Part shown: one piece after another, positions 1 through 64,000 of the stretch | Layout of the letters: every line of letters begins with the position of its first letter | Numbering within the stretch: position 1 is the first letter of the stretch | Assembly: GCA_964620265.1 (NCBI GenBank) | Contig: CAZUGY010000002.1 | Location: 13,504-77,503, forward strand | Origin: an uncultured Alcaligenaceae bacterium | GTDB lineage: Bacteria > Pseudomonadota > Gammaproteobacteria > Burkholderiales > Casimicrobiaceae | Direction of reading: 5' to 3' | DNA length: 64,000 nucleotides | Program-made: the position numbers and the translations under genes | The notes under the pieces: generated by a model | Database searches by the model: none | What the model saw: the letters and a program-made list of their open reading frames with translations, nothing else | Told to the model about the DNA's origin: nothing

Positions 1-622
1 CCTCACCTACGTGGCGGCACTCGACCCCATCTGGGTGAACTTCTCCATCTCGCAGAACCAGATGGCGCACTTCCAGGAGCTCGCCGAGAAGAATCTCGTC
101 GTGGCCCCCAAGGACGACAACTTCGACGTCGAGCTCGTGCTGCCCAACGGCAATGCGTTTCCGCAGCGCGGACGCATCGGCTTCGCCGATCCCTCGTTCA
201 GCCCCGACACGGGATCGTTCATGGTGCGCGCGGTGATCCCCAATCCGAAGTCCGAGCTGCGGCCCGGCATGTTCGTCACGGCCCGCCTGCTCGGCGCGGT
301 ACGCCCCAATGCGATCGTGGTGCCGCAGCTCGCCGTGCAGCAGGGCAACAACGGCCACGCCGTGTTCGTGGTGAATGCGAGCGGCGTGGCCGAGGTGCGG
401 CCGGTGATCGTGGGCGACTACATCGGCGAGCGCGACATCGTGGTCCGCACGGGGCTCGCCCAGGGTGACCAGGTGATCGTCGACGGCATGATGCGCGTGG
501 TGCCGGGGCAGCCGGTGCGCATCGCGGCGGCGATCGCGAGCGCTCCCGCGGACGCGACGGCCCCGGGCGCCGCGCCGAAAGCGATCGACAGCGCCAAGGC
601 TTCCGACGCCAAGAAGAAGTAG
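1..622 (+). CDS. RND efflux periplasmic adaptor (MFP), 5'-truncated by the window edge
   Basis: C-terminal AcrA/MexA-like sequence (LDPIWVNFSISQ, GRIGFADP, VIPNPKSELRPGMFV, VPQLAVQQG). The reading frame is open to the window start and the gene sits directly upstream of an RND permease. Confidence 0.93.
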   Translation, partial: LTYVAALDPIWVNFSISQNQMAHFQELAEKNLVVAPKDDNFDVELVLPNGNAFPQRGRIGFADPSFSPDTGSFMVRAVIPNPKSELRPGMFVTARLLGAVRPNAIVVPQLAVQQGNNGHAVFVVNASGVAEVRPVIVGDYIGERDIVVRTGLAQGDQVIVDGMMRVVPGQPVRIAAAIASAPADATAPGAAPKAIDSAKASDAKKK

Positions 623-624
623 CG

Positions 625-3600
625 ATGTTCACGCACTTCTTCATCGACCGGCCGATCCTGTCGTCGGTCATCTCGATCCTGTTCGTGCTCGCGGGCCTCG
701 TGGCGATGTCGGTCGCGCCCATCGAGCAGTATCCGGAGCTGGCACCGCCGTCCGTGGCGATCTCGGCCTCCTATCCCGGCGCCACCGCCGAGGTGATCGC
801 GAACCAGGTGGCCGCGCCCATCGAGGCGCAGATCAACGGGGTGGACAACCTCCTCTACTTCAGCTCGACGAGCTCGTCGTCGGGAAGCGTATCGATCCAG
901 GCGGTGTTCGCGCCGGGCAGCGATCCCGACATCAACCAGGTCAACGTGCAGAACCGCGTGAACCAGGCGCTGTCCCAGCTCCCGCAGGTGGTCACGCAGC
1001 AGGGCGTGACGGTCGAGAAGGTGTCGTCGGCCATCATGATGGTGCTGTCGATCTACTCCAACGACGACCGCTACACGTCGACCTACGTCGACAACTACAC
1101 CAACCTCTACGTCCTCGACGAGCTGAAGCGCGTGCCCGGGGCGAACCGCGCCTCCGTGCTCGGCATGCCCGACATCGCGATGCGCGTGTGGCTGCAGCCC
1201 GACCGCATGGCGCAGCTCGGCATCACGATCCGCGAAGTGTCCGACGCGCTGCAGAGCCAGAACCAGACGTTCGGCATCGGCCAGATCGGCGGCCAGCCCG
1301 CCGTGCCCGGCACGCAGCAGACGTTCGTGATCACGGCGCAGGGCCTGCTCACCCGACCGGAGGAATTCGAGGACGTGATCATCCGCGCCGACAAGGCGGG
1401 GGCGGCCACCGTGCGGCTGCGCGACATCGGCCGCGTGGAGCTCGACAAGCGCGACTACTCGGTGGTGAGCCGCATGAACGGCAAGATCTCCACCACCATC
1501 GCGATCTACCAGCAGCCGGGCGCCAATGCGGTGGCCACCGCCAAGGCCGTGCGCGCGCGCCTGGACGAGCTGCGCAAGTCCTTCCCCACCGGGCTCGACT
1601 ACCGCATCGCGCTCGACACGAGCCTCTTCACGCTGAACTCGATCGAGAAGGTGGTGCACACCTTCTTCGAGGCCGTCGTGCTCGTCGTGCTCGTGGTGTT
1701 CGTGTTCCTGCAGTCGCTGCGCGCCACGATCATCCCGATCCTCGCGGTGCCGGTGTCGATCATCGGCACGTTCGTGGGGATGCACCTGCTCGACTTCTCG
1801 ATCAACATGCTGACGCTCTTCGGCATGATCCTGGCCATCGGCCTCGTGGTGGACGACGCGATCGTGGTGGTCGAGGGTGTGGAGGCCAACATGGCGGAGA
1901 GGCACATCGGGCCGCTCGAGGCCGCCAAGCTCACGATGACGCAAATCGCGAGCGCGCTCATCTCGATCGTGCTGGTGCTCGTGGCGGTGTTCCTGCCGGT
2001 GGCCTTCCTGGGCGGGGTGACCGGCAAGCTCTACCAGCAGTTCGCGGTGACGATCGCGATCTCGATGGTGATTTCCGGGATCATGGCGCTCACGCTTTCG
2101 CCCGCGCTCGCGGCGATCATCCTCAAAGCGCAGCACGGCCAGAAGAACCGCTTCTTCCGCGCCTTCGAGCGCGGGTTCGAGAAGGTCCGCGACGGCTACC
2201 TGGGCATCATCGCGCGCACGCTGCGCGGCTGGCCGCTCGCGCTCATCGCCTTCGCCTTCATCCTCGCCGGCATCTGGGTCATGTTCCGCACGCTGCCGTC
2301 GAGCTTCGTGCCGGAGGAGGACCAGGGCTACTTCTTCACGGCGATCGTGGCGCCGGACACGGCGAGCCTCGAGGTCACCACGGCCATCACGCGGCGCGTG
2401 CAGGAGATCGTGTCGGCCGATCCGGCGGTGCAGGACGTGGCGTCGGTGGCGGGCTACAGCCTCCTCGACGGGCAGCTCGCCAACAACGGCGGGATCCTCT
2501 TCGCGTCGCTCAAGCCCTTCGAGCAGCGCACCGACGCGTCGATGCTCTCCTTTGCCGTGCTGCCGCGGATCAACGCCAAGCTGATGGAGATCCGGGACGC
2601 CTTCACCATCGCGATCAATCCGCCGTCGATCCCGGGCATGGGGTCCGTGGGCGGCTTCGAGTTCTACCTGCAAAGCCGCGGCAACCTCGATGCGCGCGCG
2701 CTGGGTGACGCGGTGAACGTGCTGATCGCCAAGGCCCGCGAGCGGCCCGAGCTGCAGGGCGTGTCGACCACCTATCGTCCGGCGACGCAGCAGCTCTTCG
2801 TGGACCTCGACCGCAGCAAGGCCGAGGTGCTGGGCGTGACGGTGTCGGAAGCGTTCGCCACGATGCAGGCGTTCTTCGGCTCGCAGGTGGTGGGCCAGTT
2901 CTCGCAGTTCTCGCGCGTGTGGTGGGTGATCCTGCAGGCCGATGCGAGCTACCGCATGAAGCCGTCGGACTTCGACAAGATCTTCGTGCGCTCGAGAAGC
3001 GGCGCCAACGTGCCGCTGTCGGCCCTCATCACCACGAAGTATGTCGCCTCGCCCAAGCTCGTGACGCGCTTCAACGGCTTCACGTCGGTCAAGATCACGG
3101 GCTCGCAGGCGCCGGGCTACAGCTCGGGCCAGGCGCTCGTCGCGATGGAGGAGATCGCACGCGAGCTGCCGGGCGATTTTTCCTACGCCTGGGCGGGACA
3201 GGCGCTGCAGGAGAAGCAATCGGGCAGCACGTCGAGCTCCGCCTTCATCTTCGGCCTGATCCTCGTGTTCCTGCTGCTCGCCGCGCAGTTCGAGAAGTGG
3301 ACGCTGCCGATCGCGGTCGTGCTCACGATCCCGATCGCGGTGCTGGGCGCGCTGCTGCTCACCTGGGCCGTGGGGCTCGAGAACGACGTGTATTTCCAGG
3401 TGGGGCTGGTGACGCTCGTGGGCCTGTCGGCCAAGAACGCGATCCTCATCTGCGAGGTGGCCATCGAGCACGTGCGCGAGGGCATGCCGCCGCGCGAGGC
3501 GGCGCTCGCCGCCGCCAGGGCGCGCCTGCGCGCGATCGTGATGACCTCGCTCGCCTTCGGCTTCGGCTGCATCCCGCTGGCCATCGCCACCGGCGCCGGT

Positions 3601-3810
3601 GCCAACAGCCTGCGCGCGATCGGCACCGGCGTGATCGGCGGGATACTCGCGTCGATGCTGGTGGCGGTGATCTTCGCGCCGCTCTTCTTCTTCCTGCTGG
3701 AATCGATGTCGCAGCGCTTCACGCGCCGGAAGGATGGCGGGCCGGACGCGCGCGACGGCGCCGTGCCGGCGGGGGACGAGGGAACCGCGCCGTCGTCGGG
3801 AGCGCACTGA
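625..3810 (+). CDS. HAE1-family RND efflux permease (AcrB/MexB-like)
   Basis: 1061 aa. Starts MFTHFFIDRPILSSVIS and carries the proton-relay motifs GLVVDDAIVVVE, GLSAKNAIL and RLRAIVMTSLAF. Confidence 0.96.
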   Translation: MFTHFFIDRPILSSVISILFVLAGLVAMSVAPIEQYPELAPPSVAISASYPGATAEVIANQVAAPIEAQINGVDNLLYFSSTSSSSGSVSIQAVFAPGSDPDINQVNVQNRVNQALSQLPQVVTQQGVTVEKVSSAIMMVLSIYSNDDRYTSTYVDNYTNLYVLDELKRVPGANRASVLGMPDIAMRVWLQPDRMAQLGITIREVSDALQSQNQTFGIGQIGGQPAVPGTQQTFVITAQGLLTRPEEFEDVIIRADKAGAATVRLRDIGRVELDKRDYSVVSRMNGKISTTIAIYQQPGANAVATAKAVRARLDELRKSFPTGLDYRIALDTSLFTLNSIEKVVHTFFEAVVLVVLVVFVFLQSLRATIIPILAVPVSIIGTFVGMHLLDFSINMLTLFGMILAIGLVVDDAIVVVEGVEANMAERHIGPLEAAKLTMTQIASALISIVLVLVAVFLPVAFLGGVTGKLYQQFAVTIAISMVISGIMALTLSPALAAIILKAQHGQKNRFFRAFERGFEKVRDGYLGIIARTLRGWPLALIAFAFILAGIWVMFRTLPSSFVPEEDQGYFFTAIVAPDTASLEVTTAITRRVQEIVSADPAVQDVASVAGYSLLDGQLANNGGILFASLKPFEQRTDASMLSFAVLPRINAKLMEIRDAFTIAINPPSIPGMGSVGGFEFYLQSRGNLDARALGDAVNVLIAKARERPELQGVSTTYRPATQQLFVDLDRSKAEVLGVTVSEAFATMQAFFGSQVVGQFSQFSRVWWVILQADASYRMKPSDFDKIFVRSRSGANVPLSALITTKYVASPKLVTRFNGFTSVKITGSQAPGYSSGQALVAMEEIARELPGDFSYAWAGQALQEKQSGSTSSSAFIFGLILVFLLLAAQFEKWTLPIAVVLTIPIAVLGALLLTWAVGLENDVYFQVGLVTLVGLSAKNAILICEVAIEHVREGMPPREAALAAARARLRAIVMTSLAFGFGCIPLAIATGAGANSLRAIGTGVIGGILASMLVAVIFAPLFFFLLESMSQRFTRRKDGGPDARDGAVPAGDEGTAPSSGAH

Positions 3811-3811
3811 C

Positions 3812-5329
3812 ATGGCCGCGCTCCCTTCGCGCACGAAACCTCCCCGCAGCCGGCGTGCGCGCCTGCGCGACGCGGCTCGCCTCGCCGCGTCGTGCGCGGC
3901 GCTCGCGCTCGCCGCCTGCACCCTGGGCCCGGATTACGTCCAGCCCGTGGTGGAGACGCCGCCCGCGTGGCGCGTGACCTACGAAACGGCCGCCGGCGCG
4001 GCCAACACGCGCTGGTGGGAGCAGTTCGACGACCCGGTGCTCACCGGCCTCGTCGAGAGCGCCTTGCGCGAGAACCTCGACCTCGTGACCGCAGCGGCGC
4101 GCGTGGACGCCTTCATCGGGCAATTGCAGACCACGCGCGCGCAGCTCTACCCGAAAGCGAGCTACAACCTCGATACGAGTCGCAATCGCATGTCGCTCGC
4201 GGGCACGCCGCCGTCGCCTGAAGGCACCGACCCCTACTATTCGATCTACAGCGGCGCGCTCGGCGCGTCGTGGCAGCTCGACCTTTTCGGCCGCGTGCGG
4301 CGGCAATCGGAGTCGGCGCAGGCACGCGTCTTTGCCACCGAGCAGGGGCGACGCGGCGTGGTGCTGTCGGTGGTCACCAGCATGGCGGCGAGCTACATCG
4401 CGCTGCGCGGGTTCGACAAGCAACTCGAGGTCTCGCAGCGAACTGCCGAGAATGCGGCGAACACGCTGCGCATCTTCGGCCTTCGCCACCAGGGAGGCGT
4501 GGTCTCGCGCGTCGAGCTCGAGCAGGCGCAGTCGCAGTACCAGCAGGCGCTCGCGGCGATCCCGGCCGTCGAGCAGCGCATCGCCGCGCAGGAGAATCTC
4601 ATCGCCACGCTGCAGGGCCGCAGCCCCTATCCGATTCCGCGCGGGAAGACGATCGACCAGCTCACGCTGCCGGCGATACCCGCCGACCTGCCGGCGTCGC
4701 TCCTCACGCGCCGTCCCGACATCCTGCAAGCCGAGCAGAACATGATCGCGGCCAACGCCGAAATCGGCGCGGCGGAGGCGCTCTACTACCCGCAGTTCAA
4801 CCTCACCGGGTCGCTCGGATCGGTCAGTGGCGCGCTCACGAACTTCCTGAGCGGTCCGGCCGCGACCTGGGCGCTCGCCGCGGCCGTTGCGGGGCCGCTG
4901 TTCACCGCCGGCTCCGTCGCGGGCCAGGTGGCCAGTGCCACGGCCACCACCGAGGCCACGGTCGCCGTCTACCGGCAAACGATCCTCATCGCCTTCCGCG
5001 AGACGAACGACGCGCTCGCGGGCACCGTCAAGAAACGCGCCGAGGCCGCCGCGCAGGCCAGGCGCGTGAAAGCGCTGAGCGAGCTGGCGCGCCTGTCGCG
5101 CGTGCGCTTCAACAGTGGCTACGGCGGCTACCTCGAGGTCATGTATGCGGAGAACGAGCTCTTCGCCGCCGAGCTCGCCGCCGTGCAGTCGTATTCCGAA
5201 GCCTACACGCAGCTCGTGGCGGTCTATCGCGCGATGGGCGGTGGCTGGATCGACCTCGCCGACGCCGGAACCGCCGCCGGCGGCGCCCCGCCGCTCGACG
5301 AGCGGGCGGCGAAGCAGCCCCTCTTCTAG
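3812..5329 (+). CDS. Outer-membrane efflux factor lipoprotein (OprM/NodT family)
   Basis: ATG at 3812 follows the permease stop. Lipobox LAAC-TLGPDY, SWQLDLFGR, LLTRRPDILQAE and YRAMGGGW are present. Confidence 0.94.
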   Translation: MAALPSRTKPPRSRRARLRDAARLAASCAALALAACTLGPDYVQPVVETPPAWRVTYETAAGAANTRWWEQFDDPVLTGLVESALRENLDLVTAAARVDAFIGQLQTTRAQLYPKASYNLDTSRNRMSLAGTPPSPEGTDPYYSIYSGALGASWQLDLFGRVRRQSESAQARVFATEQGRRGVVLSVVTSMAASYIALRGFDKQLEVSQRTAENAANTLRIFGLRHQGGVVSRVELEQAQSQYQQALAAIPAVEQRIAAQENLIATLQGRSPYPIPRGKTIDQLTLPAIPADLPASLLTRRPDILQAEQNMIAANAEIGAAEALYYPQFNLTGSLGSVSGALTNFLSGPAATWALAAAVAGPLFTAGSVAGQVASATATTEATVAVYRQTILIAFRETNDALAGTVKKRAEAAAQARRVKALSELARLSRVRFNSGYGGYLEVMYAENELFAAELAAVQSYSEAYTQLVAVYRAMGGGWIDLADAGTAAGGAPPLDERAAKQPLF

Positions 5330-6351
5330 CGCCCCGGGCGCGTCGGGCCCCTGGCGTTGCGTCCGGCACGCCGGGACGAAGGCGTCGCATCGTATTGCCG
5401 GCGGTACCAGTGGGAGAACCCGCTCGAGCCCGAGAAGCCGAGCAGCGTCGCGATCTCGGCGAGGCTGCGCCGGTCCTCGAGATAGCGTTCCGCGAGCTCG
5501 CGCCGCACGGCGTCGACGATGCCCGAGAACGTCGCGCCGTCCTTCGCGAGGCGGCGGTGGATCGTGCGCCGGTCCACCCCCAGGTGCTGCGCGGCGCGGT
5601 CGATCGTGCACGCGCCGGTGCCGAGCAGGGTCACGACGAGATCGCGCACCTGGGCCGCGATGTCCTCCTGCGCGCGCACGGCGCGCTGCCCGTCGAGCAT
5701 GCGCTGCGCGAGGCGCGCGAGCTCCGGGTCGGCGTGGGCATTGGGGCGCGCGAGATCCGCCAGCGCGCACACGATGCCGTTGAAGTCGTGGCCGAACTCG
5801 ACGTGACGCCCGAAGATGCGCTCGTGGATCGTGCGATCCGCGGGCGGATCGTGCGCGAAGCAGACGCGGCGCGGTCGCCAGTCGCTGCCGAGCAGGTTCT
5901 GCAGCGTGCGAAAGGCGACGCCGATCGCGAGCTCGGTCGCCTGGCGCACGGGGCCGCCGTGCCCGATTACCAGCAGCTCGCGCAGGACGAGCACGTCGGC
6001 GGCTTCCTCGATGGTGAGGTGCAGCGACTCGTTCAGGCGCCACCCGTGCTCGACGAAGGCCTGCAGCGCGAGCCGCGGCGTGGGCTGCTCGCGGATCAGG
6101 AGGCCGAGCGGCCCGAGGCTCGACAGCCGCCGCGTCTCCGCCATGAGCAGGCCAAAGGCGTCGACGCCGCTCCTGCCCGCCGACGCCTCGAGCAGCGCGC
6201 GGACGGCATCGATGGGAACGACCACCTCCGGGTCCTCGAGGCAGCGCGCGGGAAGGGCGAACTCGCGCAGCATGCACGCCGGATCGAGGCCGCAGGCGCG
6301 CGCCACGTCCGCGTAATTGGTGAGGCTCGCGCTCCTGATGAGGCCGTTCAC
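5326..6351 (-). CDS. AraC-family transcriptional regulator (OruR/VirS-like N-terminal ligand domain)
   Basis: LIRSASLTNY N-terminus and a C-terminal double HTH (AAQHLGVDRRTIHRRL; IATLLGFSGSSGFSHWYRR). The GTG at 6351 has a GGAGG RBS; the ORF track start at 6360 is an alternative. Confidence 0.9.
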   Translation of the reverse strand: MNGLIRSASLTNYADVARACGLDPACMLREFALPARCLEDPEVVVPIDAVRALLEASAGRSGVDAFGLLMAETRRLSSLGPLGLLIREQPTPRLALQAFVEHGWRLNESLHLTIEEAADVLVLRELLVIGHGGPVRQATELAIGVAFRTLQNLLGSDWRPRRVCFAHDPPADRTIHERIFGRHVEFGHDFNGIVCALADLARPNAHADPELARLAQRMLDGQRAVRAQEDIAAQVRDLVVTLLGTGACTIDRAAQHLGVDRRTIHRRLAKDGATFSGIVDAVRRELAERYLEDRRSLAEIATLLGFSGSSGFSHWYRRQYDATPSSRRAGRNARGPTRPGR

Positions 6352-6368
6352 GCCGGACACCTCCCCGC

Positions 6369-6431
6369 GTCCCGAATGAGCAAGTTTACGTCACAGGGGA
6401 TCAACCACCAATGGAGGGTGGCGCCGACAAT
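6369..6431 (+). promoter_or_regulatory. AraC-type activated promoter P1: two GTC-N9-CAA direct repeats 21 bp apart, plus -10-like GACAAT
   Basis: GTCccgaatgagCAA at 6369-6383, GTCacaggggatCAA at 6390-6404, GACAAT at 6426-6431. The same geometry recurs at 11171-11233. Confidence 0.7.
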
Positions 6432-6479
6432 GGCATCCGTCCCCCAAGTCCCCCACGAACACCCGAGCGCTCCCGCCCG

Positions 6480-7805
6480 ATGGCTCTCCACGCCGCCGCC
6501 TTCGACCTCGCACCCGACCGTCCCGCGCCGCGCCGGTACGCATGGACGGTGTTCGGCGTGCTGTTCGCGCTCATGGTGGTCGACTACGTCGACCGCCAGG
6601 TCATCGTGTCGATGTTCTCGCACCTCAAGGCGGAGTGGGACCTCTCCGACGGCCAGCTCGGCGCGCTCGTGTCGATCGTCTCCGTGACCGTCGCCGCCGG
6701 CGCCGTGCCGCTCTCGCTGCTCGCGGATCGCTGGAGCCGCGTCAAGAGCATCTTCCTGATGGCGGTGGTGTGGAGCCTCGCCACGATCTCGTGTGCATTC
6801 GCGGGCAGCTACATGCAGCTCTTCGCCGCGCGCGGGCTGGTGGGGCTGGGCGAGGCGGCCTACGGGACCGTGGGCGCCGCGCTGATCGCGACGCTGTTTC
6901 CCGTACGCATGCGCAGCTCCGTGCTCGGGGCGTTCTTCCTGGCCGGCATCCTGGGCTCGGTGCTGGGCGTGGTCCTGGGCGGCCTCATCGCGGAGCGCTG
7001 GAGCTGGCAGGCCGGCTTCGGCGTGGTCGGCGTGCCGGGCCTCCTCCTCGCCTTCGTGTTCCTGTTCGTCGTGCGCGATTACAAGACGGTCCCGCTGCCG
7101 CGGGCGAGCGGCAGCGGCAGCCGGGCCGCGCTCGCCACGCGCGCCATCGTCGCGGCACTGCTGAAGCCGCGCACGGCGCTCGTCGCGTCGCTCGGCGCGG
7201 GCTTCCAGCTCCTCACGCTGTCGATGACCTATGCATGGCTGCCGACGTACTTCAACCGCTACTACGGCCTCGCGCCGGACGTGGCGGGATTGAAGGCGGG
7301 CGTCGTCGTCCTCGTCGGCGGGATCGGCGCCTTCGTGTGGGGCGTGGTGGCGGACCGCCTGACGCCGCGCATCGCCTGCGCCCGCCTGTACGTGCCCGCG
7401 GTGGGTGCCGTCCTGACGGCGATCCTGATGGGCAGCGCCTTCGGGCTGCTGCCGCCCGGCAATGCGCAATTCGCGCTGATCGTCGCCGGCGGCCTCATGA
7501 TGGCCGTGAACGTCGGCCCCATCAGCGCGGCCGTGATCGACGTCGTGCATCCGTCGGTGCGGGCGACGGCCGCCTCGATCCTTTCGCTGATCCAGAACCT
7601 GTTCGGCCTCGCCGGCGGGCCGCTGCTCACCGGCATGCTGTCGGACCGCTACGGGCTGCAGTTCGCGCTCACCTGCGTGCCCGCCTTCTGCCTGCTGGCC
7701 GCGATCCTGTTCGCGCTCGCCGCACGGACCTACGTCTTCGACCTCCGCCAGGCGCAGCAAGTGGATGCCGCCGAGCGCGGCGCCGGCGCGCTGCAACCCG
7801 CGTGA
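6480..7805 (+). CDS. MFS transporter (spinster-like / aromatic acid:H+ symporter-like)
   Basis: 12 hydrophobic segments. Motifs VDYVDRQVI, LADRWSRVK, GLGEAAY and LSDRYG. Confidence 0.92.
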   Translation: MALHAAAFDLAPDRPAPRRYAWTVFGVLFALMVVDYVDRQVIVSMFSHLKAEWDLSDGQLGALVSIVSVTVAAGAVPLSLLADRWSRVKSIFLMAVVWSLATISCAFAGSYMQLFAARGLVGLGEAAYGTVGAALIATLFPVRMRSSVLGAFFLAGILGSVLGVVLGGLIAERWSWQAGFGVVGVPGLLLAFVFLFVVRDYKTVPLPRASGSGSRAALATRAIVAALLKPRTALVASLGAGFQLLTLSMTYAWLPTYFNRYYGLAPDVAGLKAGVVVLVGGIGAFVWGVVADRLTPRIACARLYVPAVGAVLTAILMGSAFGLLPPGNAQFALIVAGGLMMAVNVGPISAAVIDVVHPSVRATAASILSLIQNLFGLAGGPLLTGMLSDRYGLQFALTCVPAFCLLAAILFALAARTYVFDLRQAQQVDAAERGAGALQPA

Positions 7806-8221
7806 TGAAGAAGAAGATGAACACCCCCGCCGTCCACGATCCGCTGCCGACGCGCACGCAGCGCCTCGCGAGCGGGAACTGGAATCCCGACTGGGAGCCG
7901 TTCGCGCAGATCGATCCGGCGTGGACCGAGAAAGCCATCGCCTTCGCGATCGCGCCCGCGGTTGCCGGCGCGCTCGACAAGAAGACGATCGAGCTCATCG
8001 GCATCGCGCTCGACGCCTCGGTCACGCACCTGTACGCCCCCGGCGTGCGCCGCCACATCCAGCGCGCGCTGAAGGCAGGGGCCACGCGCGAGGAAATCAC
8101 CGCCGTGCTGCAACTGTGCTGCATGCAGGGCCTGCACAGCATGTGCCTCGCCGCGCCGATCCTCCTCGACGAGCTCGGCGAGGCGCCATCGACCATCACC
8201 ACCGAGAGGACCCGACCATGA
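7805..8221 (+). CDS. Carboxymuconolactone decarboxylase / AhpD-like family protein (no CxxC)
   Basis: The ATG overlaps the MFS stop (alternative ATG at 7817). LDKKTIELIGIALDA...HIQRALKAGATREEITAVL fits the CMD family pattern. Confidence 0.8.
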   Translation: MKKKMNTPAVHDPLPTRTQRLASGNWNPDWEPFAQIDPAWTEKAIAFAIAPAVAGALDKKTIELIGIALDASVTHLYAPGVRRHIQRALKAGATREEITAVLQLCCMQGLHSMCLAAPILLDELGEAPSTITTERTRP

Positions 8222-9276
8222 ACTTCCTAGACGGATCGCTGTTCCCCGAGAACCAGGACAAGCTCGTCATCACCGCCGCGCCGTACGGCCCCGAGTGGGT
8301 GCCGGCCGACTTTCCGGAGGACATCCCGGTCACGATGGAAGCGCAGATCCAGAAGGCGGTGGACTGCTACAACGCGGGGGCTGCCGTGCTGCACCTGCAC
8401 GTGCGCGAGCTCGACGGCAAGGGCAGCAAGCGGCTGTCGAAGTTCAACGAGCTGATCGCCGGCGTGCGCCGCGCCGTGCCGGACATGGTCATCCAGGTCG
8501 GCGGCTCGATCTCCTTCGCACCGGAGACCGAAGGCTCCGCCGCCAAGTGGCTGTCCGACGACACGCGCCACATGCTGGCCGAGCTCGACCCGCGGCCGGA
8601 CCAGGTCACGGTGACCGTGAACACCACGCAGATGAACGTCGTGGAGCAGATGGAGATCGACGACATCGCCGGCACGTCGATGGCGGAGCCTGCGAACTAC
8701 CAGGCCTACCGCGAGATGATCGTCCCCTCCGCCCCGAGCTGGGTCGAGGAGCACGTGCGCCGCCTGAGCGCCGCCGGCATCCAGAGCGCCTTCCAGTTCT
8801 ACAACATCAACAGCTACGAGACCGTGGAGCGCCTGATCCGCCGCGGCGTCTACAAGGGCCCGCTGGTGATGAACTGGGTGGCGATCGGCGGCGGGATGGA
8901 CCAGCCGACGATCTACAGCCTGTCCAATTTCCTGCGCGCCATTCCCGACGGCTCGATGCTGACCGTGGAGAGCAGCATGCGCAATGTGCTGCCGATCAAC
9001 ATGATGGGCATCGCCATGGGCCTGCACGTGCGCTGCGGCATCGAGGACAACCTCTGGAACCAGTCGCGCACGGCCAGGATGACCACCGTGCAGCAGATCG
9101 AGCAGCTGGTGCGCATCGCCGGCGAGTTCGGCCGTGACGTGGCCAACGGCAGGGAGGCGCGCGAGATCTGCAAGATCGGCGTGTTCTACGATACAGTGGA
9201 ACAGACGCTGGCCGCCAATGGCTTCGCCCCGAACGCCAGGGGCCGCCAGCAGGGTTTCCTGCGCAAGGTCGCGTGA
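8218..9276 (+). CDS. Beta-keto acid cleavage enzyme (3-keto-5-aminohexanoate cleavage / DUF849 family)
   Basis: ITAAPYG start, metal-binding LHLHVR, IQVGGS and HVRCGIEDNLW. ATGA overlap with the upstream gene. Confidence 0.88.
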   Translation: MNFLDGSLFPENQDKLVITAAPYGPEWVPADFPEDIPVTMEAQIQKAVDCYNAGAAVLHLHVRELDGKGSKRLSKFNELIAGVRRAVPDMVIQVGGSISFAPETEGSAAKWLSDDTRHMLAELDPRPDQVTVTVNTTQMNVVEQMEIDDIAGTSMAEPANYQAYREMIVPSAPSWVEEHVRRLSAAGIQSAFQFYNINSYETVERLIRRGVYKGPLVMNWVAIGGGMDQPTIYSLSNFLRAIPDGSMLTVESSMRNVLPINMMGIAMGLHVRCGIEDNLWNQSRTARMTTVQQIEQLVRIAGEFGRDVANGREAREICKIGVFYDTVEQTLAANGFAPNARGRQQGFLRKVA

Positions 9277-9284
9277 GGATGACC

Positions 9285-10277
9285 ATGGCACAAGCGATCC
9301 GCATGTACGCGACGGGCGGGCCCGAAGTGCTGCGCCTCGAGGAGGTCGCGGTGGGCGATCCCGGGCCCGGCCAGGCGCGCATCCGGCACGTCGCCGTCGG
9401 CCTCAATTTCGCCGACACCTACTTCCGCAGCGGCCTCTATCCGGTCCCGTTGCCGAACGGCATCGGTGTGGAAGCCGCGGGCATCGTCGAGAGCGTCGGC
9501 GACGGCGTGACCAACGTCGCGCCGGGCGATCGCGTGACGTACACGGGATTCGTCAACACGCTCGGCGCGTACAGCACCAAGCGCATCATCGCGGCGGCGC
9601 CGCTCATCAAGCTGCCCCCCGCCATCGCGTGCGAGACCGCCGCCGCGATGACCATGCGCGGGCTCACGTCGGCGTACCTGATGCGGCGCATCTGGCCGCT
9701 CCACGCGGGCGACACGATCCTGCTCCACGCGGCCGCGGGCGGCGTCGGCCTCATCGTCTCGCAGTGGGCGAAGCTGCTCGGGCTCGGCGTCATCGGCACG
9801 GTGTCGACGCCAGCCAAGGCCGATATCGCCCTCGCGCACGGATGCGACCACGTGATCCTCTACGGCCGGGAGGATGTCGCGGCGCGCGTGCGCGAGATCA
9901 CCGGCGGCGCCGGCGTGGCGGTGGTCTACGACAGCGTGGGCAAGGACACGTTCGCGGGCTCGCTCGCGTCGCTGCGCCGGCGCGGGCTGCTCGTGTGCGT
10001 CGGCACGGCGTCGGGTCCCATCCCGCCGATCGACGCGATGCAGCTGGCGCTGAAGGGATCGCTGTTCGTCACCCGCCCGGCGCTGGCCGACTACATCGCC
10101 GATCCGGCGGAGAAGGACGCGCTCGCCGCGGAGCTCTTCGACCACGTGGCGGCAGGACGCATCAGGATCGAGATCAACCAGCGCTACCGCCTCGAGGATG
10201 CGGCGCAGGCGCATCGCGACCTCGAGTCGCGCCGGACCATGGGCTCGTCCATCTTCGAGGTGACCTCACATGACTAA
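9285..10277 (+). CDS. NADPH:quinone oxidoreductase (Zn-independent MDR family, Qor-like)
   Basis: AIRMYATGGPEVL, GLNFADTYFRSGLY, HAAAGGVGL, VYDSVGKDTF and LESRRTMGS. A GAGGA RBS precedes the ATG at 9285. Confidence 0.92.
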   Translation: MAQAIRMYATGGPEVLRLEEVAVGDPGPGQARIRHVAVGLNFADTYFRSGLYPVPLPNGIGVEAAGIVESVGDGVTNVAPGDRVTYTGFVNTLGAYSTKRIIAAAPLIKLPPAIACETAAAMTMRGLTSAYLMRRIWPLHAGDTILLHAAAGGVGLIVSQWAKLLGLGVIGTVSTPAKADIALAHGCDHVILYGREDVAARVREITGGAGVAVVYDSVGKDTFAGSLASLRRRGLLVCVGTASGPIPPIDAMQLALKGSLFVTRPALADYIADPAEKDALAAELFDHVAAGRIRIEINQRYRLEDAAQAHRDLESRRTMGSSIFEVTSHD

Positions 10278-11166
10278 CGTCATCGACAACACGGCGCCCG
10301 CCGTGACCCCCACGCAGCTTCGCGTCGAGCCGCTGACCTGCGCCATCGGCGCGGAAGTCCTCGGCGTGAGTCTCGGCGACGCCGCGCGCGACGACGGGCT
10401 GTTCGCGCAGATTCGCGCCCTGCTCCTGCGGCACAAGGTGCTGTTCCTGCGCAACCAGGACATCACGCGCGCCGAGCACGTCGCGTTCGCGCGCAGGTTC
10501 GGCGACCTCGAGGATCACCCGGTGGCCGGCAGCGATCCCGACCACCCCGGCCTCGTGCGCATCTACAAGTCACCCGACCAGCCCAACGACCGCTACGAGA
10601 ACGCGTGGCATACCGACGCGACGTGGCGCGAGAAGCCGCCGTTCGGCTGCGTGCTGCGCTGTGTGGAGTGCCCGCCGGTGGGCGGCGACACCATGTGGGC
10701 GAACATGGCCCTTGCCTACGAGCGCCTGCCCGATCACGTGAAGGCACAGATCGCCGGCCTGCGCGCGCGCCACAGCATCGAGGCGACGTTCGGCGCCGCC
10801 ATGCCGATCGAGAGGCGCCTGGCGCTCAAGGCGCAGTTCCCGGACGCCGAGCACCCGGTCGTGCGCACGCACCCGGAAACCGGCGAGAAGGTCCTGTTCG
10901 TCAACGCGTTCACGACGCACTTCACGAACTTCCACACCCCGGAGCGCGTGCGCTACGGCCAGGACTACAGCCCCGGCGCCGCCCAGCTCCTCGAGTACCT
11001 CGTCAGCCAGGCGCTCATCCCCGAGTACCAGGTCCGCTGGCGCTGGGAGCCCAACGCGGTCGCCATCTGGGACAACCGCTGCACGCAGCATTACGCAGTC
11101 ATGGACTACCCGCCGTGTCACCGGAAGATGGAGCGCGCCGGGATCATGGGGGACACGCCTTTCTAG
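10270..11166 (+). CDS. TauD/TfdA-family Fe(II)/2-oxoglutarate dioxygenase
   Basis: WHTD (HxD), GGDTMW, EHPVVRTHPETG and IWDNRCTQHYA (distal His) followed by a conserved Arg. Confidence 0.93.
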   Translation: MTNVIDNTAPAVTPTQLRVEPLTCAIGAEVLGVSLGDAARDDGLFAQIRALLLRHKVLFLRNQDITRAEHVAFARRFGDLEDHPVAGSDPDHPGLVRIYKSPDQPNDRYENAWHTDATWREKPPFGCVLRCVECPPVGGDTMWANMALAYERLPDHVKAQIAGLRARHSIEATFGAAMPIERRLALKAQFPDAEHPVVRTHPETGEKVLFVNAFTTHFTNFHTPERVRYGQDYSPGAAQLLEYLVSQALIPEYQVRWRWEPNAVAIWDNRCTQHYAVMDYPPCHRKMERAGIMGDTPF

Positions 11167-11170
11167 CGCC

Positions 11171-11233
11171 GTCCCCGAAAGACAAGTTCGTGACACTCGC
11201 GATCAAGCATCGCGCGAGGCCGGCGCGGACAAT
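11171..11233 (+). promoter_or_regulatory. AraC-type activated promoter P2, same architecture as P1
   Basis: GTCcccgaaagaCAA at 11171-11185, GACactcgcgatCAA at 11192-11206 (21 bp period), and GACAAT at 11228-11233, 24 nt after the start of the second CAA, exactly as in P1. Confidence 0.68.
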
Positions 11234-11363
11234 GTGATTCACGGGTACGGCCGGCAACACGGCCGGCCCGCGAACAACGACGGCGCTTTCCGGGCGCCGC
11301 GGCAGCACCGAAGACCCGCACACAAGGGTAAATGAACTCCGAAGGGTTCAGGGAGGGCTACGC

Positions 11364-12404
11364 ATGTACCGTCACATCCTGGTTCCGATCGACGACTCGC
11401 CGCTCGCGATAGACACCGTGCAGCAGGCGGTCACGTTCGCGCGCTCGATCGGCGCGAAGGTGACATTCTTCCATGCCCAGCACGACTACGCCGCCTCGAG
11501 CCTCGGGGCGCTCGACCGGGTCATGTCGCCGGGCGCCTTCAACGAAGAGGTCGCCGGCGAGGCACGCGCGCTGCTCGCGAAGGCCGAGGTCGTCGCGCGC
11601 ACCGCGGGCGTCCCGCACGACGCGCTCGCGATGACCTGCGACCGTCCGCACGAGGCGATCCTCGGCGCCGCCGAGGCGCACGGCTGCGACCTCATCTTCA
11701 TGGCGTCGCACGGGCGCCGCGGCCTCACGGGCCTCGTGCTGGGCTCGCAGACGAGCAAGGTGCTGCAGGCGGCCTCCATCCCGGTGCTGGTCGCCACGGT
11801 GGAGAGCAACCGCGCGCCCTCGTCGGCCGACGCCGCACTCATGGTGGTGCGCGACGAGCACCGCTCGCTCGCGGCGGTCATCCACGGGCTCGAGTTCGTC
11901 GTCCGCGAGGCACGCGAGCGCGGCACGCCGGCGTCGGTGCCGCTCCTGCGCGCGATCGTGCGCTATGTCCATGACTTTCCGGAGACGCTGCATCACCCCA
12001 AGGAGGACACCTACCTCTTCCCGCTCCTGCGCGCGCGCACGACCGAGTACGACGCCACGCTCGACGCGCTCGCCCGGCAGCACGAGACGGGGACCGCGCT
12101 CACGCAGGCACTGTCGCGCGCGGTGGATGCCTACGCCGCGGATCCCGCGCAGGGCCTGCCCGTCCTCGCCGACGCGGCCGCGGCGTTCGCCACCGCGCAG
12201 ATGGAGCACATGCTCCTCGAGACGAAGGTGATCATCCCCGCGGCGCGCAGGCACCTCACCGCCGAGGACTGGACGCTCGTCGCGGACGCGTTCGGCCAGA
12301 ACGGCGATCCGCGCTTCTCCATCGATGCGGACGAGGAATACCGCCACCTCTTCGCACGCATCCTGAATCTCGCGCCGGCCGGCGTCGTCGGCAGCGCGCA
12401 ATGA
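11364..12404 (+). CDS. Universal stress protein fused to a hemerythrin-like (HHE) domain
   Basis: N-terminal USP (YRHILVPIDDS; DLIFMASHGRRGLTGLVLGSQTSKVL). C-terminal EHRSL, HHPKED, QHETG and EHMLLE metal-ligand pattern. Confidence 0.85.
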   Translation: MYRHILVPIDDSPLAIDTVQQAVTFARSIGAKVTFFHAQHDYAASSLGALDRVMSPGAFNEEVAGEARALLAKAEVVARTAGVPHDALAMTCDRPHEAILGAAEAHGCDLIFMASHGRRGLTGLVLGSQTSKVLQAASIPVLVATVESNRAPSSADAALMVVRDEHRSLAAVIHGLEFVVREARERGTPASVPLLRAIVRYVHDFPETLHHPKEDTYLFPLLRARTTEYDATLDALARQHETGTALTQALSRAVDAYAADPAQGLPVLADAAAAFATAQMEHMLLETKVIIPAARRHLTAEDWTLVADAFGQNGDPRFSIDADEEYRHLFARILNLAPAGVVGSAQ

Positions 12405-12430
12405 ACATCATTCCACAGGGGAGACCTGAC

Positions 12431-14275
12431 ATGCACCGTTCCTTCACGTTCCGCCGCACGGCGGCCGCCGCCGCACTTGCCGCGCTGTTCGCAGCGCCGG
12501 CGCTCGCCTTCGAGATCGACACCGGCAATCCCGACCTCGAGCTGCGCTGGGACAACACCTTCCGCTACAACCTGGGCGGTCGCGTGCAGGACCAGAACCC
12601 GGCGATCCTGGGCGCCGTGAACAACGACGACGGCGACCGCAACTTCGACAAGGGCTCGCTCGTCACCAACCGCCTCGACATCCTGTCCGAGTTCGACTTC
12701 GTGTGGCAGAAGAGCTACGGTGCGCGCGTGAGCGCGGCGCTGTGGTACGACGACGCCTACCGCAGCCTCGACAACACCTTCACGGCGACCGCCAACACGC
12801 TGGTCAACGGCCTGCCCGCGGCCGGCCAGCTGTCGCCGTACAGCAAGCGCTTCCTCGAGGGCCCGTCGGCCGAGTGGCTCGACGCCTTCGGCTTCGCGAA
12901 CTTCGAGGCACTCGGCATGCAATGGAACGTCAAGGCCGGCCAGCACACCGTGTACTGGGGCGACAGCCTCCTGCTCGGCGGCGCCGTCCATGGCGTGTCG
13001 TATGCGCAGAACTCGATCGACCTCATGAAAGGCTTCGGCACGCCGGGCGCGGAAGCGAAGGAGCTGTTCCGTCCCAAGGGCGGCATCACGCTGCAGACGC
13101 AGGCGACCAAGGACCTGTCGATCGCCGGCCAGTGGTTCTACAACTGGCAGGCCGTGCGCGCGCCCGAGTCGGGCAGCTACCTGACCGCGCACGACGCACT
13201 GCAGTTCGGCGGCGACTCGCTGGTCTTCGGCCCGAATCCGTTCGCCGCGGCGATCCCCGGCGCGCCGGCGTTCACCCGCCTGTGGAACCAGCAGGCGATC
13301 CCCGCGTCGCGCTACAGCGCGAGCCTGGGCGACTGGGGCATCTCCGCGCGCTGGAGCCCGGACTGGCTCGACGGCACGATGGGCTTCTATTTCCGCAACG
13401 CGACCGACATCCTGCCGCAGACGGTCGTCATCCCCGGCTTCGCGGCGCTGCCGGCGGCCACCTGCCAGGCCATCGGCGGCATCGTGGTGGCGCCCACCGC
13501 GTGCATCATCAATCCCAAGGCGACGAGCGTCGCCGACCTCACGCAGAGGGGCAAGGTCGGCGAATACCGGACGGCATACGGCGACAACATCCACATCTTC
13601 GGCGTGACGCTCTCCAAGAACATCGGCGGCGTCAGCGTGGGCGCGGAGCTCTCGTACCGCCAGAACATGCCGCTGCTGTCGGACCCGGTGCAGGCGCTGC
13701 CGACGCCGCTCGTCAATGCCGCCGCGGGCCAGATCTCGATCAACAACATTCCGGAGAACGGCACGCCCGGCGCGCTCGGCGACACCTTCCACGGCGTCCT
13801 CAACGGCTTCTGGATCATGTCCAAGACGCCGCTCTTCGACAGCGCGACGTTCGCGGCGGAAGGCACGTGGATGCGCTGGAGCCGGGTGACGCAGAACGAG
13901 GCGGTATTCAAGGGCCGCGACGGCTACACTGCGATCGACAAGCCGTCGCGCGACTTCTTCGGCATCGCCTTCAACGTCACGCCGACCTGGTTCCAGGTGT
14001 GGCCGGGCGTGGACCTGCTGGCGCCGATGTCGTATTCGCGCGGCGTGTCCGGCAATGCCGCCGTCTTCCTCGGGGGCAACGAAGCTGCCGGCAACTATGC
14101 CGTGGGCCTCGCCGCCGACATCTACTCGAAGTACCGCATCGACCTCAAGTACACCGGTTACTTCGGCGACTACTCGACCAATGAGGCGACGGGCGCGGCG
14201 ACCACGTTCAACGGCGTGTTCGGCTCGCTGTCCGACCGCGGCTGGGTCTCTCTCACGTTCAAGACCACGTTCTAA
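12431..14275 (+). CDS. DUF1302-family outer-membrane beta-barrel protein
   Basis: Signal peptide, WDNTFRYN, NNDDGDRNF, KAGQHTVYWGDSL and a terminal DRGWVSLTFKTTF beta-signal. Confidence 0.85.
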   Translation: MHRSFTFRRTAAAAALAALFAAPALAFEIDTGNPDLELRWDNTFRYNLGGRVQDQNPAILGAVNNDDGDRNFDKGSLVTNRLDILSEFDFVWQKSYGARVSAALWYDDAYRSLDNTFTATANTLVNGLPAAGQLSPYSKRFLEGPSAEWLDAFGFANFEALGMQWNVKAGQHTVYWGDSLLLGGAVHGVSYAQNSIDLMKGFGTPGAEAKELFRPKGGITLQTQATKDLSIAGQWFYNWQAVRAPESGSYLTAHDALQFGGDSLVFGPNPFAAAIPGAPAFTRLWNQQAIPASRYSASLGDWGISARWSPDWLDGTMGFYFRNATDILPQTVVIPGFAALPAATCQAIGGIVVAPTACIINPKATSVADLTQRGKVGEYRTAYGDNIHIFGVTLSKNIGGVSVGAELSYRQNMPLLSDPVQALPTPLVNAAAGQISINNIPENGTPGALGDTFHGVLNGFWIMSKTPLFDSATFAAEGTWMRWSRVTQNEAVFKGRDGYTAIDKPSRDFFGIAFNVTPTWFQVWPGVDLLAPMSYSRGVSGNAAVFLGGNEAAGNYAVGLAADIYSKYRIDLKYTGYFGDYSTNEATGAATTFNGVFGSLSDRGWVSLTFKTTF

Positions 14276-14287
14276 GGAGTACCGCAC

Positions 14288-15649
14288 ATGTTCGACAAGA
14301 CTCTCGTTGCCCTGGCCTTCGCGTCGCTCGCGGGCACCGCCTTCGCCGCGGTCTCCGCCGAGGAGGCGAAGCAGCTCGGCACCACGCTCACCGCCGTCGG
14401 TGCCGAGAAGGCCGGCAACAAGGAAGGCACCATTCCCGCCTACACCGGCGGGCTGAAGGAGATCCCCGCGTCCTACAAGCAGGGCAGCGGCATCCGTCCG
14501 TCGCCCTTCGAGGCGGAGAAGCCCCGGCTGGTCATCGATGCCAAGAACGCGGCGCAGCACGCGGACAAGCTGACGGAGGGCACCAAGGAGCTCCTGAAGC
14601 GCTACCCCGCCACGATGCGCCTCGACGTGTATCCCACGCAGCGCGTGGTCGCGTTGCCCGCGAAGGTGCTCGCCAACACCGCGAAGAACGCGGTCGGCAC
14701 CAAGAGCGTGAACGACGGCCTCGGCGTGGAGAACATGCTCCCGGGCATCCCGTTCCCCATTCCGAAGACGGGCAACGAGGCGATGTGGAACCACCTCGTG
14801 CGCTATCCGGGTGTGGCCTACGTGCAGAAGTACGAGAACTGGAACGTCGACTCGGCCGGCGTGCCGACGCTCGCCACCGCGGGCACGCTCACCAACGAGT
14901 TCCCGCTGTTCGATCCGAAGCGCCCCGAAGGCGCCGCGAAGGAGAGCGATCCCTTCTGGAAGATCAAGGTGCTCTACACGGGACCCGCGCGCCGGGCCGG
15001 CGAGGCGCTGATGGTCGTCGACTCGGTCAATCCGATCGTGCAGGGCCGGCGGGCGTGGCAATACCTCCCGGGACAGCGCCGCGTGAAGCTCGCGCCGGAC
15101 CTGTCCTACGACACGCCGAACGCAGGCACGGCGGGCACCTCGACCTATTCGGACGCGTTCGTGTTCAACGGCGCGATGGACCGCTTCGACTGGAAGCTCG
15201 TGGGCAAGAAGGAGATGTACGTCCCGTACAACGGCTACAAGCTCATGTACGCGAAGGACATCAAGCCCGCGCTCACGCCGAATCACGTCAATCCCGAGTT
15301 CATGCGCTGGGAGCTGCATCGCGTCTGGGTCGTGGAAGCGACGCTCAAGCCGGGCAAGCGCGACCTGTACAGCAAGCGCGTGTATTACCTCGACGAGGAC
15401 AGCTGGGCCGCGCTCGCCGCCGACCAGTACGACAACAAGGGGCAGCTCTACCGCGCCACGATCGTCAACCCGACGTGGAGCTACGACGCGAGTGCCGTGA
15501 ACATCGACAACTACACGTTCTACGACTTTTCCTCGGGCTCGTACGCCGTCGTCGGCGCCTCCGGAAGGTCCGATGGCATCCGCTACGTCGATCCGCTGCC
15601 CGAGCTGCAGTGGGCGTCGGAGTCGCTGGCGGGGTCGGGGATCCGTTGA
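14288..15649 (+). CDS. DUF1329-family periplasmic protein (LolA-like lipid-shuttle fold)
   Basis: Signal peptide, LTAVGAEKAGN, IPAYTGG, PFPIPKTGNEAMWNH, AWQYLPGQRRVK, RWELHRVWVVEATLKPGKR and YLDEDSW. Confidence 0.88.
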   Translation: MFDKTLVALAFASLAGTAFAAVSAEEAKQLGTTLTAVGAEKAGNKEGTIPAYTGGLKEIPASYKQGSGIRPSPFEAEKPRLVIDAKNAAQHADKLTEGTKELLKRYPATMRLDVYPTQRVVALPAKVLANTAKNAVGTKSVNDGLGVENMLPGIPFPIPKTGNEAMWNHLVRYPGVAYVQKYENWNVDSAGVPTLATAGTLTNEFPLFDPKRPEGAAKESDPFWKIKVLYTGPARRAGEALMVVDSVNPIVQGRRAWQYLPGQRRVKLAPDLSYDTPNAGTAGTSTYSDAFVFNGAMDRFDWKLVGKKEMYVPYNGYKLMYAKDIKPALTPNHVNPEFMRWELHRVWVVEATLKPGKRDLYSKRVYYLDEDSWAALAADQYDNKGQLYRATIVNPTWSYDASAVNIDNYTFYDFSSGSYAVVGASGRSDGIRYVDPLPELQWASESLAGSGIR

Positions 15650-16686
15650 AGCTTCTGCGCACCTTCGTCCTCTGCGCCGGCGCGGTCGCGCTGCCCGCCG
15701 GGGCAGCCGGCTTCGTCGACGTGCTGGCGCAGCCGGCCGTGATGTCGCCGCTGGCGAGCCGGTCGCTCATGCAGGCGGTGGCACGCGCAGGGACGAAGCT
15801 CGTCGCCGTCGGCCAGCGCGGGCACGTGCTCGTGTCGGCCGACGACGGCAAGACCTGGAAGCAGTCGCCGGTGCCCGTGAGCTCCGATCTCACGGCCGTG
15901 CATTTCGTCGACGACCGCAGGGGATGGGCCGTCGGCCACGACGGCGTGATCCTCGCTTCCGGGGACGGCGGTGCATCGTGGACGCTGCAGCTCGACGGCG
16001 CGCGCGCGAACCAGGCGCTGGTCGACGACCTCGCGCGCAAGCCCGAGGCGCAGGCGCTGCTCGCGGAAGCGAACCGCAATCTCGAGCAGGGTCCGGACAA
16101 GCCCTTCCTCGACGTGTGGTTCGCGGACGAGAAGGTCGGCTTCGCCGTCGGCGCCTACAACCTCGCATTCCGCACGGAAGACGGCGGGAAGACCTGGCAG
16201 CCGTGGTTCGATCGCATCGACAATCCCAAGCTGCTGAACCTGTATGCGATCCGCCCTGCGGCCGGCGAGCTGTTCATCGTCGGCGAGGCGGGCCTGGTGC
16301 TGAAGCTCGATGCGCCGGCGCAGCGCTTCCGCGCGGTCGAGCTGCCGTACCAGGGCACGCTCCTCGGCATCACCGGCAGCGCGGACGCGGTGATCGTGTT
16401 CGGCCTGCGCGGCCAGGCGTGGCGCAGCGAGGACGCCGGGAAGACATGGAGCAAGGTCGACGCGGGATTGCCGGCGACGATCGTCGCCGGAACGCCGGTG
16501 GCCGGCCAGGGATTCGCGCTCGCCGACGCGAGCGGACGCGTCAGCGTCTCGCGCGACGGCGGCCGCAACTTCCGGGCGGCGTCCCTTCCGCCCTCGATGA
16601 TGCTTGCCGGCATGGCCGACGCCGGCGAGGGCCGCCTCGCCCTCGCGGGCGCCCGCGGCGTGACGGTCGTCGCGCTGCCGCGCTGA
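15646..16686 (+). CDS. YCF48/BNR-repeat beta-propeller protein
   Basis: TTG start overlaps the upstream stop. Repeated Asp-box motifs (SADDGKTW, SGDGGASW, TEDGGKTW, SEDAGKTW, SRDGGRNF). Confidence 0.85.
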   Translation: MKLLRTFVLCAGAVALPAGAAGFVDVLAQPAVMSPLASRSLMQAVARAGTKLVAVGQRGHVLVSADDGKTWKQSPVPVSSDLTAVHFVDDRRGWAVGHDGVILASGDGGASWTLQLDGARANQALVDDLARKPEAQALLAEANRNLEQGPDKPFLDVWFADEKVGFAVGAYNLAFRTEDGGKTWQPWFDRIDNPKLLNLYAIRPAAGELFIVGEAGLVLKLDAPAQRFRAVELPYQGTLLGITGSADAVIVFGLRGQAWRSEDAGKTWSKVDAGLPATIVAGTPVAGQGFALADASGRVSVSRDGGRNFRAASLPPSMMLAGMADAGEGRLALAGARGVTVVALPR

Positions 16687-16702
16687 CCACCGCGGAACTG
16701 CC

Positions 16703-19180
16703 ATGATGACGAGCGACGACAGCGCGGGTGAGATGCCCGTCGTGCGGGCGCTGGGCGACTTCGACCGCAACTCCGGCAACGCCCTCGAGCGGCTCGTGTT
16801 CAACCACCGCCGCACCATGCTCGCGGTGTGCGCGGCGATCACCGTCGTGCTCGCCTTCTTCGCCGTCACGAAGCTCGTGCTCAATGCGAGCTTCGAGAAG
16901 ATGATTCCGCAGGGCCAGGCGTACATCCAGAACTACCTCACCTACCAGAAGGACCTGCGCGGCCTCGGCAACGTGCTGCGCGTCGTCGTGGAGAACACGA
17001 GTGGCGACATCTACGATCCCGCCTACCTCGAGACGCTGAAGGAGATCAACGACGAGCTCGTCGTGACGCCCGGCGTGGATCGCGCGTGGGTCAAGTCGCT
17101 GTGGATGCCTGCGGTGCGCTGGACCGAGGTCACCGAGGAGGGCTTCCGCGGCGGGCCGGTGATGCCGCCGAGCTTCGACGGCTCGCCCGCATCGGTGGAG
17201 CAGCTGAAGCAGAACGTCGCGCGTGCCGGGATCCTGGGCAGCCTCGTCGCCGACGACCGCAAGTCGTCCATGATCTTCGTGCCGCTGCTCGACCGCGAGC
17301 CCGGCACCGGCAAGCGCATCGATTATCACGGGCTGTCGCGCGTGCTGGAGGACAAGATCCGCGGCAAGTACGAGCTGGCCCACGCGGTGGACGCCGCGGC
17401 CGCGAAGGCGCCCGCGCACGTCAAGGTCCACGTGATCGGATTCGCCAAGCTGATCGGCGAGCTGATCGACGGGCTGGTCAAGGTCATGGCCTTCTTCGCC
17501 GTGGCCGCGGCGATCGCGACCGCCATCATCTACGCCTACACGCGCTGCGTGCGCAGCACGGCACTGGTGATCGCCTGCTCGCTCGTCGCCGTCATCTGGC
17601 AGCTCGGCCTGGTCGCGCTGCTGGGCTTCGAGCTCGACCCCTATTCGATCCTGGTGCCCTTCCTCGTATTCGCGATCGGCGTGTCGCACGGCGCGCAGAA
17701 GATGAACGGCATCATGCAGGACATCGGGCGCGGCACGCACAAGCTGGTCGCGGCGCGCTACACCTTCCGCCGCCTCTTCCTCGCCGGCCTCACCGCGCTG
17801 CTGGCCGACGCCGTCGGCTTCGGGGTGCTGATGGTGATCGACATCCCGGTCATCCGCGAGCTCGCCATCACCGCGAGTATCGGCGTCGCCGTGCTGATCT
17901 TCACCAACCTGCTGCTCCTGCCCGTGCTGCTGTCGTATACCGGCGTGAGCGCGTCCGCCGCGCAGCGCAGCCTCGCCGAAGAGCGCGCGGAAACGCGCGG
18001 ACGGGGCCTGGGCAAGCTGTGGCTGCTGCTCGACCGCTTCACCACGCGGCGCTATGCCACGGCGGCGGTCGCCGTCGCGGCGGTGCTGGCCGTCGGCGGC
18101 TTCGCGGTCGCGACGAAGCTCGCGATCGGCGACCTCGACCCCGGCGCGCCCGAGCTTCGCCGCGACTCGCGCTACAACCGCGACACGGCCTACGTCACGA
18201 GCCACTACGCGCTGTCGTCCGACCAGTTCGCCGTCATCGTGAAGACCGAGCGCGACGGCTGCCTCCACTACGAAACGCTGGTCGAAGCGGACCGCCTGGG
18301 CTGGACGCTGCGCCAGGTCCCCGGCGTGCAGGCGACCGTCTCGCTCGCCGATTCGGTGCGCCAGATCACCGCCGGCTCGTTCGAAGGCAGCCCCAAGTGG
18401 CTCACGATCAACCGCAACCAGGACGTCCTCAACTTCGCGGGACAGCAGACCTCGGTCAACAACCCCGACCTCTTCAATCTCGACTGCTCCGTGATGCCGG
18501 TGATCGCCTACCTGGCCGATCACAAGGCGGACACGCTCGATCGCGTGGTCGAGGCCGTGCGCGCCTTCGCCGCCGAGCACGACACCGAGGACCGCAAGTT
18601 CCTGCTCGCCGCCGGCACCGCCGGGATCGAGGCCGCCACCAACATCGTCGTGCGCGACGCCAACCGGACGATGCTCCTGTACGTCTACGCCGCGGTGATC
18701 GTGCTCTGCTTCATCACCTTCCGGAGCTGGCGCGCGGTGATCGTCGCCGTCGTGCCGCTCGCGATCACATCGATCCTCTGCGAGGCGCTGATGGTCGCGC
18801 TCGGCATGGGCGTCAAGGTGGCCACCCTCCCCGTCATCGCGCTCGGCGTCGGCATCGGCGTCGACTACGCGCTCTACCTGCTGTCGGTGCAGCTCGCGCA
18901 GCAACGCCGCGGCGTGCCGCTCACGCAGGCGTACCGCAACGCCGTGCAGTTCACCGGCAAGGTGGTGGCGCTCGTCGGCGTGACGCTCGCCGCGGGCGTG
19001 ATCACGTGGGCGTTCTCGCCCATCAAGTTCCAGGCCGACATGGGCATCCTGCTCACGTTCATGTTCCTGTGGAACATGATCGGCGCCCTGGTCCTCATTC
19101 CGGCGCTGTCGTACTTCCTGCTGCCGACGAGCGTCGTCGCAGGCCGGATCCCGGCCCGCCGCGCGATGGCGGCGGCCTGA
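16703..19180 (+). CDS. MMPL/HpnN-type RND transporter associated with DUF1302/DUF1329
   Basis: 825 aa with two membrane halves (AIGVSHGAQKMNG and GIGVDYALYLL), KFQADMGILLTFMF, and large periplasmic loops. Confidence 0.88.
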   Translation: MMTSDDSAGEMPVVRALGDFDRNSGNALERLVFNHRRTMLAVCAAITVVLAFFAVTKLVLNASFEKMIPQGQAYIQNYLTYQKDLRGLGNVLRVVVENTSGDIYDPAYLETLKEINDELVVTPGVDRAWVKSLWMPAVRWTEVTEEGFRGGPVMPPSFDGSPASVEQLKQNVARAGILGSLVADDRKSSMIFVPLLDREPGTGKRIDYHGLSRVLEDKIRGKYELAHAVDAAAAKAPAHVKVHVIGFAKLIGELIDGLVKVMAFFAVAAAIATAIIYAYTRCVRSTALVIACSLVAVIWQLGLVALLGFELDPYSILVPFLVFAIGVSHGAQKMNGIMQDIGRGTHKLVAARYTFRRLFLAGLTALLADAVGFGVLMVIDIPVIRELAITASIGVAVLIFTNLLLLPVLLSYTGVSASAAQRSLAEERAETRGRGLGKLWLLLDRFTTRRYATAAVAVAAVLAVGGFAVATKLAIGDLDPGAPELRRDSRYNRDTAYVTSHYALSSDQFAVIVKTERDGCLHYETLVEADRLGWTLRQVPGVQATVSLADSVRQITAGSFEGSPKWLTINRNQDVLNFAGQQTSVNNPDLFNLDCSVMPVIAYLADHKADTLDRVVEAVRAFAAEHDTEDRKFLLAAGTAGIEAATNIVVRDANRTMLLYVYAAVIVLCFITFRSWRAVIVAVVPLAITSILCEALMVALGMGVKVATLPVIALGVGIGVDYALYLLSVQLAQQRRGVPLTQAYRNAVQFTGKVVALVGVTLAAGVITWAFSPIKFQADMGILLTFMFLWNMIGALVLIPALSYFLLPTSVVAGRIPARRAMAAA

Positions 19181-19220
19181 CCCGGCCTGCATTCCCCGTC
19201 CAACGAACGAGATCCCCGTC

Positions 19221-20870
19221 ATGAATCCCCTCGCCATCCAGCGCACTCCGGCGGCGCACGACACGCCGCTGATCCTCCGCCACATCCTCGAGCGCGGCGT
19301 CTCACAGGCCCCGCAGCAGGAGATCGTGTACGCCGACCAGGCGCGCCACACGTACACCACGCTCGCGGAGCGGATCGCGCGGCTGGCCTCCGGCCTCGCC
19401 GCGCTCGGCGTGCGCCCCGGCTCGACGGTGGGCGTGATGGACTGGGACAGCCACCGCTACCTCGAGTGCTTCTTCGCGATCCCGATGATGGGTGCGGTGC
19501 TGCACACGATCAACGTGCGCATCTCGCCGGACCAGATCCTCTACACCATCAATCACGCCGAAGACGACGTGATCCTGGTCAACGCCGAGTTCCTGCCCAT
19601 CCTGGAGGCGATCCAGCACAAGCTCCGGCGCGGCGTGAAGCTCGTGCTGCTCTGTGATCTGCCGGCCGCGCCGGCGTCGAGCCTCGCGTTCGCGCACGGC
19701 TACGAGGAGATGCTGGCATCCGCCCCGGCGTCGTACGCCTTTCCCGATCTTCCCGACGACACCCGCGCCACCACGTTCTACACGACGGGCACGACGGGCC
19801 TGCCGAAGGGCGTCTACTACAGCCATCGCCAGCTCGTGCTGCACACGCTGGCCATCGCGGAGGCCTTCGCGAATGCGCCGCACGCCTCGTTCACCGCGCG
19901 CGACGTGTACATGCCCGTCACGCCGATGTTCCACGTGCACGCGTGGGGGCTGCCCTATCTCGCGACCCTGCTCGGCGTGAAGCAGGTCTACCCGGGACGC
20001 TACGTGCCGGACAGGCTGCTCGCGCTCGTCACCCGCGAAGGCGTCACGTTCTCGCATTGCGTGCCGACGATCCTGTCGATGCTGCTCGGCAGCCCGGCGG
20101 TATCGGACGCGAACCTTGCCGGGTGGAAGATGATCATCGGCGGCTCGGCGCTCCCGCTGCCGCTCGCGCGCAAGGCCCTGGACTGCGGCATCGACGTGAT
20201 CGCCGGCTACGGCATGTCCGAGACCTGCCCGATCCTGACGCTCGCGCACCTGCGTCCGCACATGAGCGAATGGGACGTCGAGCGCAAGCTGCCGGTCCTC
20301 GTGCGCGCCGGGCGTCCGATTCCCTTCGTCGAGCTGCGCATCGTCGACGCGGACATGAACGACGTCCCGCACGACGGTGTGGCGCAGGGCGAGGTCGTGG
20401 TCCGCTCGCCCTGGCTCACGCAGGGCTACCTGCACGATCCCGAGCGCTCCGCCGAGCTCTGGCACGGCGGCTGGCTGCACACGGGCGACGTGGGCATCAT
20501 CGACACCGAGGGCTATCTCAAGATCGTCGACCGCATCAAGGACGTCGTGAAGACCGGCGGCGAGTGGGTCTCGTCGCTCGACATCGAGGACCTGGTGCTG
20601 CGCGTGCCCGGCATCGTCGAGGCCGCCGTCATCGGCGTGCCCGACGACAAGTGGGGCGAGCGCCCGGTGGCCTTCGTCGTGCGCAAGGGCGATGCCGGTG
20701 CGACCGAGGACGCCATCCGCCGTCACGTCCAGGACTTCGCGGATCGCGGCGCGATCTCGAAGTACGCCGTGCCGGACCGCGTGTACTTCGTCGAGGCGAT
20801 TCCGAAGACCAGCGTCGGCAAGCTCGACAAGAAGGTGATCCGCGCGCAGCTCGCGGCCCCCGCGAAGTGA
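19221..20870 (+). CDS. Medium/long-chain acyl-CoA ligase (AlkK/DmdB-like)
   Basis: YTTGTTGLPKG AMP-binding motif, PMFHVHAWG, GYGMSET, WLHTGD, DRIKDVVKTGGEW and PKTSVGKLDKK. Confidence 0.93.
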   Translation: MNPLAIQRTPAAHDTPLILRHILERGVSQAPQQEIVYADQARHTYTTLAERIARLASGLAALGVRPGSTVGVMDWDSHRYLECFFAIPMMGAVLHTINVRISPDQILYTINHAEDDVILVNAEFLPILEAIQHKLRRGVKLVLLCDLPAAPASSLAFAHGYEEMLASAPASYAFPDLPDDTRATTFYTTGTTGLPKGVYYSHRQLVLHTLAIAEAFANAPHASFTARDVYMPVTPMFHVHAWGLPYLATLLGVKQVYPGRYVPDRLLALVTREGVTFSHCVPTILSMLLGSPAVSDANLAGWKMIIGGSALPLPLARKALDCGIDVIAGYGMSETCPILTLAHLRPHMSEWDVERKLPVLVRAGRPIPFVELRIVDADMNDVPHDGVAQGEVVVRSPWLTQGYLHDPERSAELWHGGWLHTGDVGIIDTEGYLKIVDRIKDVVKTGGEWVSSLDIEDLVLRVPGIVEAAVIGVPDDKWGERPVAFVVRKGDAGATEDAIRRHVQDFADRGAISKYAVPDRVYFVEAIPKTSVGKLDKKVIRAQLAAPAK

Positions 20871-21415
20871 CCGAGCCCACCGTCCTGATCGTGCCCGGCC
20901 TGCGCGATCATGTGCCGGAGCATTGGCAGGCGCTGCTCGAGGCCCGGCTCCCCAACGCGCGCTGCGTGCCGCGGATGGAGCACGACAAGCTCTCGCGCGC
21001 GGCGTGGGTCGCGGCGCTCGACCAATCGCTCGCCGCGATCGACGGACCGGTGATCCTCGTCGCGCACAGCGCGGGCGTGCTCATCACCGTGCACTGGGCG
21101 CAGGAACACCGCCGTCCGATCCGCGGCGCGCTGCTCGCGACGCCGCCTGACCTGTCGCGCCCGCTGCCGGCCGGCTATCCGGCGCAGAGCGTGCTGCTCG
21201 CCAATGGGTGGCTGCCCACGCCCCGCGCGCGCCTGCCGTTTCCGAGCATCGTCGCGGCGAGCACGAACGATCCGCTCGCCGAGCCCGTCCACGTGGCCGC
21301 ACTCGCCAGCTCGTGGGGCAGCCGGCTCGTCGACGTCGGCGCGGTCGGACATCTCAATCCCGCCGCAGGCTACGGCCCATGGCCGCGCGCGGAAGCGCTG
21401 ATCGCCGAGCTCTGA
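20867..21415 (+). CDS. RBBP9/YdeN-family alpha/beta hydrolase
   Basis: GTG overlaps the ligase stop. LIVPGL, HWQ, VAHSAG (nucleophile Ser), ASTNDP and GHLN. Confidence 0.88.
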   Translation: MTEPTVLIVPGLRDHVPEHWQALLEARLPNARCVPRMEHDKLSRAAWVAALDQSLAAIDGPVILVAHSAGVLITVHWAQEHRRPIRGALLATPPDLSRPLPAGYPAQSVLLANGWLPTPRARLPFPSIVAASTNDPLAEPVHVAALASSWGSRLVDVGAVGHLNPAAGYGPWPRAEALIAEL

Positions 21416-21453
21416 ACGGACCAGACGGACGACGACGGACCGAGGCGGAGCAC

Positions 21454-21468
21454 TGTCGAGATTTGCAT
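21454..21468 (+). promoter_or_regulatory. Partial copy of the TGTC-N4-WTTGCA motif upstream of the DUF3302 operon
   Basis: TGTCGAGATTTGCAT differs from TGTCGAGTTTTGCAA (minus strand, 38574-38588) at 2 of 15 positions. It also overlaps the palindrome CGAGAT-ttgc-ATCTCG at 21457-21472. Confidence 0.4.
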
Positions 21469-21610
21469 CTCGGATGCTCGCGCAAGGATTGACGCCTTCC
21501 GCGGACACCGCGCTGCACCCCAGCGACAACCCGTGCCTGGCGCCGCGTCGGGACGCAGAAGCGGCGCCGCTGTAAACTCCGCTGCTATCCATCTGCTGGA
21601 GCACGTCCGC

Positions 21611-22162
21611 ATGCCTTTCCGGCCGCGCATTTTCGCCGCGATCCTGGCCCTTCTCGTACCGAGCGTCGCAAGCGCTTCCTTCCTTTCCGGTGACGCCCTC
21701 GACACCATGGCCGACTGGATCGCCATCGTGGTGCTCGTGGTCGTGCCAGCCGGCGTGATCGTGGTGTTCTGGATGATCCACGTCCTGCCCGAGAAGATCG
21801 CCGAGAAGCGGCACCATCCGCAGAAGGACGCGATCAACACGCTCTGCCTGCTCTCGCTCGTGTTCGGCGGGCTCCTGTGGCCCCTCGCCTGGATCTGGGC
21901 CTACACCAAGCCCGTGGCCTACCGGTCCGCCTACGGCACCGACAAGCACGACGACTGGTTCGCCGACATGGAGGCCCGCGCTCGCGCCGGCGACCTGAGC
22001 GACATCGAGCTCGGCGTGCTGCGCGACGAGCTCGACCATCGGGCCGGCGGCGGCCGCCTGCCGCCCGCGCTGGCGCGCTTGCGCCGCGAGCTCGACGAGC
22101 TGCCCGTGCGCCATGCCGCGCCGCCGGACGCCGCGCCGCCCGCCGCTGCCGGGGAGGCGTAG
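21611..22162 (+). CDS. DUF3302 (YiaW/YibI-like) small membrane protein
   Basis: IHVLPEKIAEKRHHPQKDAINTLCLLSLVFGGLLWPLAWIWAY is the family signature. It lies directly upstream of a HlyD gene. Confidence 0.82.
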   Translation: MPFRPRIFAAILALLVPSVASASFLSGDALDTMADWIAIVVLVVVPAGVIVVFWMIHVLPEKIAEKRHHPQKDAINTLCLLSLVFGGLLWPLAWIWAYTKPVAYRSAYGTDKHDDWFADMEARARAGDLSDIELGVLRDELDHRAGGGRLPPALARLRRELDELPVRHAAPPDAAPPAAAGEA

Positions 22163-22165
22163 CGC

Positions 22166-23392
22166 ATGGAAGCCCTCCTGCTCGGCATCTATTCGTTCTT
22201 CGTCTGGCTGATCTTCATCAAGTTCAAGTGGCTGCCGTGGAACATCACGTCGCAGGTCATCGTGGTGATCATCCCGGTGGTGGCGCTCACGGCGATGATC
22301 CTAACCCTCAATGTCGTGGCGCCCACCTCGGCCAACCTGCGCGTGTACAAGTACACGATCCCCATCGTGTCGCAGGTGCGGGGCCGCGTGCTCGAGGTAC
22401 CGGTGGAGGAAGGCAATCGCCTCGTCCGCAAGGGCGACGTCCTCTTCAAGGTGGATCCCACGCCCTACCAGCTCGACGTGGCGAGCCTCGAGGCACAGCT
22501 GGCGCTCGCCGAAGGCGGCCAGCGCGAAACGCAGGAGTCGCTGGGCGGGGCGGTGGCCAAGGTCGCGGAGTCGCGCGCCGCGATCGCGCAGGCCACCGCA
22601 CGGATATCGGAAGTGGATGCCAAGCTCGCGCTGGCGCGCAAGCGTGTCGACCAGTATCGCGAGCTCGTGACCTCGGGGGCGGGCAACCGCTTCGACCTCG
22701 AGGAGGCCGAGGCGAGCCTCGCCGAGCTTTCCGGCCAGCGCGAGGCCGCGCGCAGCGCCGAGGCACAGGCGCGCGCCGGCGAGGCGCAGGCGCAGGCGTC
22801 GGTGGCGCAGGTGCGGCAGAAGCTCGGCACCAAGGTCGACGGCGGCACCTACGCGCAGGTCGCGCAGATCCGGGCCCAGCTCGAGAACGCGCGCTGGCTG
22901 CTCGAGCAGACCACCACCGTGTCGCCCTGCGATTGCCACGTGATCAACCTGCAGCTGCGCGCCGGCGCCTTCGTGGCCGGGCTGCCGCTCAATCCGGTGA
23001 TGACGCTGGTGGAGGCCGACGGCCAGGTCGTCGCCTTCTATGCGCAGAACGAGCTCACGCGGGTGGCCGCCGGCGACGAGGCGGAGTTCGCGCTGCAGAC
23101 CTATCCCGGGCGCATCGTGAAGGGCAAGGTGGACTCGGTCGTGTGGGCCATCGGCCAGGGCTCGCTCCCGCCGAGCGGCACGATCCCGCTGTCGACACTC
23201 GCCACGCAGCCGCCGGGCCAGTTCGCGGTGAAGTTCGACCTCGCCGATCGCGACCGCGAGCTCTTCCTCGCCGCGGGCGCCGTGGGCCAGGCGGCCATCT
23301 ACACGCAATACGGCGCGATGCTGCACGTGGTGCGCAAGGTCATCCTGCGCGTGGGCTCGTACCTCAACTACCTCATCCTCAAGCTGCACTAG
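22166..23392 (+). CDS. HlyD-family membrane fusion protein (YiaV/YibH-like)
   Basis: Two N-terminal hydrophobic segments, IVSQVRGRVLEVPV, VRKGDVLFKVDPTPYQ, a coiled coil, and YPGRIVKGKVDSV. Confidence 0.9.
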   Translation: MEALLLGIYSFFVWLIFIKFKWLPWNITSQVIVVIIPVVALTAMILTLNVVAPTSANLRVYKYTIPIVSQVRGRVLEVPVEEGNRLVRKGDVLFKVDPTPYQLDVASLEAQLALAEGGQRETQESLGGAVAKVAESRAAIAQATARISEVDAKLALARKRVDQYRELVTSGAGNRFDLEEAEASLAELSGQREAARSAEAQARAGEAQAQASVAQVRQKLGTKVDGGTYAQVAQIRAQLENARWLLEQTTTVSPCDCHVINLQLRAGAFVAGLPLNPVMTLVEADGQVVAFYAQNELTRVAAGDEAEFALQTYPGRIVKGKVDSVVWAIGQGSLPPSGTIPLSTLATQPPGQFAVKFDLADRDRELFLAAGAVGQAAIYTQYGAMLHVVRKVILRVGSYLNYLILKLH

Positions 23393-23393
23393 G

Positions 23394-24866
23394 GTGACGA
23401 TCCGACGCATGGGCGCACACGCGAACGAACCCCGCGGCCGGCGCGGCATCGCCGCCTCGCTTGCCGCGGCGTGCGTGCTCGGCGGCTGCGCGCTGGCGCC
23501 GCCGCCTCCGGTGGAGGAAACGCGCACCACCGCCCTGCCGCAGGTCGTGGTGCCCGCGCACTACACGGCGCAGCCCGCGCCGACCGGCGCCGGCGCCGTC
23601 GTCGACGGCTGGATCGACACGTTCAACGATCCCGCGCTGACGACGCTCGTGCGCGAGGCGATCCTGTACAACAGCGACCTGCGGATCGCGCAGGCGCGCG
23701 TCGAGCAGGCGGCGGCGTATCTCAAGGTGGCGGGCGCCCTCCTCTATCCGCAGGTGAACCTCATGGGCCGCGGCGGCGGCCAGATGTCCGACAGCAGCGG
23801 CCTTTCCGGCGTGGGCATCTTCGCCAACTGGGAGCTCGACCTGTGGGGTCGCGTGCGCTCGGGCCAGGCCTTCGCGCGGGCGCAGTACGAGGCCACGCAG
23901 CTCGATGCGGAGTACGCGCGGCAATCGATCGCCGCCCTCGTGGCCAAGGGCTGGTTCCTCGCCATCGAGGCGCGCCTGCAGCGCGCGCAGGCCACGGCGA
24001 TGCGCGAGTCGGCCACGAAGCTCGTGGACCTCGCGCAGGACCGCCTGCGCGTGGGTCGCGGCGACGAATACGACGTGGCGCTCGCCCGCGCCAACGTCGC
24101 CACGCTGCGCGATACCGAGCGCAACCTCGAGGCGGCCTACCAGCAGGCGGTGCGCAGCCTCGAGACGCTCGTGGGACGCTATCCCGCCGCGGCGCTCGTG
24201 GCGCCGGCGCAGCTCACCGCCTGGCCGGGCGACGTGCCCGTGGGACTGCCCTCCGAGCTCCTCGAACGGCGCCCCGACGTCATCGCGGCGGAGCGGCGCG
24301 TGGCGGGTGCGTTCTACCGCACCGAGGAAGCCAAGGCCGCGCGGCTGCCGCGCATCACGCTCACGGCGAGCGTGACCTCGATCTCGAGCGAGCTCTTCGT
24401 GCTGAAGGCCACCGACAATCCCGTGTGGAGCCTGGGTGCCGGGTTGCTGCAGCCGCTCTTCCTGGGTGGCCAGCTGCAGGGCCAGGTCGAGCTGCGCACG
24501 GCCGAACAGCTGCAGACCGTGGCCGAATACGGCCGCACCGGTGCCCGCGCCTTCGCCGAGGTCGAGGATTCGCTGTCCAACGGCTTCGCGCTCGCCGACC
24601 GCGAGGCGCTGCTGGCCACGGCGGTGCGCGAGAACGCGCGCGCCTACGACTTGGCCGGCGTGCGCTACCGCGTAGGTGCCGGCGACCTGCGGGCCGTGCA
24701 GCAGCAACAGCTCGCGCTCTACGCCGCGCAGGTGCAGTTGCTGCGCGTGCAGGCCGAGCGCCTCGTGCAGCGGGTCAACCTCCACCTGGCCCTGGGCGGC
24801 AGCTTCGAATCGCCGCCGGTGCGGGCCGCCGCGGTGGCGCCCGCCCCGAGCGGAACGACCCAGTAG
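23394..24866 (+). CDS. Outer-membrane efflux factor lipoprotein (NodT/TolC family)
   Basis: Lipobox LGGC, NWELDLWGRVR, LLERRPDVIAAE and LHLALGGSF. Start may be the ATG at 23409. Confidence 0.92.
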   Translation: MTIRRMGAHANEPRGRRGIAASLAAACVLGGCALAPPPPVEETRTTALPQVVVPAHYTAQPAPTGAGAVVDGWIDTFNDPALTTLVREAILYNSDLRIAQARVEQAAAYLKVAGALLYPQVNLMGRGGGQMSDSSGLSGVGIFANWELDLWGRVRSGQAFARAQYEATQLDAEYARQSIAALVAKGWFLAIEARLQRAQATAMRESATKLVDLAQDRLRVGRGDEYDVALARANVATLRDTERNLEAAYQQAVRSLETLVGRYPAAALVAPAQLTAWPGDVPVGLPSELLERRPDVIAAERRVAGAFYRTEEAKAARLPRITLTASVTSISSELFVLKATDNPVWSLGAGLLQPLFLGGQLQGQVELRTAEQLQTVAEYGRTGARAFAEVEDSLSNGFALADREALLATAVRENARAYDLAGVRYRVGAGDLRAVQQQQLALYAAQVQLLRVQAERLVQRVNLHLALGGSFESPPVRAAAVAPAPSGTTQ

Positions 24867-24879
24867 GAAGCGCGCCGCC

Positions 24880-24911
24880 GCGCCTGCCCGGGTCTCGGGC
24901 CCGGCAGGCGC
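24880..24911 (+). terminator. GC-rich hairpin after the OMF gene (no U-tract)
   Basis: GCGCCTGCC (24880-24888) and GGCAGGCGC (24903-24911) form a perfect 9-bp stem. Confidence 0.4.
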
Positions 24912-24938
24912 TCCCGCACGGCACGCGCCGGGGGCGGT

Positions 24939-24967
24939 TCGACAAACCGCAGCGGCTGCGGTACAAA
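24939..24967 (+). promoter_or_regulatory. Sigma70-like promoter with a perfect palindromic operator in the spacer
   Basis: TCGACA (24939-24944), 17 nt spacer, TACAAA (24962-24967). ACCGCAGC-g-GCTGCGGT spans 24946-24962. Confidence 0.55.
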
Positions 24968-25041
24968 GCCGAAGCCCGTTTCCCCCGCTGCCTGCCGACA
25001 GCGTTCCCGCCTTGCCCGCCGCCCGCTTCGCCCCAGCTGCC

Positions 25042-26583
25042 ATGAATCCATCGCACGTCAAGCCACGCTCGCGCGTGGTGCGCCCCGTCATGGCCGCGCT
25101 TGCCGCGGCACTCCTCGTCGCCGGCTGCGGGCGGGAGCCGCCCAAGCCGCCCGAAAAGGGACCCGCCGAGGTCGCCGTGCAGACGATCCAGCGGGCGGAT
25201 GTGCCGATCGCCGCGGTCTACGTCGCGCAGACCCAGAGCTCGCAGGCGGTCAACATCCAGGCGCGGGTGTCCGGCTGGCTCGACAAGCGGCTGTATCGGG
25301 AGGGCTCCGTGGTGAAGAGCGGCCAGGTCCTCTTCCAGATGGACCCCAAGCCGTTCCAGGCGTCGCTCGCGGCCGCCCAGGCCGCGCTCCAGCGCAACCA
25401 GGCGGCCCTCACGGTCGCCCAGCAGAACCTGAACCGCACCAAGCCGCTGGCCCAGCAGAATGCGCTGTCGCAAAAGGACCTGGACGACGCGCAGGGGCAA
25501 TACGAGCAGTCCGCCGCCGCGGTGGAGCAGGCCAAGGCGCAGGTCACGCAGGCGCAGCTCGACCTCTCCTACACCACGATCCGCTCGCCGGTGGACGGCG
25601 TGTCGAGCTTCGCGGTCGTGGCCGACGGCACCTACCTGTCGCCTTCCAATTCGCAGCTCACCACGGTGTCGGTCCTCTCGCCGATGTGGGTCAACTTCAG
25701 CGTTTCCGAGAACGAGATGGAGCGCATCCGCAACGAGGTGCGCGCCGGGCAGCTCCGGCTGCCCGAGGGCGGACGCTTCGTCGTCGAGATCGAGATGGTC
25801 GACGGCAACCTCTTCCCCTACACGGGGGCGATCACGTTTGCCGATCCGTCGTACAACCCCACGACCGGCACCTTCCTCCTGCGCGCGACCGTCGACAATC
25901 CTGCGGGCGTGCTGCGGCCCAACCAGTACGTGCGCGTGCGCCTGAACGGCGCCGTGCGGCCGAATGCGATCGTCGTGCCGCAACGCGCCGTCCAGCAGAG
26001 TGCCAAGGGGCACTTCGTGTGGATCGTGAACAAGGACAACCACGCCGAGCTGCGTCCGGTCGTGGTCGGCCAGTGGAAGGGCGAGGGCTGGATCATCGCC
26101 GAGGGCCTCGACGACGGAGACCGGGTCGTCGTCGACGGCGGCATCCGGCTGGCGGAAGGCGCGCCGGTCAAGGCCACGCCCTACGTCGCGCCACCGCCCG
26201 CGCCCGCGACCGTGGGTCGCAGCGCGAGCGCAGGCACGGCCACGCTGCCCGCGCCGTATCCTGCGGCCACGCCGTCCAGCGTCTCGGTCTACTTCGACAA
26301 GGGTTCCGCCGCGCTCGACAGCAGCGCGGAGCGCACGCTGCGCTTCGCGGCGGCAGCATATGTGGGCATCGGCACCAGGGTTCTCGTCACGGGCCATGCC
26401 GACCGCACCGGCCATGCCGATGCGAACGTGGAGCTCGCGAAGAAGCGCGCCCAGGCCGTGCGTGACGGGCTCGTGCGGCTGGGCGTCGAGGCGCGGCGCA
26501 TCGAGCTCACGCCGCCGGCCAGCGTGACGGGATCGGGCAGCGACGACCAGGCGCGCCGCGTCGACCTGCGCGTGCAGCAGTAA
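25042..26583 (+). CDS. RND periplasmic adaptor lipoprotein with a C-terminal OmpA-like peptidoglycan-binding domain
   Basis: Lipobox LLVAGC and an AcrA-like body (IQARVSGWLDKR, TIRSPVDG, LRPNQYVRV). After a Pro/Ala linker comes VYFDKGSAAL...VTGHADRTG...ANVELAKKRAQAV...RRVDL. Confidence 0.9.
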   Translation: MNPSHVKPRSRVVRPVMAALAAALLVAGCGREPPKPPEKGPAEVAVQTIQRADVPIAAVYVAQTQSSQAVNIQARVSGWLDKRLYREGSVVKSGQVLFQMDPKPFQASLAAAQAALQRNQAALTVAQQNLNRTKPLAQQNALSQKDLDDAQGQYEQSAAAVEQAKAQVTQAQLDLSYTTIRSPVDGVSSFAVVADGTYLSPSNSQLTTVSVLSPMWVNFSVSENEMERIRNEVRAGQLRLPEGGRFVVEIEMVDGNLFPYTGAITFADPSYNPTTGTFLLRATVDNPAGVLRPNQYVRVRLNGAVRPNAIVVPQRAVQQSAKGHFVWIVNKDNHAELRPVVVGQWKGEGWIIAEGLDDGDRVVVDGGIRLAEGAPVKATPYVAPPPAPATVGRSASAGTATLPAPYPAATPSSVSVYFDKGSAALDSSAERTLRFAAAAYVGIGTRVLVTGHADRTGHADANVELAKKRAQAVRDGLVRLGVEARRIELTPPASVTGSGSDDQARRVDLRVQQ

Positions 26584-26595
26584 GGAGCGCCCGGC

Positions 26596-29500
26596 ATGCT
26601 GTCGCGCTTCTTCATCGAGCGGCCCGTCTTCGCGGCGGTCGTCGCGCTCATCATCTGCCTCGCCGGCCTCGTGTCGATGACGCAGCTCCCGGTTTCGCAG
26701 TATCCCTCCATCACGCCGGTGCAGGTGACGGTCTCGGCCAGCTACCCCGGCGCCGACTCGCGCACGCTCGCCGAGTCCGTGGCCTCGCCCATCGAGCAGC
26801 AGATCAACGGCGTGGACAACATGCTCTACATGTCGTCGACGTCGAGCTCGACCGGCCAGCTCACGATGACGATCTACTTCTCGCTCGACACCGATCCCGA
26901 CATCGCGCAGGTGCAGGTGCAGAACCGCGTCAACCTCGCGATGCCGCAGCTGCCGTCGGCCGTGGTGCAGCAGGGCGTGAACGTGCAGAAGAAGTCGTCG
27001 TCGATCATGATGCTGCTGGCGGTCTACGCGAAGGACAACCGCTACAGCGCGAACTACATCGCCAACTACGCCAACGTCTACGTGCTCGATGCGCTGAAGC
27101 GCGTCAACGGCGCGGGCCAGGCGCAGATCATGGGTGTGCCCAACCAGGCGATGCGCATCTGGATGAATCCGGACCGCATGGCCTCGCTCGGCATCACCAC
27201 GAGCGACATCGCCAACGCCATCAACCAGCAGAACCAGCTCTTCGGCGCGGGCCAGATCGGCCAGCAGCCCAATGCCGGGCCGGTGGAGCTCACCTTCCCG
27301 GTCATCACGCAGCCGCAGTACACCGATCCGCAGCAGTACGAGAACATCGTCCTGCGCGCCTCGCAGGACGGCGCGGCGATCGTGCGCGTGGGCGATGTGG
27401 CGCGCGCCGAGATCGGCCTGCAGCAATACATCGTCAACAGCCAGATGAACGGCACGCCGGCCACGATCATCGCGGTCTACCAGCAGCCGGGCGCCAACGG
27501 GCTCCTCGTCTCCCAGGCCGTGCGCGAGACGATGGACAAGATGAAGTCCAAGTTTCCCGACGGGATGGAGTATCTCGTCGCGCTCGACACCAACGACTTC
27601 GTGCGGCTGTCGATCAAGGAAGTCATCAAGACGCTCTTCGAGGCGATGCTGCTCGTGGTGCTCGTGGTGTATCTCTTCCTGCAGAGCTTCCGCACCACGA
27701 TCATCTGCGCGGTGGCGATCGTGATCGCGCTCATTGCCACCTTCGCAGGGATGCTGGCCCTCGGCTTCTCGATCAACCTCCTCACGCTCTTCGGGCTCGT
27801 GCTCGCCATCGGGATGGTGGTGGACGACGCCATCGTGGTGGTCGAGAACGTCGAGCGCAACATGCAGCAGCACCACCTGTCGCCGAAGGACGCGACGATC
27901 CGCTCCATGGACGAGATCGCGAGCTCGCTCGTGGCCGTGGTGCTCGTGATGTGCTCGGTGTTCATCCCGGCGGCGTTCCTGCCCGGCACCACGGGACAGC
28001 TCTACAAGCAGTTCGCGATCACCATCGTGATCTCGGTCTCGGTATCGGGATTCGTCGCGCTCACGGTCACGCCGGCGATGTGCGCGGTACTGCTGAAGCA
28101 CACCCCACCGCCCACGCGCGGGCCGTTCGCCTGGTTCAACCGGCAGGTGGATCGCGTGACGCAGGCGTTCGGCGTGGCGGTGGGCTACGTCATCAAGTAC
28201 GCGGTGGTCGCACTGATCCTGCTCGCGGTGTTCCTCTACTCGATCTTCCACCTCTTCAAGATCCTGCCCACGAGCTTCGTCCCCAACGAGGACCAGGGTT
28301 ACGCCTTCGCCGCGATCATCATGCCGCAGGCCGCGAGCCTCGCGCGCACGCAGGAGATCACCAACCGCGCCGATGCGATCTTCAAGGACATCCCGGGGGT
28401 CAAGACGCGCACGGTCGTCACCGGCTACAGCCTGCTCGACAGCGGGTTCAAGACCAGCGCCGGCACGATCTTCGTGAACTTCGACGACTTCGACAAGCGC
28501 TACGAAAGCATCGAGACGGCCAAGGCGCAGAACGTGCGCACTATCCTGCAGACGTTCTATGCCAGGTCGAGCCAGATCGAGGAAGCGATCGTGGTGCCCA
28601 TCGCGCCGCCCGCCATTCCCGGCATCGGCACCACCGGTGGCTTCGAGTTCTGGATCCAGGACACCGGCACCGGCGATCCGGTGGCGCTGGAGCACGTGCT
28701 GCAGGACGTGATGAAGGCGGCGCGGGCGCGTCCCGAGCTCACCGGGCTCGCCACCACCTACAACGCGAGCACGCAGCAGCTCAAGGCCAACGTCGATCGC
28801 GAGAAATCGCAGCTCCTGGGCGTGCCGATCCAGGACGTCTACAGTGCCATCCAGGCGCAGTTCGGCTCGCTCGCGGTCAGCCAGTACAACCTCTTCTCCA
28901 ACGTGTGGTGGGTGATCCTGCAGTCGGATGCGCCCTACCGGCAGAATCCCGAGGACCTCACGCGCCTGTACACGCGCAACGGCCAGAACCAGATGGTGCC
29001 GCTGTCGGCGGTGGTGACGACGGAATGGACGTCGGGGCCGGACATCCTGCCGCACTTCAACGGCTTTGCGGCGGCCAAGATCAACGGGAACGCGGCGGCA
29101 GGCTACAGCTCGGGCGACGCGATCAGGGTGATGGAAGAGGTCGCGGGCGAGGTGCTGCCGCCCGGCTATACGTTCGCGTGGTCGGGGCTCGCCTTCGAGG
29201 AGAAGCAATCGGGCGGCACGTCGGGGCTCGCCTTCATCTTCGGCTTCATCATCGTGTTCCTGGTGCTCGCCGCGCAGTACGAATCGTGGACGCTGCCCGG
29301 GGCCGTGATGTCCGCGGTGCCCTTCGGCATCCTCGGCGCGCTCCTCACCAACCACCTGCGCGGGCTCGACAACGACGTCTACTTCCAGATCGGCCTTCTC
29401 GTGCTGATCGGCCTGGGTGCGAAGAATGCGGTGCTGCGCGTGTCCGCAGCGATCGACTTCCGCAAGCAGGGCAAGTCGATCATGGAAGCGACGATCCTCG

Positions 29501-29865
29501 CGGGCGAGCAGCGCCTGCGGCCGATCATCATGACCTCGCTCGCCTTTGCCATCGGCTGCCTGCCGCTGGCGCTCGCGGTGGGCGCGGGTGCCAATGCACG
29601 CCATTCGATCGGCACCGGCATCATCGGCGGCATGCTGGGGGAGACCACGCTCGCGATGCTCTACGTCCCGCTGCTCTTCTATCTCTTCGACCGCATGAAG
29701 GAAGGCCGCGAGGAGACGGTCGTGCACGTTGGTGAGACCGCGCACGCCGCGGCGGTGCCGACCGCTGCGGAAGATGCCGCCGGACCGCTTGCGGCTGACG
29801 TCCCGCCCGACGCTTCCACGCCCCCGCCGTCGGCTTCCACGCCGCCGTCGCGTCCGCAAGGCTGA
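26596..29865 (+). CDS. HAE1-family RND efflux permease
   Basis: 1089 aa. MLSRFFIERPVFAAV, GMVVDDAIVVVENVER, GLGAKNAV and RLRPIIMTSLAF. Pro/Ser-rich tail. Confidence 0.96.
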   Translation: MLSRFFIERPVFAAVVALIICLAGLVSMTQLPVSQYPSITPVQVTVSASYPGADSRTLAESVASPIEQQINGVDNMLYMSSTSSSTGQLTMTIYFSLDTDPDIAQVQVQNRVNLAMPQLPSAVVQQGVNVQKKSSSIMMLLAVYAKDNRYSANYIANYANVYVLDALKRVNGAGQAQIMGVPNQAMRIWMNPDRMASLGITTSDIANAINQQNQLFGAGQIGQQPNAGPVELTFPVITQPQYTDPQQYENIVLRASQDGAAIVRVGDVARAEIGLQQYIVNSQMNGTPATIIAVYQQPGANGLLVSQAVRETMDKMKSKFPDGMEYLVALDTNDFVRLSIKEVIKTLFEAMLLVVLVVYLFLQSFRTTIICAVAIVIALIATFAGMLALGFSINLLTLFGLVLAIGMVVDDAIVVVENVERNMQQHHLSPKDATIRSMDEIASSLVAVVLVMCSVFIPAAFLPGTTGQLYKQFAITIVISVSVSGFVALTVTPAMCAVLLKHTPPPTRGPFAWFNRQVDRVTQAFGVAVGYVIKYAVVALILLAVFLYSIFHLFKILPTSFVPNEDQGYAFAAIIMPQAASLARTQEITNRADAIFKDIPGVKTRTVVTGYSLLDSGFKTSAGTIFVNFDDFDKRYESIETAKAQNVRTILQTFYARSSQIEEAIVVPIAPPAIPGIGTTGGFEFWIQDTGTGDPVALEHVLQDVMKAARARPELTGLATTYNASTQQLKANVDREKSQLLGVPIQDVYSAIQAQFGSLAVSQYNLFSNVWWVILQSDAPYRQNPEDLTRLYTRNGQNQMVPLSAVVTTEWTSGPDILPHFNGFAAAKINGNAAAGYSSGDAIRVMEEVAGEVLPPGYTFAWSGLAFEEKQSGGTSGLAFIFGFIIVFLVLAAQYESWTLPGAVMSAVPFGILGALLTNHLRGLDNDVYFQIGLLVLIGLGAKNAVLRVSAAIDFRKQGKSIMEATILAGEQRLRPIIMTSLAFAIGCLPLALAVGAGANARHSIGTGIIGGMLGETTLAMLYVPLLFYLFDRMKEGREETVVHVGETAHAAAVPTAAEDAAGPLAADVPPDASTPPPSASTPPSRPQG
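29812..29850 (+). repeat. Short imperfect tandem repeat in the permease tail (ASTPPPS-ASTPPS)
   Basis: GCTTCCACGCCCCCGCCGTCG is followed directly by GCTTCCACGCCGCCGTCG. Confidence 0.55.
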
Positions 29866-29869
29866 TCCC

Positions 29870-31375
29870 GTGCGCGACCTGGCCTGCCCTGTGCGCCGCG
29901 CTGCCGATCCCGTGCGGCGCCTCGTCGCCTCCCTCGCCTGCGCGAGCCTCGTCGCGGGCTGCACCGTGGGTCCCGATTACGCGCGGCCCGCGATCGACAC
30001 GCCCGCCACCTTCCTCTATTCGCCGAAGGACGCCGCGGACACCGCGAACACCGCGTGGTGGAAGCAGTTCGACGATCCGGTGCTCGATGCGCTGATCGCG
30101 GAAGCGCTCGCCCACAACCAGAGCATCAGGGTCGCCGTGGGCAATGTCGAGCAAGCGGCGGGGGTGCTCACGCAGACGCGCTCGGCACTCTTCCCGCAAC
30201 TCGGCGGCAATGCGTCGGCGGGCCGCGCGCGCAGCTCCGAATCGGGCATCAGTCCCGAAGCCGCGAGCGTGCTGCGCAATCCGCAGAGCGCGTACCAGGC
30301 ATTGCTCTCCGCGAGCTGGGAGATCGACCTGTGGGGCCGCATCCAGCGGCTGTCGGAAGCGTCGCGGGCCAATCTTCTCGCCACCGACGAGGCGCGCAAG
30401 GGCGTGATCCTCACGCTGGTTTCCGGTGTTGCCACGAGCTACCTCACGCTGCGCGGCCTCGACCAGCAGCTCGTGGTGGCCAAGCGCACGCTCGATACCT
30501 ACGGCGAATCGCTGCGCCTTTTCAAGCTGCAGTTCCAGTACGGCCAGATCTCGCAGATGAACGTGTCGCAGGTGCAGTCGCAATACGAGACGGCCGCGGC
30601 GGCGATCCCGCAGATCGAATCGGAGATAGCGCAGCAGGAGCTGGCGCTGTGCGTGCTGCTCGGGCGCAACCCCGGCCCGATCGCGCGCGGCAAGTCGATC
30701 TACGACCTCGCGCTGCCCGCGGTGCCCGCCGGCGTGCCGTCGGACCTCCTCACCCGCCGTCCGGACCTCGTGCAGGCGGAGAACCAGCTCGTGGCCGCCA
30801 ATGCGCAGATCGGCGCGGCGCGTGCGCTGTACTTCCCGCAGATCTCGCTCACGGCCGCGGGGGGCTCGGGCAGCCCGGCGCTGTCGGATCTGTTCACCGG
30901 GCCCGCGCGCGTGTGGAGCTACGCGGGCTCGCTCGTAGGCCCCATCTTCACGTTCGGCGCGGTGAGCGGCCAGGTGGCGGCCGCCGAAGGCGCGCGCGAC
31001 GCGGCGGTCGCCAACTATCGCTATGCGATCCAGAATGCCTTCTCCGAGGTCGACCAGTCGCTCGTGGCCAGCGAGAAGGTGCAGGAGCAGCTCGCGGCCC
31101 AGCAGCGGCTCGTGAATGCGCTCGGCGACTACTCGCGACTCGCGCACCTGCAATACGACGGCGGATACACGTCGTACACGACGGTGCTGCAGGCGGAGCA
31201 GCAGCTCTTTCCGGCCGAGCTGCAGCTCGCCGCGGTGCGCGCGACGGTATTCACGTCGTCCGTCGCGATCTACAAGGCGATGGGCGGCGGCTGGGTGGTG
31301 GAAGCCGATCGCATGACGGGCAATGCTGCTCCACCGCCCGCCGAGCGCAGCACGGGAATGCCGCCGCTCTTCTAG
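29870..31375 (+). CDS. Outer-membrane efflux factor lipoprotein (OprM/NodT family)
   Basis: Lipobox VAGC-TVGPDY, SWEIDLWGR, LLTRRPDLVQAE and YKAMGGGW. GTG start at 29870 or 29912. Confidence 0.93.
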   Translation: MRDLACPVRRAADPVRRLVASLACASLVAGCTVGPDYARPAIDTPATFLYSPKDAADTANTAWWKQFDDPVLDALIAEALAHNQSIRVAVGNVEQAAGVLTQTRSALFPQLGGNASAGRARSSESGISPEAASVLRNPQSAYQALLSASWEIDLWGRIQRLSEASRANLLATDEARKGVILTLVSGVATSYLTLRGLDQQLVVAKRTLDTYGESLRLFKLQFQYGQISQMNVSQVQSQYETAAAAIPQIESEIAQQELALCVLLGRNPGPIARGKSIYDLALPAVPAGVPSDLLTRRPDLVQAENQLVAANAQIGAARALYFPQISLTAAGGSGSPALSDLFTGPARVWSYAGSLVGPIFTFGAVSGQVAAAEGARDAAVANYRYAIQNAFSEVDQSLVASEKVQEQLAAQQRLVNALGDYSRLAHLQYDGGYTSYTTVLQAEQQLFPAELQLAAVRATVFTSSVAIYKAMGGGWVVEADRMTGNAAPPPAERSTGMPPLF

Positions 31376-31574
31376 GCATCGCCGCAGCTCGCGGCAACCT
31401 GCACGCCACCACCGTTGTCACCGATGGCCCGCTCATGCACGGGAAGCTGACCCATGTCATCTCCTCCGGATCGCGACGCGCGCAGAATCGTCTTGCATTC
31501 GCGCGGCCACGCCGCGCGGGCGTTGATCCGCACACGCTCCATTCAAACATTCCGACAATCACGAGGAGACGACG

Positions 31575-32135
31575 ATGAACCACCGCAGCATCATGGCAGC
31601 CGCCCTGTTCTGGGCGATGAGTTCCGGATTCGCATTCGCCGCGGACAAGGCCAAGGACCAGGCCGAAGTGAAGGCGGCGGGCGAGGCCGCGCTCGCCGCG
31701 CTCTACAAGGCGCAGCCCTCCGCGCGCAAGGCTGTCGAGTCTGCCGCGGGCTACGCCGCCTTCAGCAATTTCGGGATGAAGATACTCGTGGCCGGCGGCG
31801 GCTCGGGGAAGGGCATCGCCGTGAACAACAAGACCAAGGCCATCACCTACATGAAGATGGCCGAGGTGCAGGCGGGACTTGGCATCGGTGCCAAGAAGTT
31901 CCAGGTCGTGTGGGTATTCGCGGACGACGCCGCGCTCAACAATTTCATCAACTCCGGCTGGGAGTTCGGCGGTCAGGCCACCGCGGCCGCGAAATCGGGC
32001 GACAAGGGCAGCGCCTACCAGGGGGCCGTTTCGGTGTCGCCGGGCGTGTGGCTCTACCAGGTCACCGACAAGGGCCTCGCGCTGGAGCTCACCGCCAAGG
32101 GGACCAAGTACTACAAGGATGCGGATCTCAACTGA
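31575..32135 (+). CDS. Secreted YSC84/SYLF-like lipid-binding domain protein
   Basis: Signal peptide, GYAAFSNFG, GGGSGKGIAV, EVQAGLGIGAKKFQVVWVF and GWEFGGQATAAA. GAGGAG RBS. Confidence 0.8.
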   Translation: MNHRSIMAAALFWAMSSGFAFAADKAKDQAEVKAAGEAALAALYKAQPSARKAVESAAGYAAFSNFGMKILVAGGGSGKGIAVNNKTKAITYMKMAEVQAGLGIGAKKFQVVWVFADDAALNNFINSGWEFGGQATAAAKSGDKGSAYQGAVSVSPGVWLYQVTDKGLALELTAKGTKYYKDADLN

Positions 32136-32147
32136 GCGCTCGCGCCG

Positions 32148-32174
32148 GAAGGCGCGGTGACCGGGCGCGCCTTC
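32148..32174. terminator. Hairpin between convergent genes (possible bidirectional terminator)
   Basis: GAAGGCGCG (32148-32156) and CGCGCCTTC (32166-32174) form a perfect 9-bp stem between two stop codons. Confidence 0.5.
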
Positions 32175-32175
32175 G

Positions 32176-33870
32176 CTATGCGATGAGCCGCACGATCACC
32201 GTGCCCCACGTCGTGAGGAGGATGTGGCCTATCGCCACGGTCCCCGAGTAGCCCAGCACGGCCACCGAGCTTCCCGAACGCTCCTGCACGGCGGCGAGCG
32301 CCGCCGTCATCGTCTGCGCGCCCGCGAGCCCGCCGAGCAGCAGCAACGGATTGAGCTTCAGCACGTAGCGTCCGAAGTAGAGGCCCACGAAGAGCGGCGC
32401 GAGGGTCACCAGCACGCCGCCCAGCAGCAGCCCGATGCCGGACTCGCGCACCGCCGTCATGAAGTGGGGACCCGCCCCCAGGCCGATCATCGCCACGAAC
32501 GCCGCCAGGCCCAGCGAGATCATCAGGGCGACCGCGCCCGACGGTATCCTGCCGAAGCGGGGCCGCACCGAGTGCAGGTAGCCCACGAGGAGCCCCGCGA
32601 GCAGGGTGCCCACGCTCGTCCCCATCGCGATGCGCAACTCCCCCAGCGGAACCACGATGGAAACGCCCACGATGGCGCCGGTGACGATGCCGAGGCCCAG
32701 CGCGACGAAGTCGGTCTGGTCCGTGGGCAGCACGATCTCGCCCAGGCTGTCGGCAGCGCGCTTGACCGCGGCGGTTCGTCCCGACAGATACACGATGTCG
32801 CCGGCCTCGATCACGGTACCGGGTGCAACCGGCAGCTCCTGCCCTCCGCGGGAGATCGAGCGCAGGAAGACGCCGCGCAGCGGCACGTCCGACTGCACGA
32901 TCTGCGCGATGGACTTGCCGGCGATCGCCCTGTTCGATACGAACACGCCGCACGCCATCACCGGAACGTCGAGCGCCTCGCGATCCTCGATCTCGGTGGC
33001 ACCTGCGCGGCCGATCACGTCGGTGAGGATCTCGCGCCGGCCCGACAACGCCAGCACGTCGCCCGCGAGCACGACCGTGGACATGTCCGGCTCGATGAGA
33101 CGGCCGTCGCGCCGGATCCGCTCCACGAAGACGCGCGCGTCCGGCACCATGCCTTCGATCTGCTGCACGGTATGGCCCGCCACCCGGCCGCCCTCTTGCA
33201 CCCGGTAGGCGCGCAGCTCGAACGGCCGCCACGCCGAGCCCACCCCGGCGCTCGTGCGCCCGATGCCCAGCGACTCCTCCACCGCCCTTCCTTCGGCGGC
33301 GAGGTCGATGCGCAGGAGCTTCGGTCCGATCACGCTGCAGAACACGATGACCCCGAGCGCGCCGAAGACGTAGCACAGCGCATCGGCGACCGCGACGTGT
33401 CCCACGAGGCGCTCGCGCACGTCCTCGGGCAGCGGCAGCGACTGGATCGCCTCGATCGCGGTGCCGATCGCCGGTGACTCGGTGAGGGCGCCCGACAGGA
33501 GTCCCGCCGCCAGCCCCGGATCGAGATCGAGAAAGCGCGCGACGGCATACGCGGCGCCCAGTCCCGTGAAGGACATGACCGTCGCGAGCGCCGCCCACCG
33601 CAATCCGTCGCCCTTCATCGCCTTGAAGAATTGCGGCCCGACGGAGTAGCCGATGGCGAACAGGAACAGCATGAACATCAGCGACTTGGCCATCGACGAC
33701 ACGGTGACCGGAAACACGTAGCCCACCACAAGCCCCACCAGGAGGGACCCCGTGACCGGCCCGAGCGCAAAGCCCATGACCTTCAGGTTGCCGAGCCAGT
33801 AGCCGATCCCCACCACGAAGAACACGGCGACTTCCGGATACTTCGCCAGCGTCGCGGCCATCCAGTCCAT
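32176..33870 (-). CDS. AspT/YidE-family (AAE) amino acid exchanger with two TrkA-C domains
   Basis: FMLFLFAIGYSVGPQFF, GLLSGALTESPAIG, central RCK-C loops, LFGGLAGAQT-like GGLAGAQTMTAAL and LGYSGTVAIGHILLT. Confidence 0.9.
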   Translation of the reverse strand: MDWMAATLAKYPEVAVFFVVGIGYWLGNLKVMGFALGPVTGSLLVGLVVGYVFPVTVSSMAKSLMFMLFLFAIGYSVGPQFFKAMKGDGLRWAALATVMSFTGLGAAYAVARFLDLDPGLAAGLLSGALTESPAIGTAIEAIQSLPLPEDVRERLVGHVAVADALCYVFGALGVIVFCSVIGPKLLRIDLAAEGRAVEESLGIGRTSAGVGSAWRPFELRAYRVQEGGRVAGHTVQQIEGMVPDARVFVERIRRDGRLIEPDMSTVVLAGDVLALSGRREILTDVIGRAGATEIEDREALDVPVMACGVFVSNRAIAGKSIAQIVQSDVPLRGVFLRSISRGGQELPVAPGTVIEAGDIVYLSGRTAAVKRAADSLGEIVLPTDQTDFVALGLGIVTGAIVGVSIVVPLGELRIAMGTSVGTLLAGLLVGYLHSVRPRFGRIPSGAVALMISLGLAAFVAMIGLGAGPHFMTAVRESGIGLLLGGVLVTLAPLFVGLYFGRYVLKLNPLLLLGGLAGAQTMTAALAAVQERSGSSVAVLGYSGTVAIGHILLTTWGTVIVRLIA

Positions 33871-33885
33871 GCGCGCTCCCGGTCG

Positions 33886-35613
33886 CTACTTCGACAGCAC
33901 CATCGCGAGATAGCCGAACACGGTGAGCAGCACGCCCGATACCGCGTAGCCCACGGGAAAGCCGATCCACGGCACCGAGCTGTCGATCTCCTTGGCCGCC
34001 TCGCGCGCAGGACCCGAGTGCGACCGCGCGCCGGCCACGCCGCCCATCAGCACCGCCGGATTGATCTTCATCCAGTGGTAGCCGATGGCCCACACGAGGA
34101 TCGGCGGGATGGTGGTGACGATGAAGCCCGCGAGGAAGATGTACAGCGCGACCGCGCCCGTGAGCTGCGAGATGAGGCCCGCGCCGGCGTTGATGCCCAC
34201 GATCGCGATGAACACGATGAGCCCCAGGTCCTCCAGGATGTTGCGCGCGGCATTGGGCGTGTTGCCGAAGAAGCGCAGGCGCGACACCACCGAGGACACG
34301 ATCACGCCCGAGACCAGCAGGCCCCCGGCGTTGCCGAGGCCCACGTTGGATCCGGCCAGCGGAAAGGAGATCGCGCCGATGAGGAAGCCCAGGATCATGC
34401 CGAGCGACAGCGTGAGGAGGTCGGTGGCGGTGCTCGGCCGCGCGACCTTGCCGAGGAGGCCGGAGAGCTTGCCGACGGCGGACTTGAGGCCCACCACGAA
34501 CAGCACGTCGAAGCGCTGCAGCTTGACGTGCAGGCCCACCGGGATCGGAACGCCGCCGCGCTCGAGGCGCTGCAGGCCGAGCTGGCCCGCGAATTCGGCG
34601 GTGCGCAGATCGCCCAGCTCCTTGCCTTCCATGTCCTTGTTGGTGACGAGGATCTCGGCCTGGTCGAGCGGGATGTTGAGCGCCTTCGCATCCGGCACCT
34701 CGGGGCCGATGAGCCCCATGCGCTCGGTCATCGAATCGAGGCGCCCGCCGAGCACGATCACGTCGCCCTCGCGCAGCACGAGGTCGTCGGGCGCGCCGAG
34801 CATGTCGGAGCGGTCGCTGTCGGGGAGGTCAGCGCCCGGCCGCCGCACGTTGACGATCTTGTATTCCGGATTGCGCTGCAGGAACTGCAGCACCGTGGAG
34901 CCCACGACCTGCGCATTGGTGAGGCGATAGGCGCGCAACGCGAGCGGCCGGTAGCCCGTGAGGCCGGCATCGTCGACATTGGGCACGCCCTCTTCCTCCT
35001 CGTAGCGCTTGGCGGCCGCCTTGGCATCGATGCCCCACCAGCGCGGCAGGTACTTGCAGATGAGGATGATGCCCACCGTCCCCCAGATGTACGTCAGCCC
35101 GTAGGACAGCGCGATCATGCCGCTCACGGTCTCGAAGGTCTGTCCAGGCCCCAGCGGGAACACGCCCTGCCGCACCGCTTCCTCCGCCGAGCCGATCGCC
35201 GCCGACATCGTCATCGCGCCGGCGAGGATGCCCCCCGCCGCGCCCGCGGGCAGGTCCCACAGCTTGGAGAAGAACACCGCGCCCAGGAGTCCCAGGATCG
35301 AGCAGAACACCGCGAGCACGGTGAACTTCAAGCCGTCGCCCTTCAGGCTGTTGATGAACGACGGCCCCACGCGCAGCCCCACCCCGTACATGAAGAGGTA
35401 GTAGAAGAGCGACTTCGTGAAGTTGTCGAGGCTCATCTTGATGCCGTAGGTGGACGCCCACGCGGAGATGCCCGCCCCCACCACGATGGCGGACGCCACC
35501 ATGCCCAGCCCATAGCCCTTGACCGTGAACTTGCCGAGGAGGACCGCGCCACCCACCGTGAAGAAGAGCAGGATGAAGGGATTCGCCGCCAGCCACTTGA
35601 GGAAGATTTCCAT
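33886..35613 (-). CDS. AspT/YidE-family (AAE) exchanger, second copy
   Basis: YLFMYGVGLRVGPSF, GILAGAMTMSAAIG, TrkA-C loops, GGVAGARSHSG and GFPVGYAVSGVLLT. Confidence 0.9.
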   Translation of the reverse strand: MEIFLKWLAANPFILLFFTVGGAVLLGKFTVKGYGLGMVASAIVVGAGISAWASTYGIKMSLDNFTKSLFYYLFMYGVGLRVGPSFINSLKGDGLKFTVLAVFCSILGLLGAVFFSKLWDLPAGAAGGILAGAMTMSAAIGSAEEAVRQGVFPLGPGQTFETVSGMIALSYGLTYIWGTVGIILICKYLPRWWGIDAKAAAKRYEEEEGVPNVDDAGLTGYRPLALRAYRLTNAQVVGSTVLQFLQRNPEYKIVNVRRPGADLPDSDRSDMLGAPDDLVLREGDVIVLGGRLDSMTERMGLIGPEVPDAKALNIPLDQAEILVTNKDMEGKELGDLRTAEFAGQLGLQRLERGGVPIPVGLHVKLQRFDVLFVVGLKSAVGKLSGLLGKVARPSTATDLLTLSLGMILGFLIGAISFPLAGSNVGLGNAGGLLVSGVIVSSVVSRLRFFGNTPNAARNILEDLGLIVFIAIVGINAGAGLISQLTGAVALYIFLAGFIVTTIPPILVWAIGYHWMKINPAVLMGGVAGARSHSGPAREAAKEIDSSVPWIGFPVGYAVSGVLLTVFGYLAMVLSK

Positions 35614-35633
35614 GACCGTTCCTTTCCGGTTGC

Positions 35634-38432
35634 CTAACGGGAGGTGGCTTTGGTGCGCGGCGCCGGCGCGCGCCCGGCCTTGGCACCATGGGCGGCGAGC
35701 GCCTCGGGCTTCAGGAGCTCGAGTCCGCGCGTGGCATTGAACCCATGGATCTCCTTCACGTCGAGCTTGCGCATGAAGGCGATGGTCTCCGGCGTGACCA
35801 CCTGCCCCGGCACCATGATCGGAAAGCCCGGGGGATAGGGAATCACGAACTTGGCCGACACGAGCTCGGGTCCGTTCTTGAGCCGCTCGTCGATGCGCTT
35901 GTCGTTGAGCTTCAGGTATTCGCAGTTGGCCGCGTCGTAGGCCATGTAGTAGGCCGCGCGCATGTCGCCTTCCGGCGTGGCGCTCTTGCCATCCAGCCGG
36001 AACGCATCGTGGAAGCGGCTGAAGTTGGGAAGGTCGGGCACGTCGTCGACGAGGGACTTCACGCGCTGCGCGAAGGCCTCGCGCTCCGCCTCGCCGCCGT
36101 CGGCGAGCCGCTTGTCGATGGCATGCGACATGTCGACGAGCGCCTTCACGAGATGCGCCATGTCGCTTCGCGTGTTGTTGATGTTGATCTGCACGAGCAC
36201 GCTGTTGCGCGAGGTCTTGTTGATCTGGATGTCGTAGTCGTTGGCGAGCAGCGCCTTGAACTGCGTGCCGTCGTACCCGGCCTTGCCGCAGAGCAGCGTG
36301 ATGCGCGTGGGATCGAGGAAGAACTCGTCCTCGCGCAGCGCCCGCAGCGTGTCGGCCAGCGTGCGGCCGGGCGTGCCGTAGTCGGCGAAGCCGGAACGCC
36401 GGTATTCCGCGGGGATCATCTCCTCCGGAGTCGCGGCACGGAAGTAGCGCGAGATGAGCGGATGCCCGTTGATCTCGCGGCGGATCTCGACGGCGAGCTG
36501 GATCGCCCGCTGCACGAGCTCGTAGCCCTCGAGCTCCATCTGCCGCCGCGCAAGGTCGAGCGAGGCGATGATCTGGAGGTTGGGCGAGGTGGAGGTGTGC
36601 GTGAAGAACGCCTCCTTGAAGGCGGCCTCGACGGACGGGAAGTCCTGGTCCGCCACCACGATGATCGAGCCCTGGCGCAATGCCGACATCGACTTGTGCA
36701 CGGAGTCGGACTCGTATACGCGGATGCGCACCTTGTCAGGGTCCGGCAGGAGCGCCATGTCGAGGAGCTTGGGATCGTTGGGCTTCAGCTTGGCGACCGC
36801 AGCCTTCGACGCCTCGTAGTGCTCGCGATACGCCGGATCGCGCATCAGCGCGCGCAGGCTCGCCGCGGCGCCCATCGCGGTGCGGCGGCGCAGGAACGGC
36901 GAGAAGCGCGCGTAGCCGTACCACGCCTCGTCCCAGAGGAAGACGAGGTCAGGCTTGATGGCGAGGCATTCGAGCATCGTCCGCTCGACGTTGGCGATGT
37001 GGCCGTCGAACGTGCAGTTGGTGAGCACGAGCATGCGCGCGCGGTCGAGCTTGCCCTCGGCCTTCAACTGCAGCAGCGCCTCCTTGATGGGACGGATCGC
37101 GAGGCTGCCATACATCGAGTACTGCGTGAGCGGGAAAGCATCGATGTACAGCGGCTCGCCGCCCGCGAGCACGAGGCCGTAGTGATGCGATTTGTGGCAG
37201 TCGCGGTCGATCAGCACGATGTCGCCGGGCCGCACCAGCGCCTGGTGGATGATCTTGTTGGACGTGGACGTGCCGTTGGTCACGAAGAACGTGCGGTCGC
37301 CGCCGAAGGCGCGCGCCGCCTTGTCCTGCGCGACCTTGATGTTGCCGGTGGGCTCGAGCAGGCTGTCGAGCCCGCCCGTGGTGGCGGAGGACTCGGCGAG
37401 GAAGAGGTTCGCGCCGTAGAACTCGCCCATGTCGCGGATCCAGTTCGACTTGAAGATCGACTTCCCGCGCGCCACCGGCAACGCATGGAAGGTGCCGATC
37501 GGCCGCGCGGCGTAACGCTTCAGGTTGTCGAAATACGGCGTGGCATAGCGGTCGGCCACGCCGGCCTGGATGGCGAGGTGGATCTCCATCGGCTCCTCCA
37601 CGCCGTAGAACACGCGGCGGATGATGTCGGCGTCCTCGGCGCCTGCGAGCTTGCCGACGTCGTGGTCGGTCACCACGAAGAGATCGAGCTCGGGCCGCAG
37701 GTTGTGCAGCAGGCGGCAGAGGGGAACACCCAGGTCGGACAGCCCCACCTGGATCCCGTCGGGCACGTGGGCCGACAGGAGCTCGCGCAAGGCCGGCGTG
37801 CTCAACTGCGACTCGAAGGCGAAGCCCTCGATGGCCACGATGGACTGGAGGTTGAAGTTGAAGAGCGTGGCGAGGACCGCATCCTCGAAGCTGCCGACCA
37901 CCACCGGCTCGTAGGTGAAGGCATCCTCGTCGCGGCGCAGGCGCCGGAAGGTGTCGCGCAGCGACGGCCACGTCGAGCGGTCGCCGGCGGCCACGATCAG
38001 CACCTCGAAGTAGGGACGCCGGCTCTGCCCGCGGCCGAGCGACGGCGGCAGGATGTCCGGCAATTGCGCCTCCGAGTCGTCGTCGGCCGTCCAGGCCTGC
38101 GCGTCGTCGCGGTAGCTGCCCGACATGAGCGCGCCGCTCACCCGGGCGACGAGGCGGGCGAAGCCGCGGGCATCGCCCGACTGGAGCAGATCGTGGATCT
38201 CCGCCATGAGGTGCGGACCCGGATACCCGTTGAGCTCCTCGAGCGAGGTGAGCTCGGCGAGTGCTGCGGCCGCGCGCTTGCGCAGGCCCGCGGCGTCACC
38301 CCCGGCCAGGAGCGCCTTGGCGACCCGGTTGAGATCGCGCCAGCGATCGATGCGCGCCTCGGCGGCGGAGAAGAACTGGCTGAAGGCACCGGCGACCGGT
38401 CCCGCGGCGGACTTGCTTGCGCTCTTGCTCAT
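35634..38432 (-). CDS. Orn/Lys/Arg-type PLP-dependent amino acid decarboxylase (about 932 aa, extended N-terminus)
   Basis: FHALPVARGKS, FVTNGTSTSNK, DRDCHKSHHY, WDEAW, PLP-lysine motif SVHKS, HTSTSPN, LDPTRITL and PYPPGFPIMVPG. Start placed at the ATG after a GGAGGAAG RBS. Confidence 0.9.
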   Translation of the reverse strand: MSKSASKSAAGPVAGAFSQFFSAAEARIDRWRDLNRVAKALLAGGDAAGLRKRAAAALAELTSLEELNGYPGPHLMAEIHDLLQSGDARGFARLVARVSGALMSGSYRDDAQAWTADDDSEAQLPDILPPSLGRGQSRRPYFEVLIVAAGDRSTWPSLRDTFRRLRRDEDAFTYEPVVVGSFEDAVLATLFNFNLQSIVAIEGFAFESQLSTPALRELLSAHVPDGIQVGLSDLGVPLCRLLHNLRPELDLFVVTDHDVGKLAGAEDADIIRRVFYGVEEPMEIHLAIQAGVADRYATPYFDNLKRYAARPIGTFHALPVARGKSIFKSNWIRDMGEFYGANLFLAESSATTGGLDSLLEPTGNIKVAQDKAARAFGGDRTFFVTNGTSTSNKIIHQALVRPGDIVLIDRDCHKSHHYGLVLAGGEPLYIDAFPLTQYSMYGSLAIRPIKEALLQLKAEGKLDRARMLVLTNCTFDGHIANVERTMLECLAIKPDLVFLWDEAWYGYARFSPFLRRRTAMGAAASLRALMRDPAYREHYEASKAAVAKLKPNDPKLLDMALLPDPDKVRIRVYESDSVHKSMSALRQGSIIVVADQDFPSVEAAFKEAFFTHTSTSPNLQIIASLDLARRQMELEGYELVQRAIQLAVEIRREINGHPLISRYFRAATPEEMIPAEYRRSGFADYGTPGRTLADTLRALREDEFFLDPTRITLLCGKAGYDGTQFKALLANDYDIQINKTSRNSVLVQININNTRSDMAHLVKALVDMSHAIDKRLADGGEAEREAFAQRVKSLVDDVPDLPNFSRFHDAFRLDGKSATPEGDMRAAYYMAYDAANCEYLKLNDKRIDERLKNGPELVSAKFVIPYPPGFPIMVPGQVVTPETIAFMRKLDVKEIHGFNATRGLELLKPEALAAHGAKAGRAPAPRTKATSR

Positions 38433-38573
38433 CGACTTCCTCCTTGTGTTGTCACCGCGGCCGCGCGCCGGACGCGTCCGGCGGGGGCTGCCATGCGCTG
38501 CTGGCGAACAGCGGATGGCTGCATCGGGGCGAACCTCGGTGCGCATCATTGCCCGCGCGAGCGGAATGCGTCC

Positions 38574-38641
38574 TTGCAAAACTCGACAAATGGAGACCGC
38601 CGTGGCACATGCCTGCCGTCCTTGCACAATGAGACGCAATG
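38574..38641 (-). promoter_or_regulatory. Two copies of a YGTC-N12-GACG motif with an internal TGCAA, upstream of the decarboxylase operon
   Basis: On the minus strand, CGTCTCATTGTGCAAGGACG starts at 38636 and TGTCGAGTTTTGCAAGGACG starts at 38588, 48 bp apart. Confidence 0.55.
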
Positions 38642-38643
38642 TC

Positions 38644-38657
38644 TTGATGCACGTCAA
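38644..38657. promoter_or_regulatory. FNR/FixK-type box
   Basis: TTGAT-gcac-GTCAA, one mismatch to TTGAT-N4-ATCAA. It sits inside the perfect palindrome GTCTTGA-N6-TCAAGAC (38641-38660). Confidence 0.7.
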
Positions 38658-38750
38658 GACCAAGGGAGGACGTGCCGTCCGCGCGTCGTGCGACGCAGCG
38701 CACGAAGTGGGAGCGCAAGAGCCCGCCGGAGCGAGCGGCCGCGGACGTCG

Positions 38751-39842
38751 CTAGGCCCTCACCTCGACGCTCGAGGTCCGGTGCGCGGCGCGCGCTTCGT
38801 TGCGCCACCGTCCGGGCGTGTTTCCGGACCAGCGCCGGAAGGTCCGCTGGAACGAGCTCAATCCGCTGTAGCCCAGCGTCATCGCGATCTCGTCCATCGG
38901 AATCTCGCCGTCGGCCAGGAGCTGGCGGGCGAAGTCGTAGCGCACGCCATCGAGCACCGCCTGGAAGCTCGTGCCATGCGCCTTCAGGCGCCGGTTGAGC
39001 GTGCGCCGATGCAGGGCCAGCGACTGCGCCACGTCGTCACCCGAGTGGCGGCCGACGATGAGCAGCGTGCGCAACGCGCGCACCACGCGATCGACGAAAG
39101 CGCCGGGACCGAATTCCTGCGCCCGCGCCTCGAGGACGCGTCGCTGCGCGGCATCGGCGCCGGGTACCGGATGCGCGAGCCACTCGCGCGGAAAGCGCAG
39201 GGCGGCGCGATCCGAGTCGAAGCGGAGGCTCCCATGGAAGACCCGCCGGTATTCCGCGATGTGCGCGGGGCGCGCATGGGGAAGCAGCACGGTCTGGATC
39301 GGCCACGCGCCCCCGCACAGCTCCCGCAGGAGGTTGACGGCACCGGCGAGGGCGGAGGCATAGATATGCTCGCTGCCGGCGACCTCGGGTTGATAGATCG
39401 CATAGCCGAAGTCGGCGCTTGCTCCGTGGTCGACCAGGAAGGTCATGGCGCCGCCGCTATTGAGCCGCTGGTAGAGCACGAACATCCGCAGCGCGGCGCC
39501 CACCGTTTCGCAATTGCGGGCGATCTCGCCGGCAAAGCCATAGTCGCGCAGTTGCCATGCCTCGCCGCAGAGGAGCCCGAAGTGCGGGCACTTGGTCTGC
39601 TCCGCCGCCACGCAGAGCAGGCGGCCGAGGCTCGCATAGGGAACCCGCTGGTCGGCCCGATCGAGCGCGTCGGGGGAGAGCCCCGCCATCGCCAGGATGC
39701 GCCCGGGATCGGCGCCCATGCTGGAAAGCAGGCCGGGCACGCTGGTGAACGCGCCCACCCGCTGGTCGGGCCAGGAAGGGGACGCGTCGTCGTGACGCGA
39801 ACCGTGGATACTCGAATTTGCCGCCAAAAGCGCTCCTGTCAT
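38751..39842 (-). CDS. AraC-family transcriptional regulator (same subfamily as 5326-6351)
   Basis: PHFGLLCG, NCETVGAAL, and C-terminal HTHs VAQSLALHRRTLNRRL and IAMTLGYSGLSSFQRTFRRW. Alternative start at 39719. Confidence 0.88.
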   Translation of the reverse strand: MTGALLAANSSIHGSRHDDASPSWPDQRVGAFTSVPGLLSSMGADPGRILAMAGLSPDALDRADQRVPYASLGRLLCVAAEQTKCPHFGLLCGEAWQLRDYGFAGEIARNCETVGAALRMFVLYQRLNSGGAMTFLVDHGASADFGYAIYQPEVAGSEHIYASALAGAVNLLRELCGGAWPIQTVLLPHARPAHIAEYRRVFHGSLRFDSDRAALRFPREWLAHPVPGADAAQRRVLEARAQEFGPGAFVDRVVRALRTLLIVGRHSGDDVAQSLALHRRTLNRRLKAHGTSFQAVLDGVRYDFARQLLADGEIPMDEIAMTLGYSGLSSFQRTFRRWSGNTPGRWRNEARAAHRTSSVEVRA

Positions 39843-39918
39843 GTCTGCGCACACCGCATCGGCAAGCCCACGGTCGATGCCGTGGCGGCACCCGATTATG
39901 CCGACGGCCCTGAACGAA

Positions 39919-39938
39919 TGTCCAGATTTGCAAAGACG
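39919..39938 (+). promoter_or_regulatory. Third copy of the YGTC-N12-GACG motif, upstream of the pfl operon
   Basis: TGTCCAGATTTGCAAAGACG, in the divergent intergenic region between AraC and the pfl operon. Confidence 0.55.
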
Positions 39939-40010
39939 GCGCGCAAAGGGCGCGCCGAGAATTCTCGATACCACAGGCGGATTCCGCCAATACCCCGAAG
40001 GAGGAAGTAT

Positions 40011-40418
40011 ATGAACAAGTCTCATATGGCCGTGGCGATTGTCGCCGCCACCGCCCTCATCGGCGTCGCTGCGGCGCAACAGCCCGCGACGTCCACCGAC
40101 AAGGCCACGGCGAAGGCGCAACGCGATGCCGCCGCGCAGAAGAACCTGAAGAGCGCCACCGAGGGTACCGCCAAGGGGTACACCGGCGGCGCCGCCGAGG
40201 GCTCCGCGAAGGCCGCCGCGACCAAGGACATGCCGAGGACGGCACCCGACGCCGCCGCCAAGCAGCAGGCCGTCAAGTCGGCCACCAAGGGTGCGGGCAC
40301 CGGATACGGCGAGGCCGCCGCCGACTCCGCCGCCATCGCCGCCAAGGACAAGTCGGGCAAGACGCCCCTGCCCAAGCCGAAGGCGGATGCACCGGAGATG
40401 CGCAAGGTCGTTCCGTAA
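40011..40418 (+). CDS. Hypothetical secreted Ala/Lys-rich protein with two internal repeats
   Basis: Strong AAGGAGG RBS and signal peptide MNKSHMAVAIVAATALIGVAAA. Repeats KSATEGTAKGY..AAEGSA and KSATKGAGTGY..AAADSA. Ends 18 nt before pflB. Confidence 0.7.
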   Translation: MNKSHMAVAIVAATALIGVAAAQQPATSTDKATAKAQRDAAAQKNLKSATEGTAKGYTGGAAEGSAKAAATKDMPRTAPDAAAKQQAVKSATKGAGTGYGEAAADSAAIAAKDKSGKTPLPKPKADAPEMRKVVP

Positions 40419-40436
40419 GCCTGACAGGAGACGCTG

Positions 40437-42689
40437 ATGGCAACTGCGCTGAAGGCTGCCGCGCGCAGCCAGGATCCATGGCGGGATTTCACCCCTGGCG
40501 TGTGGCAGTCGCGCGTCGACGTGCGCGACTTCATCCAGCGCAACTACACGCCGTACGAAGGTGACGGCGCGTTCCTCGCCGGCCCCACCGCCCGCACCAC
40601 GAACCTGTGGAAGTCCCTGGCGCCGCTGCTGGCCGAAGAGCGCAAGAAGGGCATCCTCGACGTCTCGCAGGTGCCCGCGGGCATCCTCGCCCATGGTCCC
40701 GGCTACATCGACCGCGACCACGAGATCATCGTCGGACTGCAGACCGACGCGCCGCTGAAGCGCGCGATCATGCCCAACGGCGGCTGGCGCGTGGTGGCAG
40801 CAAGCCTCGAGGCCTACGGCTACAAGCCCGACGAGCGCGTGGGCGAGATCTTCACCAAGTACCGCAAGACGCACAACGACGGCGTGTTCGATGCCTACAC
40901 GCCCGCGATCCGCAAGGCGCGCAAGTCCGGCGTGGTGACGGGCCTGCCCGATGCCTACGGCCGCGGCCGCATCATCGGCGACTACCGGCGCGTCGCGCTG
41001 TACGGCGTCGATTTCCTCATCGAGGACAAGCAGCGCGAGAAGGCCGAGCTCGACGACCGCCACTCCATCGAGGAGGTGATCCGCGTGCGCGAGGAGCTCG
41101 CCGAGCAGATCCGGTCGCTGCAGGAGCTGAAGGAGATGGCCGCGAGCTATGGCCACGACATCGCAGGTCCCGCGGCCAATGCGCGCGAGGCCGTGCAGTG
41201 GACCTACTTCGGCTACCTCGCCGCGATCAAGCAGCAGAACGGCGCCGCGATGTCCGCCGGGCGGCTGTCCACGTTCTGGGACATCTACTTCGAGCGCGAC
41301 CTGCGCGACGGCACGCTCACCGAGGCGCAGGCGCAGGAGATCATCGACGACGTCGTGATCAAGTGGCGCCTCGTGCGCTTCCTCCGCGCGCCCGAATACA
41401 ACGCGCTCTTCTCCGGCGATCCCGTGTGGGTCACCGAGGTGGTGGGCGGCATGGGCGACGACGGGCGCACGCTGGTGACGAAGAGCGCGTTCCGCATGCT
41501 GCACACGCTGAACAACCTGGGCCCCGCGCCGGAGCCCAACCTGACCGTCTTCTGGTCCACGCGCCTGCCCGAGGGCTTCAAGCGCTTCGCGATCAAGGTG
41601 TCGATCGACACCAGCTCCATCCAGTACGAGGCCGACGACCTCATGCGGCCCAAGTGGGGCGACGACTGTGCCATCGCCTGCTGCGTGTCCGCCATGCGCC
41701 TCGGCAAGCAGATGCAGTTCTTCGGCGCGCGGGTCAACCTGCCCAAGACGCTGCTCTACGCGCTCAACGGCGGCCGCGACGAGATCAGCGGCGAGCAGAT
41801 CGCCCCGCGCCTGGCCCCCGTGACCGGCGACGTCCTCGACTACGACGAGGTGATGGCGCGCCTCGATCCGATGCTCGACTGGCTCGCGCAGACCTACGTG
41901 AATGCGCTGAACGTCATCCACTACATGCACGACAAGTACTGCTACGAGGCGATCGAGATGGCGCTGCACGATCGCGACGTGCTGCGCACGCTGGCCTGCG
42001 GCATCGCCGGCCTCTCGCATGCCGCCGACAGCCTGTCGGCGATCCGGTACGCCAAGGTACGTCCGGTCCGCGACGAGCGCGGGATCATCGTCGACTTCCA
42101 CACCGAGGGCGAGTTCCCCTGCTTCGGCAACAACGACGACCGCGCCGACGACATCGCCAAGGCACTGGTGTCGACGATGATGAACAAGATCCGCCGCTTC
42201 CCGACCTACCGCAACGCCGTGCACACGCAATCGGTGCTCACGATCACGTCCAACGTGGTGTACGGCAAGGCCACCGGCAACACGCCCGACGGCCGCAAGA
42301 AGGGCGAGGCCTTCGCCCCCGGCGCCAATCCCTCCAACGGCCGCGATACGCATGGCGCGCTGGCGGCGCTCATGTCGGTGGCCAAGATCCCCTACGACGA
42401 CGCCGAGGACGGCATCTCGCTCACGCTCTCGGTGGTGCCGTCCGCGCTCGGCAACGCGCAGGAGCGCCTCGACCGCGGCGTGGGCGCGCTCGACGCCTAC
42501 TTCGGCACCGGCGGCTTCCACGTCAACATCAACGTGCTGAACCGCGAGACGCTGCAGGATGCGATGAAGCATCCGGAGAAGTATCCGCAGCTCACGATCC
42601 GGGTGTCGGGCTACGCGGTGAACTTCGTCAAGCTCACGAAGGAGCAGCAGCAGGACGTCATCAACCGCACGTTCCACGGCGCGATCTAG
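40437..42689 (+). CDS. pflB: Pyruvate formate-lyase (formate C-acetyltransferase)
   Basis: 750 aa. [31 protein letters not shown], catalytic IACCVS, and glycyl-radical motif [11 protein letters not shown]. Confidence 0.97.
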
Positions 42690-42696
42690 GACCCCC

Positions 42697-43554
42697 ATGG
42701 CGGACACGCTGGTGGGCAGCCGCTATTCGCTGCATGTCGCAAGGCGTGGCGCAAACGAGACGAAGGCCTCGCGCGACTATTTTGCCGTGCAGCCCGGGGA
42801 CACCGAGCTCGATGCCCCCGGCGAGGACATCGCGGGCTTCGTCCACTCCTACGAGGTGGGCAGCACGGTGGACGGGCCGGGACTGCGCTTCGTGGCCTTC
42901 CTCACCGGCTGCCTGCTGCGCTGCCAGTACTGCCACAACCCGGATACCTGGCACAAGCACAACGGCCACCCCGTGACCGTGTCGCGCGCCATGAAGACGA
43001 TCGGCAAGTACGCCGCGGTGCTCAAGCTCTCCAGGGGCGGCATCACGATCTCCGGCGGCGAGCCCGTGGTGCAGAAGGCCTTCGTCGTGGAGGTGTTCCG
43101 CCGCTGCAAGGCACTCGGCCTGCACACCTGCCTCGACACGTCGGGGCGACTGGGCGAGCGCCTCACCGACGAGGACCTCGCGTCCATCGACCTCAACCTG
43201 CTCGACATCAAGTCGGGCGACCCCGAGATCTACGAGCGCGTGACGCGGCAGCCGCTGCAGCCCACGCTCGACTATGCGCGGCGGCTGTCGGCGCTCGGCC
43301 GTCCCATGTGGATCCGCTACGTGCTCGTGCCGGGCCTCACCGACGGCGTCGACAACGTCGAGAAGGTCGCGCAGTTCTGCGGGAGCCTCGCGACCGTCGA
43401 GCGCGTGGAGATCCTGCGCTTCCACCAGATGGGCCGCGACAAGTGGGAAAAGCTGGGCCTCGAATACACGCTGGGCAACGTCGAGCCGCCCGACGCCGCG
43501 CTGACCGAGCGGGTGCGCGGGCAGTTCCGCAGCCACGGCCTCACCGTCTACTAG
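42697..43554 (+). CDS. pflA: PFL-activating enzyme (radical SAM)
   Basis: GSTVDGPGLRFVAF, CLLRCQYCHNPDTW (CxxxCxxC), GGITISGGEP and WIRYVLVPGLTD. Confidence 0.96.
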   Translation: MADTLVGSRYSLHVARRGANETKASRDYFAVQPGDTELDAPGEDIAGFVHSYEVGSTVDGPGLRFVAFLTGCLLRCQYCHNPDTWHKHNGHPVTVSRAMKTIGKYAAVLKLSRGGITISGGEPVVQKAFVVEVFRRCKALGLHTCLDTSGRLGERLTDEDLASIDLNLLDIKSGDPEIYERVTRQPLQPTLDYARRLSALGRPMWIRYVLVPGLTDGVDNVEKVAQFCGSLATVERVEILRFHQMGRDKWEKLGLEYTLGNVEPPDAALTERVRGQFRSHGLTVY

Positions 43555-43588
43555 ACGACGATCACCAGGCAACTCATCGGGGAAGACC

Positions 43589-45178
43589 TTGGAATTCCTG
43601 CGCACCCTGCTCGAGCAGCAACCGCTGATGGCGGTATTCCTCACCATCGCCATCGGCTATCTCGTGGGCGAGATCAACATCAAGGGCTTCTCGCTCGGGG
43701 TGGGCGCCGTCCTCTTCGTGGCGCTCGCGGTCGGCTGGTTCGCACCCAAGTCGGCGCCCGCGCCGATGGTCGGCACGCTCGGCCTCGCGCTCTTCCTCTA
43801 TGCCGTGGGCGTGCAGTACGGCAAGCAGTTCTTCCTGGGCCTCACCAGCGCGGAGGGACGCAAGGCGAACTTCATCGCCCTCGTGGGCGTGCTGTGCGCG
43901 GGGCTCGTGAGCCTCCTCTTCGTGAAGGTGATGGGGCTGAACCTGGGCCATGCGCTCGGGCTCTTCGCCGGCTCCGGCACGAGCACGCCCACGCTGCAGG
44001 CCGCGATCGTGACGCTGGGCAACGACGATCCCGCCGTCGGCTACTCGGTGTCCTACCCCTTCGGCGTGGCCGGACCGATCCTCCTGCTCTACATCGCCTT
44101 CATGGTCATGAAGCCGCGGCTCGACCGGCCGGGTGCCGGCGGCATGGAGCTGCTCGAGATCGCGCTGCGCAATCCCGAGCACATCGGCCGCACGCTCTCC
44201 GAGGTGAGCGCGGCCCTGCCCGCGGGCGTGAGCATCGCGGCCCTGCGCCGGCAAAGCCAGAACGAGCCGGCCGCCCCCGCCACGGTGCTCGCCGAGGACG
44301 ACGTGCTCCTCGCCGTCGCCTCGACGCAGGTCGCGCTCGAAAGCGCGCGCAAGATGCTGGGCGAAGCGGCGCCGGGCCGCATCGCCAAGGACCGCCGCGA
44401 CCTCGACTATGTCCGCGTGTTCGCCTCCCGGCCCGCCATCGTGGGCCGCGCGCTCGGCGACCTGGCGTTGCCGGGCCGGAAGGCCTCGATCGTGGCGCAC
44501 GTGCGCCGGGGGGACACCGACATCCTGCCGCGACCCGACCTCGTGCTCGAGTTCGGCGATCGCATCGGCCTCCTCGCGCATCGCGACGATTTCGCCGCGC
44601 TGCGCAAGCACTTCGGCGATTCGATCAAGGGCACCGCCGAGTTCAGCTACGTGTCGATCGGGCTCGGCATGGCGGCGGGCTTCCTGCTCGGCGCGATCCA
44701 GCTGCCGCTGCCGGGCATCGGCAAGATCGCCGTGGGCCTGTCGGGCGTGCTCATCATGGCGCTGATCCTCGGCAACTTCCGCCGTACGGGCGGGCTCAAC
44801 TGGACGATTCCCTTGTCGGCCAACCTCGTGCTGCGCAACCTGGGGCTGACGCTGTTCCTGGCCCAGGTCGGCATGGCCTCCGGGCCGAAGTTCGCCGCCA
44901 CCGTCTCGCAGACCGGCTTCATGATGCTGGGCCTGGGCGCGCTCGTGCTGCTCGCCCTCGTGATCCCGATCATGATCCTGGGCTTCCTCGTCTTCCGCAT
45001 GCCCTACGACGAGGTCGCGGGCATCGTCGCGGGCGCGTGCGGCAATCCCGCGATCCTCGCCTACGCCAACAAGCTCGCCCCCACCGATCGCCCGGACCTG
45101 GGCTACGCGATGATCTTTCCCGGCATGACGATCGTGAAGATCATCTTCGTCGACGTGGTTCCCGCATTGGTCACATGA
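43589..45178 (+). CDS. AspT/YidE/YbjL-family (AAE) exchanger, third copy
   Basis: TTG start after a GGGAAG RBS. LFLYAVGVQYG, GLFAGSGTSTPTLQAA, TrkA-C loops, and GACGNPAILAYA...YAMIFP. Confidence 0.88.
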   Translation: MEFLRTLLEQQPLMAVFLTIAIGYLVGEINIKGFSLGVGAVLFVALAVGWFAPKSAPAPMVGTLGLALFLYAVGVQYGKQFFLGLTSAEGRKANFIALVGVLCAGLVSLLFVKVMGLNLGHALGLFAGSGTSTPTLQAAIVTLGNDDPAVGYSVSYPFGVAGPILLLYIAFMVMKPRLDRPGAGGMELLEIALRNPEHIGRTLSEVSAALPAGVSIAALRRQSQNEPAAPATVLAEDDVLLAVASTQVALESARKMLGEAAPGRIAKDRRDLDYVRVFASRPAIVGRALGDLALPGRKASIVAHVRRGDTDILPRPDLVLEFGDRIGLLAHRDDFAALRKHFGDSIKGTAEFSYVSIGLGMAAGFLLGAIQLPLPGIGKIAVGLSGVLIMALILGNFRRTGGLNWTIPLSANLVLRNLGLTLFLAQVGMASGPKFAATVSQTGFMMLGLGALVLLALVIPIMILGFLVFRMPYDEVAGIVAGACGNPAILAYANKLAPTDRPDLGYAMIFPGMTIVKIIFVDVVPALVT

Positions 45179-45933
45179 GCGATCTCGCCACGAGTCCCGC
45201 GTCGGTCTCCGCCACCGGCCGTGGCGCGGCGCAGGCACGGCCCCGTGACGAGGCGGGCGGCGATTCGCGGCGGGCGGCGGAGGTGCTGCGCGCACGCGAG
45301 CTGGCGTGGCGCCTGTCCACGCCGGGCGCCAGCAGCGTCAGGGTCCCGCGCGGGCACGTCCTCGTGCGCAGCGGCGCCCGTTTCGAGGGGCTGTACGTGA
45401 TCCGCTCCGGCTCCTGCATGCTGGTCGTCACGAGTCCCGATGGCGAGGAGCACATCGCCTCGTTCCGCCTTCCCGGCGAGGTCCTGGGCTTCGAGGCGCT
45501 CGCCAGCGGCGTGCACGAAGCCACGGTCCATGCGCTCGAGCCCATGACCTGCTGGCGGCTTCCCGCCGAGCGTGTCGACGCGCTCCTGCGCCAGGACCCG
45601 GCGTTCGCGCAGACGCTGGTCCACGCGCTGTCGCTCGAGGCGGGACGGGGCCTGGCGGGCATGCTCCTGCTCGGAACCATGACGGCCGACCAGCGAGTGG
45701 CGTCGTTCCTGCTCGATCTCGCCGAGCGGTATCGCCAGCTCGGCTTCTCCGACAGCGCCTTCGAGCTCCGGATGACGCGCGCCGAGATCGGCCGCCACCT
45801 GGGCCTCTCCACGGAGACCGTGAGCCGCGTGCTCTCGCGCTTCCGCGCCGACGACCTCGCGATCGTGGACGGACGCAGCGTGCGCCTGCCCGATCGCGCG
45901 GCGCTGGGCCGGATCCTGGTCCACGGCGGCTGA
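45175..45933 (+). CDS. Crp/Fnr-family regulator, FixK-like (no N-terminal Cys cluster)
   Basis: LYVIRSGS, F.LPGEVLGFE, TADQRVASFLLDL, and MTRAEIGRHLGLSTETVSR (FNR-type recognition helix). ATGA overlap with the transporter. Confidence 0.9.
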   Translation: MSDLATSPASVSATGRGAAQARPRDEAGGDSRRAAEVLRARELAWRLSTPGASSVRVPRGHVLVRSGARFEGLYVIRSGSCMLVVTSPDGEEHIASFRLPGEVLGFEALASGVHEATVHALEPMTCWRLPAERVDALLRQDPAFAQTLVHALSLEAGRGLAGMLLLGTMTADQRVASFLLDLAERYRQLGFSDSAFELRMTRAEIGRHLGLSTETVSRVLSRFRADDLAIVDGRSVRLPDRAALGRILVHGG

Positions 45934-46053
45934 ACGGGACGGGGCCGCCGGCGCCGTCGAGCGCGCGGTGGCCACGGGCAGCGGGGGACAATCGCACCGT
46001 GCCGTGACGGCGCGGCGGCCCACGCCGTGCGGGCTGTTGCAGAATGCGGCCCC

Positions 46054-46628
46054 ATGCCGCCCTCCGCCACGCCCTCCGGAACGGGCGCCCATGCCTTCGC
46101 GCACCAGGCGTTCGCGCTGCTCTTCCTCCTCATGGCGATCAATCACCTCGACCGGCATGTCGTGGTGGGCATGTTCGGCCCGCTCGCGGCAGCGTGGAGC
46201 CTCACCGACACGAAGCTCGCCATGCTCGTGTCGATCGTGTCGATCGTGGTCGCGGCGGCCTCGGTGCCGCTTTCCATGCTGGCCGACCGCTGGGGCCGGG
46301 TACGCAGCATCGTGGCGATGGCGCTCGTGTGGAGCCTCGCCACGGATCCGTCGTGATGATGGCGGGCGTGGGCCCGGTCATCGCCGTAGCCCTGGACGTG
46401 GTCCCGCCGCACGTCCGCGCGACCGCCGCCGCCATCGTCGCCATGGCGCAGAACCTGATCGGCCTCGCCGGGGGTGCGTTCATCGCAGGCGCCTTGTCCG
46501 ATCGATACGGCTTGCAGGCCGCACTGGCGATCGTGCCGGCCTTTGCCCTGCCCGCTGCCTTGTGCCATGCGCTGGCGTGCCGCACCTATGTGGCCGACAT
46601 GCATCGCGCAGCACAACGCGAACGCTGA
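46054..46628 (+). pseudogene. Internally deleted, frameshifted paralog of the MFS at 6480-7805 (about TM1-3 joined to TM10-12)
   Basis: 46054-46356 aligns by eye to the N-terminus of the MFS (INHLDRHVV vs VDYVDRQVI; LADRWGRVRSI..WSLAT vs LADRWSRVKSI..WSLAT). 46356-46628 aligns to its C-terminus (VRATAAAI..QNLIGLAGG..LSDRYGLQ). The middle is missing. Confidence 0.8.
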
Positions 46629-46774
46629 AGAGCGAACGCCACGCGCAGTCGCCGCTGCGTTATCCTTGCGGTAGATCATGCCGCCCGGGCTTCCGGGCCA
46701 GTACCCTTGCCGCATCGCCATCCTGGTGCGCTGCGGCTCCTCGAAACAGCGCAGCGCAACCTCAAGTGACTTCC

Positions 46775-48085
46775 ATGCCCCTCGCATCACACTCGCGCTG
46801 GATCGCAGCCTTCGCCTGCGCCACGCTCCTCCCCCCGCTGCACGCCCAGACGCCCACCGCGCCCGCCACCGCGCCGCCCGCGGCCGCCAGCACCCAGGCC
46901 GCCGCCCCGGCGAGTGCCACGTTCTCGCAGGAGGAGCTCGACCAGCTCGTTGCTCCGATCGCGCTCTACCCTGATGCCTTGCTCGCACAGGTGCTGATGG
47001 CCTCCACCTATCCGCTCGAGGTGGTCGAGGCCGAGCGCTGGGTCAAGGCGAACCCGGGACTCAAGGACAAGGCGCTCGAGGATGCGCTGCAACAGCAGAA
47101 GTGGGACCCGAGCGTGAAGTCGCTCGCGGTGTTTCCGCAGGTCCTCACGATGATGAGCGAGAAGCTCGACTGGACGCAGAAGCTCGGCGACGCTTTCCTC
47201 GCGCAGCAGAAGGACGTGCTTGCCACGGCGCAGGCGCTGCGCAGCAAGGCTTCCGCGCAAGGGGCGCTCAAGGACACGAAGGAGCAGAAGGTCATCACCA
47301 CGCAGGAGAACAACACCACGGTGATCAAGATCGAGCCCACGAATCCGGAGGTGGTGTACGTCCCGTCCTACAACCCCACCGTGGTGTACGGCGCATGGCC
47401 CTATCCCGCCTATCCGCCGTACTACTGGTATCCGCCGGGGTACGTGGCCGGAGGCGCGCTCCTGGGCTTCACGGCCGGGGTCATCGTGGGCGGTGCGCTC
47501 TGGGGTGGAGTGGGCTGGGGCCGCGGCGACGTGGACATCAACGTGAATCGCTACAACAACTTCAACAAGACGAACATCAGTAACGGCAACTGGAAGCACA
47601 ACGCCGAGCACCGCGGCGCGGTTCCCTATCGCGACAAGGGCGTTGCACAGCAGAACGGCCGCGGCCAGGCCGCCGACGCCGCGTCGCGCGACGCCTTCCG
47701 CGGTCATGCCGACGCCGGCCGCCAGCAGATCCAGCGCGGCGAGGTAGCGGCTCCGCGCAACACGCAAATGGATAGAGGCGGTGCGGGCGCGGGCGACCGC
47801 GGCGGCGCGGGCGCCGGCAACCGACCGGGCGGAGGCGCAGGTGGCAATTACGGCGGCGCAGGCAATCGCGGAGGCTACAGCGGCGCCAGCGCGGGACAGC
47901 ACGACATGAGCGGCCGCGGCAGCTCGGCATTCGACACGCGCAGCGCGTCGCAGGCACGCAGCTCGAGCAACCGCGGCGCATCGAGCATGAACTCGTCGAT
48001 GGGAGCCGGACACATGTCCCGGGGTGGCGGAGGTGGTGGTGGAGCAAGAGGCGGCGGTGGTGGTGGACGGGGAGGACGGCGATGA
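46775..48085 (+). CDS. DUF3300-family exported protein with a Gly/Arg-rich disordered tail
   Basis: Signal peptide, ELDQLVAPIALYPDALLAQVLMASTYP, WDPSVKSL, IEPTNPEVVYVPSYNP and WKHNAEHRGAVPY. Confidence 0.88.
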   Translation: MPLASHSRWIAAFACATLLPPLHAQTPTAPATAPPAAASTQAAAPASATFSQEELDQLVAPIALYPDALLAQVLMASTYPLEVVEAERWVKANPGLKDKALEDALQQQKWDPSVKSLAVFPQVLTMMSEKLDWTQKLGDAFLAQQKDVLATAQALRSKASAQGALKDTKEQKVITTQENNTTVIKIEPTNPEVVYVPSYNPTVVYGAWPYPAYPPYYWYPPGYVAGGALLGFTAGVIVGGALWGGVGWGRGDVDINVNRYNNFNKTNISNGNWKHNAEHRGAVPYRDKGVAQQNGRGQAADAASRDAFRGHADAGRQQIQRGEVAAPRNTQMDRGGAGAGDRGGAGAGNRPGGGAGGNYGGAGNRGGYSGASAGQHDMSGRGSSAFDTRSASQARSSSNRGASSMNSSMGAGHMSRGGGGGGGARGGGGGGRGGRR

Positions 48086-49056
48086 TCGGCATCTCCATGT
48101 CACCTTTGCTGATGCTTCCCGCGCAATTTTCCGGCCGGTCGATGCAACGCGCCGCACGCGTGGCTACCCTCGCCGTCCTGCTGCTCGCGTCGCCGTACCT
48201 TCTCGCGGCGGAGGCTGCGCAGCGAACCTTTGCGACGCCGGACGATGCCGTGGCGGCGCTTGTCGCAGCCGCCAAAGCTGATGACGCGAAAGCGCTGCGT
48301 GCGGTGCTCGGCAACGACCGTGGCGACCTCGCATCGGGTGACGCCGTGGCCGATCGCACGCTGCGCGAGCAGTTCGTCGCGGCCTACACGGCCAAGCACG
48401 CGCTCGTCCCGGCGGGCGACGCCATGCAGCTCAACGTCGGCAACGACGATTTCCCCTTCGCGTTCCCGTTGGTGAAAAAAGGGGATCGCTGGCGCTTCGA
48501 TACGGCGGCCGGACGCACCGAGCTTCTCGCCCGGCGCATCGGCGCGAACGAGCTCGACGCCATCAAGGTCATGCAGGCCATCGTGGATGCCCAGCGCGAA
48601 TATGCGTCGGTGGACCGCAACGGCGACGGCACCGTCGAGTATGCGCGACGCTTCGCCAGCAGCGCAGGCAAGCACGACGGCCTGTACTGGCCCGCCGCTG
48701 CCGGCGAGGCCCCGAGCCCGCTCGGCAACCTCGTGGCACGCGCCGCCGGCGAGGGCTACCAGGGCAAGGCCGGCACGCCCACGCCCTATCGCGGCTACTA
48801 CTACCGGATGCTCGCAGGCCAGACGGCAAAGGCGAGCGGAGGTGCCACCGACTACGTCGTGCGCCGCCGTGCCATCGGCGGGTTCGCCGTGGTGGCGTAT
48901 CCGGCGAAGTACGCCAGCTCGGGCATCATGACCTTCATCGTGAACCACGACGGCGTCGTCTACCAGGCCGACCTCGGTCCCGATTCCGCCGCCAAGGCGA
49001 AGGCCATGCGCAAGTTCGATCCCGGCAGCGCGTGGACGCGCGTCGCCACGCCCTGA
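48082..49056 (+). CDS. DUF2950-family exported protein
   Basis: FATPDDAVAAL, RRIGANELDAI, GKHDGLYWP, PYRGYYYRML and AYPAKYASSGIMTFIVNHDG. Coupled to DUF3300. Confidence 0.88.
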   Translation: MIGISMSPLLMLPAQFSGRSMQRAARVATLAVLLLASPYLLAAEAAQRTFATPDDAVAALVAAAKADDAKALRAVLGNDRGDLASGDAVADRTLREQFVAAYTAKHALVPAGDAMQLNVGNDDFPFAFPLVKKGDRWRFDTAAGRTELLARRIGANELDAIKVMQAIVDAQREYASVDRNGDGTVEYARRFASSAGKHDGLYWPAAAGEAPSPLGNLVARAAGEGYQGKAGTPTPYRGYYYRMLAGQTAKASGGATDYVVRRRAIGGFAVVAYPAKYASSGIMTFIVNHDGVVYQADLGPDSAAKAKAMRKFDPGSAWTRVATP

Positions 49057-49110
49057 TTCTCGGCGCGTCGGCGCGCTCGCGCCGACGCCGCTCTCCTCCA
49101 AGGAACTGAC

Positions 49111-49701
49111 ATGAACCACAAGACATTGCTGCTCGCTCCCCTCCTCGCCGTCGCTGCGGCGGCATCACCCCTTTACGCGCAGTCCGGTGGCGTCGTCGCG
49201 GCATCGGCGCCGGGCGTGGTGGGAGCCGCCAAGACCGTCGACATCACCGCGTCCATCGTGTCCATCGACAAGGCGACACGCGACGTCGCGCTCAAAGGCC
49301 CCCAAGGGAACGTCGTCACCGTGACCGCCGGTCCGCAGGTCACGAATTTCGACAAGCTCAAGGTGGGCGACTCGGTCAGGATCAAGTACGTCGAAGCCGT
49401 GGCCGTTTCGCTGAAGAAGGGTGGCGGCCTCGTGGTGGGCACCACCGCGACAGCCGGTGCGGCAGGTGCCAAGGCGGGTGAGACTCCCGCCGGCGTGGGC
49501 GGTCGCGAGGTCACGCTCGTCGCCGATGTCGTGGCGGTCGATCCCGCCAGCCAGAGGGTCACGCTCAAGGGGCCCAACCGCACGGTCGACGTGCGCATCG
49601 CCGACCCCGAGCAATTCAAGCGCATCGCCAAGGGCGACCAGGTCGAGGCGAAGTACGTGCAGGCCGTCGCCATCGCGGTCGAGTCCCCGCCGCCGAAGTG
49701 A
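49111..49701 (+). CDS. Hypothetical secreted protein with two tandem beta-rich (OB-like) repeats
   Basis: AAGGA RBS and signal peptide. IVSIDKATRDVALKGPQG..DKLKVGDSVRIKYVEAVAV repeats as VVAVDPASQRVTLKGPNR..KRIAKGDQVEAKYVQAVAI. Confidence 0.75.
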   Translation: MNHKTLLLAPLLAVAAAASPLYAQSGGVVAASAPGVVGAAKTVDITASIVSIDKATRDVALKGPQGNVVTVTAGPQVTNFDKLKVGDSVRIKYVEAVAVSLKKGGGLVVGTTATAGAAGAKAGETPAGVGGREVTLVADVVAVDPASQRVTLKGPNRTVDVRIADPEQFKRIAKGDQVEAKYVQAVAIAVESPPPK

Positions 49702-50225
49702 TCGACCCTCGCTCGTACCTGACGGCAGAGACCGCGAAGGGTGGCCTCTCCGTCACGATACGTGCGCTGCGCCCCGATGATCGCGACCGCATGGCGGCCG
49801 CGGTGCGCGGGCTCGATCCCGAATCGATCTATCTTCGCCTCTTCAGCCGCGGTCGCGAGCTCACGGAGAGCGCGATCGACCGCATCATGCGCTTCGATCC
49901 CGAGCGCGAGGTCGTCCTCGTGGCCACCACCGACGACGACACGCGTGTCATCGGCTCCGCGCGCTACGTGGTAGCGGCCCCCGGCACCGCGGAGGTCGCC
50001 TTCGTCGTCGACGAGGACTTCCGGGGCCAGGGCATCGCCGGCCACCTCCTGCGCCATCTCGCCCGTGTCGCCTCGGCGCAGGGCATCGGCACCTTCGAGG
50101 CCGACGTCCTCGCGCGCAATCGCGCCATGCAGGCCGTGTTTGCGCGCGCCGGCTGGGCCGTGCAGTCGCGGCGCCAGGGCGATTCCGTGCATCTCACGAT
50201 GGCCTTGCCGCGTGACCCGGAATAA
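49698..50225 (+). CDS. GNAT N-acetyltransferase
   Basis: IRALRPDD, SIYLRLFS, GSARYV, AEVAFVVDEDFRGQGIAGHLL and VLARNRAMQAVF. Confidence 0.88.
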   Translation: MIDPRSYLTAETAKGGLSVTIRALRPDDRDRMAAAVRGLDPESIYLRLFSRGRELTESAIDRIMRFDPEREVVLVATTDDDTRVIGSARYVVAAPGTAEVAFVVDEDFRGQGIAGHLLRHLARVASAQGIGTFEADVLARNRAMQAVFARAGWAVQSRRQGDSVHLTMALPRDPE

Positions 50226-50280
50226 CGCCGGCACGCCACCTCGCAAGCGAACCTCGCGGCGCCTTCTCCTGCGTGCCGAG

Positions 50281-51621
50281 GTGCGCCTGCGGCGGTTCGC
50301 GCGCCACCTGCGCGGCCGCCTCGCATGGGGCCGCCTCTACTGGCTCACGAGCTACCTGCGCTCGGCACTGTGGACGGTGCCGCTCATCGCCATCGCGATC
50401 GTGATCGTCGCGGTGCCGGCGCTGCGCTGGCTCGACCGCTGGCTGCACTGGGAGTGGACCGCCCTCGCTCCGGCCGGCGCGGAAGCGCTCTACCAGACCG
50501 CGATCACGCTCACGCTGTCGTTCCTCGTCTTCACGTTCGGCTCGCTGCTGGTGGCGATCCAGGTCGCGGGCGGGCAGCTCACGCCGCGCATCATCGCCAC
50601 GATCCTGCTGCGCAACAACGTGGTCCGCTACAGCGTGGGCCTGTTCACCTTCACGCTCGTGTTCGCGGTGATGGCGTTGAACCGCCAGGAAGCCGCGGTG
50701 AGCCAGCTCGTGGCGTTCCTCGTCGCATTGCTGGGCATCGCGAGCATCGCGGACTTCCTCTTCCTCATCGACTACGCCGCGCGGCTCCTGCGCCCGGTGA
50801 GTGTCGTGGCCCACGTGGGCAATGCCGCGGTGGACGTGATCCGCAGCGTCTATCCGGTGCTGCTCACCGAGGCGATGGCCGACGTGCAGCCGCTGCGCAT
50901 CGGCACCGACAAGCCCGTGCGCCTGGTCGTGCACCGCAGCGCTCCCGGCATCGTGCTCGCCGTGGACCTGCGCTCGATCGTGAGCCACGTGCGCCGCCAC
51001 GGGGGCGTGGTGGAGTTCATGCCGCGCGTGGGCGACTTCGTGTCCGAGGACGATCCGCTGTTCGCCCTCTTCGGCGCCGCCGCATCGATCGACGACCGCG
51101 TGCTGCACGCGACCGTCGCGGTGGGTGTCGAACGCACGCTCGAGCAGGATCCGATGTTCGCCTTCCGCATCCTCGTCGACATCGCCTTGAAGGCGCTGTC
51201 GCCCGCCATCAACGATCCCACCACCGCGGTGCTGGCCCTCGACCAGATCCACCGCCTCCTGCGGCTCGTGGGCAAGCGGCGGCTGCGCAGCGAGCTCGTG
51301 CACGACGACGCGGGCGCGCCGCGGATCATCTTCCGCACGCCGAACTGGGAGGACTACGTCGAGGTCTCCTGCAAGGAGATCCGCCACTGCGGCGGCGCAA
51401 GCCTCCAGGTCGTGCGGCGGATGCGCGCGATGCTCGAGGACCTGCACGAGGCCGTCCCCGCGTCGCGCCGGACCGCGCTGGAGCAGGAGCTGCGCCTCCT
51501 CGACGCGACAGTCGATGCCTCCTTCCCCGCTCGCGAGGATCGCGAGCTCGCACGCATCGGCGATCTCCAGGGCCTGGGCAGCGCGACGCCACGCGGCGGC
51601 GACCCGGTGACGCATCCATGA
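50281..51621 (+). CDS. DUF2254-family membrane protein (start uncertain)
   Basis: QVAGGQLTPRII, ERTLEQDPMFAFRILVDIALKALSPAINDPTTAV and NWEDYV. Confidence 0.82.
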   Translation: MRLRRFARHLRGRLAWGRLYWLTSYLRSALWTVPLIAIAIVIVAVPALRWLDRWLHWEWTALAPAGAEALYQTAITLTLSFLVFTFGSLLVAIQVAGGQLTPRIIATILLRNNVVRYSVGLFTFTLVFAVMALNRQEAAVSQLVAFLVALLGIASIADFLFLIDYAARLLRPVSVVAHVGNAAVDVIRSVYPVLLTEAMADVQPLRIGTDKPVRLVVHRSAPGIVLAVDLRSIVSHVRRHGGVVEFMPRVGDFVSEDDPLFALFGAAASIDDRVLHATVAVGVERTLEQDPMFAFRILVDIALKALSPAINDPTTAVLALDQIHRLLRLVGKRRLRSELVHDDAGAPRIIFRTPNWEDYVEVSCKEIRHCGGASLQVVRRMRAMLEDLHEAVPASRRTALEQELRLLDATVDASFPAREDRELARIGDLQGLGSATPRGGDPVTHP

Positions 51622-52511
51622 TCCCCGGTGGCATCGTGCCCGACTGGCTGCTGTCGATCACGGCCGCCTGCACGCTCTTCGTCGTGATGTTCGACCTGGG
51701 GCTCGCGGTGGTGCCGGGGGAATTCCGCGCGGTGCTGCGCCCGCCCGGGCTCCTCACCCGCGCGCTCTTCGCGGTGCTCGTGGCCGTGCCGTGCATGGTC
51801 TGGCTCGTGTGCAGGGTGTTCGACCTCTCCCGTCCGGTCGAGATCGGGATGATGCTCATGGCGATCGCTCCGGGGGCGCCATTCGCGCTGCGCAACTCGC
51901 TCGGCGCGGGCGGCCACCCGGCCTTCGCGCCGGTGCTGCAGATCGGCCTCGCCTTCGCGGCGATCGTGTCGATGCCGCTGTGGATCCTGGGCCTCGACGA
52001 GTACTACGCGGGCACGGCGTCGGTCGATCCGCGCCACCTCGCCCGCCAGGTGATGGTGGCGCAGCTCCTGCCGCTCGCGCTCGGCATGCTCGCGCGCTGG
52101 CGCTTCGAGGGCCTGGTCGCGCGGCTCGAGCCCGCGCTGCGGCAGGTCGGCTCGGGCCTCCTCGGGCTGTTGCTGGTGCTGGCGCTCCTCGACGTGTACC
52201 AGACCGTGCTCGATGCCGGGCCGCGCGTCGCGGTGGCCATCGTCGTGGCCACGCTGCTCGCCCTCGCGGCGGGACATCTGCTGGGCGGGCCGGCCGCGGG
52301 CACGCGCACGGCCACCGCCATCTCGAGCGCCTCGCGCAACGCGGGGCTCGCGCTCCTGGTGGCCACGCTCAATCACGCGAGCGCCGCGATCGTCGCGACG
52401 GTGCTCGCCTATTTCGTGCTCTCGGCGAGCACCGTAGTCGTCTACGCGCTGTGGCGCCGCCGCACGGCGGCCGCGACGGCGATTCCACCACCGGCAAGAG
52501 GAGTGCAATGA
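51618..52511 (+). CDS. Bile acid:Na+ symporter (BASS)-family transporter
   Basis: VMFDLGL, MAIAPGAPF, QLLPLALGM, AISSASRNAGLALLVA. About 9-10 hydrophobic segments. Confidence 0.8.
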   Translation: MIPGGIVPDWLLSITAACTLFVVMFDLGLAVVPGEFRAVLRPPGLLTRALFAVLVAVPCMVWLVCRVFDLSRPVEIGMMLMAIAPGAPFALRNSLGAGGHPAFAPVLQIGLAFAAIVSMPLWILGLDEYYAGTASVDPRHLARQVMVAQLLPLALGMLARWRFEGLVARLEPALRQVGSGLLGLLLVLALLDVYQTVLDAGPRVAVAIVVATLLALAAGHLLGGPAAGTRTATAISSASRNAGLALLVATLNHASAAIVATVLAYFVLSASTVVVYALWRRRTAAATAIPPPARGVQ

Positions 52512-53410
52512 TGGCGAAGGACAAGGGCAAGGCGCGCGGTGCGAGCCGCGCAACGACGGACAAGGCAGTGAAGGAGGCGACGGCCACGAAGCGGCCCGCG
52601 CGCAAGGCGTCCGCGGACGCAGGCAACCAGGCGGGCGGCGAGCTCAGCGGCAAGCAGTACGACGCGGAGCTGAAGAAGCTGCACATCGAGCTCGTGAAGC
52701 TGCAGCAATGGGTGCAGGCCAAGGGCCTCAAGGTCTGCATCGTGTTCGAGGGGCGCGACGGCGCGGGCAAGGGCGGTACCATCAAGGCGATCACGGAGCG
52801 GGTGAGCCCGCGCGTGTTCCGGGTGGTCGCGCTGCCCGCTCCGACGGAGCGCGAGAAGTCGCAGATGTACGTGCAGCGCTACCTGCCGCACCTCCCCGCC
52901 GGCGGCGAGATCGTGATCTTCGACCGCAGCTGGTACAACCGCGCGGGCGTGGAGCGCGTGATGGGCTTCACGCCCGAGCACCAGGTCGAGCGCTTCCTCA
53001 AGGGCGTGCCGCTGGTGGAGAAGACGATCACCGACTCGGGGATCATCCTCCTCAAGTACTGGCTCGAGGTGAGCGAAGCGGAGCAGACGCGCCGGCTCGC
53101 GTCGCGCATCGAGGACGGCCGCAAGATCTGGAAGCTCTCGCCGATGGACCTCGAGTCGTACAGCCGCTGGTACGACTACTCGCGCGCCCGCGATGCGATG
53201 TTCGAGGCGACCGATACCGCGTGGGCGCCGTGGTACGTCGCCAATTCCGAGAACAAGAAGCGCGTGCGGCTCAACATCATCTCGCACATATTGTCGAGGA
53301 TTCCGTACGAGGAATTGCCGCGGGCGAAGATCGTGCTGCCCAAGCGGCAGAAGGCCAAGGGCTACAAGGACCCCGACTACGCCTACAAGCGGGTGCCGGA
53401 GAAGTACTGA
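52508..53410 (+). CDS. ppk2: Polyphosphate kinase 2
   Basis: FEGRDGAGKGGTIK Walker A, FDRSWYNRAGVERVMGF, WKLSPMD and WYDYSRARD. Confidence 0.95.
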   Translation: MMAKDKGKARGASRATTDKAVKEATATKRPARKASADAGNQAGGELSGKQYDAELKKLHIELVKLQQWVQAKGLKVCIVFEGRDGAGKGGTIKAITERVSPRVFRVVALPAPTEREKSQMYVQRYLPHLPAGGEIVIFDRSWYNRAGVERVMGFTPEHQVERFLKGVPLVEKTITDSGIILLKYWLEVSEAEQTRRLASRIEDGRKIWKLSPMDLESYSRWYDYSRARDAMFEATDTAWAPWYVANSENKKRVRLNIISHILSRIPYEELPRAKIVLPKRQKAKGYKDPDYAYKRVPEKY

Positions 53411-53438
53411 CCGTGCCGGGCCGCGGCAGCTCGGGCAC

Positions 53439-53466
53439 CGGGCGCGGGGCGGCGCGCCCGCGCCCG
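53439..53466. terminator. Hairpin between convergent ppk2 and fabI
   Basis: CGGGCGCGGG (53439-53448) and CCCGCGCCCG (53457-53466) form a perfect 10-bp stem. No U-tract. Confidence 0.5.
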
Positions 53467-53468
53467 TG

Positions 53469-54251
53469 TCACGCCATGATGTTGACGCCGCCGTCGATGT
53501 AGAGCGTCTCGCCCGACAGGCGCCGGGCGTAGGGCGTGGCGAGGTAGGCGCAGGTGAAGCCCACGTCCATGATGTCCACGAGCTCGCCCAGCGGCGCGCG
53601 CTGGGCGGCCTCGGTGAGGAGGAGGTCGAAGTCCTTCAAGCCCGACGCGGCGCGCGTCTTGAGCGGGCCGGGCGAGATCGCATGCACGCGGATGCCCTGC
53701 CCGCCGAGCTCGTAGGCGAGGTAGCGGCACGAGGCTTCGAGCGCGGCCTTGACCGGACCCATCACGCTGTAGGTGGGCACGACCTTGTTGGCGCCGTAGT
53801 AGCTCATCGCGAGCATGGTGCCGCCTTCGTCCATCAGCGGCGCCGCGAGGCGGGCCATGCGCACGAACGAATGGCAGGAGACGTCCATCGCCTTGGCGAA
53901 GCCCGCCGCCGAGCACTGCAGCAGCCCGCCCTGCAGGTCCTCCTTCGGCGCGAAGGCGATCGAGTGCACGAGGATGTCGAGGCGCCCCCAGGTGCGGCGG
54001 ATCTCGTCGAACACCGCTTCGAGCTCGCCCTCCACGGACACGTCGAGCGGCATGAAGATGGCAGCGCCGAGGTCGCGCGCGAGCGGCTCGACATACGGGC
54101 GCGCCTTGGCATTGAGGTGCGTCACGGCGAGATCGGCGCCGAGCTCGCGGAAGGCCTTGGCGCAGCCCCAGGCGATCGACTGGTCGTTGGCGATCCCCAC
54201 CACGAGCGCCTTGCGGCCCTCGAGGATGCGCGTGTGCGATGCGGCGGTCAT
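53469..54251 (-). CDS. fabI: Enoyl-ACP reductase (NADH)
   Basis: VVGIANDQSIAWG, LDILVHSIAFAP, YSVMGPVKAALE (Y..M...K), ISPGPLKTRAASG and YIDGG. Confidence 0.92.
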   Translation of the reverse strand: MTAASHTRILEGRKALVVGIANDQSIAWGCAKAFRELGADLAVTHLNAKARPYVEPLARDLGAAIFMPLDVSVEGELEAVFDEIRRTWGRLDILVHSIAFAPKEDLQGGLLQCSAAGFAKAMDVSCHSFVRMARLAAPLMDEGGTMLAMSYYGANKVVPTYSVMGPVKAALEASCRYLAYELGGQGIRVHAISPGPLKTRAASGLKDFDLLLTEAAQRAPLGELVDIMDVGFTCAYLATPYARRLSGETLYIDGGVNIMA

Positions 54252-54264
54252 TCCGGTCTCTTCC

Positions 54265-55458
54265 TCAGGAAGCGTTCGCGGGCGAGAGCACGTTGCGCGT
54301 GTGGCGCGCGATCATGAGCTCTTCGTTGGTGGGAAGTGCGAGCACCGCCACGCGGCTTTCGGGGGTGCTGATGCGGATGGCGCCGGCGGCATTGGCCGCG
54401 GGGTCGAGCGCCACGCCGAGCCACGCGGCATCGCGGCACACGCGCTCGCGCAGCGATACGCTGTGCTCGCCGATGCCCGCCGTGAACACGATCGCATCGA
54501 GCCCGCCCAGCGCCGCTGCGAGCGAGCCCAGCTCGCGGCCGATGCGGTAGACGAAGAGGTCGATCGCCTCGCGCGCGTGCGGATCGGCGCTCGCCTCGAG
54601 CGTGCGCATGTCGCTCGACACGCCGGACACGCCGAGGAGCCCGGACTGCTGGTAGATGAGCTTCTCGATGGCGCGCGCATCCATGTGCAGCTCGTTCATG
54701 CAGTAGAGCAGCACGCCGGGATCGATGTTGCCGCAGCGCGTGCCCATCGGGAGGCCGTCGACGGCGGTGAAGCCCATCGTGCTCGCCACGCTGCGCCCGG
54801 CGGCGAGCGCGCACATGCTGGCGCCGTTGCCCAGGTGCAGCACGACCGTCCGGCCCGTCGCCGCGCGCGCGTCGTGCCCGGGCAGCGCCTGCGCGATGTA
54901 CTCGTATGAGAGGCCATGGAAGCCGTAGCGCACGACACCACGCTCGCCGAATTCGCGCGGCAGCGCGAAGGCCTGCGCCACCGCGGGCTGGCTGCGGTGA
55001 AAGGCGGTGTCGAAGCACGCCACCTGCGGCAAATCGGGTTGTCGCGCCATCAGCAGGCGGATGGGTGCCAGGTTGTGCGGCTGGTGCAGCGGGGCGAGCG
55101 GCACGAAGCGCTCGAGCGCGGCGAGCACCCCGGCATCCACGCGGATGGGCCGCGCGTAATCCGGGCCGCCGTGCACCACGCGATGCCCCACGGCCGTGAG
55201 CGTGTACGCCGAGAAGCGCGCACGCAACAGCGCGATGAGGTAGTCGAGCGCGCCTTCGTGCCCGAGGCTCGCGCCGTCGCCCCAGGACTTCTCGTCGAAC
55301 ACCTTGCCGCTGCTGTCGCGCGCGACGAAGCGCGGCGAGGTGAACAGGCCCTCGGCCTGGCCGCTGGCGAAGACGGACAGCTCGCCTCCGCGCGGTTCGA
55401 AGAGCGAGAACTTGAGGCTCGACGAGCCCGCGTTGAGGACGGCGATCGCGTCGGGCAT
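54265..55458 (-). CDS. ackA: Acetate/propionate kinase
   Basis: LNAGSSSLKF, GHRVVHGG, FDTAFH, RYGFHGLSY, HLGNGAS, PMGTRCG and PTNEELMIA. Confidence 0.95.
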   Translation of the reverse strand: MPDAIAVLNAGSSSLKFSLFEPRGGELSVFASGQAEGLFTSPRFVARDSSGKVFDEKSWGDGASLGHEGALDYLIALLRARFSAYTLTAVGHRVVHGGPDYARPIRVDAGVLAALERFVPLAPLHQPHNLAPIRLLMARQPDLPQVACFDTAFHRSQPAVAQAFALPREFGERGVVRYGFHGLSYEYIAQALPGHDARAATGRTVVLHLGNGASMCALAAGRSVASTMGFTAVDGLPMGTRCGNIDPGVLLYCMNELHMDARAIEKLIYQQSGLLGVSGVSSDMRTLEASADPHAREAIDLFVYRIGRELGSLAAALGGLDAIVFTAGIGEHSVSLRERVCRDAAWLGVALDPAANAAGAIRISTPESRVAVLALPTNEELMIARHTRNVLSPANAS

Positions 55459-55460
55459 CG

Positions 55461-56402
55461 TCAGGCGAGCGCCTTGCCGGGCGCTTCGCGCCGCGCGCTG
55501 GCAACGAGCGACGCGATGCCGCACGAGGCAAGGCGGGTGGTGTTGGAGTCGGCGCGGCTGGTGAGGATGATCGGCACGCGCGCGCCGAGCACGATGCCGG
55601 CGGCGTCGGCGCCGGCGAGGAACGACAGGCTCTTGGCGAGCATGTTGCCCGCCTCGAGATCCGGCACGACAAGCACGTTGGCCCGTCCGGCCACCGGCGA
55701 ATCGATCTTCTTGATCTTCACCGACTCGAGGCTGATCGCGTTGTCGAGCGCGAGCGGACCGTCGAGGATGGCGCCCGTGATCTGCCCGCGATCGGCCATC
55801 TTGCACAGCGCGCCCGCCTCGACCGTGGACGGGACCTTGGGATTCACCGTCTCCATCGCGGAGAGGATGGCGACACGCACTTCGGGAAAGCGCATGGCGT
55901 GCCCGAGGTCGATGGCGTTCTGGATGATGTGGACCTTGTCCTCCATCGTGGGGGCGATGTTGATCGCCGCGTCGGTGACGATGAGGGTCTCGCTGTACGA
56001 GGGCACGTCCATGACGAAGCAGTGGCTGACCCGGCGCGAGGTGCGCAAGCCCGTCTCGCGCCGCACCACCGCACCCATGAGCTCGTCGGTATGCAGGCTC
56101 CCCTTCATGAGCGCCTCCGCCTTGCCCTCGCGCACGAGGGCCACCGCCCTGGCGGCGGAGGCCTCGGTATCCGCGGCATCGACGAGCGGCAGCGCGGCGA
56201 TGTCGATCCCGTGCTTGCGTGCGACCTCCTCGATGAGCGCCTTGGGACCCACGAGGATCGGGGCGATGAGCCCGAGCGCCGCGGCGTCCACCACTCCCCG
56301 CAGCGAGCTCTCGTCGCATGGGTACGCCACCGCGGTGGGCACCGGTGGCAGCGTCTTGCAGAAATCGAGGAGACGCTGGTATTTCTCGCGCGTTCGTTCC
56401 AT
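55461..56402 (-). CDS. pta: Phosphate acetyl/butyryltransferase (no MaoC domain)
   Basis: LMKGSLHT, DAAINIAP, DGPLALDNA, VPDLEAGNMLAK and GARVPIILTSRAD. Directly upstream of ackA. Confidence 0.88.
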   Translation of the reverse strand: MERTREKYQRLLDFCKTLPPVPTAVAYPCDESSLRGVVDAAALGLIAPILVGPKALIEEVARKHGIDIAALPLVDAADTEASAARAVALVREGKAEALMKGSLHTDELMGAVVRRETGLRTSRRVSHCFVMDVPSYSETLIVTDAAINIAPTMEDKVHIIQNAIDLGHAMRFPEVRVAILSAMETVNPKVPSTVEAGALCKMADRGQITGAILDGPLALDNAISLESVKIKKIDSPVAGRANVLVVPDLEAGNMLAKSLSFLAGADAAGIVLGARVPIILTSRADSNTTRLASCGIASLVASARREAPGKALA

Positions 56403-56412
56403 GAGGGGCTCG

Positions 56413-58851
56413 CTAGGGGCGTGAAGAGGTCTTGGTCCCGGGTTTGCGCACGGTGCCGCGCTTGCGCACCGTCTTGCGTGCCCGCGGCGGGGCCGTGCCC
56501 CGGGTCACAGCCTTGGGCGCGGGCGTCTTCGCCTTCTTCGCGGGCGCCGCGGCAGGCGGGGATTGCAGCGCTAGCACGTGGCTCAGCTCCTCCACCATCG
56601 CGAGCTGGCCCTTGGTGGGATCGGTGCGCCGTACGCGCGGATCCTGCACGAGGCGGCGCACCAGCGTGACGAGGCGCGCGCGGTCGCGGGGGTCGCGCAG
56701 CAGCTCGGGCAAGGTGGCGAGCGCCTCGTCGGGCGCATAGCGGACGACGATGTCCTGCTCGCCCCGGATGCGCCGCCACTGGTCGGGCGGCATGTCGGGG
56801 AGAAGGTCGCGATACTCGCCCAGGAGCTGCTGGCGCGTGGACAGCCGCGACAGCAGCACGGGCTCGCCCTTGCGCGCCAGGAGGCAGGCCACGCGCGCCA
56901 GCGCCTCGGGATAGCCCCCCTGCGCCATCGAGGCCAGCGCCTCCTGCACGAAAGGCAGGTCGCGCGGCTCCGCCACGCCCGCCGGCGCGGACGGGCGCTT
57001 GTCCGCCACGTAGAGCGAGAAGACGTTGCCGTAGGTGAGGAAGAATGCCGCCTCGCTGGCGGCATCGCGCACTGCGCGATAGTGGTCGAGCGAGGCGCTG
57101 ATCGCCGCGGAGGCGGCCTTCTCCAGCTTCACGTAGGCATTGTCAGTGGCCGCGCTCGTGCGCTGCTCGCGCACCGCATGCGCGGCAGGGCCGAGCCAGG
57201 CAAGCCACGGATTGAGGTCGGAGACCGCCCAGCGCTGCGCGCGCAACGGATGCAGCGTGCGCGCGAGCTTGGCCGTGTACTCGTTGGCGCCTGCCTGCAC
57301 GAGCGGCTGCAGGAACAATTCGTAGGCGCGCTGGTTGAACTCGGAGACGGCGGCGAGCGCCTCGAACGGCTGCTCGTCGGCGCGCTGGAAGCGGTTCAGC
57401 CGCGCCATCACGCTCTCGAGCGTGCGCTCCTCGAAGGCGACGTCGAATTCGGTCGCCCCGCCGCGCCCCTTGCGCTCGCGGATGTGCATCGCATAGAGTC
57501 CGGGCGGGAGCATCTCGATCGAATGCAGCACCTCGACGATCTGCGCGTGCTCCTTGTTCGCCACCTTGCCGGAGACGAAGATGCCGAGATGGCCCACGCT
57601 CTCGTGCACCAGCCCCACGATGACCTGGCCGCGCGACTTGATCTCGTCGGTGGATCCGTAGACGTCGGCCACCCAGTTGAAGGCCTGCTGCGGCGGCGTG
57701 ATGTTGTCGCCCATCGACGCGAACAGGATGATCGGCGCCTTGATCGAGCGCAGGTCGAACACCTCGCCGCCCGGACCCTTCGTATCGCCCGTCCACAGCT
57801 TGTTGCCGACGAAGAGGTTGCGGGTGATCCACTCGATCTCCTCGCGGTTCATGAGGTAGAAGCCGCCCCACCAGCGCTCGAACTCGAGGAAGCGCGGGGG
57901 CTCGGTGTCGACGTTCGAGTAGAGGTGGTAGTACTTGTCCCAGAAGGTGTTGGCGGGATTGAGGTTCTCGAAGTTGTCGACGAGGTGCGCGCCGTCGAAC
58001 ACGCCGTCGCCCAGGTCGGCGGTGAGCGAGGCGAGCCAGGCGCCGCCCAGCATGCCGCCGGCGTAGCGCATCGGATTGTCGCCCGCGCCTTCGTCCCACG
58101 CGCCGCCCCAGTAGGACATCGGCGCGCCGTTGATCACGATGGGGCCGGTGTCGTCGGGATCGGCGGCGGCGAGCATCATCGCCGCCCACCCGCCCTGGCA
58201 GTTGCCGATGATGGCGGGCTTGGGGCTTTGCGGATGCAGCTCCCGCACCTTGCGCACGAAGGCCTGCTCCGCGCGGCACACGTCGAGCAGCGTCTGCCCG
58301 GGCTCGGGGTCGCGGAAGAAGATCACGAAGTAGACGGGATGGCCCGCGCGCAGCGCCACGCCCACCTGCGAGTCGTCCTTGAAGCCGCCGATGCCGGGAC
58401 CATGGCCCGCGCGCGGATCGATGATGACGTAAGGGCGGGACGTGGGATCGATCTGCGTGCCCGCGGGCGGCACGATGCGCACGAGCGCGTAGTTCACCGG
58501 GCGCGCGAGCGTGCGGCCATCGACCACGATCTCGTGCTCGAAGTGGAGCACGGGGGGCAGTCCGGCGTTGGCGTGCTCGAGGAAGGCATTGCCGCGCTGG
58601 CGCAACGTGTCCCAGAAGAGCACGGCGCGCTGGCTCGCGTCGACCGCGTAGGCGTACGCGTCGGTCCACAGGCGGGCGGCGTCGGCGGGCGTGGCGGGAG
58701 GCGCGCCCACGCCGTGGTCCTCGCGCGCCTGCGCGAGGCGCCGCGAGAGGGCATCCTGCGCGATCTCCACGCGCTTGCGGAAGACGGTGCCGACCTTGGT
58801 GGCGATGTCCTGGCTGCGTGCGAGCTTGCTCGCCGGGCTCGGCCTGCTCAT
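56413..58851 (-). CDS. DUF3141-family PhaC-like alpha/beta hydrolase
   Basis: IDPRAGHGPGIGGFK, nucleophile motif GNCQGG, SMGDNITPP (Asp), VGHLGIF (His) and RFLEFERWW. Basic C-terminal tail. Confidence 0.85.
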   Translation of the reverse strand: MSRPSPASKLARSQDIATKVGTVFRKRVEIAQDALSRRLAQAREDHGVGAPPATPADAARLWTDAYAYAVDASQRAVLFWDTLRQRGNAFLEHANAGLPPVLHFEHEIVVDGRTLARPVNYALVRIVPPAGTQIDPTSRPYVIIDPRAGHGPGIGGFKDDSQVGVALRAGHPVYFVIFFRDPEPGQTLLDVCRAEQAFVRKVRELHPQSPKPAIIGNCQGGWAAMMLAAADPDDTGPIVINGAPMSYWGGAWDEGAGDNPMRYAGGMLGGAWLASLTADLGDGVFDGAHLVDNFENLNPANTFWDKYYHLYSNVDTEPPRFLEFERWWGGFYLMNREEIEWITRNLFVGNKLWTGDTKGPGGEVFDLRSIKAPIILFASMGDNITPPQQAFNWVADVYGSTDEIKSRGQVIVGLVHESVGHLGIFVSGKVANKEHAQIVEVLHSIEMLPPGLYAMHIRERKGRGGATEFDVAFEERTLESVMARLNRFQRADEQPFEALAAVSEFNQRAYELFLQPLVQAGANEYTAKLARTLHPLRAQRWAVSDLNPWLAWLGPAAHAVREQRTSAATDNAYVKLEKAASAAISASLDHYRAVRDAASEAAFFLTYGNVFSLYVADKRPSAPAGVAEPRDLPFVQEALASMAQGGYPEALARVACLLARKGEPVLLSRLSTRQQLLGEYRDLLPDMPPDQWRRIRGEQDIVVRYAPDEALATLPELLRDPRDRARLVTLVRRLVQDPRVRRTDPTKGQLAMVEELSHVLALQSPPAAAPAKKAKTPAPKAVTRGTAPPRARKTVRKRGTVRKPGTKTSSRP

Positions 58852-58901
58852 GTCCTGGAACTCCAAAAGCCGAGCACCCGCGGCGTGCCAGCGCGTTGAG
58901 A

Positions 58902-59234
58902 CTATGAAGGCTCGCCGCCGAGCTTGTCGCCGATCCGCGTGCGGATGTTGGCGACGATGTCCTTGATCACTTCGGCGGTGAGGGTCTCGCCCATCGCACT
59001 CGAGGCCTTGTCGCGGATGTGGTAGTGGAGCATGAGCGCGTTGCGCAGCTTGTCGAAGGCAGGCTTGTTGGCCGTGCCGCAGACCGAGGCGTCGTTGGCG
59101 AGCACGCGCTCGATGATGCCCGGATCGAGCAGGCGAACCTTGCACAGCGTGGCGAGACGCGCGACCTCGCGATCGACGTCTTCGAGGTTCTTGGCCCACC
59201 ACTTCGTGCCCAGATTGCTCTTGTCGTCACTCAT
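58902..59234 (-). CDS. Hypothetical 110-aa cytoplasmic protein
   Basis: Clean ORF with protein-like composition (WWAKNLEDVDREVARLATLCKVRLLDPG...). Fills the gap between same-strand genes. Confidence 0.72.
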   Translation of the reverse strand: MSDDKSNLGTKWWAKNLEDVDREVARLATLCKVRLLDPGIIERVLANDASVCGTANKPAFDKLRNALMLHYHIRDKASSAMGETLTAEVIKDIVANIRTRIGDKLGGEPS

Positions 59235-59240
59235 GGTGTC

Positions 59241-59283
59241 ACCTTAGCCGCTCGATCGTGTCAAGACCATGACATGAATCATA
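59241..59283 (-). promoter_or_regulatory. AT-rich putative promoter with a Crp/Fnr-like palindrome
   Basis: ATGAT-tcat-GTCAT on the minus strand (59269-59282) is centred 41.5 nt upstream of the ATG at 59234. TAAGGT at 59246-59241 could be a -10 or an RBS. Confidence 0.35.
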
Positions 59284-59319
59284 TACTGCGGTTCCCGGGT
59301 GCGGGGCAAGCCGTCCCGG

Positions 59320-60531
59320 CTAGGGGCGGAACCAGGCATTGCCGACCACGAGATAGACCGCGCGCGTGCCCGGGCTCGCGGCGACGTCGATGCCCACGTG
59401 CATGCCGAACCTGCTCGCGAGCTCGTAGCGCACGCCGGCCCCGCCCGCACCGACGCTTTGCGTGAAGGAGCCGCGACTGTTGCTGGTCCATGCGCGGCCG
59501 GCGCCGCCGAAGCCGACCACGCTCCACCGGCCGTGGAACTGCCAGCGTGCCTCCACTTCCACCGAGCCGGCGTCGTCGCCCTGGTAGCGCATCGCGGGGA
59601 CGCCGCGCAGCTGCACGAACGGACGCATGAAGAAGGGGGTGCCCTCCGAGGTCCAGGTGTAAAGGCCGCGCGCGCCGAGGAAGACGTCGTCGCGCACCGG
59701 GTGCCAGCCGAGCAGCGTCTGGTCGAAGCGCTCGAAGTCCACCGAGGCGCCGAAGGATTCACGCGAGACGAAGTACGACGACTCGGCGTAGATCCCGTTC
59801 GTGGGCGTGAAGAGGCTGTCGCGCGTGTCGTACTCGAGCACGGCCGCCGGCGTGGAGAGGTTCACCCGGACGCGGTCGGCGAGGTTGGGGAAGAGCGGCT
59901 GGTCGCGCAGCCGCGGCTCCACTTCCGCGTAGAGATAGCGCAGCCCCACCGCCCACGGCGACTTCGGCGCGACCTGCCAGTTGGCCTGCAGAAGCGCGCC
60001 GGACATGGCGAGCGTGTAGCGTACGGCGACGTCGCGCGAGGTCGCGTCGCCCGACAGCCCGTAGAAGTCGAGGTTGACGAGGCCGGTGGCAGCGCCCGCG
60101 AGCGTGCGCAGGCGGCCGTCCAGCCACTTGCTCGAGTCGCCGGCCAGCGCCATCCAGGTCCCGTTCTCGGTGGCGATGGCGCCCACGGCCGAGATGTCGG
60201 GACGGGCGAAGCCCTCGTCGCCGGCGGCGTGGCGCGGGCGCAGGAACATGCCCACGATGCCGCCGCCGTAGCCCACCGCGGGCTCGGTCACCACGACCGG
60301 CACCGGGAGGAAATTGCGGGGCATGGCCAGGAACTTCGACAGGTCGAACTGGCCGTCGCGCGGATCGAAGAAGTCGCTCCAGGCGAGGCGCGGACCGAAC
60401 ACCGGCTTCTTCGCCGGATCGACCGCGGCGGCTTCGGCCTCGATCGCGTCCACGGTGGGCACCTGCGCATGCGCGGGAACGCCCGCCAGGAGAAGCGAGG
60501 CAACGATGCAGCATCGCAATGGCACGCGCAT
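59320..60531 (-). CDS. Omp85/BamA-TamA-family outer-membrane barrel without POTRA domains
   Basis: Signal peptide, then PVVVTEPAVGYGGG, LEYDTRDSLFTPTNG, QLRGVPAMRYQG (lid-loop RG motif) and GAGVRYEL..GIDVA. Confidence 0.78.
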   Translation of the reverse strand: MRVPLRCCIVASLLLAGVPAHAQVPTVDAIEAEAAAVDPAKKPVFGPRLAWSDFFDPRDGQFDLSKFLAMPRNFLPVPVVVTEPAVGYGGGIVGMFLRPRHAAGDEGFARPDISAVGAIATENGTWMALAGDSSKWLDGRLRTLAGAATGLVNLDFYGLSGDATSRDVAVRYTLAMSGALLQANWQVAPKSPWAVGLRYLYAEVEPRLRDQPLFPNLADRVRVNLSTPAAVLEYDTRDSLFTPTNGIYAESSYFVSRESFGASVDFERFDQTLLGWHPVRDDVFLGARGLYTWTSEGTPFFMRPFVQLRGVPAMRYQGDDAGSVEVEARWQFHGRWSVVGFGGAGRAWTSNSRGSFTQSVGAGGAGVRYELASRFGMHVGIDVAASPGTRAVYLVVGNAWFRP

Positions 60532-60614
60532 GACGAACCGACACCCGCGCGCGGAAGGCACCATCATGCCATCGGGCGCGCGCACGCTACCGCGGAAGGG
60601 ACGGCGCGAAATGA

Positions 60615-61238
60615 TCAGGGCTTCGGCAGGTTCGCCGCCGACAGGTCGCGTGCGAGCTCGGCGAGGATCTGCGACAGGGCCGTGTTCTGCGCCTCGACGT
60701 ACGCCGCGGCGCTTCCGGTCGTGAACGGGATCGCGCGCTCGTAGCTGCGCGTCCACACCGGCACGCCGGCATCGCCCGAGTGCGGGCGCAGGAACCAGGT
60801 GATGCGCAGCACGGCATTGGGCTTGGCCGGCACGCGGCCGTCGCCGTAGAGCGCCTCGACGAAGCCGTCGAGCACCCAGTTCGATTCCACCGCCACGCCG
60901 CCCGGCGCCACCGCATCGAAGACCCGGGCCGCCCTCAACGCGCGCACGGTGGCCTCGGCGACGTTGGCGCCCGGCGCCACGAGGAACTCGTGGTAGTAGT
61001 CGGTCTCGTACTTGAGGTCGGTCTCGCGATAGACGAACGTGCGCCCGCGATAGGGCGCGGCCACGGTGACGTTGCCCACGCGCAGCAGGCCCGGATGCGT
61101 GCGCACCACCGCAGGCGGCATCGCGGGCTCGAGGACGTAGGTCCCCTTGATGGGCGCCGGCCGCGAGCATCCCCCCACGAATCCGGACGCGGCGATCGCC
61201 GCGGCGGCGTGAACGAACTGACGGCGCGAAACGATCAT
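60615..61238 (-). CDS. ABC-type transport auxiliary lipoprotein (PqiC-like), probable Tat lipoprotein
   Basis: SRRQFV twin-arginine motif and VGGC lipobox. YRETDLKYETDYYHEFLVAPG. Overlaps the MCE gene. Confidence 0.8.
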   Translation of the reverse strand: MIVSRRQFVHAAAAIAASGFVGGCSRPAPIKGTYVLEPAMPPAVVRTHPGLLRVGNVTVAAPYRGRTFVYRETDLKYETDYYHEFLVAPGANVAEATVRALRAARVFDAVAPGGVAVESNWVLDGFVEALYGDGRVPAKPNAVLRITWFLRPHSGDAGVPVWTRSYERAIPFTTGSAAAYVEAQNTALSQILAELARDLSAANLPKP

Positions 61239-62296
61239 GGCTTGCGCTCCAGCGGTGCGGGCGGCTTGCCGAAGATCACGCTCGCGGGATAGCGTTTGGT
61301 GTCCTCGGTGAGATCGCGGAGGTTGTCCGTGATCGTCCGCAGGTTGTCGAAGGTGGTGGCGATGTCGGCATCCGAGGAACCGAAGAGGCGGTCGAAGCGG
61401 CCGGTGATGCGCTCGAGGTCGGCGATCGTCTTCGCGAGCTTGGGATCGCTCACGAGCTTGCGCACGCCGTCGATGGCCGCCGAGGTGTCCTCCGGGATCC
61501 TCGCCCATGCCGGATTCTCGAGCTGGGCTTTCAGCGCGGCATTGGACTGGCGCATCTCGGAGATGAGCGAATTGGCCTCGTCGGAGAGCTTCTTGACCTG
61601 CAGCTGCTCGAGGGCGGACTCGAGCTTCCCGAGCGTCCTTTCCGCCTGGGCGGAGAGCTTTCTCGTGTCGAGCCCCGCCACGCGCTCGTTGGTGGTGTCG
61701 AGGAGCCTGTCGATGCGCGCGACGGTCGCCTCGATGTCGACGCGATGCAGCTTCTCCAGGATGTCCTGCGCAGCATTCACGATGGCGGTGACCGTGGACG
61801 GCGCGCTCGGGATGTACAGGTTGTCGGGCGTCCAGTCGATCGGCAGCACGGGCGGCGGCGGATCGATGTAGTCCATCTCGAGGTAGCTCGTGCCGGTGAT
61901 GCCCTGCGGTGCGAGGCGCAGGCGCAGGCCCTTTTCCACTTCCATGCGGCCGCTCTCGGGATCGGTCATGTCGCCCGCCGCGGCGCGTCCGCCCACGAGA
62001 CGCGGCTGCAATTGCGCCTCCACGAGCACGTAGCGCTCGCGCTGGTTGATCGGCAGGTCGAGCTGGTAGCGCGTATAGGTGAAGGTGATCTTGGTGACCT
62101 CGCCGATGGTCACGCCGCGATACTTGAGGCGCGACCCGACGTCCAGGCCCTGCACCGACTCCTTGAAGTACGTCTCGATGAGGACCTTGCGCTCGAACCA
62201 GCGCCCGGTGCCGATGATGAGGAGCACGAGCACGCCGGCGACGATCGCGCCGATCACGAACAGGCCCAGCTTGAAGTAGTTGGCTTTCTGGCTCAT
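61235..62296 (-). CDS. MCE/MlaD-family protein with a long helical C-terminus
   Basis: FKLGLFVIG anchor, ESVQGLDVGSRLKYRGVTIGEV, LAPQGITGTSYLEM and terminal YPASVIFG. Confidence 0.92.
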   Translation of the reverse strand: MSQKANYFKLGLFVIGAIVAGVLVLLIIGTGRWFERKVLIETYFKESVQGLDVGSRLKYRGVTIGEVTKITFTYTRYQLDLPINQRERYVLVEAQLQPRLVGGRAAAGDMTDPESGRMEVEKGLRLRLAPQGITGTSYLEMDYIDPPPPVLPIDWTPDNLYIPSAPSTVTAIVNAAQDILEKLHRVDIEATVARIDRLLDTTNERVAGLDTRKLSAQAERTLGKLESALEQLQVKKLSDEANSLISEMRQSNAALKAQLENPAWARIPEDTSAAIDGVRKLVSDPKLAKTIADLERITGRFDRLFGSSDADIATTFDNLRTITDNLRDLTEDTKRYPASVIFGKPPAPLERKP

Positions 62297-62307
62297 GGCG
62301 CTCGAGG

Positions 62308-63126
62308 CTAGGCGGATTCCGGGGCAAGCTCCGCCTGCCGGTGGAAGAACTGGCGCACGTAGGGATCGGCGCTCTCGTCGCGCAGCGTGCGCGGGTCGCC
62401 GCTGGCGATGATCCCCTTGACCCGCTTGTCCAGCATGATGACACGATCGGCGATCGCGTAGATCGAGGCGAGCTCGTGCGTGACGATCACGAACGTCACG
62501 CCGAGGCTCTCGGCCAGGCGCCGGATCAGCGCATCGAGCTCGGCGGAGGTGATGGGATCGAGGCCCGCGGAAGGCTCGTCGAGGAAGAGGATCGGCGGAT
62601 CGAGCGCCATCGCGCGCGCGATGGCGGCGCGCTTCTGCATGCCGCCGGAGATCTCGTTGGGCAGGTGCCCCGTGAACTGCACGAGGCCCACGAGCGAGAG
62701 CTTCATGCGCGCGAGCAGCTCCATCTGCCCGGCATCGAGCGCGGTGAACACCTCCATCGGCAGGCGCACGTTCTCGAGCAGCGTCATCGAACCGAAGAGC
62801 GCGCCCGACTGGTACATGACGCCGAAGCGGCGCAGGATCGCGTCGCGCGCCGGGCCGTCGGCGGCGACGATGTCCTGGCCCTCGATGTACACGTGGCCGG
62901 CCACCACGTCGTAGAGGCCGATCATGTGCTTCAGCAGCGTGCTCTTGCCGCAGCCCGAGCCGCCGAGGATCACGAAGACCTCGCCGCGCTTCACGTCGAA
63001 GCTCACGTTCTCGAGGATCGTGCGGCCGTCGTAGCCGGCGGTGAGGCCGTCGACGCGGATGATGGGCGCGCCGCGCGGGACGACGGAGCCGTCGTCGGCC
63101 ATCGCCGGCGTCGTATCGGCGCTCAT
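62308..63126 (-). CDS. MlaF/Mkl-type ABC ATPase
   Basis: GGSGCGKST, YQSGALFGSMT, ISGGMQKRAAIARA, LFLDEPSAGLDP and IVTHEL. Confidence 0.94.
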   Translation of the reverse strand: MSADTTPAMADDGSVVPRGAPIIRVDGLTAGYDGRTILENVSFDVKRGEVFVILGGSGCGKSTLLKHMIGLYDVVAGHVYIEGQDIVAADGPARDAILRRFGVMYQSGALFGSMTLLENVRLPMEVFTALDAGQMELLARMKLSLVGLVQFTGHLPNEISGGMQKRAAIARAMALDPPILFLDEPSAGLDPITSAELDALIRRLAESLGVTFVIVTHELASIYAIADRVIMLDKRVKGIIASGDPRTLRDESADPYVRQFFHRQAELAPESA

Positions 63127-64000
63127 ATGTCGAGCATGAAGTAGATGACGGCGAAGACGCCGTCGACGATCACGATCAGCACGATGCCCGACACCACCGC
63201 GCGCGTGGCCGAGTCACCCACGGCGGAGGCGCCCGCGGCCGTCTGCAACCCGCGCAGGCAGCCGATGCCGGCGATGAGCAGGCCGAACACGAACGACTTC
63301 ACCCAGCCCGCCATGAAGTCCTGGAACGACACGATCGCCTCCACCTCGTTCACGAACGTGACGAAGGGGATCGAGAACGACAGCATCGTGAAGGCGCCGC
63401 CCAGGAGACCCACGAGATTCGCGAAGAGCGTGAGCAGCGGCGTCATCAGCACGGCGGCGATCACGCGCGTGGTCACGAGGAACCGGACCGGATCGAGACC
63501 CATGGTGGTGAGCGCGTCGATCTCCTGATTGACGCGCATCGTGCCGATCTCGGCCGCGAAGGCCGCGCCCGTGCGCCCGGCAAGCAGGATCGCCGTCATC
63601 AGCGCGCCGAGCTCGCGCAGCATCGCGAGGCCGATCAAGTCGGCCACGAAGATCTCCGCGCCGAACTTCTTCATCGGCACCGCCGACTGGAACGCGAGGA
63701 TCGAGCCCAGCAGGAACGAGATGAGCGCCACGATCGGCAGCGCATCGGCGCCCACGCGCTCGCAGATCACCCCCACGTCGCGCCAGCGCACCGACGACGG
63801 ATGGCGGATGGCGCCGGCCAGTGCGGCCACCGACTGGCCGAGGAACTCGACCTGCACGCGCAGGTCGCGGAACACGCCGGCGGCGGTACGCCCGACCTCC
63901 TCCACGGCGGGCCGCCGCGGGGGCTCCGGATCGAGGTCGTGGTCGAGCGCCTCGGGATCGTATTGGGCGAGCAGCGCCCCGAACGCGGGATCGAGGTTGG
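63123..64000 (-). CDS. MlaE-family ABC permease, 5' end outside the window
   Basis: RELGALMTAILLAGRTGAAFAAEIGTMRVNQEIDAL and VGDSATRAVV. The frame stays open to the window edge. Confidence 0.93.
   Translation of the reverse strand, partial: NLDPAFGALLAQYDPEALDHDLDPEPPRRPAVEEVGRTAAGVFRDLRVQVEFLGQSVAALAGAIRHPSSVRWRDVGVICERVGADALPIVALISFLLGSILAFQSAVPMKKFGAEIFVADLIGLAMLRELGALMTAILLAGRTGAAFAAEIGTMRVNQEIDALTTMGLDPVRFLVTTRVIAAVLMTPLLTLFANLVGLLGGAFTMLSFSIPFVTFVNEVEAIVSFQDFMAGWVKSFVFGLLIAGIGCLRGLQTAAGASAVGDSATRAVVSGIVLIVIVDGVFAVIYFMLDI

Follow-up and report, generated by a model that had tools for sequence, protein, structure and literature searches.

One gene in the window, a 64,000-nucleotide stretch of DNA from an uncultured Alcaligenaceae bacterium, joins a complete RND periplasmic adaptor of the AcrA/MexA type to an OmpA/Pal-like domain (Table 1). 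Judging from its sequence and from structure models, the product is probably the adaptor of a MexAB-OprM-like pump in which a tethered wall-binding domain anchors the adaptor/permease subcomplex to the sacculus. The pump and the domain each belong to known types; what appears to be new is a dedicated wall-binding tail on an RND adaptor. The original prediction, a cell-wall-tethered efflux adaptor, is supported in that all of its points that can be tested on sequence agree with it, and from these we infer peptidoglycan binding and a possible role in positioning, stability or assembly.

Table 1 Features of the fused adaptor gene and its operon (positions are those of the window)
Feature	Position	Strand	Basis
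Fused gene: lipoprotein RND periplasmic adaptor, linker and OmpA-like domain (513 aa; stop included)	25042..26583	+	Open frame, Pfam/NCBIfam domains
Signal peptide with lipobox LLVAGC; lipidated Cys29 (codon 25126-25128)	25042..25128	+	Sequence; Cys29 invariance
AcrA/MexA-type adaptor core, residues 44-378: alpha-hairpin, lipoyl, beta-barrel and membrane-proximal domains	25171..26175	+	TIGR01730, AF2 model, Foldseek
Low-complexity Ala/Pro/Ser linker, residues 381-412	26182..26277	+	Low pLDDT, homologue alignment
OmpA/Pal-like domain, predicted to bind peptidoglycan, residues 413-513	26278..26580	+	PF00691, fold model, conserved ligands
Asp454 (codon)	26401-26403	+	Sequence
Arg469 (codon)	26446-26448	+	Sequence
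Spacer, 12 nt, with GGAG ribosome-binding site	26584..26595	+	Sequence; GGAG directly after stop
RND permease, HAE1 (multidrug) type, 1089 aa	26596..29865	+	ACR_tran, NF000282, TIGR00915
Outer-membrane factor, NodT/OprM-type lipoprotein, lipobox LVAGC	29852..31375	+	OEP, TIGR01845

The translation of the gene is uninterrupted through four parts up to a TAA stop at 26581-26583, as anticipated from the absence of a stop or frameshift between the domains. Because adaptor and PF00691 domains also occur together in one protein in all 120 of the best database matches (68-85% identity, independent assemblies; PF00691 precomputed on each homologue listed), the junction is not an assembly or frame error. 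The source genome is a MAG of 287 contigs, so that the fusion could in principle stem from a frameshift, from misassembly or from reading through one gene into its neighbour; however, the same one-ORF layout is present in >130 independent protein clusters and ~75 species genomes, and also in cultured strains whose genomes are finished, P. phytofirmans PsJN (CP001053.1) among them, and an artefact is for practical purposes already refuted on this sequence evidence. Nor is the fusion a rarity of the window: the family that shares it is large, has already been sequenced and counts cultured Paraburkholderia among its members.

By sequence and model the N-terminal portion is a complete adaptor to which a tail has been added, with a predicted hexameric bridging role. 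The NCBIfam profile TIGR01730 (RND_mfp) matches residues 44-378 with 277.8 bits (cut-off 94.9; E 1e-82), the Pfam family HlyD_D23 matches residues 63-297 (E 1.8e-18), and HlyD_3 and CusB_dom_1 match as well. In the AF2 model the hairpin spans residues 103-176 and the beta domains have a pLDDT of 80-96, and Foldseek aligns the model over ~345 columns with AcrA (9tg4, 5ng5) and MexA (6iok, 2v4d) at E 1e-33 to 1e-26, with an identity to both of 29-35%. Profile, four-domain fold, N-terminal anchor and permease/outer-membrane factor neighbours thus all place the protein among the RND periplasmic adaptors, bearing out its earlier description as a complete AcrA-like lipoprotein adaptor. The lipobox cysteine, Cys29, is invariant in 136 of 136 aligned homologues, and an alternative start is possible at Met17 (25090). 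The residue at +2 is Gly, as in MexA, and the lipoprotein is presumably retained in the inner membrane. AcrA (397 aa) and MexA (383 aa) both end soon after the membrane-proximal domain, whereas the fused adaptor continues with a tether of ~32 aa and a dedicated OmpA-like domain of 100 aa.

The ATG of the permease gene lies at 26596, in line with the noted distance of 13 nt from the end of the adaptor stop at 26583. Its product matches ACR_tran (Pfam, E = 0), NF000282 (1256 bits, cut-off 1250) and TIGR00915 (1128 bits, cut-off 940). The outer-membrane factor that follows, with an uncertain start at GTG 29852 or GTG 29891, matches Pfam OEP (E 4e-47) and TIGR01845 (379 bits against a cut-off of 210). 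From their layout the three genes look co-transcribed; a scan of 21300-31800 returned no promoters or terminators above shuffled expectation. The order adaptor-permease-outer-membrane factor is kept in two distant fused relatives (L091, L054) and in P. phytofirmans PsJN, and resembles MexAB-OprM and AcrAB-TolC, as do the four-domain lipoprotein adaptor, the HAE1 permease and the NodT-type channel.

The OmpA-like part had been placed at about 26281-26580, which corresponds to residues 414-513 and agrees with the modelled domain (413-512). Pfam OmpA (PF00691) matches residues 417-489 with 53.0 bits (E 4.6e-14, gathering cut-off 27.2), and the closest PDB sequence matches are YiaD (2k1s) and A. 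baumannii Pal (4g4v), both at E ~3e-7. The GHAD-type OmpA_C/Pal/MotB pattern cited at the outset is present as VTGHADRTGHADANVELAKKRAQAV and matches, position by position, the GHTDxxG...N...RRA motif found in Pal 4g4v and YiaD 2k1s, with Asp454 and Arg469 falling on the GHTD and RRA positions. A passage of PMC5974059, citing Park et al. 2012, gives Asp271 and Arg286 as the diaminopimelate (DAP) ligands of AbOmpA; their equivalence to Asp454 and Arg469 was drawn through the family motif. Both residues, whose presence had been pointed out from the start, do not vary in any of the 136 fused homologues, nor in a set of 59 sequences in which other architectures are represented. They are among 14 invariant positions of the domain across the 136 sequences, which also include N462, R505 and R506. 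A few members carry a changed motif, with ASAE in place of GYAD in L052 and a deletion in L078.

A model of the domain alone (pLDDT 81.8, pTM 0.73) was matched by Foldseek to Pal, OmpA-C, OprF-C and MotB-C at TM 0.73-0.83 (MotB-C hits 0.70-0.76). The OmpA-C match was 9uu2 (TM 0.83, rmsd 1.9); the Pal structures 5n2c, 4b5c and 4g4w, together with 2hqs, gave TM 0.73-0.77, and 3td5, in which the OmpA-like domain of A. baumannii was solved in complex with a peptide containing DAP, gave TM 0.74. Profile score, beta-alpha-beta-alpha-beta-beta fold and the conserved Asp/Arg pair together assign the domain to PF00691, with binding predicted, and we infer that it may bind peptidoglycan through the DAP ligands.

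Between the two modules lies the predicted Pro/Ala linker, of ~32 residues, rich in Ala, Pro and Ser and apparently disordered (pLDDT ~31 over residues 387-411 of the AF2 model). Among the 136 homologues it measures 23-80 aa (median 29) with 27% Ala and 20% Pro. Fully stretched, ~32 residues have a computed contour of roughly 100-110 Å, and the shortest linker, of 23 aa, ~78 Å. The lower face of the wall lies ~94 Å above the inner membrane in E. coli and ~154 Å above it in P. aeruginosa (figures of PMC8158685), so that these heights fall within the reach of the tether or close to its limit. Linkers of 23 aa would be near taut at such distances, which counts against a wall anchor, although the distances may not be those of the host.

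The six adaptors of a tripartite pump would provide it with six tethered wall-binding domains. The tether would leave the membrane-proximal domain close to the inner membrane while its ~32 residues let the C-terminal domain extend to the sacculus from below and attach to stem peptides without a covalent bond; the adaptor/permease subcomplex would thereby be held in place with respect to the cell wall. Since the outer-membrane channel crosses the wall and is nearly immobile, anchoring the subcomplex would help the full pump to assemble or to persist. The domain is an optional accessory, close relatives that lost it keeping an ordinary pump. Contact between pump and wall has precedents, as ordinary AcrA touches peptidoglycan in situ, seen as density in cryo-ET (PMC6570770), and MexA-OprM co-precipitates with peptidoglycan (PMC8158685); these ordinary adaptors make weak contact through their upper parts (PMC6570770, PMC8158685), whereas the fused protein has a dedicated domain.

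Among the 136 fused homologues the mean pairwise identity is 82% for the adaptor core, 68% for the OmpA domain and 32% for the linker, and the excess of the domain over the linker indicates that the domain is under purifying selection. Distances in core and domain co-vary (r = 0.69, with none of 999 permutations as high). The domain has also been lost, with at least 6 changes forced by well-supported tree branches and 11 by parsimony; losses among close relatives were confirmed by translation, and the truncated forms keep relic Pro/Ala tails. In some genomes the frame is broken in or near the linker, many of these being long-read MAGs with possible indel errors; sequences L082 and L089 contain stops, and L015, excised out of frame, was dropped from the sequence set. 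The repeated losses among close relatives imply that the domain is dispensable for the pump as such, an accessory and not a core part. As the pump works without the domain, the benefit may be small or conditional.

This history of loss is one argument for a neutral, decaying passenger of one fusion event, functionless now and on its way out, and it weighs against the wall anchor as well. Relic tails, the altered motifs of L052 and L078 and the frame breaks, so far as these are not indel errors, all fit with decay. We nevertheless consider a passenger very unlikely, since a functionless domain would not be expected to stay so much better conserved than the adjacent linker, to hold 14 positions invariant, both ligand residues among them, in 136 sequences, or to persist in at least four families and in a second clade that at 42% identity still keeps the motif. 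The domain could also be kept for a function outside the mechanics of the pump: it could contact a protein partner (the outer-membrane factor or another envelope protein), bind a polymer other than peptidoglycan, or serve as a general tether between inner membrane and wall for which the abundant adaptor is no more than an anchor. OmpA-like domains do mediate protein contacts, as in Pal-TolB (2hqs) and YfiB-YfiR (5eb1), both of which are fold matches here; domains of the same OmpA sub-clade are attached to unrelated periplasmic modules (DUF937, cytochrome c), as expected of a portable 'anchor', and loss is tolerated. However, invariance falls exactly on the peptidoglycan (DAP) ligands and the NxxLAxxRA core, the adaptor-borne domain is confined to a single lineage of adaptors and never occurs outside the pump operon, and the loci examined contain no co-occurring candidate partner gene, which makes a non-pump role unlikely. 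Anchoring of the pump to the wall is the reading we prefer, and what speaks against it is, besides the short linkers, the repeated loss and the few altered motifs, that inner-membrane retention of the lipoprotein is an assumption.

A wider proposition, that tethering RND adaptors covalently to the wall is a general, overlooked design principle with unrelated wall-binding modules recruited convergently, seems to us doubtful. Under it, six OmpA-like domains would clamp the adaptor/permease subcomplex beneath one sacculus mesh, holding it ready for the outer-membrane channel to dock and turning the pump into a fixed 'port', and the patchy gain and loss would express a compromise between keeping the pump stable and leaving the growing wall free. 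If true, it would argue that ordinary pumps need peptidoglycan contact as well. Recent work on how envelope-spanning pumps relate to the peptidoglycan they cross (AcrA density in cryo-ET, MexA-OprM pull-downs, simulations and YbjP, a newly found partner of TolC) is indirect, and a conserved natural fusion constitutes 'Rosetta-stone' evidence that wall contact can be selected for. Because some carriers are cultured, non-pathogenic and genetically tractable Paraburkholderia, the idea is directly testable, with the natural deletions as controls.

An analogy in design exists with the MotB/PomB stators, in which a part tethered to the inner membrane is likewise joined, through a linker that can flex or extend, to an OmpA-like domain that must reach the wall; MotB-C is among the fold matches of the domain-only model (TM 0.70-0.76). 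In contrast to the stators, the fused adaptor has neither transmembrane helix nor plug nor a partner of the MotA/ExbB type, its anchor being a lipid-modified efflux adaptor, and the anchoring principle alone is shared, with no generation of torque or force implied. Assignment as a MotB/PomB-type stator was rejected, given that the N-terminal 380 residues form a lipoprotein adaptor and that the neighbours are an RND permease and outer-membrane factors, with no MotA/ExbB. T6SS anchors of the TagL/TssL type similarly hold an inner-membrane machine to peptidoglycan by a C-terminal OmpA-like domain. Pal and YiaD provide the best matches to the C-terminal domain (4g4v, 2k1s; 5n2c and 4b5c at TM ~0.75) and share its GxxD...N...RA motif, but are small stand-alone lipoproteins, Pal (about 150-170 aa, outer membrane) acting with TolB from the tol-pal operon. 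Identity with Pal of the Tol-Pal system was also rejected, on a TIGR02802 (Pal_lipo) score of 39.5 bits against a cut-off of 125 and on the RND operon context.

Two accessory proteins of other exporters bear comparison. SiiA, of the Salmonella SPI4 type 1 secretion system, likewise associates a peptidoglycan-binding OmpA/MotB-like module with a tripartite exporter, but is a separate membrane protein that forms a proton-channel-like pair with SiiB in an ABC-type system (bioRxiv 10.1101/641415), whereas the module described here is covalently fused to an RND pump adaptor. YbjP resembles the tail in being a recently recognised accessory that ties a component of AcrABZ-TolC or MacAB-TolC to an envelope layer (PMC13082787, PMC13095208; PDB 9tg4, 9v53), and its discovery demonstrates that parts anchoring pumps in the envelope have been overlooked. 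It differs in being a separate outer-membrane lipoprotein that binds TolC, with a fold unrelated to the OmpA-like tail, and it showed no avid or specific peptidoglycan binding.

Of 326 species genomes of the same (Casimicrobiaceae-like) family, ~75 carry the fusion, which also occurs in another three families belonging to the order. A protein search revealed the second fused clade, with the same operon, in many Paraburkholderia, cultured strains among them (e.g., WP_012426047.1 of P. phytofirmans PsJN), and in Dyella soli. In PsJN, a plant-associated laboratory strain, the gene occupies CP001053.1:188110-189792, ahead of the RND and outer-membrane factor genes. Conservation of the fused architecture extends over hundreds of betaproteobacteria from soil and over cultured Paraburkholderia. 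A class-wide sample of 400 genomes contained no fused form at E <= 1e-24, but covered the class too thinly, as Dyella soli was found later by the protein search. The OmpA-domain tree is a polytomy, and a single clade of all adaptor-borne domains received an AU p of 0.08; a common origin of the two fused clades is neither supported nor rejected by these sequences, which may derive from one or two fusion events. A literature search that was thin on subscription journals returned no paper on an adaptor-OmpA fusion, an absence that is no proof, and 'OmpA' does not occur in roughly the first 40% of the text of the Chem Rev 2021 tripartite-pump review. Database names of the fused proteins refer only to the adaptor, for example 'efflux RND transporter periplasmic adaptor subunit' or 'MdtA', an annotation gap through which hundreds of fusions pass as plain adaptors.

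The fused gene reads as a single frame through to its stop codon, with neither stop nor frameshift between the two domains, and every detail of the observation behind the original prediction is correct. Translation gives a lipoprotein signal (...ALLVAGC, Cys29) and barrel-sandwich adaptor domains at residues 63-297 (Pfam), and the RND_mfp model scores 278 bits (cut-off 95) over residues 44-378 (NCBIfam; runners-up were the MexX, MexC, AcrA, MexE and MexA adaptors), in agreement with the proposed AcrA-like lipoprotein adaptor. After the linker (residues 381-412), the tail contains an OmpA family domain at residues 417-489 (Pfam; E 4.6e-14, 53 bits vs gathering score 27.2). The OmpA_C/Pal/MotB-type motif is present as quoted, VTGHADRTGHADANVELAKKRAQAV, its acidic and basic ligands being Asp454 and Arg469, and the last 127 residues align with the PDB sequences of YiaD (2k1s, E 3e-7) and A. 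baumannii Pal (4g4v, E 3.6e-7; phmmer), with GHAD under GHTD and KKRA under ERRA. Directly 3' of the stop lies GGAG, followed by the ATG at 26596 of the permease expected just downstream.

In the AlphaFold2 prediction (136 fused homologues as input, mean pLDDT 78), a long alpha-hairpin (103-176) and the beta-rich domains of the adaptor are followed by a disordered segment (387-411, pLDDT ~31); a compact domain of beta-alpha-beta-alpha-beta-beta topology (413-512, pLDDT 80-95) comes last. The modelled adaptor part falls on AcrA and MexA from assembled pumps (Foldseek, E 1e-33 to 1e-26). A domain-only model of the tail (pLDDT 82, pTM 0.73) matches, at TM 0.70-0.83, Pal of Burkholderia, Acinetobacter and E. 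coli, OprF-C, MotB-C, the OmpA C-like domain 9uu2 (TM 0.83, rmsd 1.9 A) and the OmpA-like domain of A. baumannii whose structure was solved with a peptide containing diaminopimelate (3td5). All tested sequence and fold characters of both families were found in the fused protein, which is a true member of each.

A fused gene of this kind could reflect misassembly or a frameshift. The domain-architecture comparison proposed as a check found the adaptor domains and PF00691 together in one protein in all of the best 120 matches from a 5.8-billion-protein collection (68-85% identity, ~500 aa; NCBI, JGI, ENA and Logan assemblies), and with residues 385-513 alone as query the matches listed were again exclusively adaptor-OmpA fusions. 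End-to-end matches to residues 300-513 are encoded by ~75 of 326 species-representative genomes of the same family, belonging to three of 12 genera, and by six of the 401 genomes sampled from the order, from three other families; matching public contigs all come from metagenome-assembled genomes titled Casimicrobiaceae, Burkholderiales or Betaproteobacteria. Because the fusion recurs across these matches and genomes, an artefact is excluded for practical purposes. Five relatives (G252:C4, G333:C2, G307:C2, G011:C6 and G099:C9) have the adaptor and OmpA parts in different frames or a stop near the linker; these breaks could be real decay or a two-gene split, or may be indel errors, several of the genomes being low-contig and possibly long-read.

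Across an alignment of 136 sequences, invariant tail positions are F418, T445, G451, D454, G457, N462, A466, R469, L477, G481, R486, P492, R505 and R506, with the family consensus TGYADKTGNAAANVELAKKRA. By the family motif, Asp454 and Arg469 correspond to Asp271 and Arg286 of AbOmpA, which are described as diaminopimelate ligands in PMC5974059. In the same alignment, mean pairwise identity is 82% for the adaptor core, 68% for the OmpA domain and 32% for the linker, whose length ranges over 23-80 residues (median 29; 27% Ala, 20% Pro, 11% Ser). Core and OmpA-domain distances are correlated (r = 0.69, a value that none of 999 permutations reached), which indicates that both parts travelled together as one gene. 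Two fused relatives may be degenerating copies: L052:2242-2571, where ASAERSG replaces the family GYADKTG, with Glu for Asp, and L078:7090-7419, with a two-residue deletion in the ligand motif and the conserved Asn absent.

Close orthologues from the same genus and family (62-76% core identity; L005, L008, L095, L088, L057, L076, L085 and L082, for example) have no more than a short tail rich in Pro and Ala beyond the core, and their permease gene begins immediately after the shortened adaptor. When the adaptor cores of 58 fused and 22 unfused sequences (two of the latter, L081 and L094, being possible contig-end truncations) are placed on a maximum-likelihood tree, unfused forms are nested at many places within fused clades; parsimony requires 11 state changes, and well-supported branches taken alone force six. 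Since the fused state occurs on every major branch and shortened forms retain a linker relic, the pattern is best read as a single old fusion followed by repeated loss; judged from these sequences, the OmpA-like domain is optional for the adaptor. At one unfused locus (L074:6943-7542) the adaptor frame continues without a stop for at least 200 codons and enters the permease gene out of frame, which may mean that the stop codon was lost or that the sequence contains an error.

Searched exhaustively with residues 300-513, a collection of 1.84 billion cluster representatives yielded no more than a few full-length fused clusters at the 50% level (P0151, P0157, P0160 and P0163). Almost all of the best 120 relatives listed for P0163, the most distant, are fused; they include Paraburkholderia phytofirmans, tropica, sacchari, unamae, nodosa, bannensis, bryophila and others, Burkholderia sp. 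9120 and Dyella soli, and a few are 390-420-aa matches without PF00691, such unfused relatives occurring in Paraburkholderia too. In the cultured P. phytofirmans PsJN, the fused gene (CP001053.1:188110-189792; ACD18531.1 / WP_012426047.1 / UniProt B2TEL0) precedes genes for a 1055-aa RND permease and a 472-aa outer-membrane factor; its product is 42% identical end to end to that of the window, with a linker of ~85 residues and the SGYTD...N...LA..RA and RRVD motifs retained. Both adaptor-borne types fall within one sub-clade of the OmpA-domain tree (support 99), together with DUF937-OmpA and cytochrome c-OmpA domains, which suggests that this sub-clade supplies a portable wall anchor to periplasmic modules of unrelated kinds. 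Branching inside this sub-clade is not resolved by the tree, and a single origin of all adaptor-borne OmpA domains is neither supported nor rejected (AU p = 0.08). Outside the adaptors, linker and tail are most closely related (45-51% identity) to proteins of the same two kinds, DUF937-OmpA (~370-390 aa) and cytochrome c-OmpA (P0216, P0218, P0254, P0258, P0259, P0264, P0266, P0273, P0274, P0289 and P0293).

A tripartite pump is built of six adaptors with three protomers each of permease and channel, so each pump would carry six tethered wall-binding domains. Adaptor N- and C-termini both lie in the membrane-proximal domain, near the inner membrane, and the computed reach of a 32-residue tether is 99-109 A when stretched, compared with ~38 A for a random coil; the membrane-proximal domain, by its height, and the OmpA-like domain, by its size, would extend this reach by amounts that are estimates. 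Envelope measurements quoted by Ma et al. (PMC8158685) put the distance from the inner membrane up to the lower face of the wall at ~94 A in E. coli and ~154 A in P. aeruginosa, making tail-wall contact feasible, though the shortest linkers would be close to their limit. In situ, ordinary AcrA touches the wall (PMC6570770); co-precipitation with peptidoglycan is reported for MexA-OprM (PMC8158685), and the AcrA-TolC junction is level with the wall (PMC13082787). From these contacts and the tether geometry we infer that the tail binds peptidoglycan as a dedicated non-covalent anchor, which would fix the adaptor/permease subcomplex to the sacculus and may favour its docking to, or persistence with, the channel crossing the wall. 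The sequences show the anatomy of the fusion, its conservation and its gene context; binding, geometry and benefit are inferred. As far as sequence evidence goes, the predicted cell-wall-tethered efflux pump is supported.

MotB and TagL fix their machines to the sacculus, and the OmpA-like anchoring of MotB, PomB and TagL is the nearest functional analogy to the tail. Also among the nearest are SiiA, a separate MotB-like protein of a type 1 secretion system (bioRxiv 10.1101/641415), and YbjP, a recently found TolC partner. The fused protein was itself rejected as a MotB-type stator subunit and as Pal. Our literature search found no paper describing an adaptor-OmpA fusion, and databases name the fused proteins only RND adaptor or 'MdtA'. 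Fused sequences have long been public, so what is new lies in function and concept and not in a sequence family, and the finding is not surprising in kind, anchoring by OmpA-like domains being a common device. Fused adaptors are unstudied and widespread and can be approached by experiment; they offer a way into the relation between efflux pump and cell wall.

The fused gene, HAE1 permease and NodT channel form a complete adaptor-permease-channel operon in MexAB-OprM order. Directly 5' is a separate three-gene module (21533-24866) with no transporter gene between its members, which we take to resemble E. coli yiaW-yiaV plus a channel; at L054, a relative's locus, an adaptor and outer-membrane factor pair likewise lies upstream of the fused gene. 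A further envelope-related cluster occupies 14288-20870. The source genome (4.19 Mb, 287 contigs, 99.7% complete) encodes five other OmpA-domain proteins, and at least three other RND-type adaptors that lack an OmpA-like tail.

Features of the window around the fused adaptor gene
Feature	Position	Strand	Remarks
DUF1329/LolA-like protein	14288-15649	+	upstream envelope-related cluster
MMPL/RND-like protein, 825 aa	16703-19180	+	upstream envelope-related cluster
AMP-binding enzyme	19221-20870	+	upstream envelope-related cluster
DUF3302 protein	21533-22162	+	upstream three-gene module
EmrA/MdtN-like HlyD adaptor	22166-23392	+	upstream three-gene module
Second NodT-type outer-membrane factor	23394-24866	+	upstream three-gene module
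Fused adaptor-OmpA gene	25042-26583	+	one open frame, 513 codons, stop TAA
Asp454 codon	26401-26403	+	read from sequence
Arg469 codon	26446-26448	+	read from sequence
RND permease, HAE1 type	26596-29865		ACR_tran E = 0; NF000282 and TIGR00915 both above cut-offs
NodT/OprM-type outer-membrane lipoprotein	29852 or 29891 to 31375		OEP E 4e-47; lipobox LVAGC; TIGR01845 379 bits vs cut-off 210
Asp-Al_Ex/TrkA_C permease genes, tandem paralogous pair	32176-33870 and 33886-35613	-

Follow-up and report, generated by a model that had tools for sequence, protein, structure and literature searches.

Decarboxylase/antiporter cycles are a textbook means of acid resistance and of building a proton-motive force without respiration. 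In the AdiA/AdiC, CadA/CadB and SpeF/PotE systems, three-domain decarboxylases with a PF01276 catalytic domain, which mostly assemble into decamers, act on basic substrates and are paired with APC antiporters. The GadB/GadC system of E. coli and Lactococcus, in turn, comprises a group II decarboxylase and the APC antiporter GadC, and couples the conversion of glutamate to GABA with Glu/GABA exchange, proton use and energy gain. To our knowledge, all known glutamate systems consist of GadB-type enzymes and APC antiporters. Another cycle is formed by the aspartate decarboxylase AspD (AsdA), a member of an aminotransferase-like family, and the exchanger AspT of Tetragenococcus halophilus (TC 2.A.81; PDB 8Y1X; PMC12462496), in which an acidic amino acid enters, a neutral product leaves and one proton is used. 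AspT is a homodimer that binds aspartate via T130, S132, Y167, L431, T496 and S498 (PMC12462496), and members of its family, AAEx, transport aspartate, succinate and glutamate (PMC12462496; PMC9527358).

The closest characterised relative of the enzyme described here is Rv2531c, the 'cloaked' L-glutamate decarboxylase of M. tuberculosis (PDB 9N0N/9N0O/9N0P; PMC12329521, PMC13506015), whose NTD spans residues 1-131 and whose RRD spans residues 134-288 (PMC12329521). In 2026, Rv2531c was shown to decarboxylate L-glutamate but not lysine, ornithine or arginine, both in vitro and in vivo, with an in vitro substrate panel restricted to these four amino acids (PMC13506015). This Mg2+-dependent activity is known for Rv2531c only, its K0.5 for glutamate amounts to 509 mM, and GABA was the sole change in the metabolomics of the knockout (PMC13506015). 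The residues R576, T606, R718 and N731 were proposed to bind the side chain and the alpha-carboxylate of glutamate, with R576, an arginine missing from lysine decarboxylases, holding the gamma-carboxylate (PMC13506015).

The locus under study lies in a 64 kb stretch of DNA (64,000 nucleotides, hereafter the window) from an uncultured Alcaligenaceae bacterium and consists of three open reading frames on the minus strand. The first gene (35634..38432) encodes DC, a PLP decarboxylase of 932 amino acids with the long-form, four-domain build of Rv2531c, and is followed by the genes of two AAEx exchangers, EX1 (33886..35613, minus strand, 575 amino acids) and EX2 (32176..33870, minus strand, 564 amino acids). 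The gaps between DC and EX1 and between EX1 and EX2 measure 20 nt and 15 nt, respectively; the ATG of DC is preceded by AAGGAGG, and ribosome-binding sites precede the exchanger ATGs, namely GGAAAGGA for EX1 and GGGAG for EX2. Hence, the spacing is operon-like, and the ORF coordinates agree with the first-pass annotation, which had described a decarboxylase and two exchangers on one strand with gaps of 15-20 nt. A consensus promoter and terminator scan, which carries little information in DNA of 69% G+C, revealed no terminator-like site within the three-gene array. Just past the EX2 stop, between convergent genes, a GC-rich hairpin can be read from the sequence (GAAGGCGCG-N9-CGCGCCTTC, 32148..32174, minus strand), which lacks a T-run and was therefore not called by the scan; it likely marks the end of the operon. 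A search against Rfam, covering the 318-nt leader upstream of DC as well as the wider region from 31 to 46 kb, yielded no credible riboswitch or known RNA.

DC matches PF01276 (OKR_DC_1) with an E-value of 7.9e-68, in addition to a weak PF03711 match, and shares the homologous catalytic domain and the overall pattern of decarboxylase plus exchanger with AdiA, CadA and SpeF. The SVHKS motif at residues 577-581 is intact, with K580 as the PLP lysine, just as had been noted before. Moreover, DC aligns nearly end to end with Rv2531c (PDB 9n0n/9n0o; HMMER, E 7e-222), residues 23-917 corresponding to Rv2531c residues 22-906, with an overall identity of 45% that rises to 56% within the catalytic domain. 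The alignment includes the NTD and RRD of Rv2531c, where identity amounts to only 28%, and the extra N-terminal helical-bundle domain that precedes the receiver-like wing domain is present in DC. Thus, the earlier description of an enzyme of about 930 residues with an additional N-terminal region holds, and DC is a member of the long-form Rv2531c structural subfamily (IPR000310/PF01276) by sequence comparison. H405, K406, R576, T606 and N731 of Rv2531c correspond to H413, K414, R586, T615 and N738 of DC, with the H413-K414 pair located within the sequence CHKSHH, while R718 is replaced by K726. This lysine is found in all 77 orthologues, among which H413, K414, K580, R586, T615, K726 and N738 are invariant. 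The same pattern of implicated residues also occurs in distant long-form members encoded in other contexts (biotin carboxylase, C45 peptidase, ABC transporter), and these residues are thus family markers rather than proof of specificity. Taking Rv2531c as the guide at 45% identity, DC is probably an L-glutamate decarboxylase, although members of the DC clade may prefer a substrate other than glutamate, given this level of identity and the K0.5 of 509 mM of Rv2531c.

The first-pass annotation had started from a basic-amino-acid decarboxylase mismatched with its exchangers, a premise that is outdated by the activity of Rv2531c on L-glutamate instead of lysine, ornithine or arginine (PMC13506015). 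The apparent mismatch mostly disappears, and an acidic substrate suits the AAEx family with its carriers of aspartate, succinate and glutamate. Likewise, the amino acid/amine pair, which had been left entirely open, is no longer so in view of the homology to Rv2531c, and Glu/GABA is the leading candidate.

EX1 and EX2 share transporter family and fold with AspT: both contain two Asp-Al_Ex (PF06826) repeats around a central cytoplasmic TrkA_C (RCK_C) domain, which is present once in EX1 and twice in EX2. Both exceed the cut-off of TIGR01625 (126-131 bits versus 72), and EX2 matches T. halophilus AspT (8y1x) with an E-value of 1.8e-60. With respect to the AspT equivalog model TIGR03802, EX2 scores 553.2 bits, marginally above the cut-off of 546.95, whereas EX1 remains below it with 383.1 bits; the AsdA-linked clade, EXC, reaches 650. 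Three AAEx clades can be distinguished, EX1 (13 members, 100% support), EX2 (99% support) and EXC, each with its own fixed pocket residues. T130, S132, Y167 and L431 are common to all AAEx clades compared. The pocket of EX1 features R76, T130, M131, S132, Y163, Y167, R495, S496 and S498, and that of EX2 S76, T130, E131, S132, D163, Y167, Q495 and T496, with T or I at position 498; unlike in AspT, the acidic residues E131 and D163 of EX2 take the place of Q131 and Y163. A heterodimeric exchanger, as had been suggested, finds no support, and an obligate EX1/EX2 heterodimer was set aside: the two proteins are only 30% identical, in other genomes either clade is found next to the decarboxylase without its counterpart, and AspT itself forms homodimers (PMC12462496).

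The genome, 99.7% complete, was searched for alternative partners of these proteins. AsdA is absent from the window and from the genome as a whole, where the best match scores no more than 39 bits (cut-off 435). Furthermore, the genome holds neither a canonical GadB-type glutamate decarboxylase nor a GabT above the cut-off (best match 213 bits versus 507), and the exchangers are thus left without any other evident enzyme partner, and GABA without a recognised canonical sink. No APC-superfamily antiporter gene lies beside DC or anywhere on the window's contig, C2, the only PF13520 matches being located on contigs C81, C251 and C109. The earlier statement that the window encodes neither AspD nor an APC antiporter consequently extends to the entire genome for AsdA and to the contig for APC permeases. 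The locus differs in this respect from the AspD/AspT system, as it does in the nature of the decarboxylase itself, OKR_DC_1 in the case of DC.

Comparison across genomes revealed a tight linkage of the two protein families. Among the 69 related loci for which 2.2 kb or more of downstream DNA is available, every one contains an AAEx gene, which in 62 cases is located within 500 nt downstream of the decarboxylase on the same strand, so that the synteny proposed as a check on the decarboxylase/exchanger unit strongly supports it. These loci span Pseudomonadota, Acidobacteriota, Methylomirabilota/Rokubacteria, Nitrospirota, Planctomycetota and Chloroflexota, and the linkage of the decarboxylase clade to AAEx genes is near-universal. 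Unlike this clade, which is operon-linked to AAEx exchangers, Rv2531c supplies an internal GABA shunt and presumably stands alone in the M. tuberculosis genome. Neighbour composition was assessed in 53 well-covered loci. AsdA and the third AAEx clade are present in most related loci, a bona fide aspT-asdA pair adjoining the decarboxylase in about 40 of the 53, and EX2 orthologues come after AsdA in relatives. EXC always accompanies AsdA and is missing from the genome under study, while EX1 occurs by the decarboxylase where AsdA is absent; EX1 and EX2 each constitute the sole AAEx neighbour of the decarboxylase in three of the 53 loci. In genomes with the order DC-EXC-AsdA, six out of seven carry a single AAEx gene overall, which implies that one exchanger serves both enzymes or that the decarboxylase needs none, a point against the cycle proposed below. 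A cultured carrier, Ensifer canadensis, features the arrangement aspT-decarboxylase-aspT-porin-AsdA on pT173d according to its RefSeq annotation, and porins also occur in other related clusters, DcaP-like in 19 loci and OprD-like in 10. Other cultured carriers are Cupriavidus pinatubonensis LMG 23994, with the arrangement DC-EX1, Ensifer adhaerens and Variovorax sp. HJSM1_2. Our literature search found no paper on this pairing of decarboxylase and AAEx exchangers, and the 2026 PNAS paper on Rv2531c mentions neither antiporters nor gene neighbourhoods.

Taken together, we propose with moderate confidence, on the strength of homology and gene arrangement, that the operon encodes a decarboxylation-antiport cycle of the glutamate/GABA type. 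According to this model, glutamate from outside would enter the cell through EX1, EX2 or both while GABA leaves it, by antiport rather than export, and DC would convert glutamate to GABA and CO2 in the cytoplasm, using one proton per turn. The exchange of Glu(1-) for GABA(0) would add to the membrane potential, as does that of Asp(1-) for Ala(0) by AspT, and the combination of proton use and electrogenic exchange would raise the internal pH and build proton-motive force with every turn. The two exchangers might divide the labour, EX1 with its two pocket arginines being suited to an anion and EX2 with E131 and D163 to an amine or a neutral species. Such a cycle would resemble GadB/GadC in its chemistry and AspD/AspT in its logic, but in contrast to the former it would rely on a long-form enzyme of the OKR family and on AAEx elevator-type exchangers.

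The strongest competing explanation, although unlikely in our judgement, retains the cycle and changes the substrate: DC might alpha-decarboxylate aspartate to beta-alanine, or act on cysteate, cysteine sulfinate or 2-aminoadipate, with the AAEx proteins carrying the respective pair. The frequent adjacency of aspT-asdA speaks for this version, as do the six genomes in which the AsdA-linked exchanger is the lone AAEx protein, a situation most simply explained if both enzymes shared an imported substrate, and the identity of only 45% to Rv2531c, the exchange of R718 for lysine, the narrow substrate panel and the high K0.5 of that enzyme leave room for such a difference. On the other hand, GABA alone was altered in the Rv2531c knockout, R586, the counterpart of the proposed gamma-carboxylate binder, is invariant, and loci devoid of AsdA, such as the present one, retain the decarboxylase together with exchanger clades of its own.

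Distinctly unlikely, in our estimate, is an arrangement without antiport, in which DC would turn internal glutamate into GABA to feed a shunt, to keep glutamate levels steady or to maintain osmotic balance, and the AAEx proteins would act as plain exporters or importers in the manner of SucE. The M. tuberculosis enzyme draws on the internal pool and supplies the GABA shunt without an exchanger, an observation that counts against the proposed cycle; succinate and glutamate exporters do exist among AAEx members, and a very high K0.5 fits a sensing role towards a large pool of glutamate inside the cell. These points are opposed by the lack of a GabT above the cut-off, by the porins of related clusters, including that of Ensifer, which point to external substrates, and by the sister module AsdA-AspT, which is a proven exchange cycle.

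The literal version of the first-pass annotation, in which an ornithine, lysine or arginine decarboxylase works with non-cognate AspT-type exchangers that carry a basic amino acid and the corresponding amine, is very improbable. The catalytic domain is indeed closest to the LdcC, AdiA and SpeF models of Pfam/NCBIfam, and the two acidic pocket residues of EX2 could accommodate a cationic amine, but every score lies far below its cut-off (142-176 bits for the KOR equivalog models versus 794-1310), Rv2531c does not use lysine, ornithine or arginine, and the arginine missing from lysine decarboxylases is invariant here. Least credible of all is that EX1 and EX2 serve, as Asp/Ala carriers, an aspartate 4-decarboxylase whose gene lies elsewhere, DC being functionally unrelated, since the marginal TIGR03802 score of EX2 (553 versus 547 bits) and the position of its orthologues after AsdA are outweighed by the genome-wide absence of AsdA and of its constant companion EXC and by the near-universal decarboxylase-AAEx linkage; the first-pass annotation had named such a distant aspD as grounds for abandoning its reading, and this genome offers none.

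If the proposed glutamate/GABA cycle is real, it would represent a second and evolutionarily independent one, assembled from an OKR-family enzyme and AAEx elevator-type exchangers, and would be of wide occurrence among bacteria of soil and rhizosphere, with Acidobacteriota, Rokubacteria, Burkholderiales and rhizobia among them. The Rv2531c family would gain a physiological context outside mycobacteria and the AAEx family new substrates, and thousands of annotations as "arginine decarboxylase" and "aspartate-alanine antiporter" would have to be corrected. The AsdA-free form found in the window constitutes a clean test case, because the exchangers have no evident enzyme partner besides DC here. 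A more far-reaching version is conceivable, though we put it forward only tentatively: in most environmental bacteria, the Rv2531c-type enzyme might be the catalytic half of an unrecognised AAEx antiport system for glutamate:GABA or for acidic amino acids in general rather than primarily a GABA-shunt enzyme. EX1 would then form a new AAEx subfamily of dedicated Glu(1-)/GABA antiporters able to replace the AspT-AsdA cassette, and EX2 would handle either the amine in its protonated form or a second product, with import and export split between them. In this genome, the module would be part of a Crp/Fnr-controlled island for anaerobic energy conservation, together with pyruvate formate-lyase and the third AAEx protein.

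With regard to regulation, the 318-nt leader contains an FNR/Dnr-type palindromic box, TTGACGTGCATCAA (38644..38657, no strand assigned), which lies 212 nt upstream of the DC ATG, with its centre at about 218 nt. It is the sole exact match to TTGAY-N4-RTCAA in the 64 kb, where 0.08 would be expected by chance, and inspection by eye placed no -10 element at class II spacing from it. An FNR-type box upstream of the decarboxylase was found in four of 78 related loci, a 3.3-fold excess over background that, resting on four matches, is unconvincing. Directly upstream of DC, an AraC-family regulator (38751..39842, minus strand; PF12625 and HTH_18) is a candidate dedicated regulator; it is QhpR-like with 206 bits, below the cut-off, and homologues with 49-66% identity lie beside the cluster in seven related loci (L013, L014, L017, L018, L038, L043 and L048). 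An adjacent AraC-family regulator is also a feature of GadB/GadC, there in the form of GadX/GadW. A Crp/Fnr-family regulator encoded 6.5 kb away (45172..45933, plus strand) displays an E--SR recognition helix, is devoid of the N-terminal Cys cluster and scores 138 bits against the Fnr model NF008365 (cut-off 228), for which the best match in the genome attains 191.6 bits. It is possible that this protein reads the TTGACGTGCATCAA box and would thereby belong to the system. Low oxygen or low pH might thus induce the operon via the box and the adjacent AraC regulator. Of the earlier proposal of low-O2 expression through an FNR box, the presence of the box stands and the idea is plausible with pflBA and the Crp/Fnr regulator nearby, whereas conservation across related loci is lacking. 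The genes pflB and pflA adjoin the operon region, and a third AAEx gene, which does not appear in the first-pass annotation, is located at 43589-45178 on the plus strand.

Within a region of approximately 69% G+C, codon-position G+C singles out three successive genes on the minus strand, which encode the long-form PLP-dependent decarboxylase DC (35634-38432, 932 aa, PF01276 at 7.9e-68) and the AspT-family (AAEx) exchangers EX1 (33886-35613, 575 aa) and EX2 (32176-33870, 564 aa), each of the latter comprising two Asp-Al_Ex repeats together with TrkA_C domains. The genes are spaced by 20 and 15 nt and each possesses a ribosome-binding site (AAGGAGG ahead of the ATG of DC); no terminator-like sites were found within the array, while a GC-rich hairpin (32148-32174) lies 3' of EX2, before the convergent gene. 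The closely spaced, co-oriented arrangement described in the first-pass annotation is thus borne out by reading frames, Pfam domains and spacing, as is the intact SVHKS motif of DC, with K580 as the PLP lysine. Convergent with EX2 is a gene for a Ysc84-domain protein (31575-32135), and immediately downstream of the operon, an AcrB-like RND efflux pump of 1089 aa is encoded on the plus strand together with an outer-membrane factor (OEP; 26596-31375).

The designation of DC as an Orn/Lys/Arg-type decarboxylase is probably wrong. The NCBIfam equivalog models for lysine, arginine and ornithine reach only 142-176 bits against cut-offs of 794-1310, and the best PDB match is Rv2531c of Mycobacterium tuberculosis (E 7e-222, DC residues 23-917 aligned), with an overall identity of 45% that rises to 56% within the catalytic domain. 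According to cryoEM from 2025, a four-helix bundle precedes the receiver-like domain of Rv2531c (PMC12329521), which accounts for the extra N-terminal region noticed earlier in DC. As reported in PNAS in 2026, Rv2531c does not decarboxylate lysine, ornithine or arginine but is a cooperative, Mg2+-dependent L-glutamate decarboxylase (K0.5 509 mM), which supplies most of the GABA of the M. tuberculosis cell and in which H405, K406, R576, T606, R718 and N731 are implicated (PMC13506015). The equivalent residues of DC (H413, K414, R586, T615, K726 and N738) are invariant in 77 orthologues. Because of this match and conservation, an acidic substrate is favoured, with glutamate as the leading candidate; this extrapolation is tempered by the moderate identity to Rv2531c (45%), by the very high K0.5 of that enzyme and by the retention of the implicated residues in distant long-form members with other gene contexts. 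Hence, the substrate pair, initially regarded as unknown, has Glu/GABA as its leading candidate. A second OKR_DC_1 decarboxylase, of ordinary length (PF01276 428 bits), is encoded elsewhere in the genome (C50:18784-25034), with a class-III aminotransferase gene some 4 kb away; it probably serves polyamine or basic amino acid metabolism, with no relation to the DC operon.

When each species was represented by a single genome, a scan yielded 541 related loci, the best 80 of which span many phyla at 58-88% DC identity. Wherever 2.2 kb or more of downstream sequence was available (69 of these loci), an AAEx gene is present, and in 62 it lies within 500 nt downstream of DC on the same strand; synteny thus supports the pairing of decarboxylase and exchanger. 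A cultured example, by annotation, is Ensifer canadensis pT173d (aspT-decarboxylase-aspT-porin-AsdA, the latter being aspartate 4-decarboxylase). The linkage is confined to one orthologous DC clade, since more distant long-form enzymes (41-49% identity) on Roseobacter and Rhizobium plasmids adjoin a conserved set of other genes, namely a 'biotin carboxylase' (ATP-grasp), a C45-family peptidase and ABC transporters (Roseobacter ponti p1, L096, 6031-11265; Rhizobium leguminosarum, L098, 5980-11177). In the Roseobacter locus, gabT lies 4 kb upstream of the decarboxylase. Among 24 further species of the genus, four carry DC, and the 16 other families of the order that were scanned yielded none; the cluster is a patchy accessory module. 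One congeneric orthologue (G030, C427:565-3357, 80% identity) carries an in-frame TAA, possibly a pseudogene or an assembly error. Recurrent neighbours in other phyla, named by sequence reading, are a DcaP-like porin with a coiled-coil N-terminus (19 loci), an OprD-like porin (10), a SulP anion transporter (11) and a DASS carrier (8), exemplified by L075 6419-7909, L082 13752-15134, L040 4818-6530 and L065 14972-16378; none of these occurs in the window.

In a tree of 103 AAEx proteins with well-supported clades, EX1 and EX2 both separate from EXC, a clade that always adjoins AsdA (TIGR03801 747-786 bits; EXC, TIGR03802 650 bits) and forms with it an ordinary aspT-asdA pair. In the 53 loci whose downstream sequence extends to 6 kb or more, the main orders are DC-EXC-AsdA-EX2 (18), DC-EXC-AsdA (7), DC-EXC-AsdA-EXD (6) and, in three loci each, DC-EX1, DC-EX2 and DC-EX1-EX2 (the window, L023 and L036). 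Along the decarboxylase phylogeny, EX1 and EXC-AsdA replaced one another in the position following DC at least 11 times, even among near-identical decarboxylases (L019 versus L024). As L013 and L014, the loci closest to that of the window (85-87% identity), have EXC-AsdA-EX2 within the same pflA-AraC-DC setting, EX1 occupies in the window's lineage the place of the aspT-asdA pair. Alignment to the aspartate-bound AspT structure (PMC12462496) gives each clade a fixed pocket signature: R76, T130, M131, S132, Y163, Y167, R495, S496 and S498 in EX1; G76, T130, I131, S132, Y163, Y167, R495, T496 and T498 in EXC; S76, T130, E131, S132, D163, Y167, Q495 and T496 in EX2. The two arginines of EX1 would suit an anionic substrate; in EX2, arginine is missing and two of the residues are acidic. 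At 30% identity, the two exchangers very probably carry different species.

By analogy with AspT/AsdA and GadC/GadB, the operon is best read as putative Glu(1-)/GABA(0) exchange by the AAEx proteins coupled to cytoplasmic decarboxylation, which would consume protons and generate a membrane potential. The 99.7%-complete genome lacks a GadB-type GAD, leaving DC as its only candidate glutamate decarboxylase, and has no GabT above cut-off, so that GABA is without a recognised canonical sink, which would favour its export. Its three AAEx genes all lie in the window and its APC permeases all on other contigs, in agreement with the noted lack of an APC antiporter in the window. A weak point of this reading is that in six genomes with the order DC-EXC-AsdA (G001-G006; loci L024, L058, L061, L065, L075 and L085), EXC, beside two different decarboxylases, is the sole AAEx protein of the whole genome, and either it serves both, or DC uses aspartate, or DC needs no exchanger. 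That DC uses another acidic substrate is a minority possibility. Internal GABA synthesis with the AAEx proteins as plain exporters appears slightly less probable still. A basic amino acid is very unlikely, given the inactivity of Rv2531c on such substrates, and exchangers serving a remotely encoded AsdA are ruled out for practical purposes, as this 99.7%-complete genome has none. Both protein families and the principle of the cycle are known; no paper was found in which AAEx exchangers are combined with a long-form, glutamate-type decarboxylase of the OKR fold. The window contributes an AsdA-free DC-EX1-EX2 form in a genome devoid of every alternative partner, clade-specific pocket signatures, the repeated swap of EX1 and the EXC-AsdA cassette, and a pfl/Crp-Fnr setting.

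Expression under low oxygen via an FNR box, as suggested by the first-pass annotation, is plausible for this locus. The FNR-type box TTGACGTGCATCAA (38644-38657) is the only exact match in the window (0.08 expected by chance), and the setting fits low-oxygen use of the operon; however, such boxes precede the decarboxylase in just 4 of 78 related loci, and the box is therefore a local feature at best. Directly upstream of DC lies a gene for an AraC-family regulator (38751-39842), and seven related loci likewise have it next to the cluster. Divergent from it, following a small secreted ORF, a plus-strand array (40437-45933) encodes PflB (750 aa, TIGR01255 1153 bits), PflA (285 aa), a YidE-like third AAEx protein (PRK03818 276 bits, under cut-off) and a regulator of the Crp/Fnr family (45172-45933), which lacks the N-terminal Fe-S cysteine cluster and whose recognition helix is of the E--SR type (ETVSR). 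The position of the AAEx gene after pyruvate formate-lyase, where FocA might be expected, suggests that its product exports organic acids formed in fermentation. The small ORF (40012-40418, plus strand, 135 aa), situated between the AraC-family gene and pflB, is preceded by a strong ribosome-binding site; its signal-peptide-like start gives way to low-complexity Ala/Lys/Gly-rich sequence.

Follow-up and report, generated by a model that had tools for sequence, protein, structure and literature searches.

Formate export is understood almost only via FocA, the pentameric channel whose gene precedes pflB in enterobacteria and is co-transcribed with it, and E. coli focA mutants still excrete formate. 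Formate released by a cytoplasmic C-C cleavage is also carried by OxlT, the oxalate:formate antiporter of the MFS, which gains energy from a 2-/1- exchange together with a proton-consuming decarboxylation. Small carboxylates are the cargo of the AAE family (TC 2.A.81), whose members carry aspartate/alanine, succinate and glutamate (PMC12462496, PMC9527358). The family includes: AspT of Tetragenococcus halophilus, whose partner is an aspartate decarboxylase; SucE1 of Corynebacterium glutamicum, which exports a fermentation carboxylate and is functionally the closest parallel to a carrier of end products (PMC9527358, PMC12297413); and the orphan YidE of E. coli, whose gene adjoins ibpAB and not pfl.

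We analysed a locus in which a gene of the AAE family follows pflB and pflA, a linkage for which no published description was found. The encoded protein resembles FocA in being a membrane protein (probably) co-transcribed with pyruvate formate-lyase (PFL), for which the same job is proposed, namely the movement of formate across the inner membrane. It differs in that it is predicted to be an elevator-type carrier with TrkA_C domains, the two folds being unrelated, and in that its gene lies after pflA whereas focA lies before pflB.

Gene order and flanks of the pfl operon

The window (the whole 64-kb stretch of DNA that was analysed) contains, as read from the sequence, pflB, pflA, the AAE-family transporter gene and a Crp/Fnr-family gene, head to tail at 40437-45933 (+); all four were located in the single run reported by a preliminary description of this DNA. 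The product of pflB (40437..42689, +), pyruvate formate-lyase (formate C-acetyltransferase), has PFL-like and Gly_radical domains, scores 1153 bits with TIGR01255 (cut-off 994) and contains both the glycyl-radical motif RVSGY with Gly725 and the Cys415-Cys416 pair. The PFL-activating radical-SAM enzyme is encoded by pflA (42697..43554, +; TIGR02493 303 bits, cut-off 232; CxxxCxxC at residue 72). The transporter gene (43589..45178, +; 529 aa) starts with TTG and shows a third-position GC of 0.93 in its frame. Its TGA is overlapped by the ATG at 45175 of the Crp/Fnr-family gene (45175..45933, +; 252 aa; cNMP_binding and HTH_Crp_2 domains), and by this 4-base overlap (ATGA) the latter appears translationally coupled to it. 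Because the gaps amount to 7 bases between pflB and pflA and 34 bases between pflA and the transporter gene on the same strand, followed by the 4-base overlap, the run of genes likely forms one transcript. The transporter gene occupies a focA-like place, focA and pflB being adjacent on one strand in E. coli, which agrees with the enterobacterial parallel drawn in the preliminary description.

Directly 5' of pflB an open reading frame with a third-position GC signal in its frame (40011..40418, +; ribosome-binding site GGAGGA, then ATG) encodes a small protein (135 aa) that is rich in Ala and Lys and whose N-terminus resembles a signal peptide; it has no match in Pfam or NCBIfam, and a copy that is 57% identical precedes pflB in loci L019 and L020. 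Divergent from the operon lies a gene for an AraC-family regulator (38751..39842, -; Arabinose_bd and HTH_18 domains), whose start at 39842, read from the sequence, shares the frame of the stop; in L009, too, pflB has an AraC gene upstream. The 20-base site TGTCCAGATTTGCAAAGACG (39919..39938, +) is located 73 bases ahead of the operon's first gene and a near-copy (38569-38588, -) lies upstream of the neighbouring decarboxylase operon. Within the 64 kb the tighter pattern derived from it matches at these two places only, both in the direction of the respective operon, and a copy with 3 mismatches occurs about 115 bases upstream of pflB in L022, a genome of the same genus. We consider the site a putative operator.

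The Crp/Fnr-family protein was rejected as an oxygen-sensing FNR: it lacks the N-terminal Cys cluster of the [4Fe-4S] centre, contains only two Cys (Cys81 and Cys126) and scores 138.7 bits with NF008365 (cut-off 228). Upstream of pflB no FNR box was found, neither in this locus nor in about 50 related ones. A homolog of this gene is present near the cassette described below in only 1 of 80 loci, and the gene is no conserved part of it.

Family, fold and pocket of the transporter

The transporter shows the AAE/AAEx architecture, with PF06826 in two stretches (E 2e-65) and PF02080 (TrkA_C) in two stretches, and scores 198 bits with the duplication domain TIGR01625 (cut-off 72); the Form_Nir_trans domain (PF01226) of the FNT/FocA family is absent from it. 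It is laid out as two inverted membrane repeats with hairpins (motifs GSGTSTP in HP1 and GACGNPA in HP2) around two central TrkA_C domains. When the AlphaFold model (pLDDT 80.7, pTM 0.66) was submitted to Foldseek, the top five PDB matches were all AspT (E 2e-19 to 1e-17, TM 0.55-0.61), and the likeness to the AspT structures 8Y1X, 8XW5 and 9OQY extends over the whole length (E 2e-19, TM 0.57-0.61). The predicted structure is thus an AspT-type elevator fold with two helical hairpins, and it shares with AspT the pair of inverted repeats, both hairpins and the soluble domain in the centre.

The best-scoring NCBIfam model is NF003007 (YidE); nonetheless, assignment to the YidE equivalog (NF003007/PRK03818) was rejected at 276.5 bits vs a cut-off of 449, with 29% identity to E. 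coli YidE, as was assignment to YbjL (NF003440/PRK04972) at 75.7 bits vs a cut-off of 645, with 23% identity. The protein shares with YidE a similar length, the domain order and the T-x-T-P motif of HP1, but its HP2 reads GACGNPA vs GSMTDPP in YidE and the loop after HP1 is shorter. The CGN of HP2 is kept in all 18 of the 18 clade members aligned, and we read GACGNPA as a putative binding-site motif specific to this distinct YidE-like clade.

Aspartate is bound in AspT by Thr130, Ser132, Tyr167 and Thr496 (PMC12462496). In the alignment of the transporter with AspT (about 21% identity) Thr130 corresponds to Thr131 and Ser132 to Thr133, while Thr496 and Ser498 are replaced by Gly485 and Pro487. 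The HP1 threonine and likewise the TM8 Leu and Phe (AspT Leu431 and Phe434) are kept and the aspartate-binding set is not, the position of Tyr167 not being resolved by the alignment. The AspT equivalog was also rejected by score (TIGR03802, 200.8 bits vs a cut-off of 546.95). The family name, and the presence of two further AAE genes 8-11 kb upstream, one of which (32176-33870) passes the TIGR03802 cut-off with 553.2 bits, might suggest an ordinary aspartate:alanine or other amino-acid exchanger that lies beside pflA by chance. We regard this as very improbable in view of the low AspT score, the exchange of Thr496 and Ser498 for Gly and Pro, an identity to the window's own AspT of only 27%, and an adjacency to pflA across phyla that excludes chance.

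Spread of the cassette and distribution of FNT channels

Loci with a transporter 70-85% identical to that of the window were surveyed (80 loci, 77 of them informative). The pflB-pflA pair adjoins the transporter gene in 56 of the 77, with pflB-pflA-transporter on one strand in 54 and a convergent arrangement in 2, and the gap between pflA and the transporter gene is roughly 15-50 bases in most loci. The three genes were also found together, between unrelated flanks, in all three long metagenome contigs (3/3). Because PFL occurs in only 21 of the 301 genomes of the order, these frequencies (3/3 and 56/77) place the adjacency far beyond chance. The carriers belong to at least five phyla, the Pseudomonadota (several classes), Verrucomicrobiota, Acidobacteriota, Planctomycetota and Myxococcota; Variovorax saccharolyticus and Sulfurisoma sediminicola are cultured examples. 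The linkage holds for two PflB lineages (~85% and ~65-70% identical to the PflB of the window). Linked transporters occur all over the transporter tree, in which the unlinked ones make up a few derived subclades; the topology of this tree crosses phyla and departs from the species tree, and the flanks of the cassette vary among loci. With pflBA the transporter forms a genuine and conserved partnership, and pflB-pflA-transporter is a self-contained, probably horizontally spread fermentation cassette.

The recurrent neighbours of the cassette are: pta, ackA, PPK2, SulP, GNAT, DUF2950/DUF3300, serine dehydratase and OprD. An OprD-type porin adjoins the transporter in several loci, an arrangement that we counted in favour of carboxylate efflux.

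An FNT gene was found neither in the 64-kb window nor in the whole genome (99.72% complete) of this soil betaproteobacterium. The preliminary description had reported no FocA/FNT channel and no formate dehydrogenase in the window, both of which proved correct, and had suggested a search for FNT genes elsewhere in the genome, a FocA there being a point against its reading; that search returned none. Formate dehydrogenases are, though absent from the window, encoded on other contigs: one gene for the alpha subunit of a selenocysteine periplasmic-type enzyme (TIGR01553 1454 bits, above the cut-off, one in-frame TGA) and two FdsA/FdhF-like genes below the TIGR01591 cut-off. The periplasmic-type enzyme would need exported formate in order to act on endogenous formate.

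FNT channels of any kind are missing from 31 of the 50 cassette genomes. A FocA-like channel is encoded in 7 of these 50 vs 13 of the 19 genomes of the order that have PFL and lack the cassette (Fisher p = 2.5e-5, uncorrected for phylogeny), a contrast between two differently drawn genome sets that is confounded by phylogeny. FocA-like genes are thus largely missing where the cassette is present; both occur together in two clusters, G247 (pflB-pflA-AAE-FocA) and L077 (FocA-ackA-pflB-pflA-AAE). Among the 21 PFL-bearing genomes of the order 7 have no FNT channel, and five PFL-positive genomes of the order that lack FNT also lack a close transporter ortholog; in four of the five no transporter was present among the neighbours examined, the downstream side in the fifth (G305) being unannotated. 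Since FNT-less PFL operons exist without an adjacent transporter, a dedicated channel beside pfl is not obligatory.

Cargo and role of the transporter

The transporter probably carries, most likely outwards, some carboxylate of the PFL branch. Formate is the first candidate, tentatively and at slightly less than an even chance, with acetate or another short-chain acid next. The preliminary description had proposed that the exchanger may export formate, to which the pflBA partnership and the absence of FNT lend support and with which the orthologs in PFL-less genomes and the co-occurrence with FocA are at odds. These last two observations, together with the PFL operons that have neither the transporter nor FocA, argue against a strictly formate-specific role. 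PFL is absent from 17 of the 21 genomes with an unlinked ortholog (72-77% identical), and therefore the orthogroup works without PFL-made formate. In the PFL-less genomes the ortholog has other neighbours, namely ackA-pta, an operon resembling those of beta-oxidation, or an OprD porin: in Caballeronia it stands tail to tail with ackA-pta, and in Paraburkholderia it closes a LysR-controlled operon with a fadB-like gene and two acyl-CoA dehydrogenase genes.

These contexts also bear on a carrier of acetate, or of short-chain monocarboxylates generally, that would serve the Pta-AckA branch fed by PFL. In the window ackA (54295..55458, -; acetate kinase) lies 9 kb downstream and was identified by tblastn at 75% identity to the AckA of G008 (Acetate_kinase domain), next to pta (55467..56402, -; phosphotransacetylase), which is 85% identical by tblastn to a gene of L021 that belongs to the 313-aa neighbour cluster; that L021 gene is called PTA_PTB in L009, on the same contig. 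An ackA gene lies no more than 7 kb from the transporter gene in 28 of the 80 loci and the pta cluster is present in 22, a neighbourhood that suits acetate as well as formate, and these counts, the Caballeronia and Paraburkholderia orthologs and the two clusters that hold both FocA and the transporter, as expected if the acids carried differ, all speak for acetate. Yet the tight and invariant contact is with pflA, whereas position and strand of ackA/pta vary among loci, an acetate-only role would not predict that the cassette and FocA-like channels show complementary distributions, and acetic acid (pKa 4.76) crosses membranes more readily than formic acid (pKa 3.75). We consider such a carrier, in place of one for formate specifically, rather unlikely.

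Export of succinate has been demonstrated for the AAE family (cited in PMC9527358 and PMC12462496) and YidE has been termed a SucE homolog (PMC12297413), and the Paraburkholderia beta-oxidation-like operon could serve a dicarboxylate, so that a succinate-type exporter like SucE1, co-expressed with PFL as part of anaerobic mixed-acid metabolism, was weighed as well. It is improbable: the conserved neighbours include no recurrent gene of the succinate branch, such as one for fumarate reductase or PEP carboxylase, and the identity to E. coli YidE is low, with a different hairpin-2 motif. From SucE1 as described, the transporter is set apart by its presumed substrate and its gene context.

A further reading, import of pyruvate or exchange of external pyruvate for internal formate or acetate, would feed PFL in anaerobic survival on pyruvate; a pyruvate/formate exchange was the second option of the preliminary description. 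It would fit the precursor/product exchange of the family founder AspT (PMC12462496) and a module that turns pyruvate into acetate, formate and ATP without a redox partner. In its favour, too, a neighbouring gene in 7 loci encodes serine dehydratase, which yields pyruvate. With such a source inside the cell, however, import would hardly be needed, and PFL-less genomes retain the ortholog; we give this reading little credence. The electrogenic, OxlT-like role that had been proposed for the exchanger finds no support, as exchange of pyruvate(1-) for formate(1-) would be electroneutral and the PFL reaction consumes no proton. The 2-/1- exchange and the proton-consuming decarboxylation of OxlT, which belongs to another superfamily, both have no counterpart in PFL, and a monovalent/monovalent exchange offers no OxlT-like energy gain.

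The boldest reading, to which we assign a probability of about 0.35, is that the pfl-linked AAE clade constitutes the long-sought FocA-independent formate route, a carrier-type exporter that travels with pflBA and replaces FocA in most carriers. In the main scheme that we infer, co-transcription, transport direction, substrate and driving force of the cassette carrier included, PflA would upon anoxia put the glycyl radical on PflB, which would convert pyruvate to acetyl-CoA and formate; Pta and AckA, encoded 9-11 kb downstream, would convert acetyl-CoA to acetate with formation of ATP, and the co-transcribed AAE protein would move the anionic end product out of the cytoplasm. By analogy with AspT, this carrier may operate as a homodimeric elevator, in which the two hairpins would form one small binding pocket and the two cytoplasmic TrkA_C domains may act as gates. 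With formate as the cargo, the transporter would in this FocA-less genome do the export job of FocA and feed the periplasmic selenocysteine formate dehydrogenase.

We regard the cassette transporter as a candidate exporter, independent of FocA, for formate or another small acid, and the mobile, conserved pflB-pflA-transporter cassette thereby provides a concrete candidate for the missing FocA-independent formate route. With this linkage the orphan YidE-like branch obtains its first physiological context, in a family for which a structure became available only in 2025. If the cargo is formate, as the preliminary description had suggested, the AAE family would acquire a new substrate class, and if it is acetate or another acid the family would still gain a new substrate. 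Together with ackA-pta and PPK2, the cassette may supply largely aerobic soil lineages (Variovorax, Paraburkholderia, Cupriavidus, Acidobacteriota and Verrucomicrobiota) with a module for anoxic survival that is gained by gene transfer.

Genes and identities in the pfl operon

Because the G+C content of the window is about 69%, reading frames were chosen by third-position G+C. On the plus strand five genes then follow head to tail: a gene for a small Ala/Lys-rich protein of 135 aa with a signal-peptide-like start (40011-40418, +), pflB (40437-42689, +), pflA (42697-43554, +), the gene for a 529-aa AAE-family transporter with a TTG start (43589-45178, +), and a Crp/Fnr-family gene (45175-45933, +), whose ATG at 45175 overlaps the TGA of the transporter gene. 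PflB passed the pyruvate formate-lyase (PFL) equivalog TIGR01255 (1153 bits vs 994), failed the other glycyl-radical enzyme models, and carries the RVSGY motif (Gly725) and the Cys415-Cys416 pair. Its activase PflA passed TIGR02493 and has the CxxxCxxC motif, and the transporter comprises two Asp-Al_Ex halves and two TrkA_C domains. Profile cut-offs, domains and motifs bear out the genes and coordinates of the preliminary description, and the spacing suggests that pflBA and the transporter gene are probably co-transcribed. The secreted-looking small protein that opens the operon was without a family match; a 57% identical copy occupies the same position in two of the compared loci (L019 and L020).

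Divergent from the operon lies a gene for an AraC-type regulator (38751-39842, -), and past it an apparent operon (32176-38663, -) of a long Orn/Lys/Arg-type decarboxylase (OKR_DC_1 from about residue 375) and, after it, two further AAE genes, one of which passed the AspT equivalog cut-off; the usual partner of such a decarboxylase is an APC-type amine antiporter. On the 3' side the pfl run is followed by genes for DUF3300, DUF2950, GNAT, DUF2254 and PPK2 (polyphosphate kinase 2; 52637-53407, +) and then, on the minus strand, by a fabI-like gene, ackA (54295-55458, -), pta (55467-56402, -) and a DUF3141 gene. With ackA and pta this near, the enzymes for converting the acetyl-CoA formed by PFL to acetate and ATP therefore share the neighbourhood. 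The exported DUF3300-DUF2950 pair, from function-unassigned families, adjoins the cassette (pflB-pflA-transporter) at 45968-49056 (+) and also lies by it in loci L019, L020, L024, L025, L042, L049, L067 and L082.

The best family model for the transporter was that of YidE, yet with 276 bits against a cut-off of 449; the AspT (201 vs 547 bits) and YbjL (76 vs 645 bits) models stayed far under theirs. The protein shares 29% identity with E. coli YidE, 23% with YbjL and 27% with the AspT encoded in the window itself. An AlphaFold model (pLDDT 80.7) gave full-length matches to the AspT structures of 2025 (E 2e-19, TM ~0.6), followed only by TrkA/RCK domains and CitS. AspT binds aspartate between its two hairpins through Thr130, Ser132, Tyr167, Leu431, Thr496 and Ser498 (PMC12462496). 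Compared with AspT, hairpin HP1 of the transporter retains the hydroxyls (GSGTSTP), whereas in HP2 (GACGNPA) Thr496 and Ser498 are replaced by Gly485 and Pro487. The HP2 residues Cys484-Gly485-Asn486 differ from those of YidE (GSMTDPP), YbjL and AspT, and are kept in 18/18 aligned clade members. A role as Asp/Ala exchanger was rejected on the basis of the AspT score and the replacement of Thr496 and Ser498, and amino-acid exchange as such is very unlikely. The pocket is, to judge from these alignments, clade-specific, and sequence alone cannot name the cargo.

Conservation and spread of the cassette

Relatives of the transporter are found in metagenomes in the thousands (best about 80-89% identity), and the pflB-pflA-transporter order was present in each of three long contigs whose flanks have nothing in common. 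A genome scan reduced to one genome per species yielded 80 loci with a 70-85% identical transporter, drawn from Beta-, Gamma- and Alphaproteobacteria, Verrucomicrobiota, Acidobacteriota, Planctomycetota and Myxococcota. Cultured carriers include Variovorax saccharolyticus, Cupriavidus respiraculi, Sulfurisoma sediminicola and Paraburkholderia hiiakae. The pflB-pflA pair lies directly upstream on the same strand in 54/80 loci, and in two Gemmataceae loci pflB-pflA-ackA converges on the transporter gene. Three of the 80 loci were too short to judge, and pflBA was linked to the transporter in 56 of the 77 informative ones, as against a PFL in just 21 members of an even sample of 301 genomes from the order of the host; the association is therefore strong and non-random, and chance adjacency was rejected. 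Both PflB lineages (~85% and ~65-70% identical) are linked to the transporter. The linked state occurs throughout the transporter tree and unlinked cases are confined to a small number of derived subclades. Sequences from planctomycetes and alphaproteobacteria are nested among those of betaproteobacteria, a pattern that indicates horizontal spread. Literature pairing AAE, YidE, YbjL or AspT with PFL or formate, as far as our partial coverage reached, included no paper on the linkage, which is apparently undescribed.

Recurrent neighbours of the cassette were pta (22 loci), PPK2 (20), SulP-STAS (15), GNAT (15), DUF2950/DUF3300 (11), serine dehydratase (7) and OprD porin (6), and ackA (19 loci by clustering, 28 by tblastn). 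Together with PPK2 and SulP-STAS the cassette may belong to a larger anoxic energy island. In Ramlibacter sp. PS3R-8 (L068, 39-8581) a single pflBA has three AAE copies around it: besides the one in the customary place behind pflA, a tandem pair lies upstream of pflB. In G008, a genome of the same genus as the host, an 821-aa open frame spans pflA and the transporter gene (L012/L022, 8033-10498, -); it was not accepted as a fusion because pflB is split in two in the same assembly, and an indel error is more likely.

Where the ortholog (72-77% identical) does not adjoin pfl, the genome has no PFL anywhere in 17 of 21 cases, which weighs against the transporter as a stand-in for FocA. In PFL-less Paraburkholderia (L073, L076, L088-L090 and L093; ~1000-8600) a 72-74% identical ortholog terminates a LysR-controlled operon whose other genes are a fadB-like gene and two acyl-CoA dehydrogenase genes; the substrate of this operon could give a clue to the cargo of the transporter; in Caballeronia the ortholog abuts ackA-pta, and in Verrucomicrobiaceae it follows an OprD porin. 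The ackA-pta context, the beta-oxidation context and the persistence of the ortholog without PFL speak for acetate or short-chain acids as the cargo, a somewhat unlikely reading that we rank second.

Regulation

A 20-base site, TGTCCAGATTTGCAAAGACG (39919-39938, +), lies 73 bases 5' of the operon. Its sole other match in the 64 kb (38569-38588, -) is upstream of the decarboxylase operon, each copy being oriented with its own operon, and the AraC gene is flanked by these near-identical 20-base sites (TGTCnAGnTTTGCAAnGACG) on the decarboxylase-operon side and the pfl-operon side. The paired sites suggest that the two AAE-containing operons may be co-regulated. A 3-mismatch copy was found about 115 bases before pflB in the same-genus locus L022. 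For the loose motif YGTC-N12-GACG the window was not enriched (30 matches vs 17.5 ± 5.7 expected), and specificity is confined there to the tighter 20-base version.

An FNR box (TTGAT-N4-ATCAA, at most 2 mismatches) within 400 bases before pflB was absent from the window and showed no conservation across about 50 loci, and a blind search of 54 upstream regions for shared inverted repeats and 8-mers recovered nothing universal except the ribosome-binding site. Since no regulatory site was common to all hosts, these results suggest host-specific wiring of the cassette. The Crp/Fnr protein, whose translation is here coupled to that of the transporter, lacks the FNR cysteine cluster, falls below the Fnr model cut-off and has a homolog beside the cassette at just one further locus; its gene is a local addition outside the conserved cassette.

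Formate genes and the candidate cargo

The preliminary description placed the exchanger where a formate channel is expected and counted a FocA elsewhere in the genome against its reading; we found no FNT/FocA homolog in the whole 99.72%-complete assembly. Contig C4 of the source genome (15695-18745) encodes a periplasmic-type (FdnG/FdoG) formate dehydrogenase alpha subunit (TIGR01553, 1454 bits) with one in-frame TGA, presumably selenocysteine. Two FdsA/FdhF-like genes of the assembly scored below cut-off. The genome encodes an enzyme that could act on exported formate; formate dehydrogenase genes adjoined the cassette in none of the 80 loci.

Among the 50 cassette genomes, 31 lack any type of FNT; the FNTs of the other 19, classed by how closely they resemble E. 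coli FocA and NirC, were FocA-like in 7, NirC-like in 2 and of a distant type in 10 (7 of them Variovorax). Among 19 PFL-positive genomes of the order sample without the cassette, 13 have an FNT closer to FocA than to NirC. This scarcity of FocA in cassette genomes (7/50 vs 13/19; Fisher p = 2.5e-5, for sets drawn differently and with no phylogenetic correction) is suggestive only as a sign of replacement. In G247 (L011, 5737-11452, -) pflB, pflA, an AAE gene (51% identical product) and FocA form one run, and in L077 the order is FocA-ackA-pflB-pflA-AAE; one membrane protein is therefore not a simple substitute for the other. The G247 cluster also has a divergent D-2-hydroxyacid dehydrogenase gene, together with DUF3141 and MaoC-PTA genes, and other genomes of its genus have PFL and FocA and no close AAE match. 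Further evidence against replacement comes from five PFL-positive genomes of the order that lack both an FNT and a close transporter ortholog; for four of them the examined pflBA neighbours included no transporter, and for the fifth (G305) only the upstream gene was annotated.

Under anoxia PflA would activate PflB, which would convert pyruvate to acetyl-CoA and formate; Pta-AckA would yield acetate and ATP, and the probably co-transcribed carrier would remove an anionic end product, with a direction and driving force that we infer. Formate ranks first as cargo of the transporter, tentatively and with a probability of about 0.4, because its contact with pflA is invariant, FocA types are scarce in cassette genomes and the genome has a periplasmic formate dehydrogenase. 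The electrogenic pyruvate/formate exchange proposed earlier by analogy with OxlT is not supported, as exchanging pyruvate(1-) for formate(1-) is electroneutral and PFL takes up no proton; anion efflux, or efflux of acid plus proton, is more plausible. Pyruvate uptake or exchange is unlikely, as is, to the same degree, succinate-type export. The transporter is a real, conserved variant of a known family in a new functional context, with formate as a candidate cargo only.
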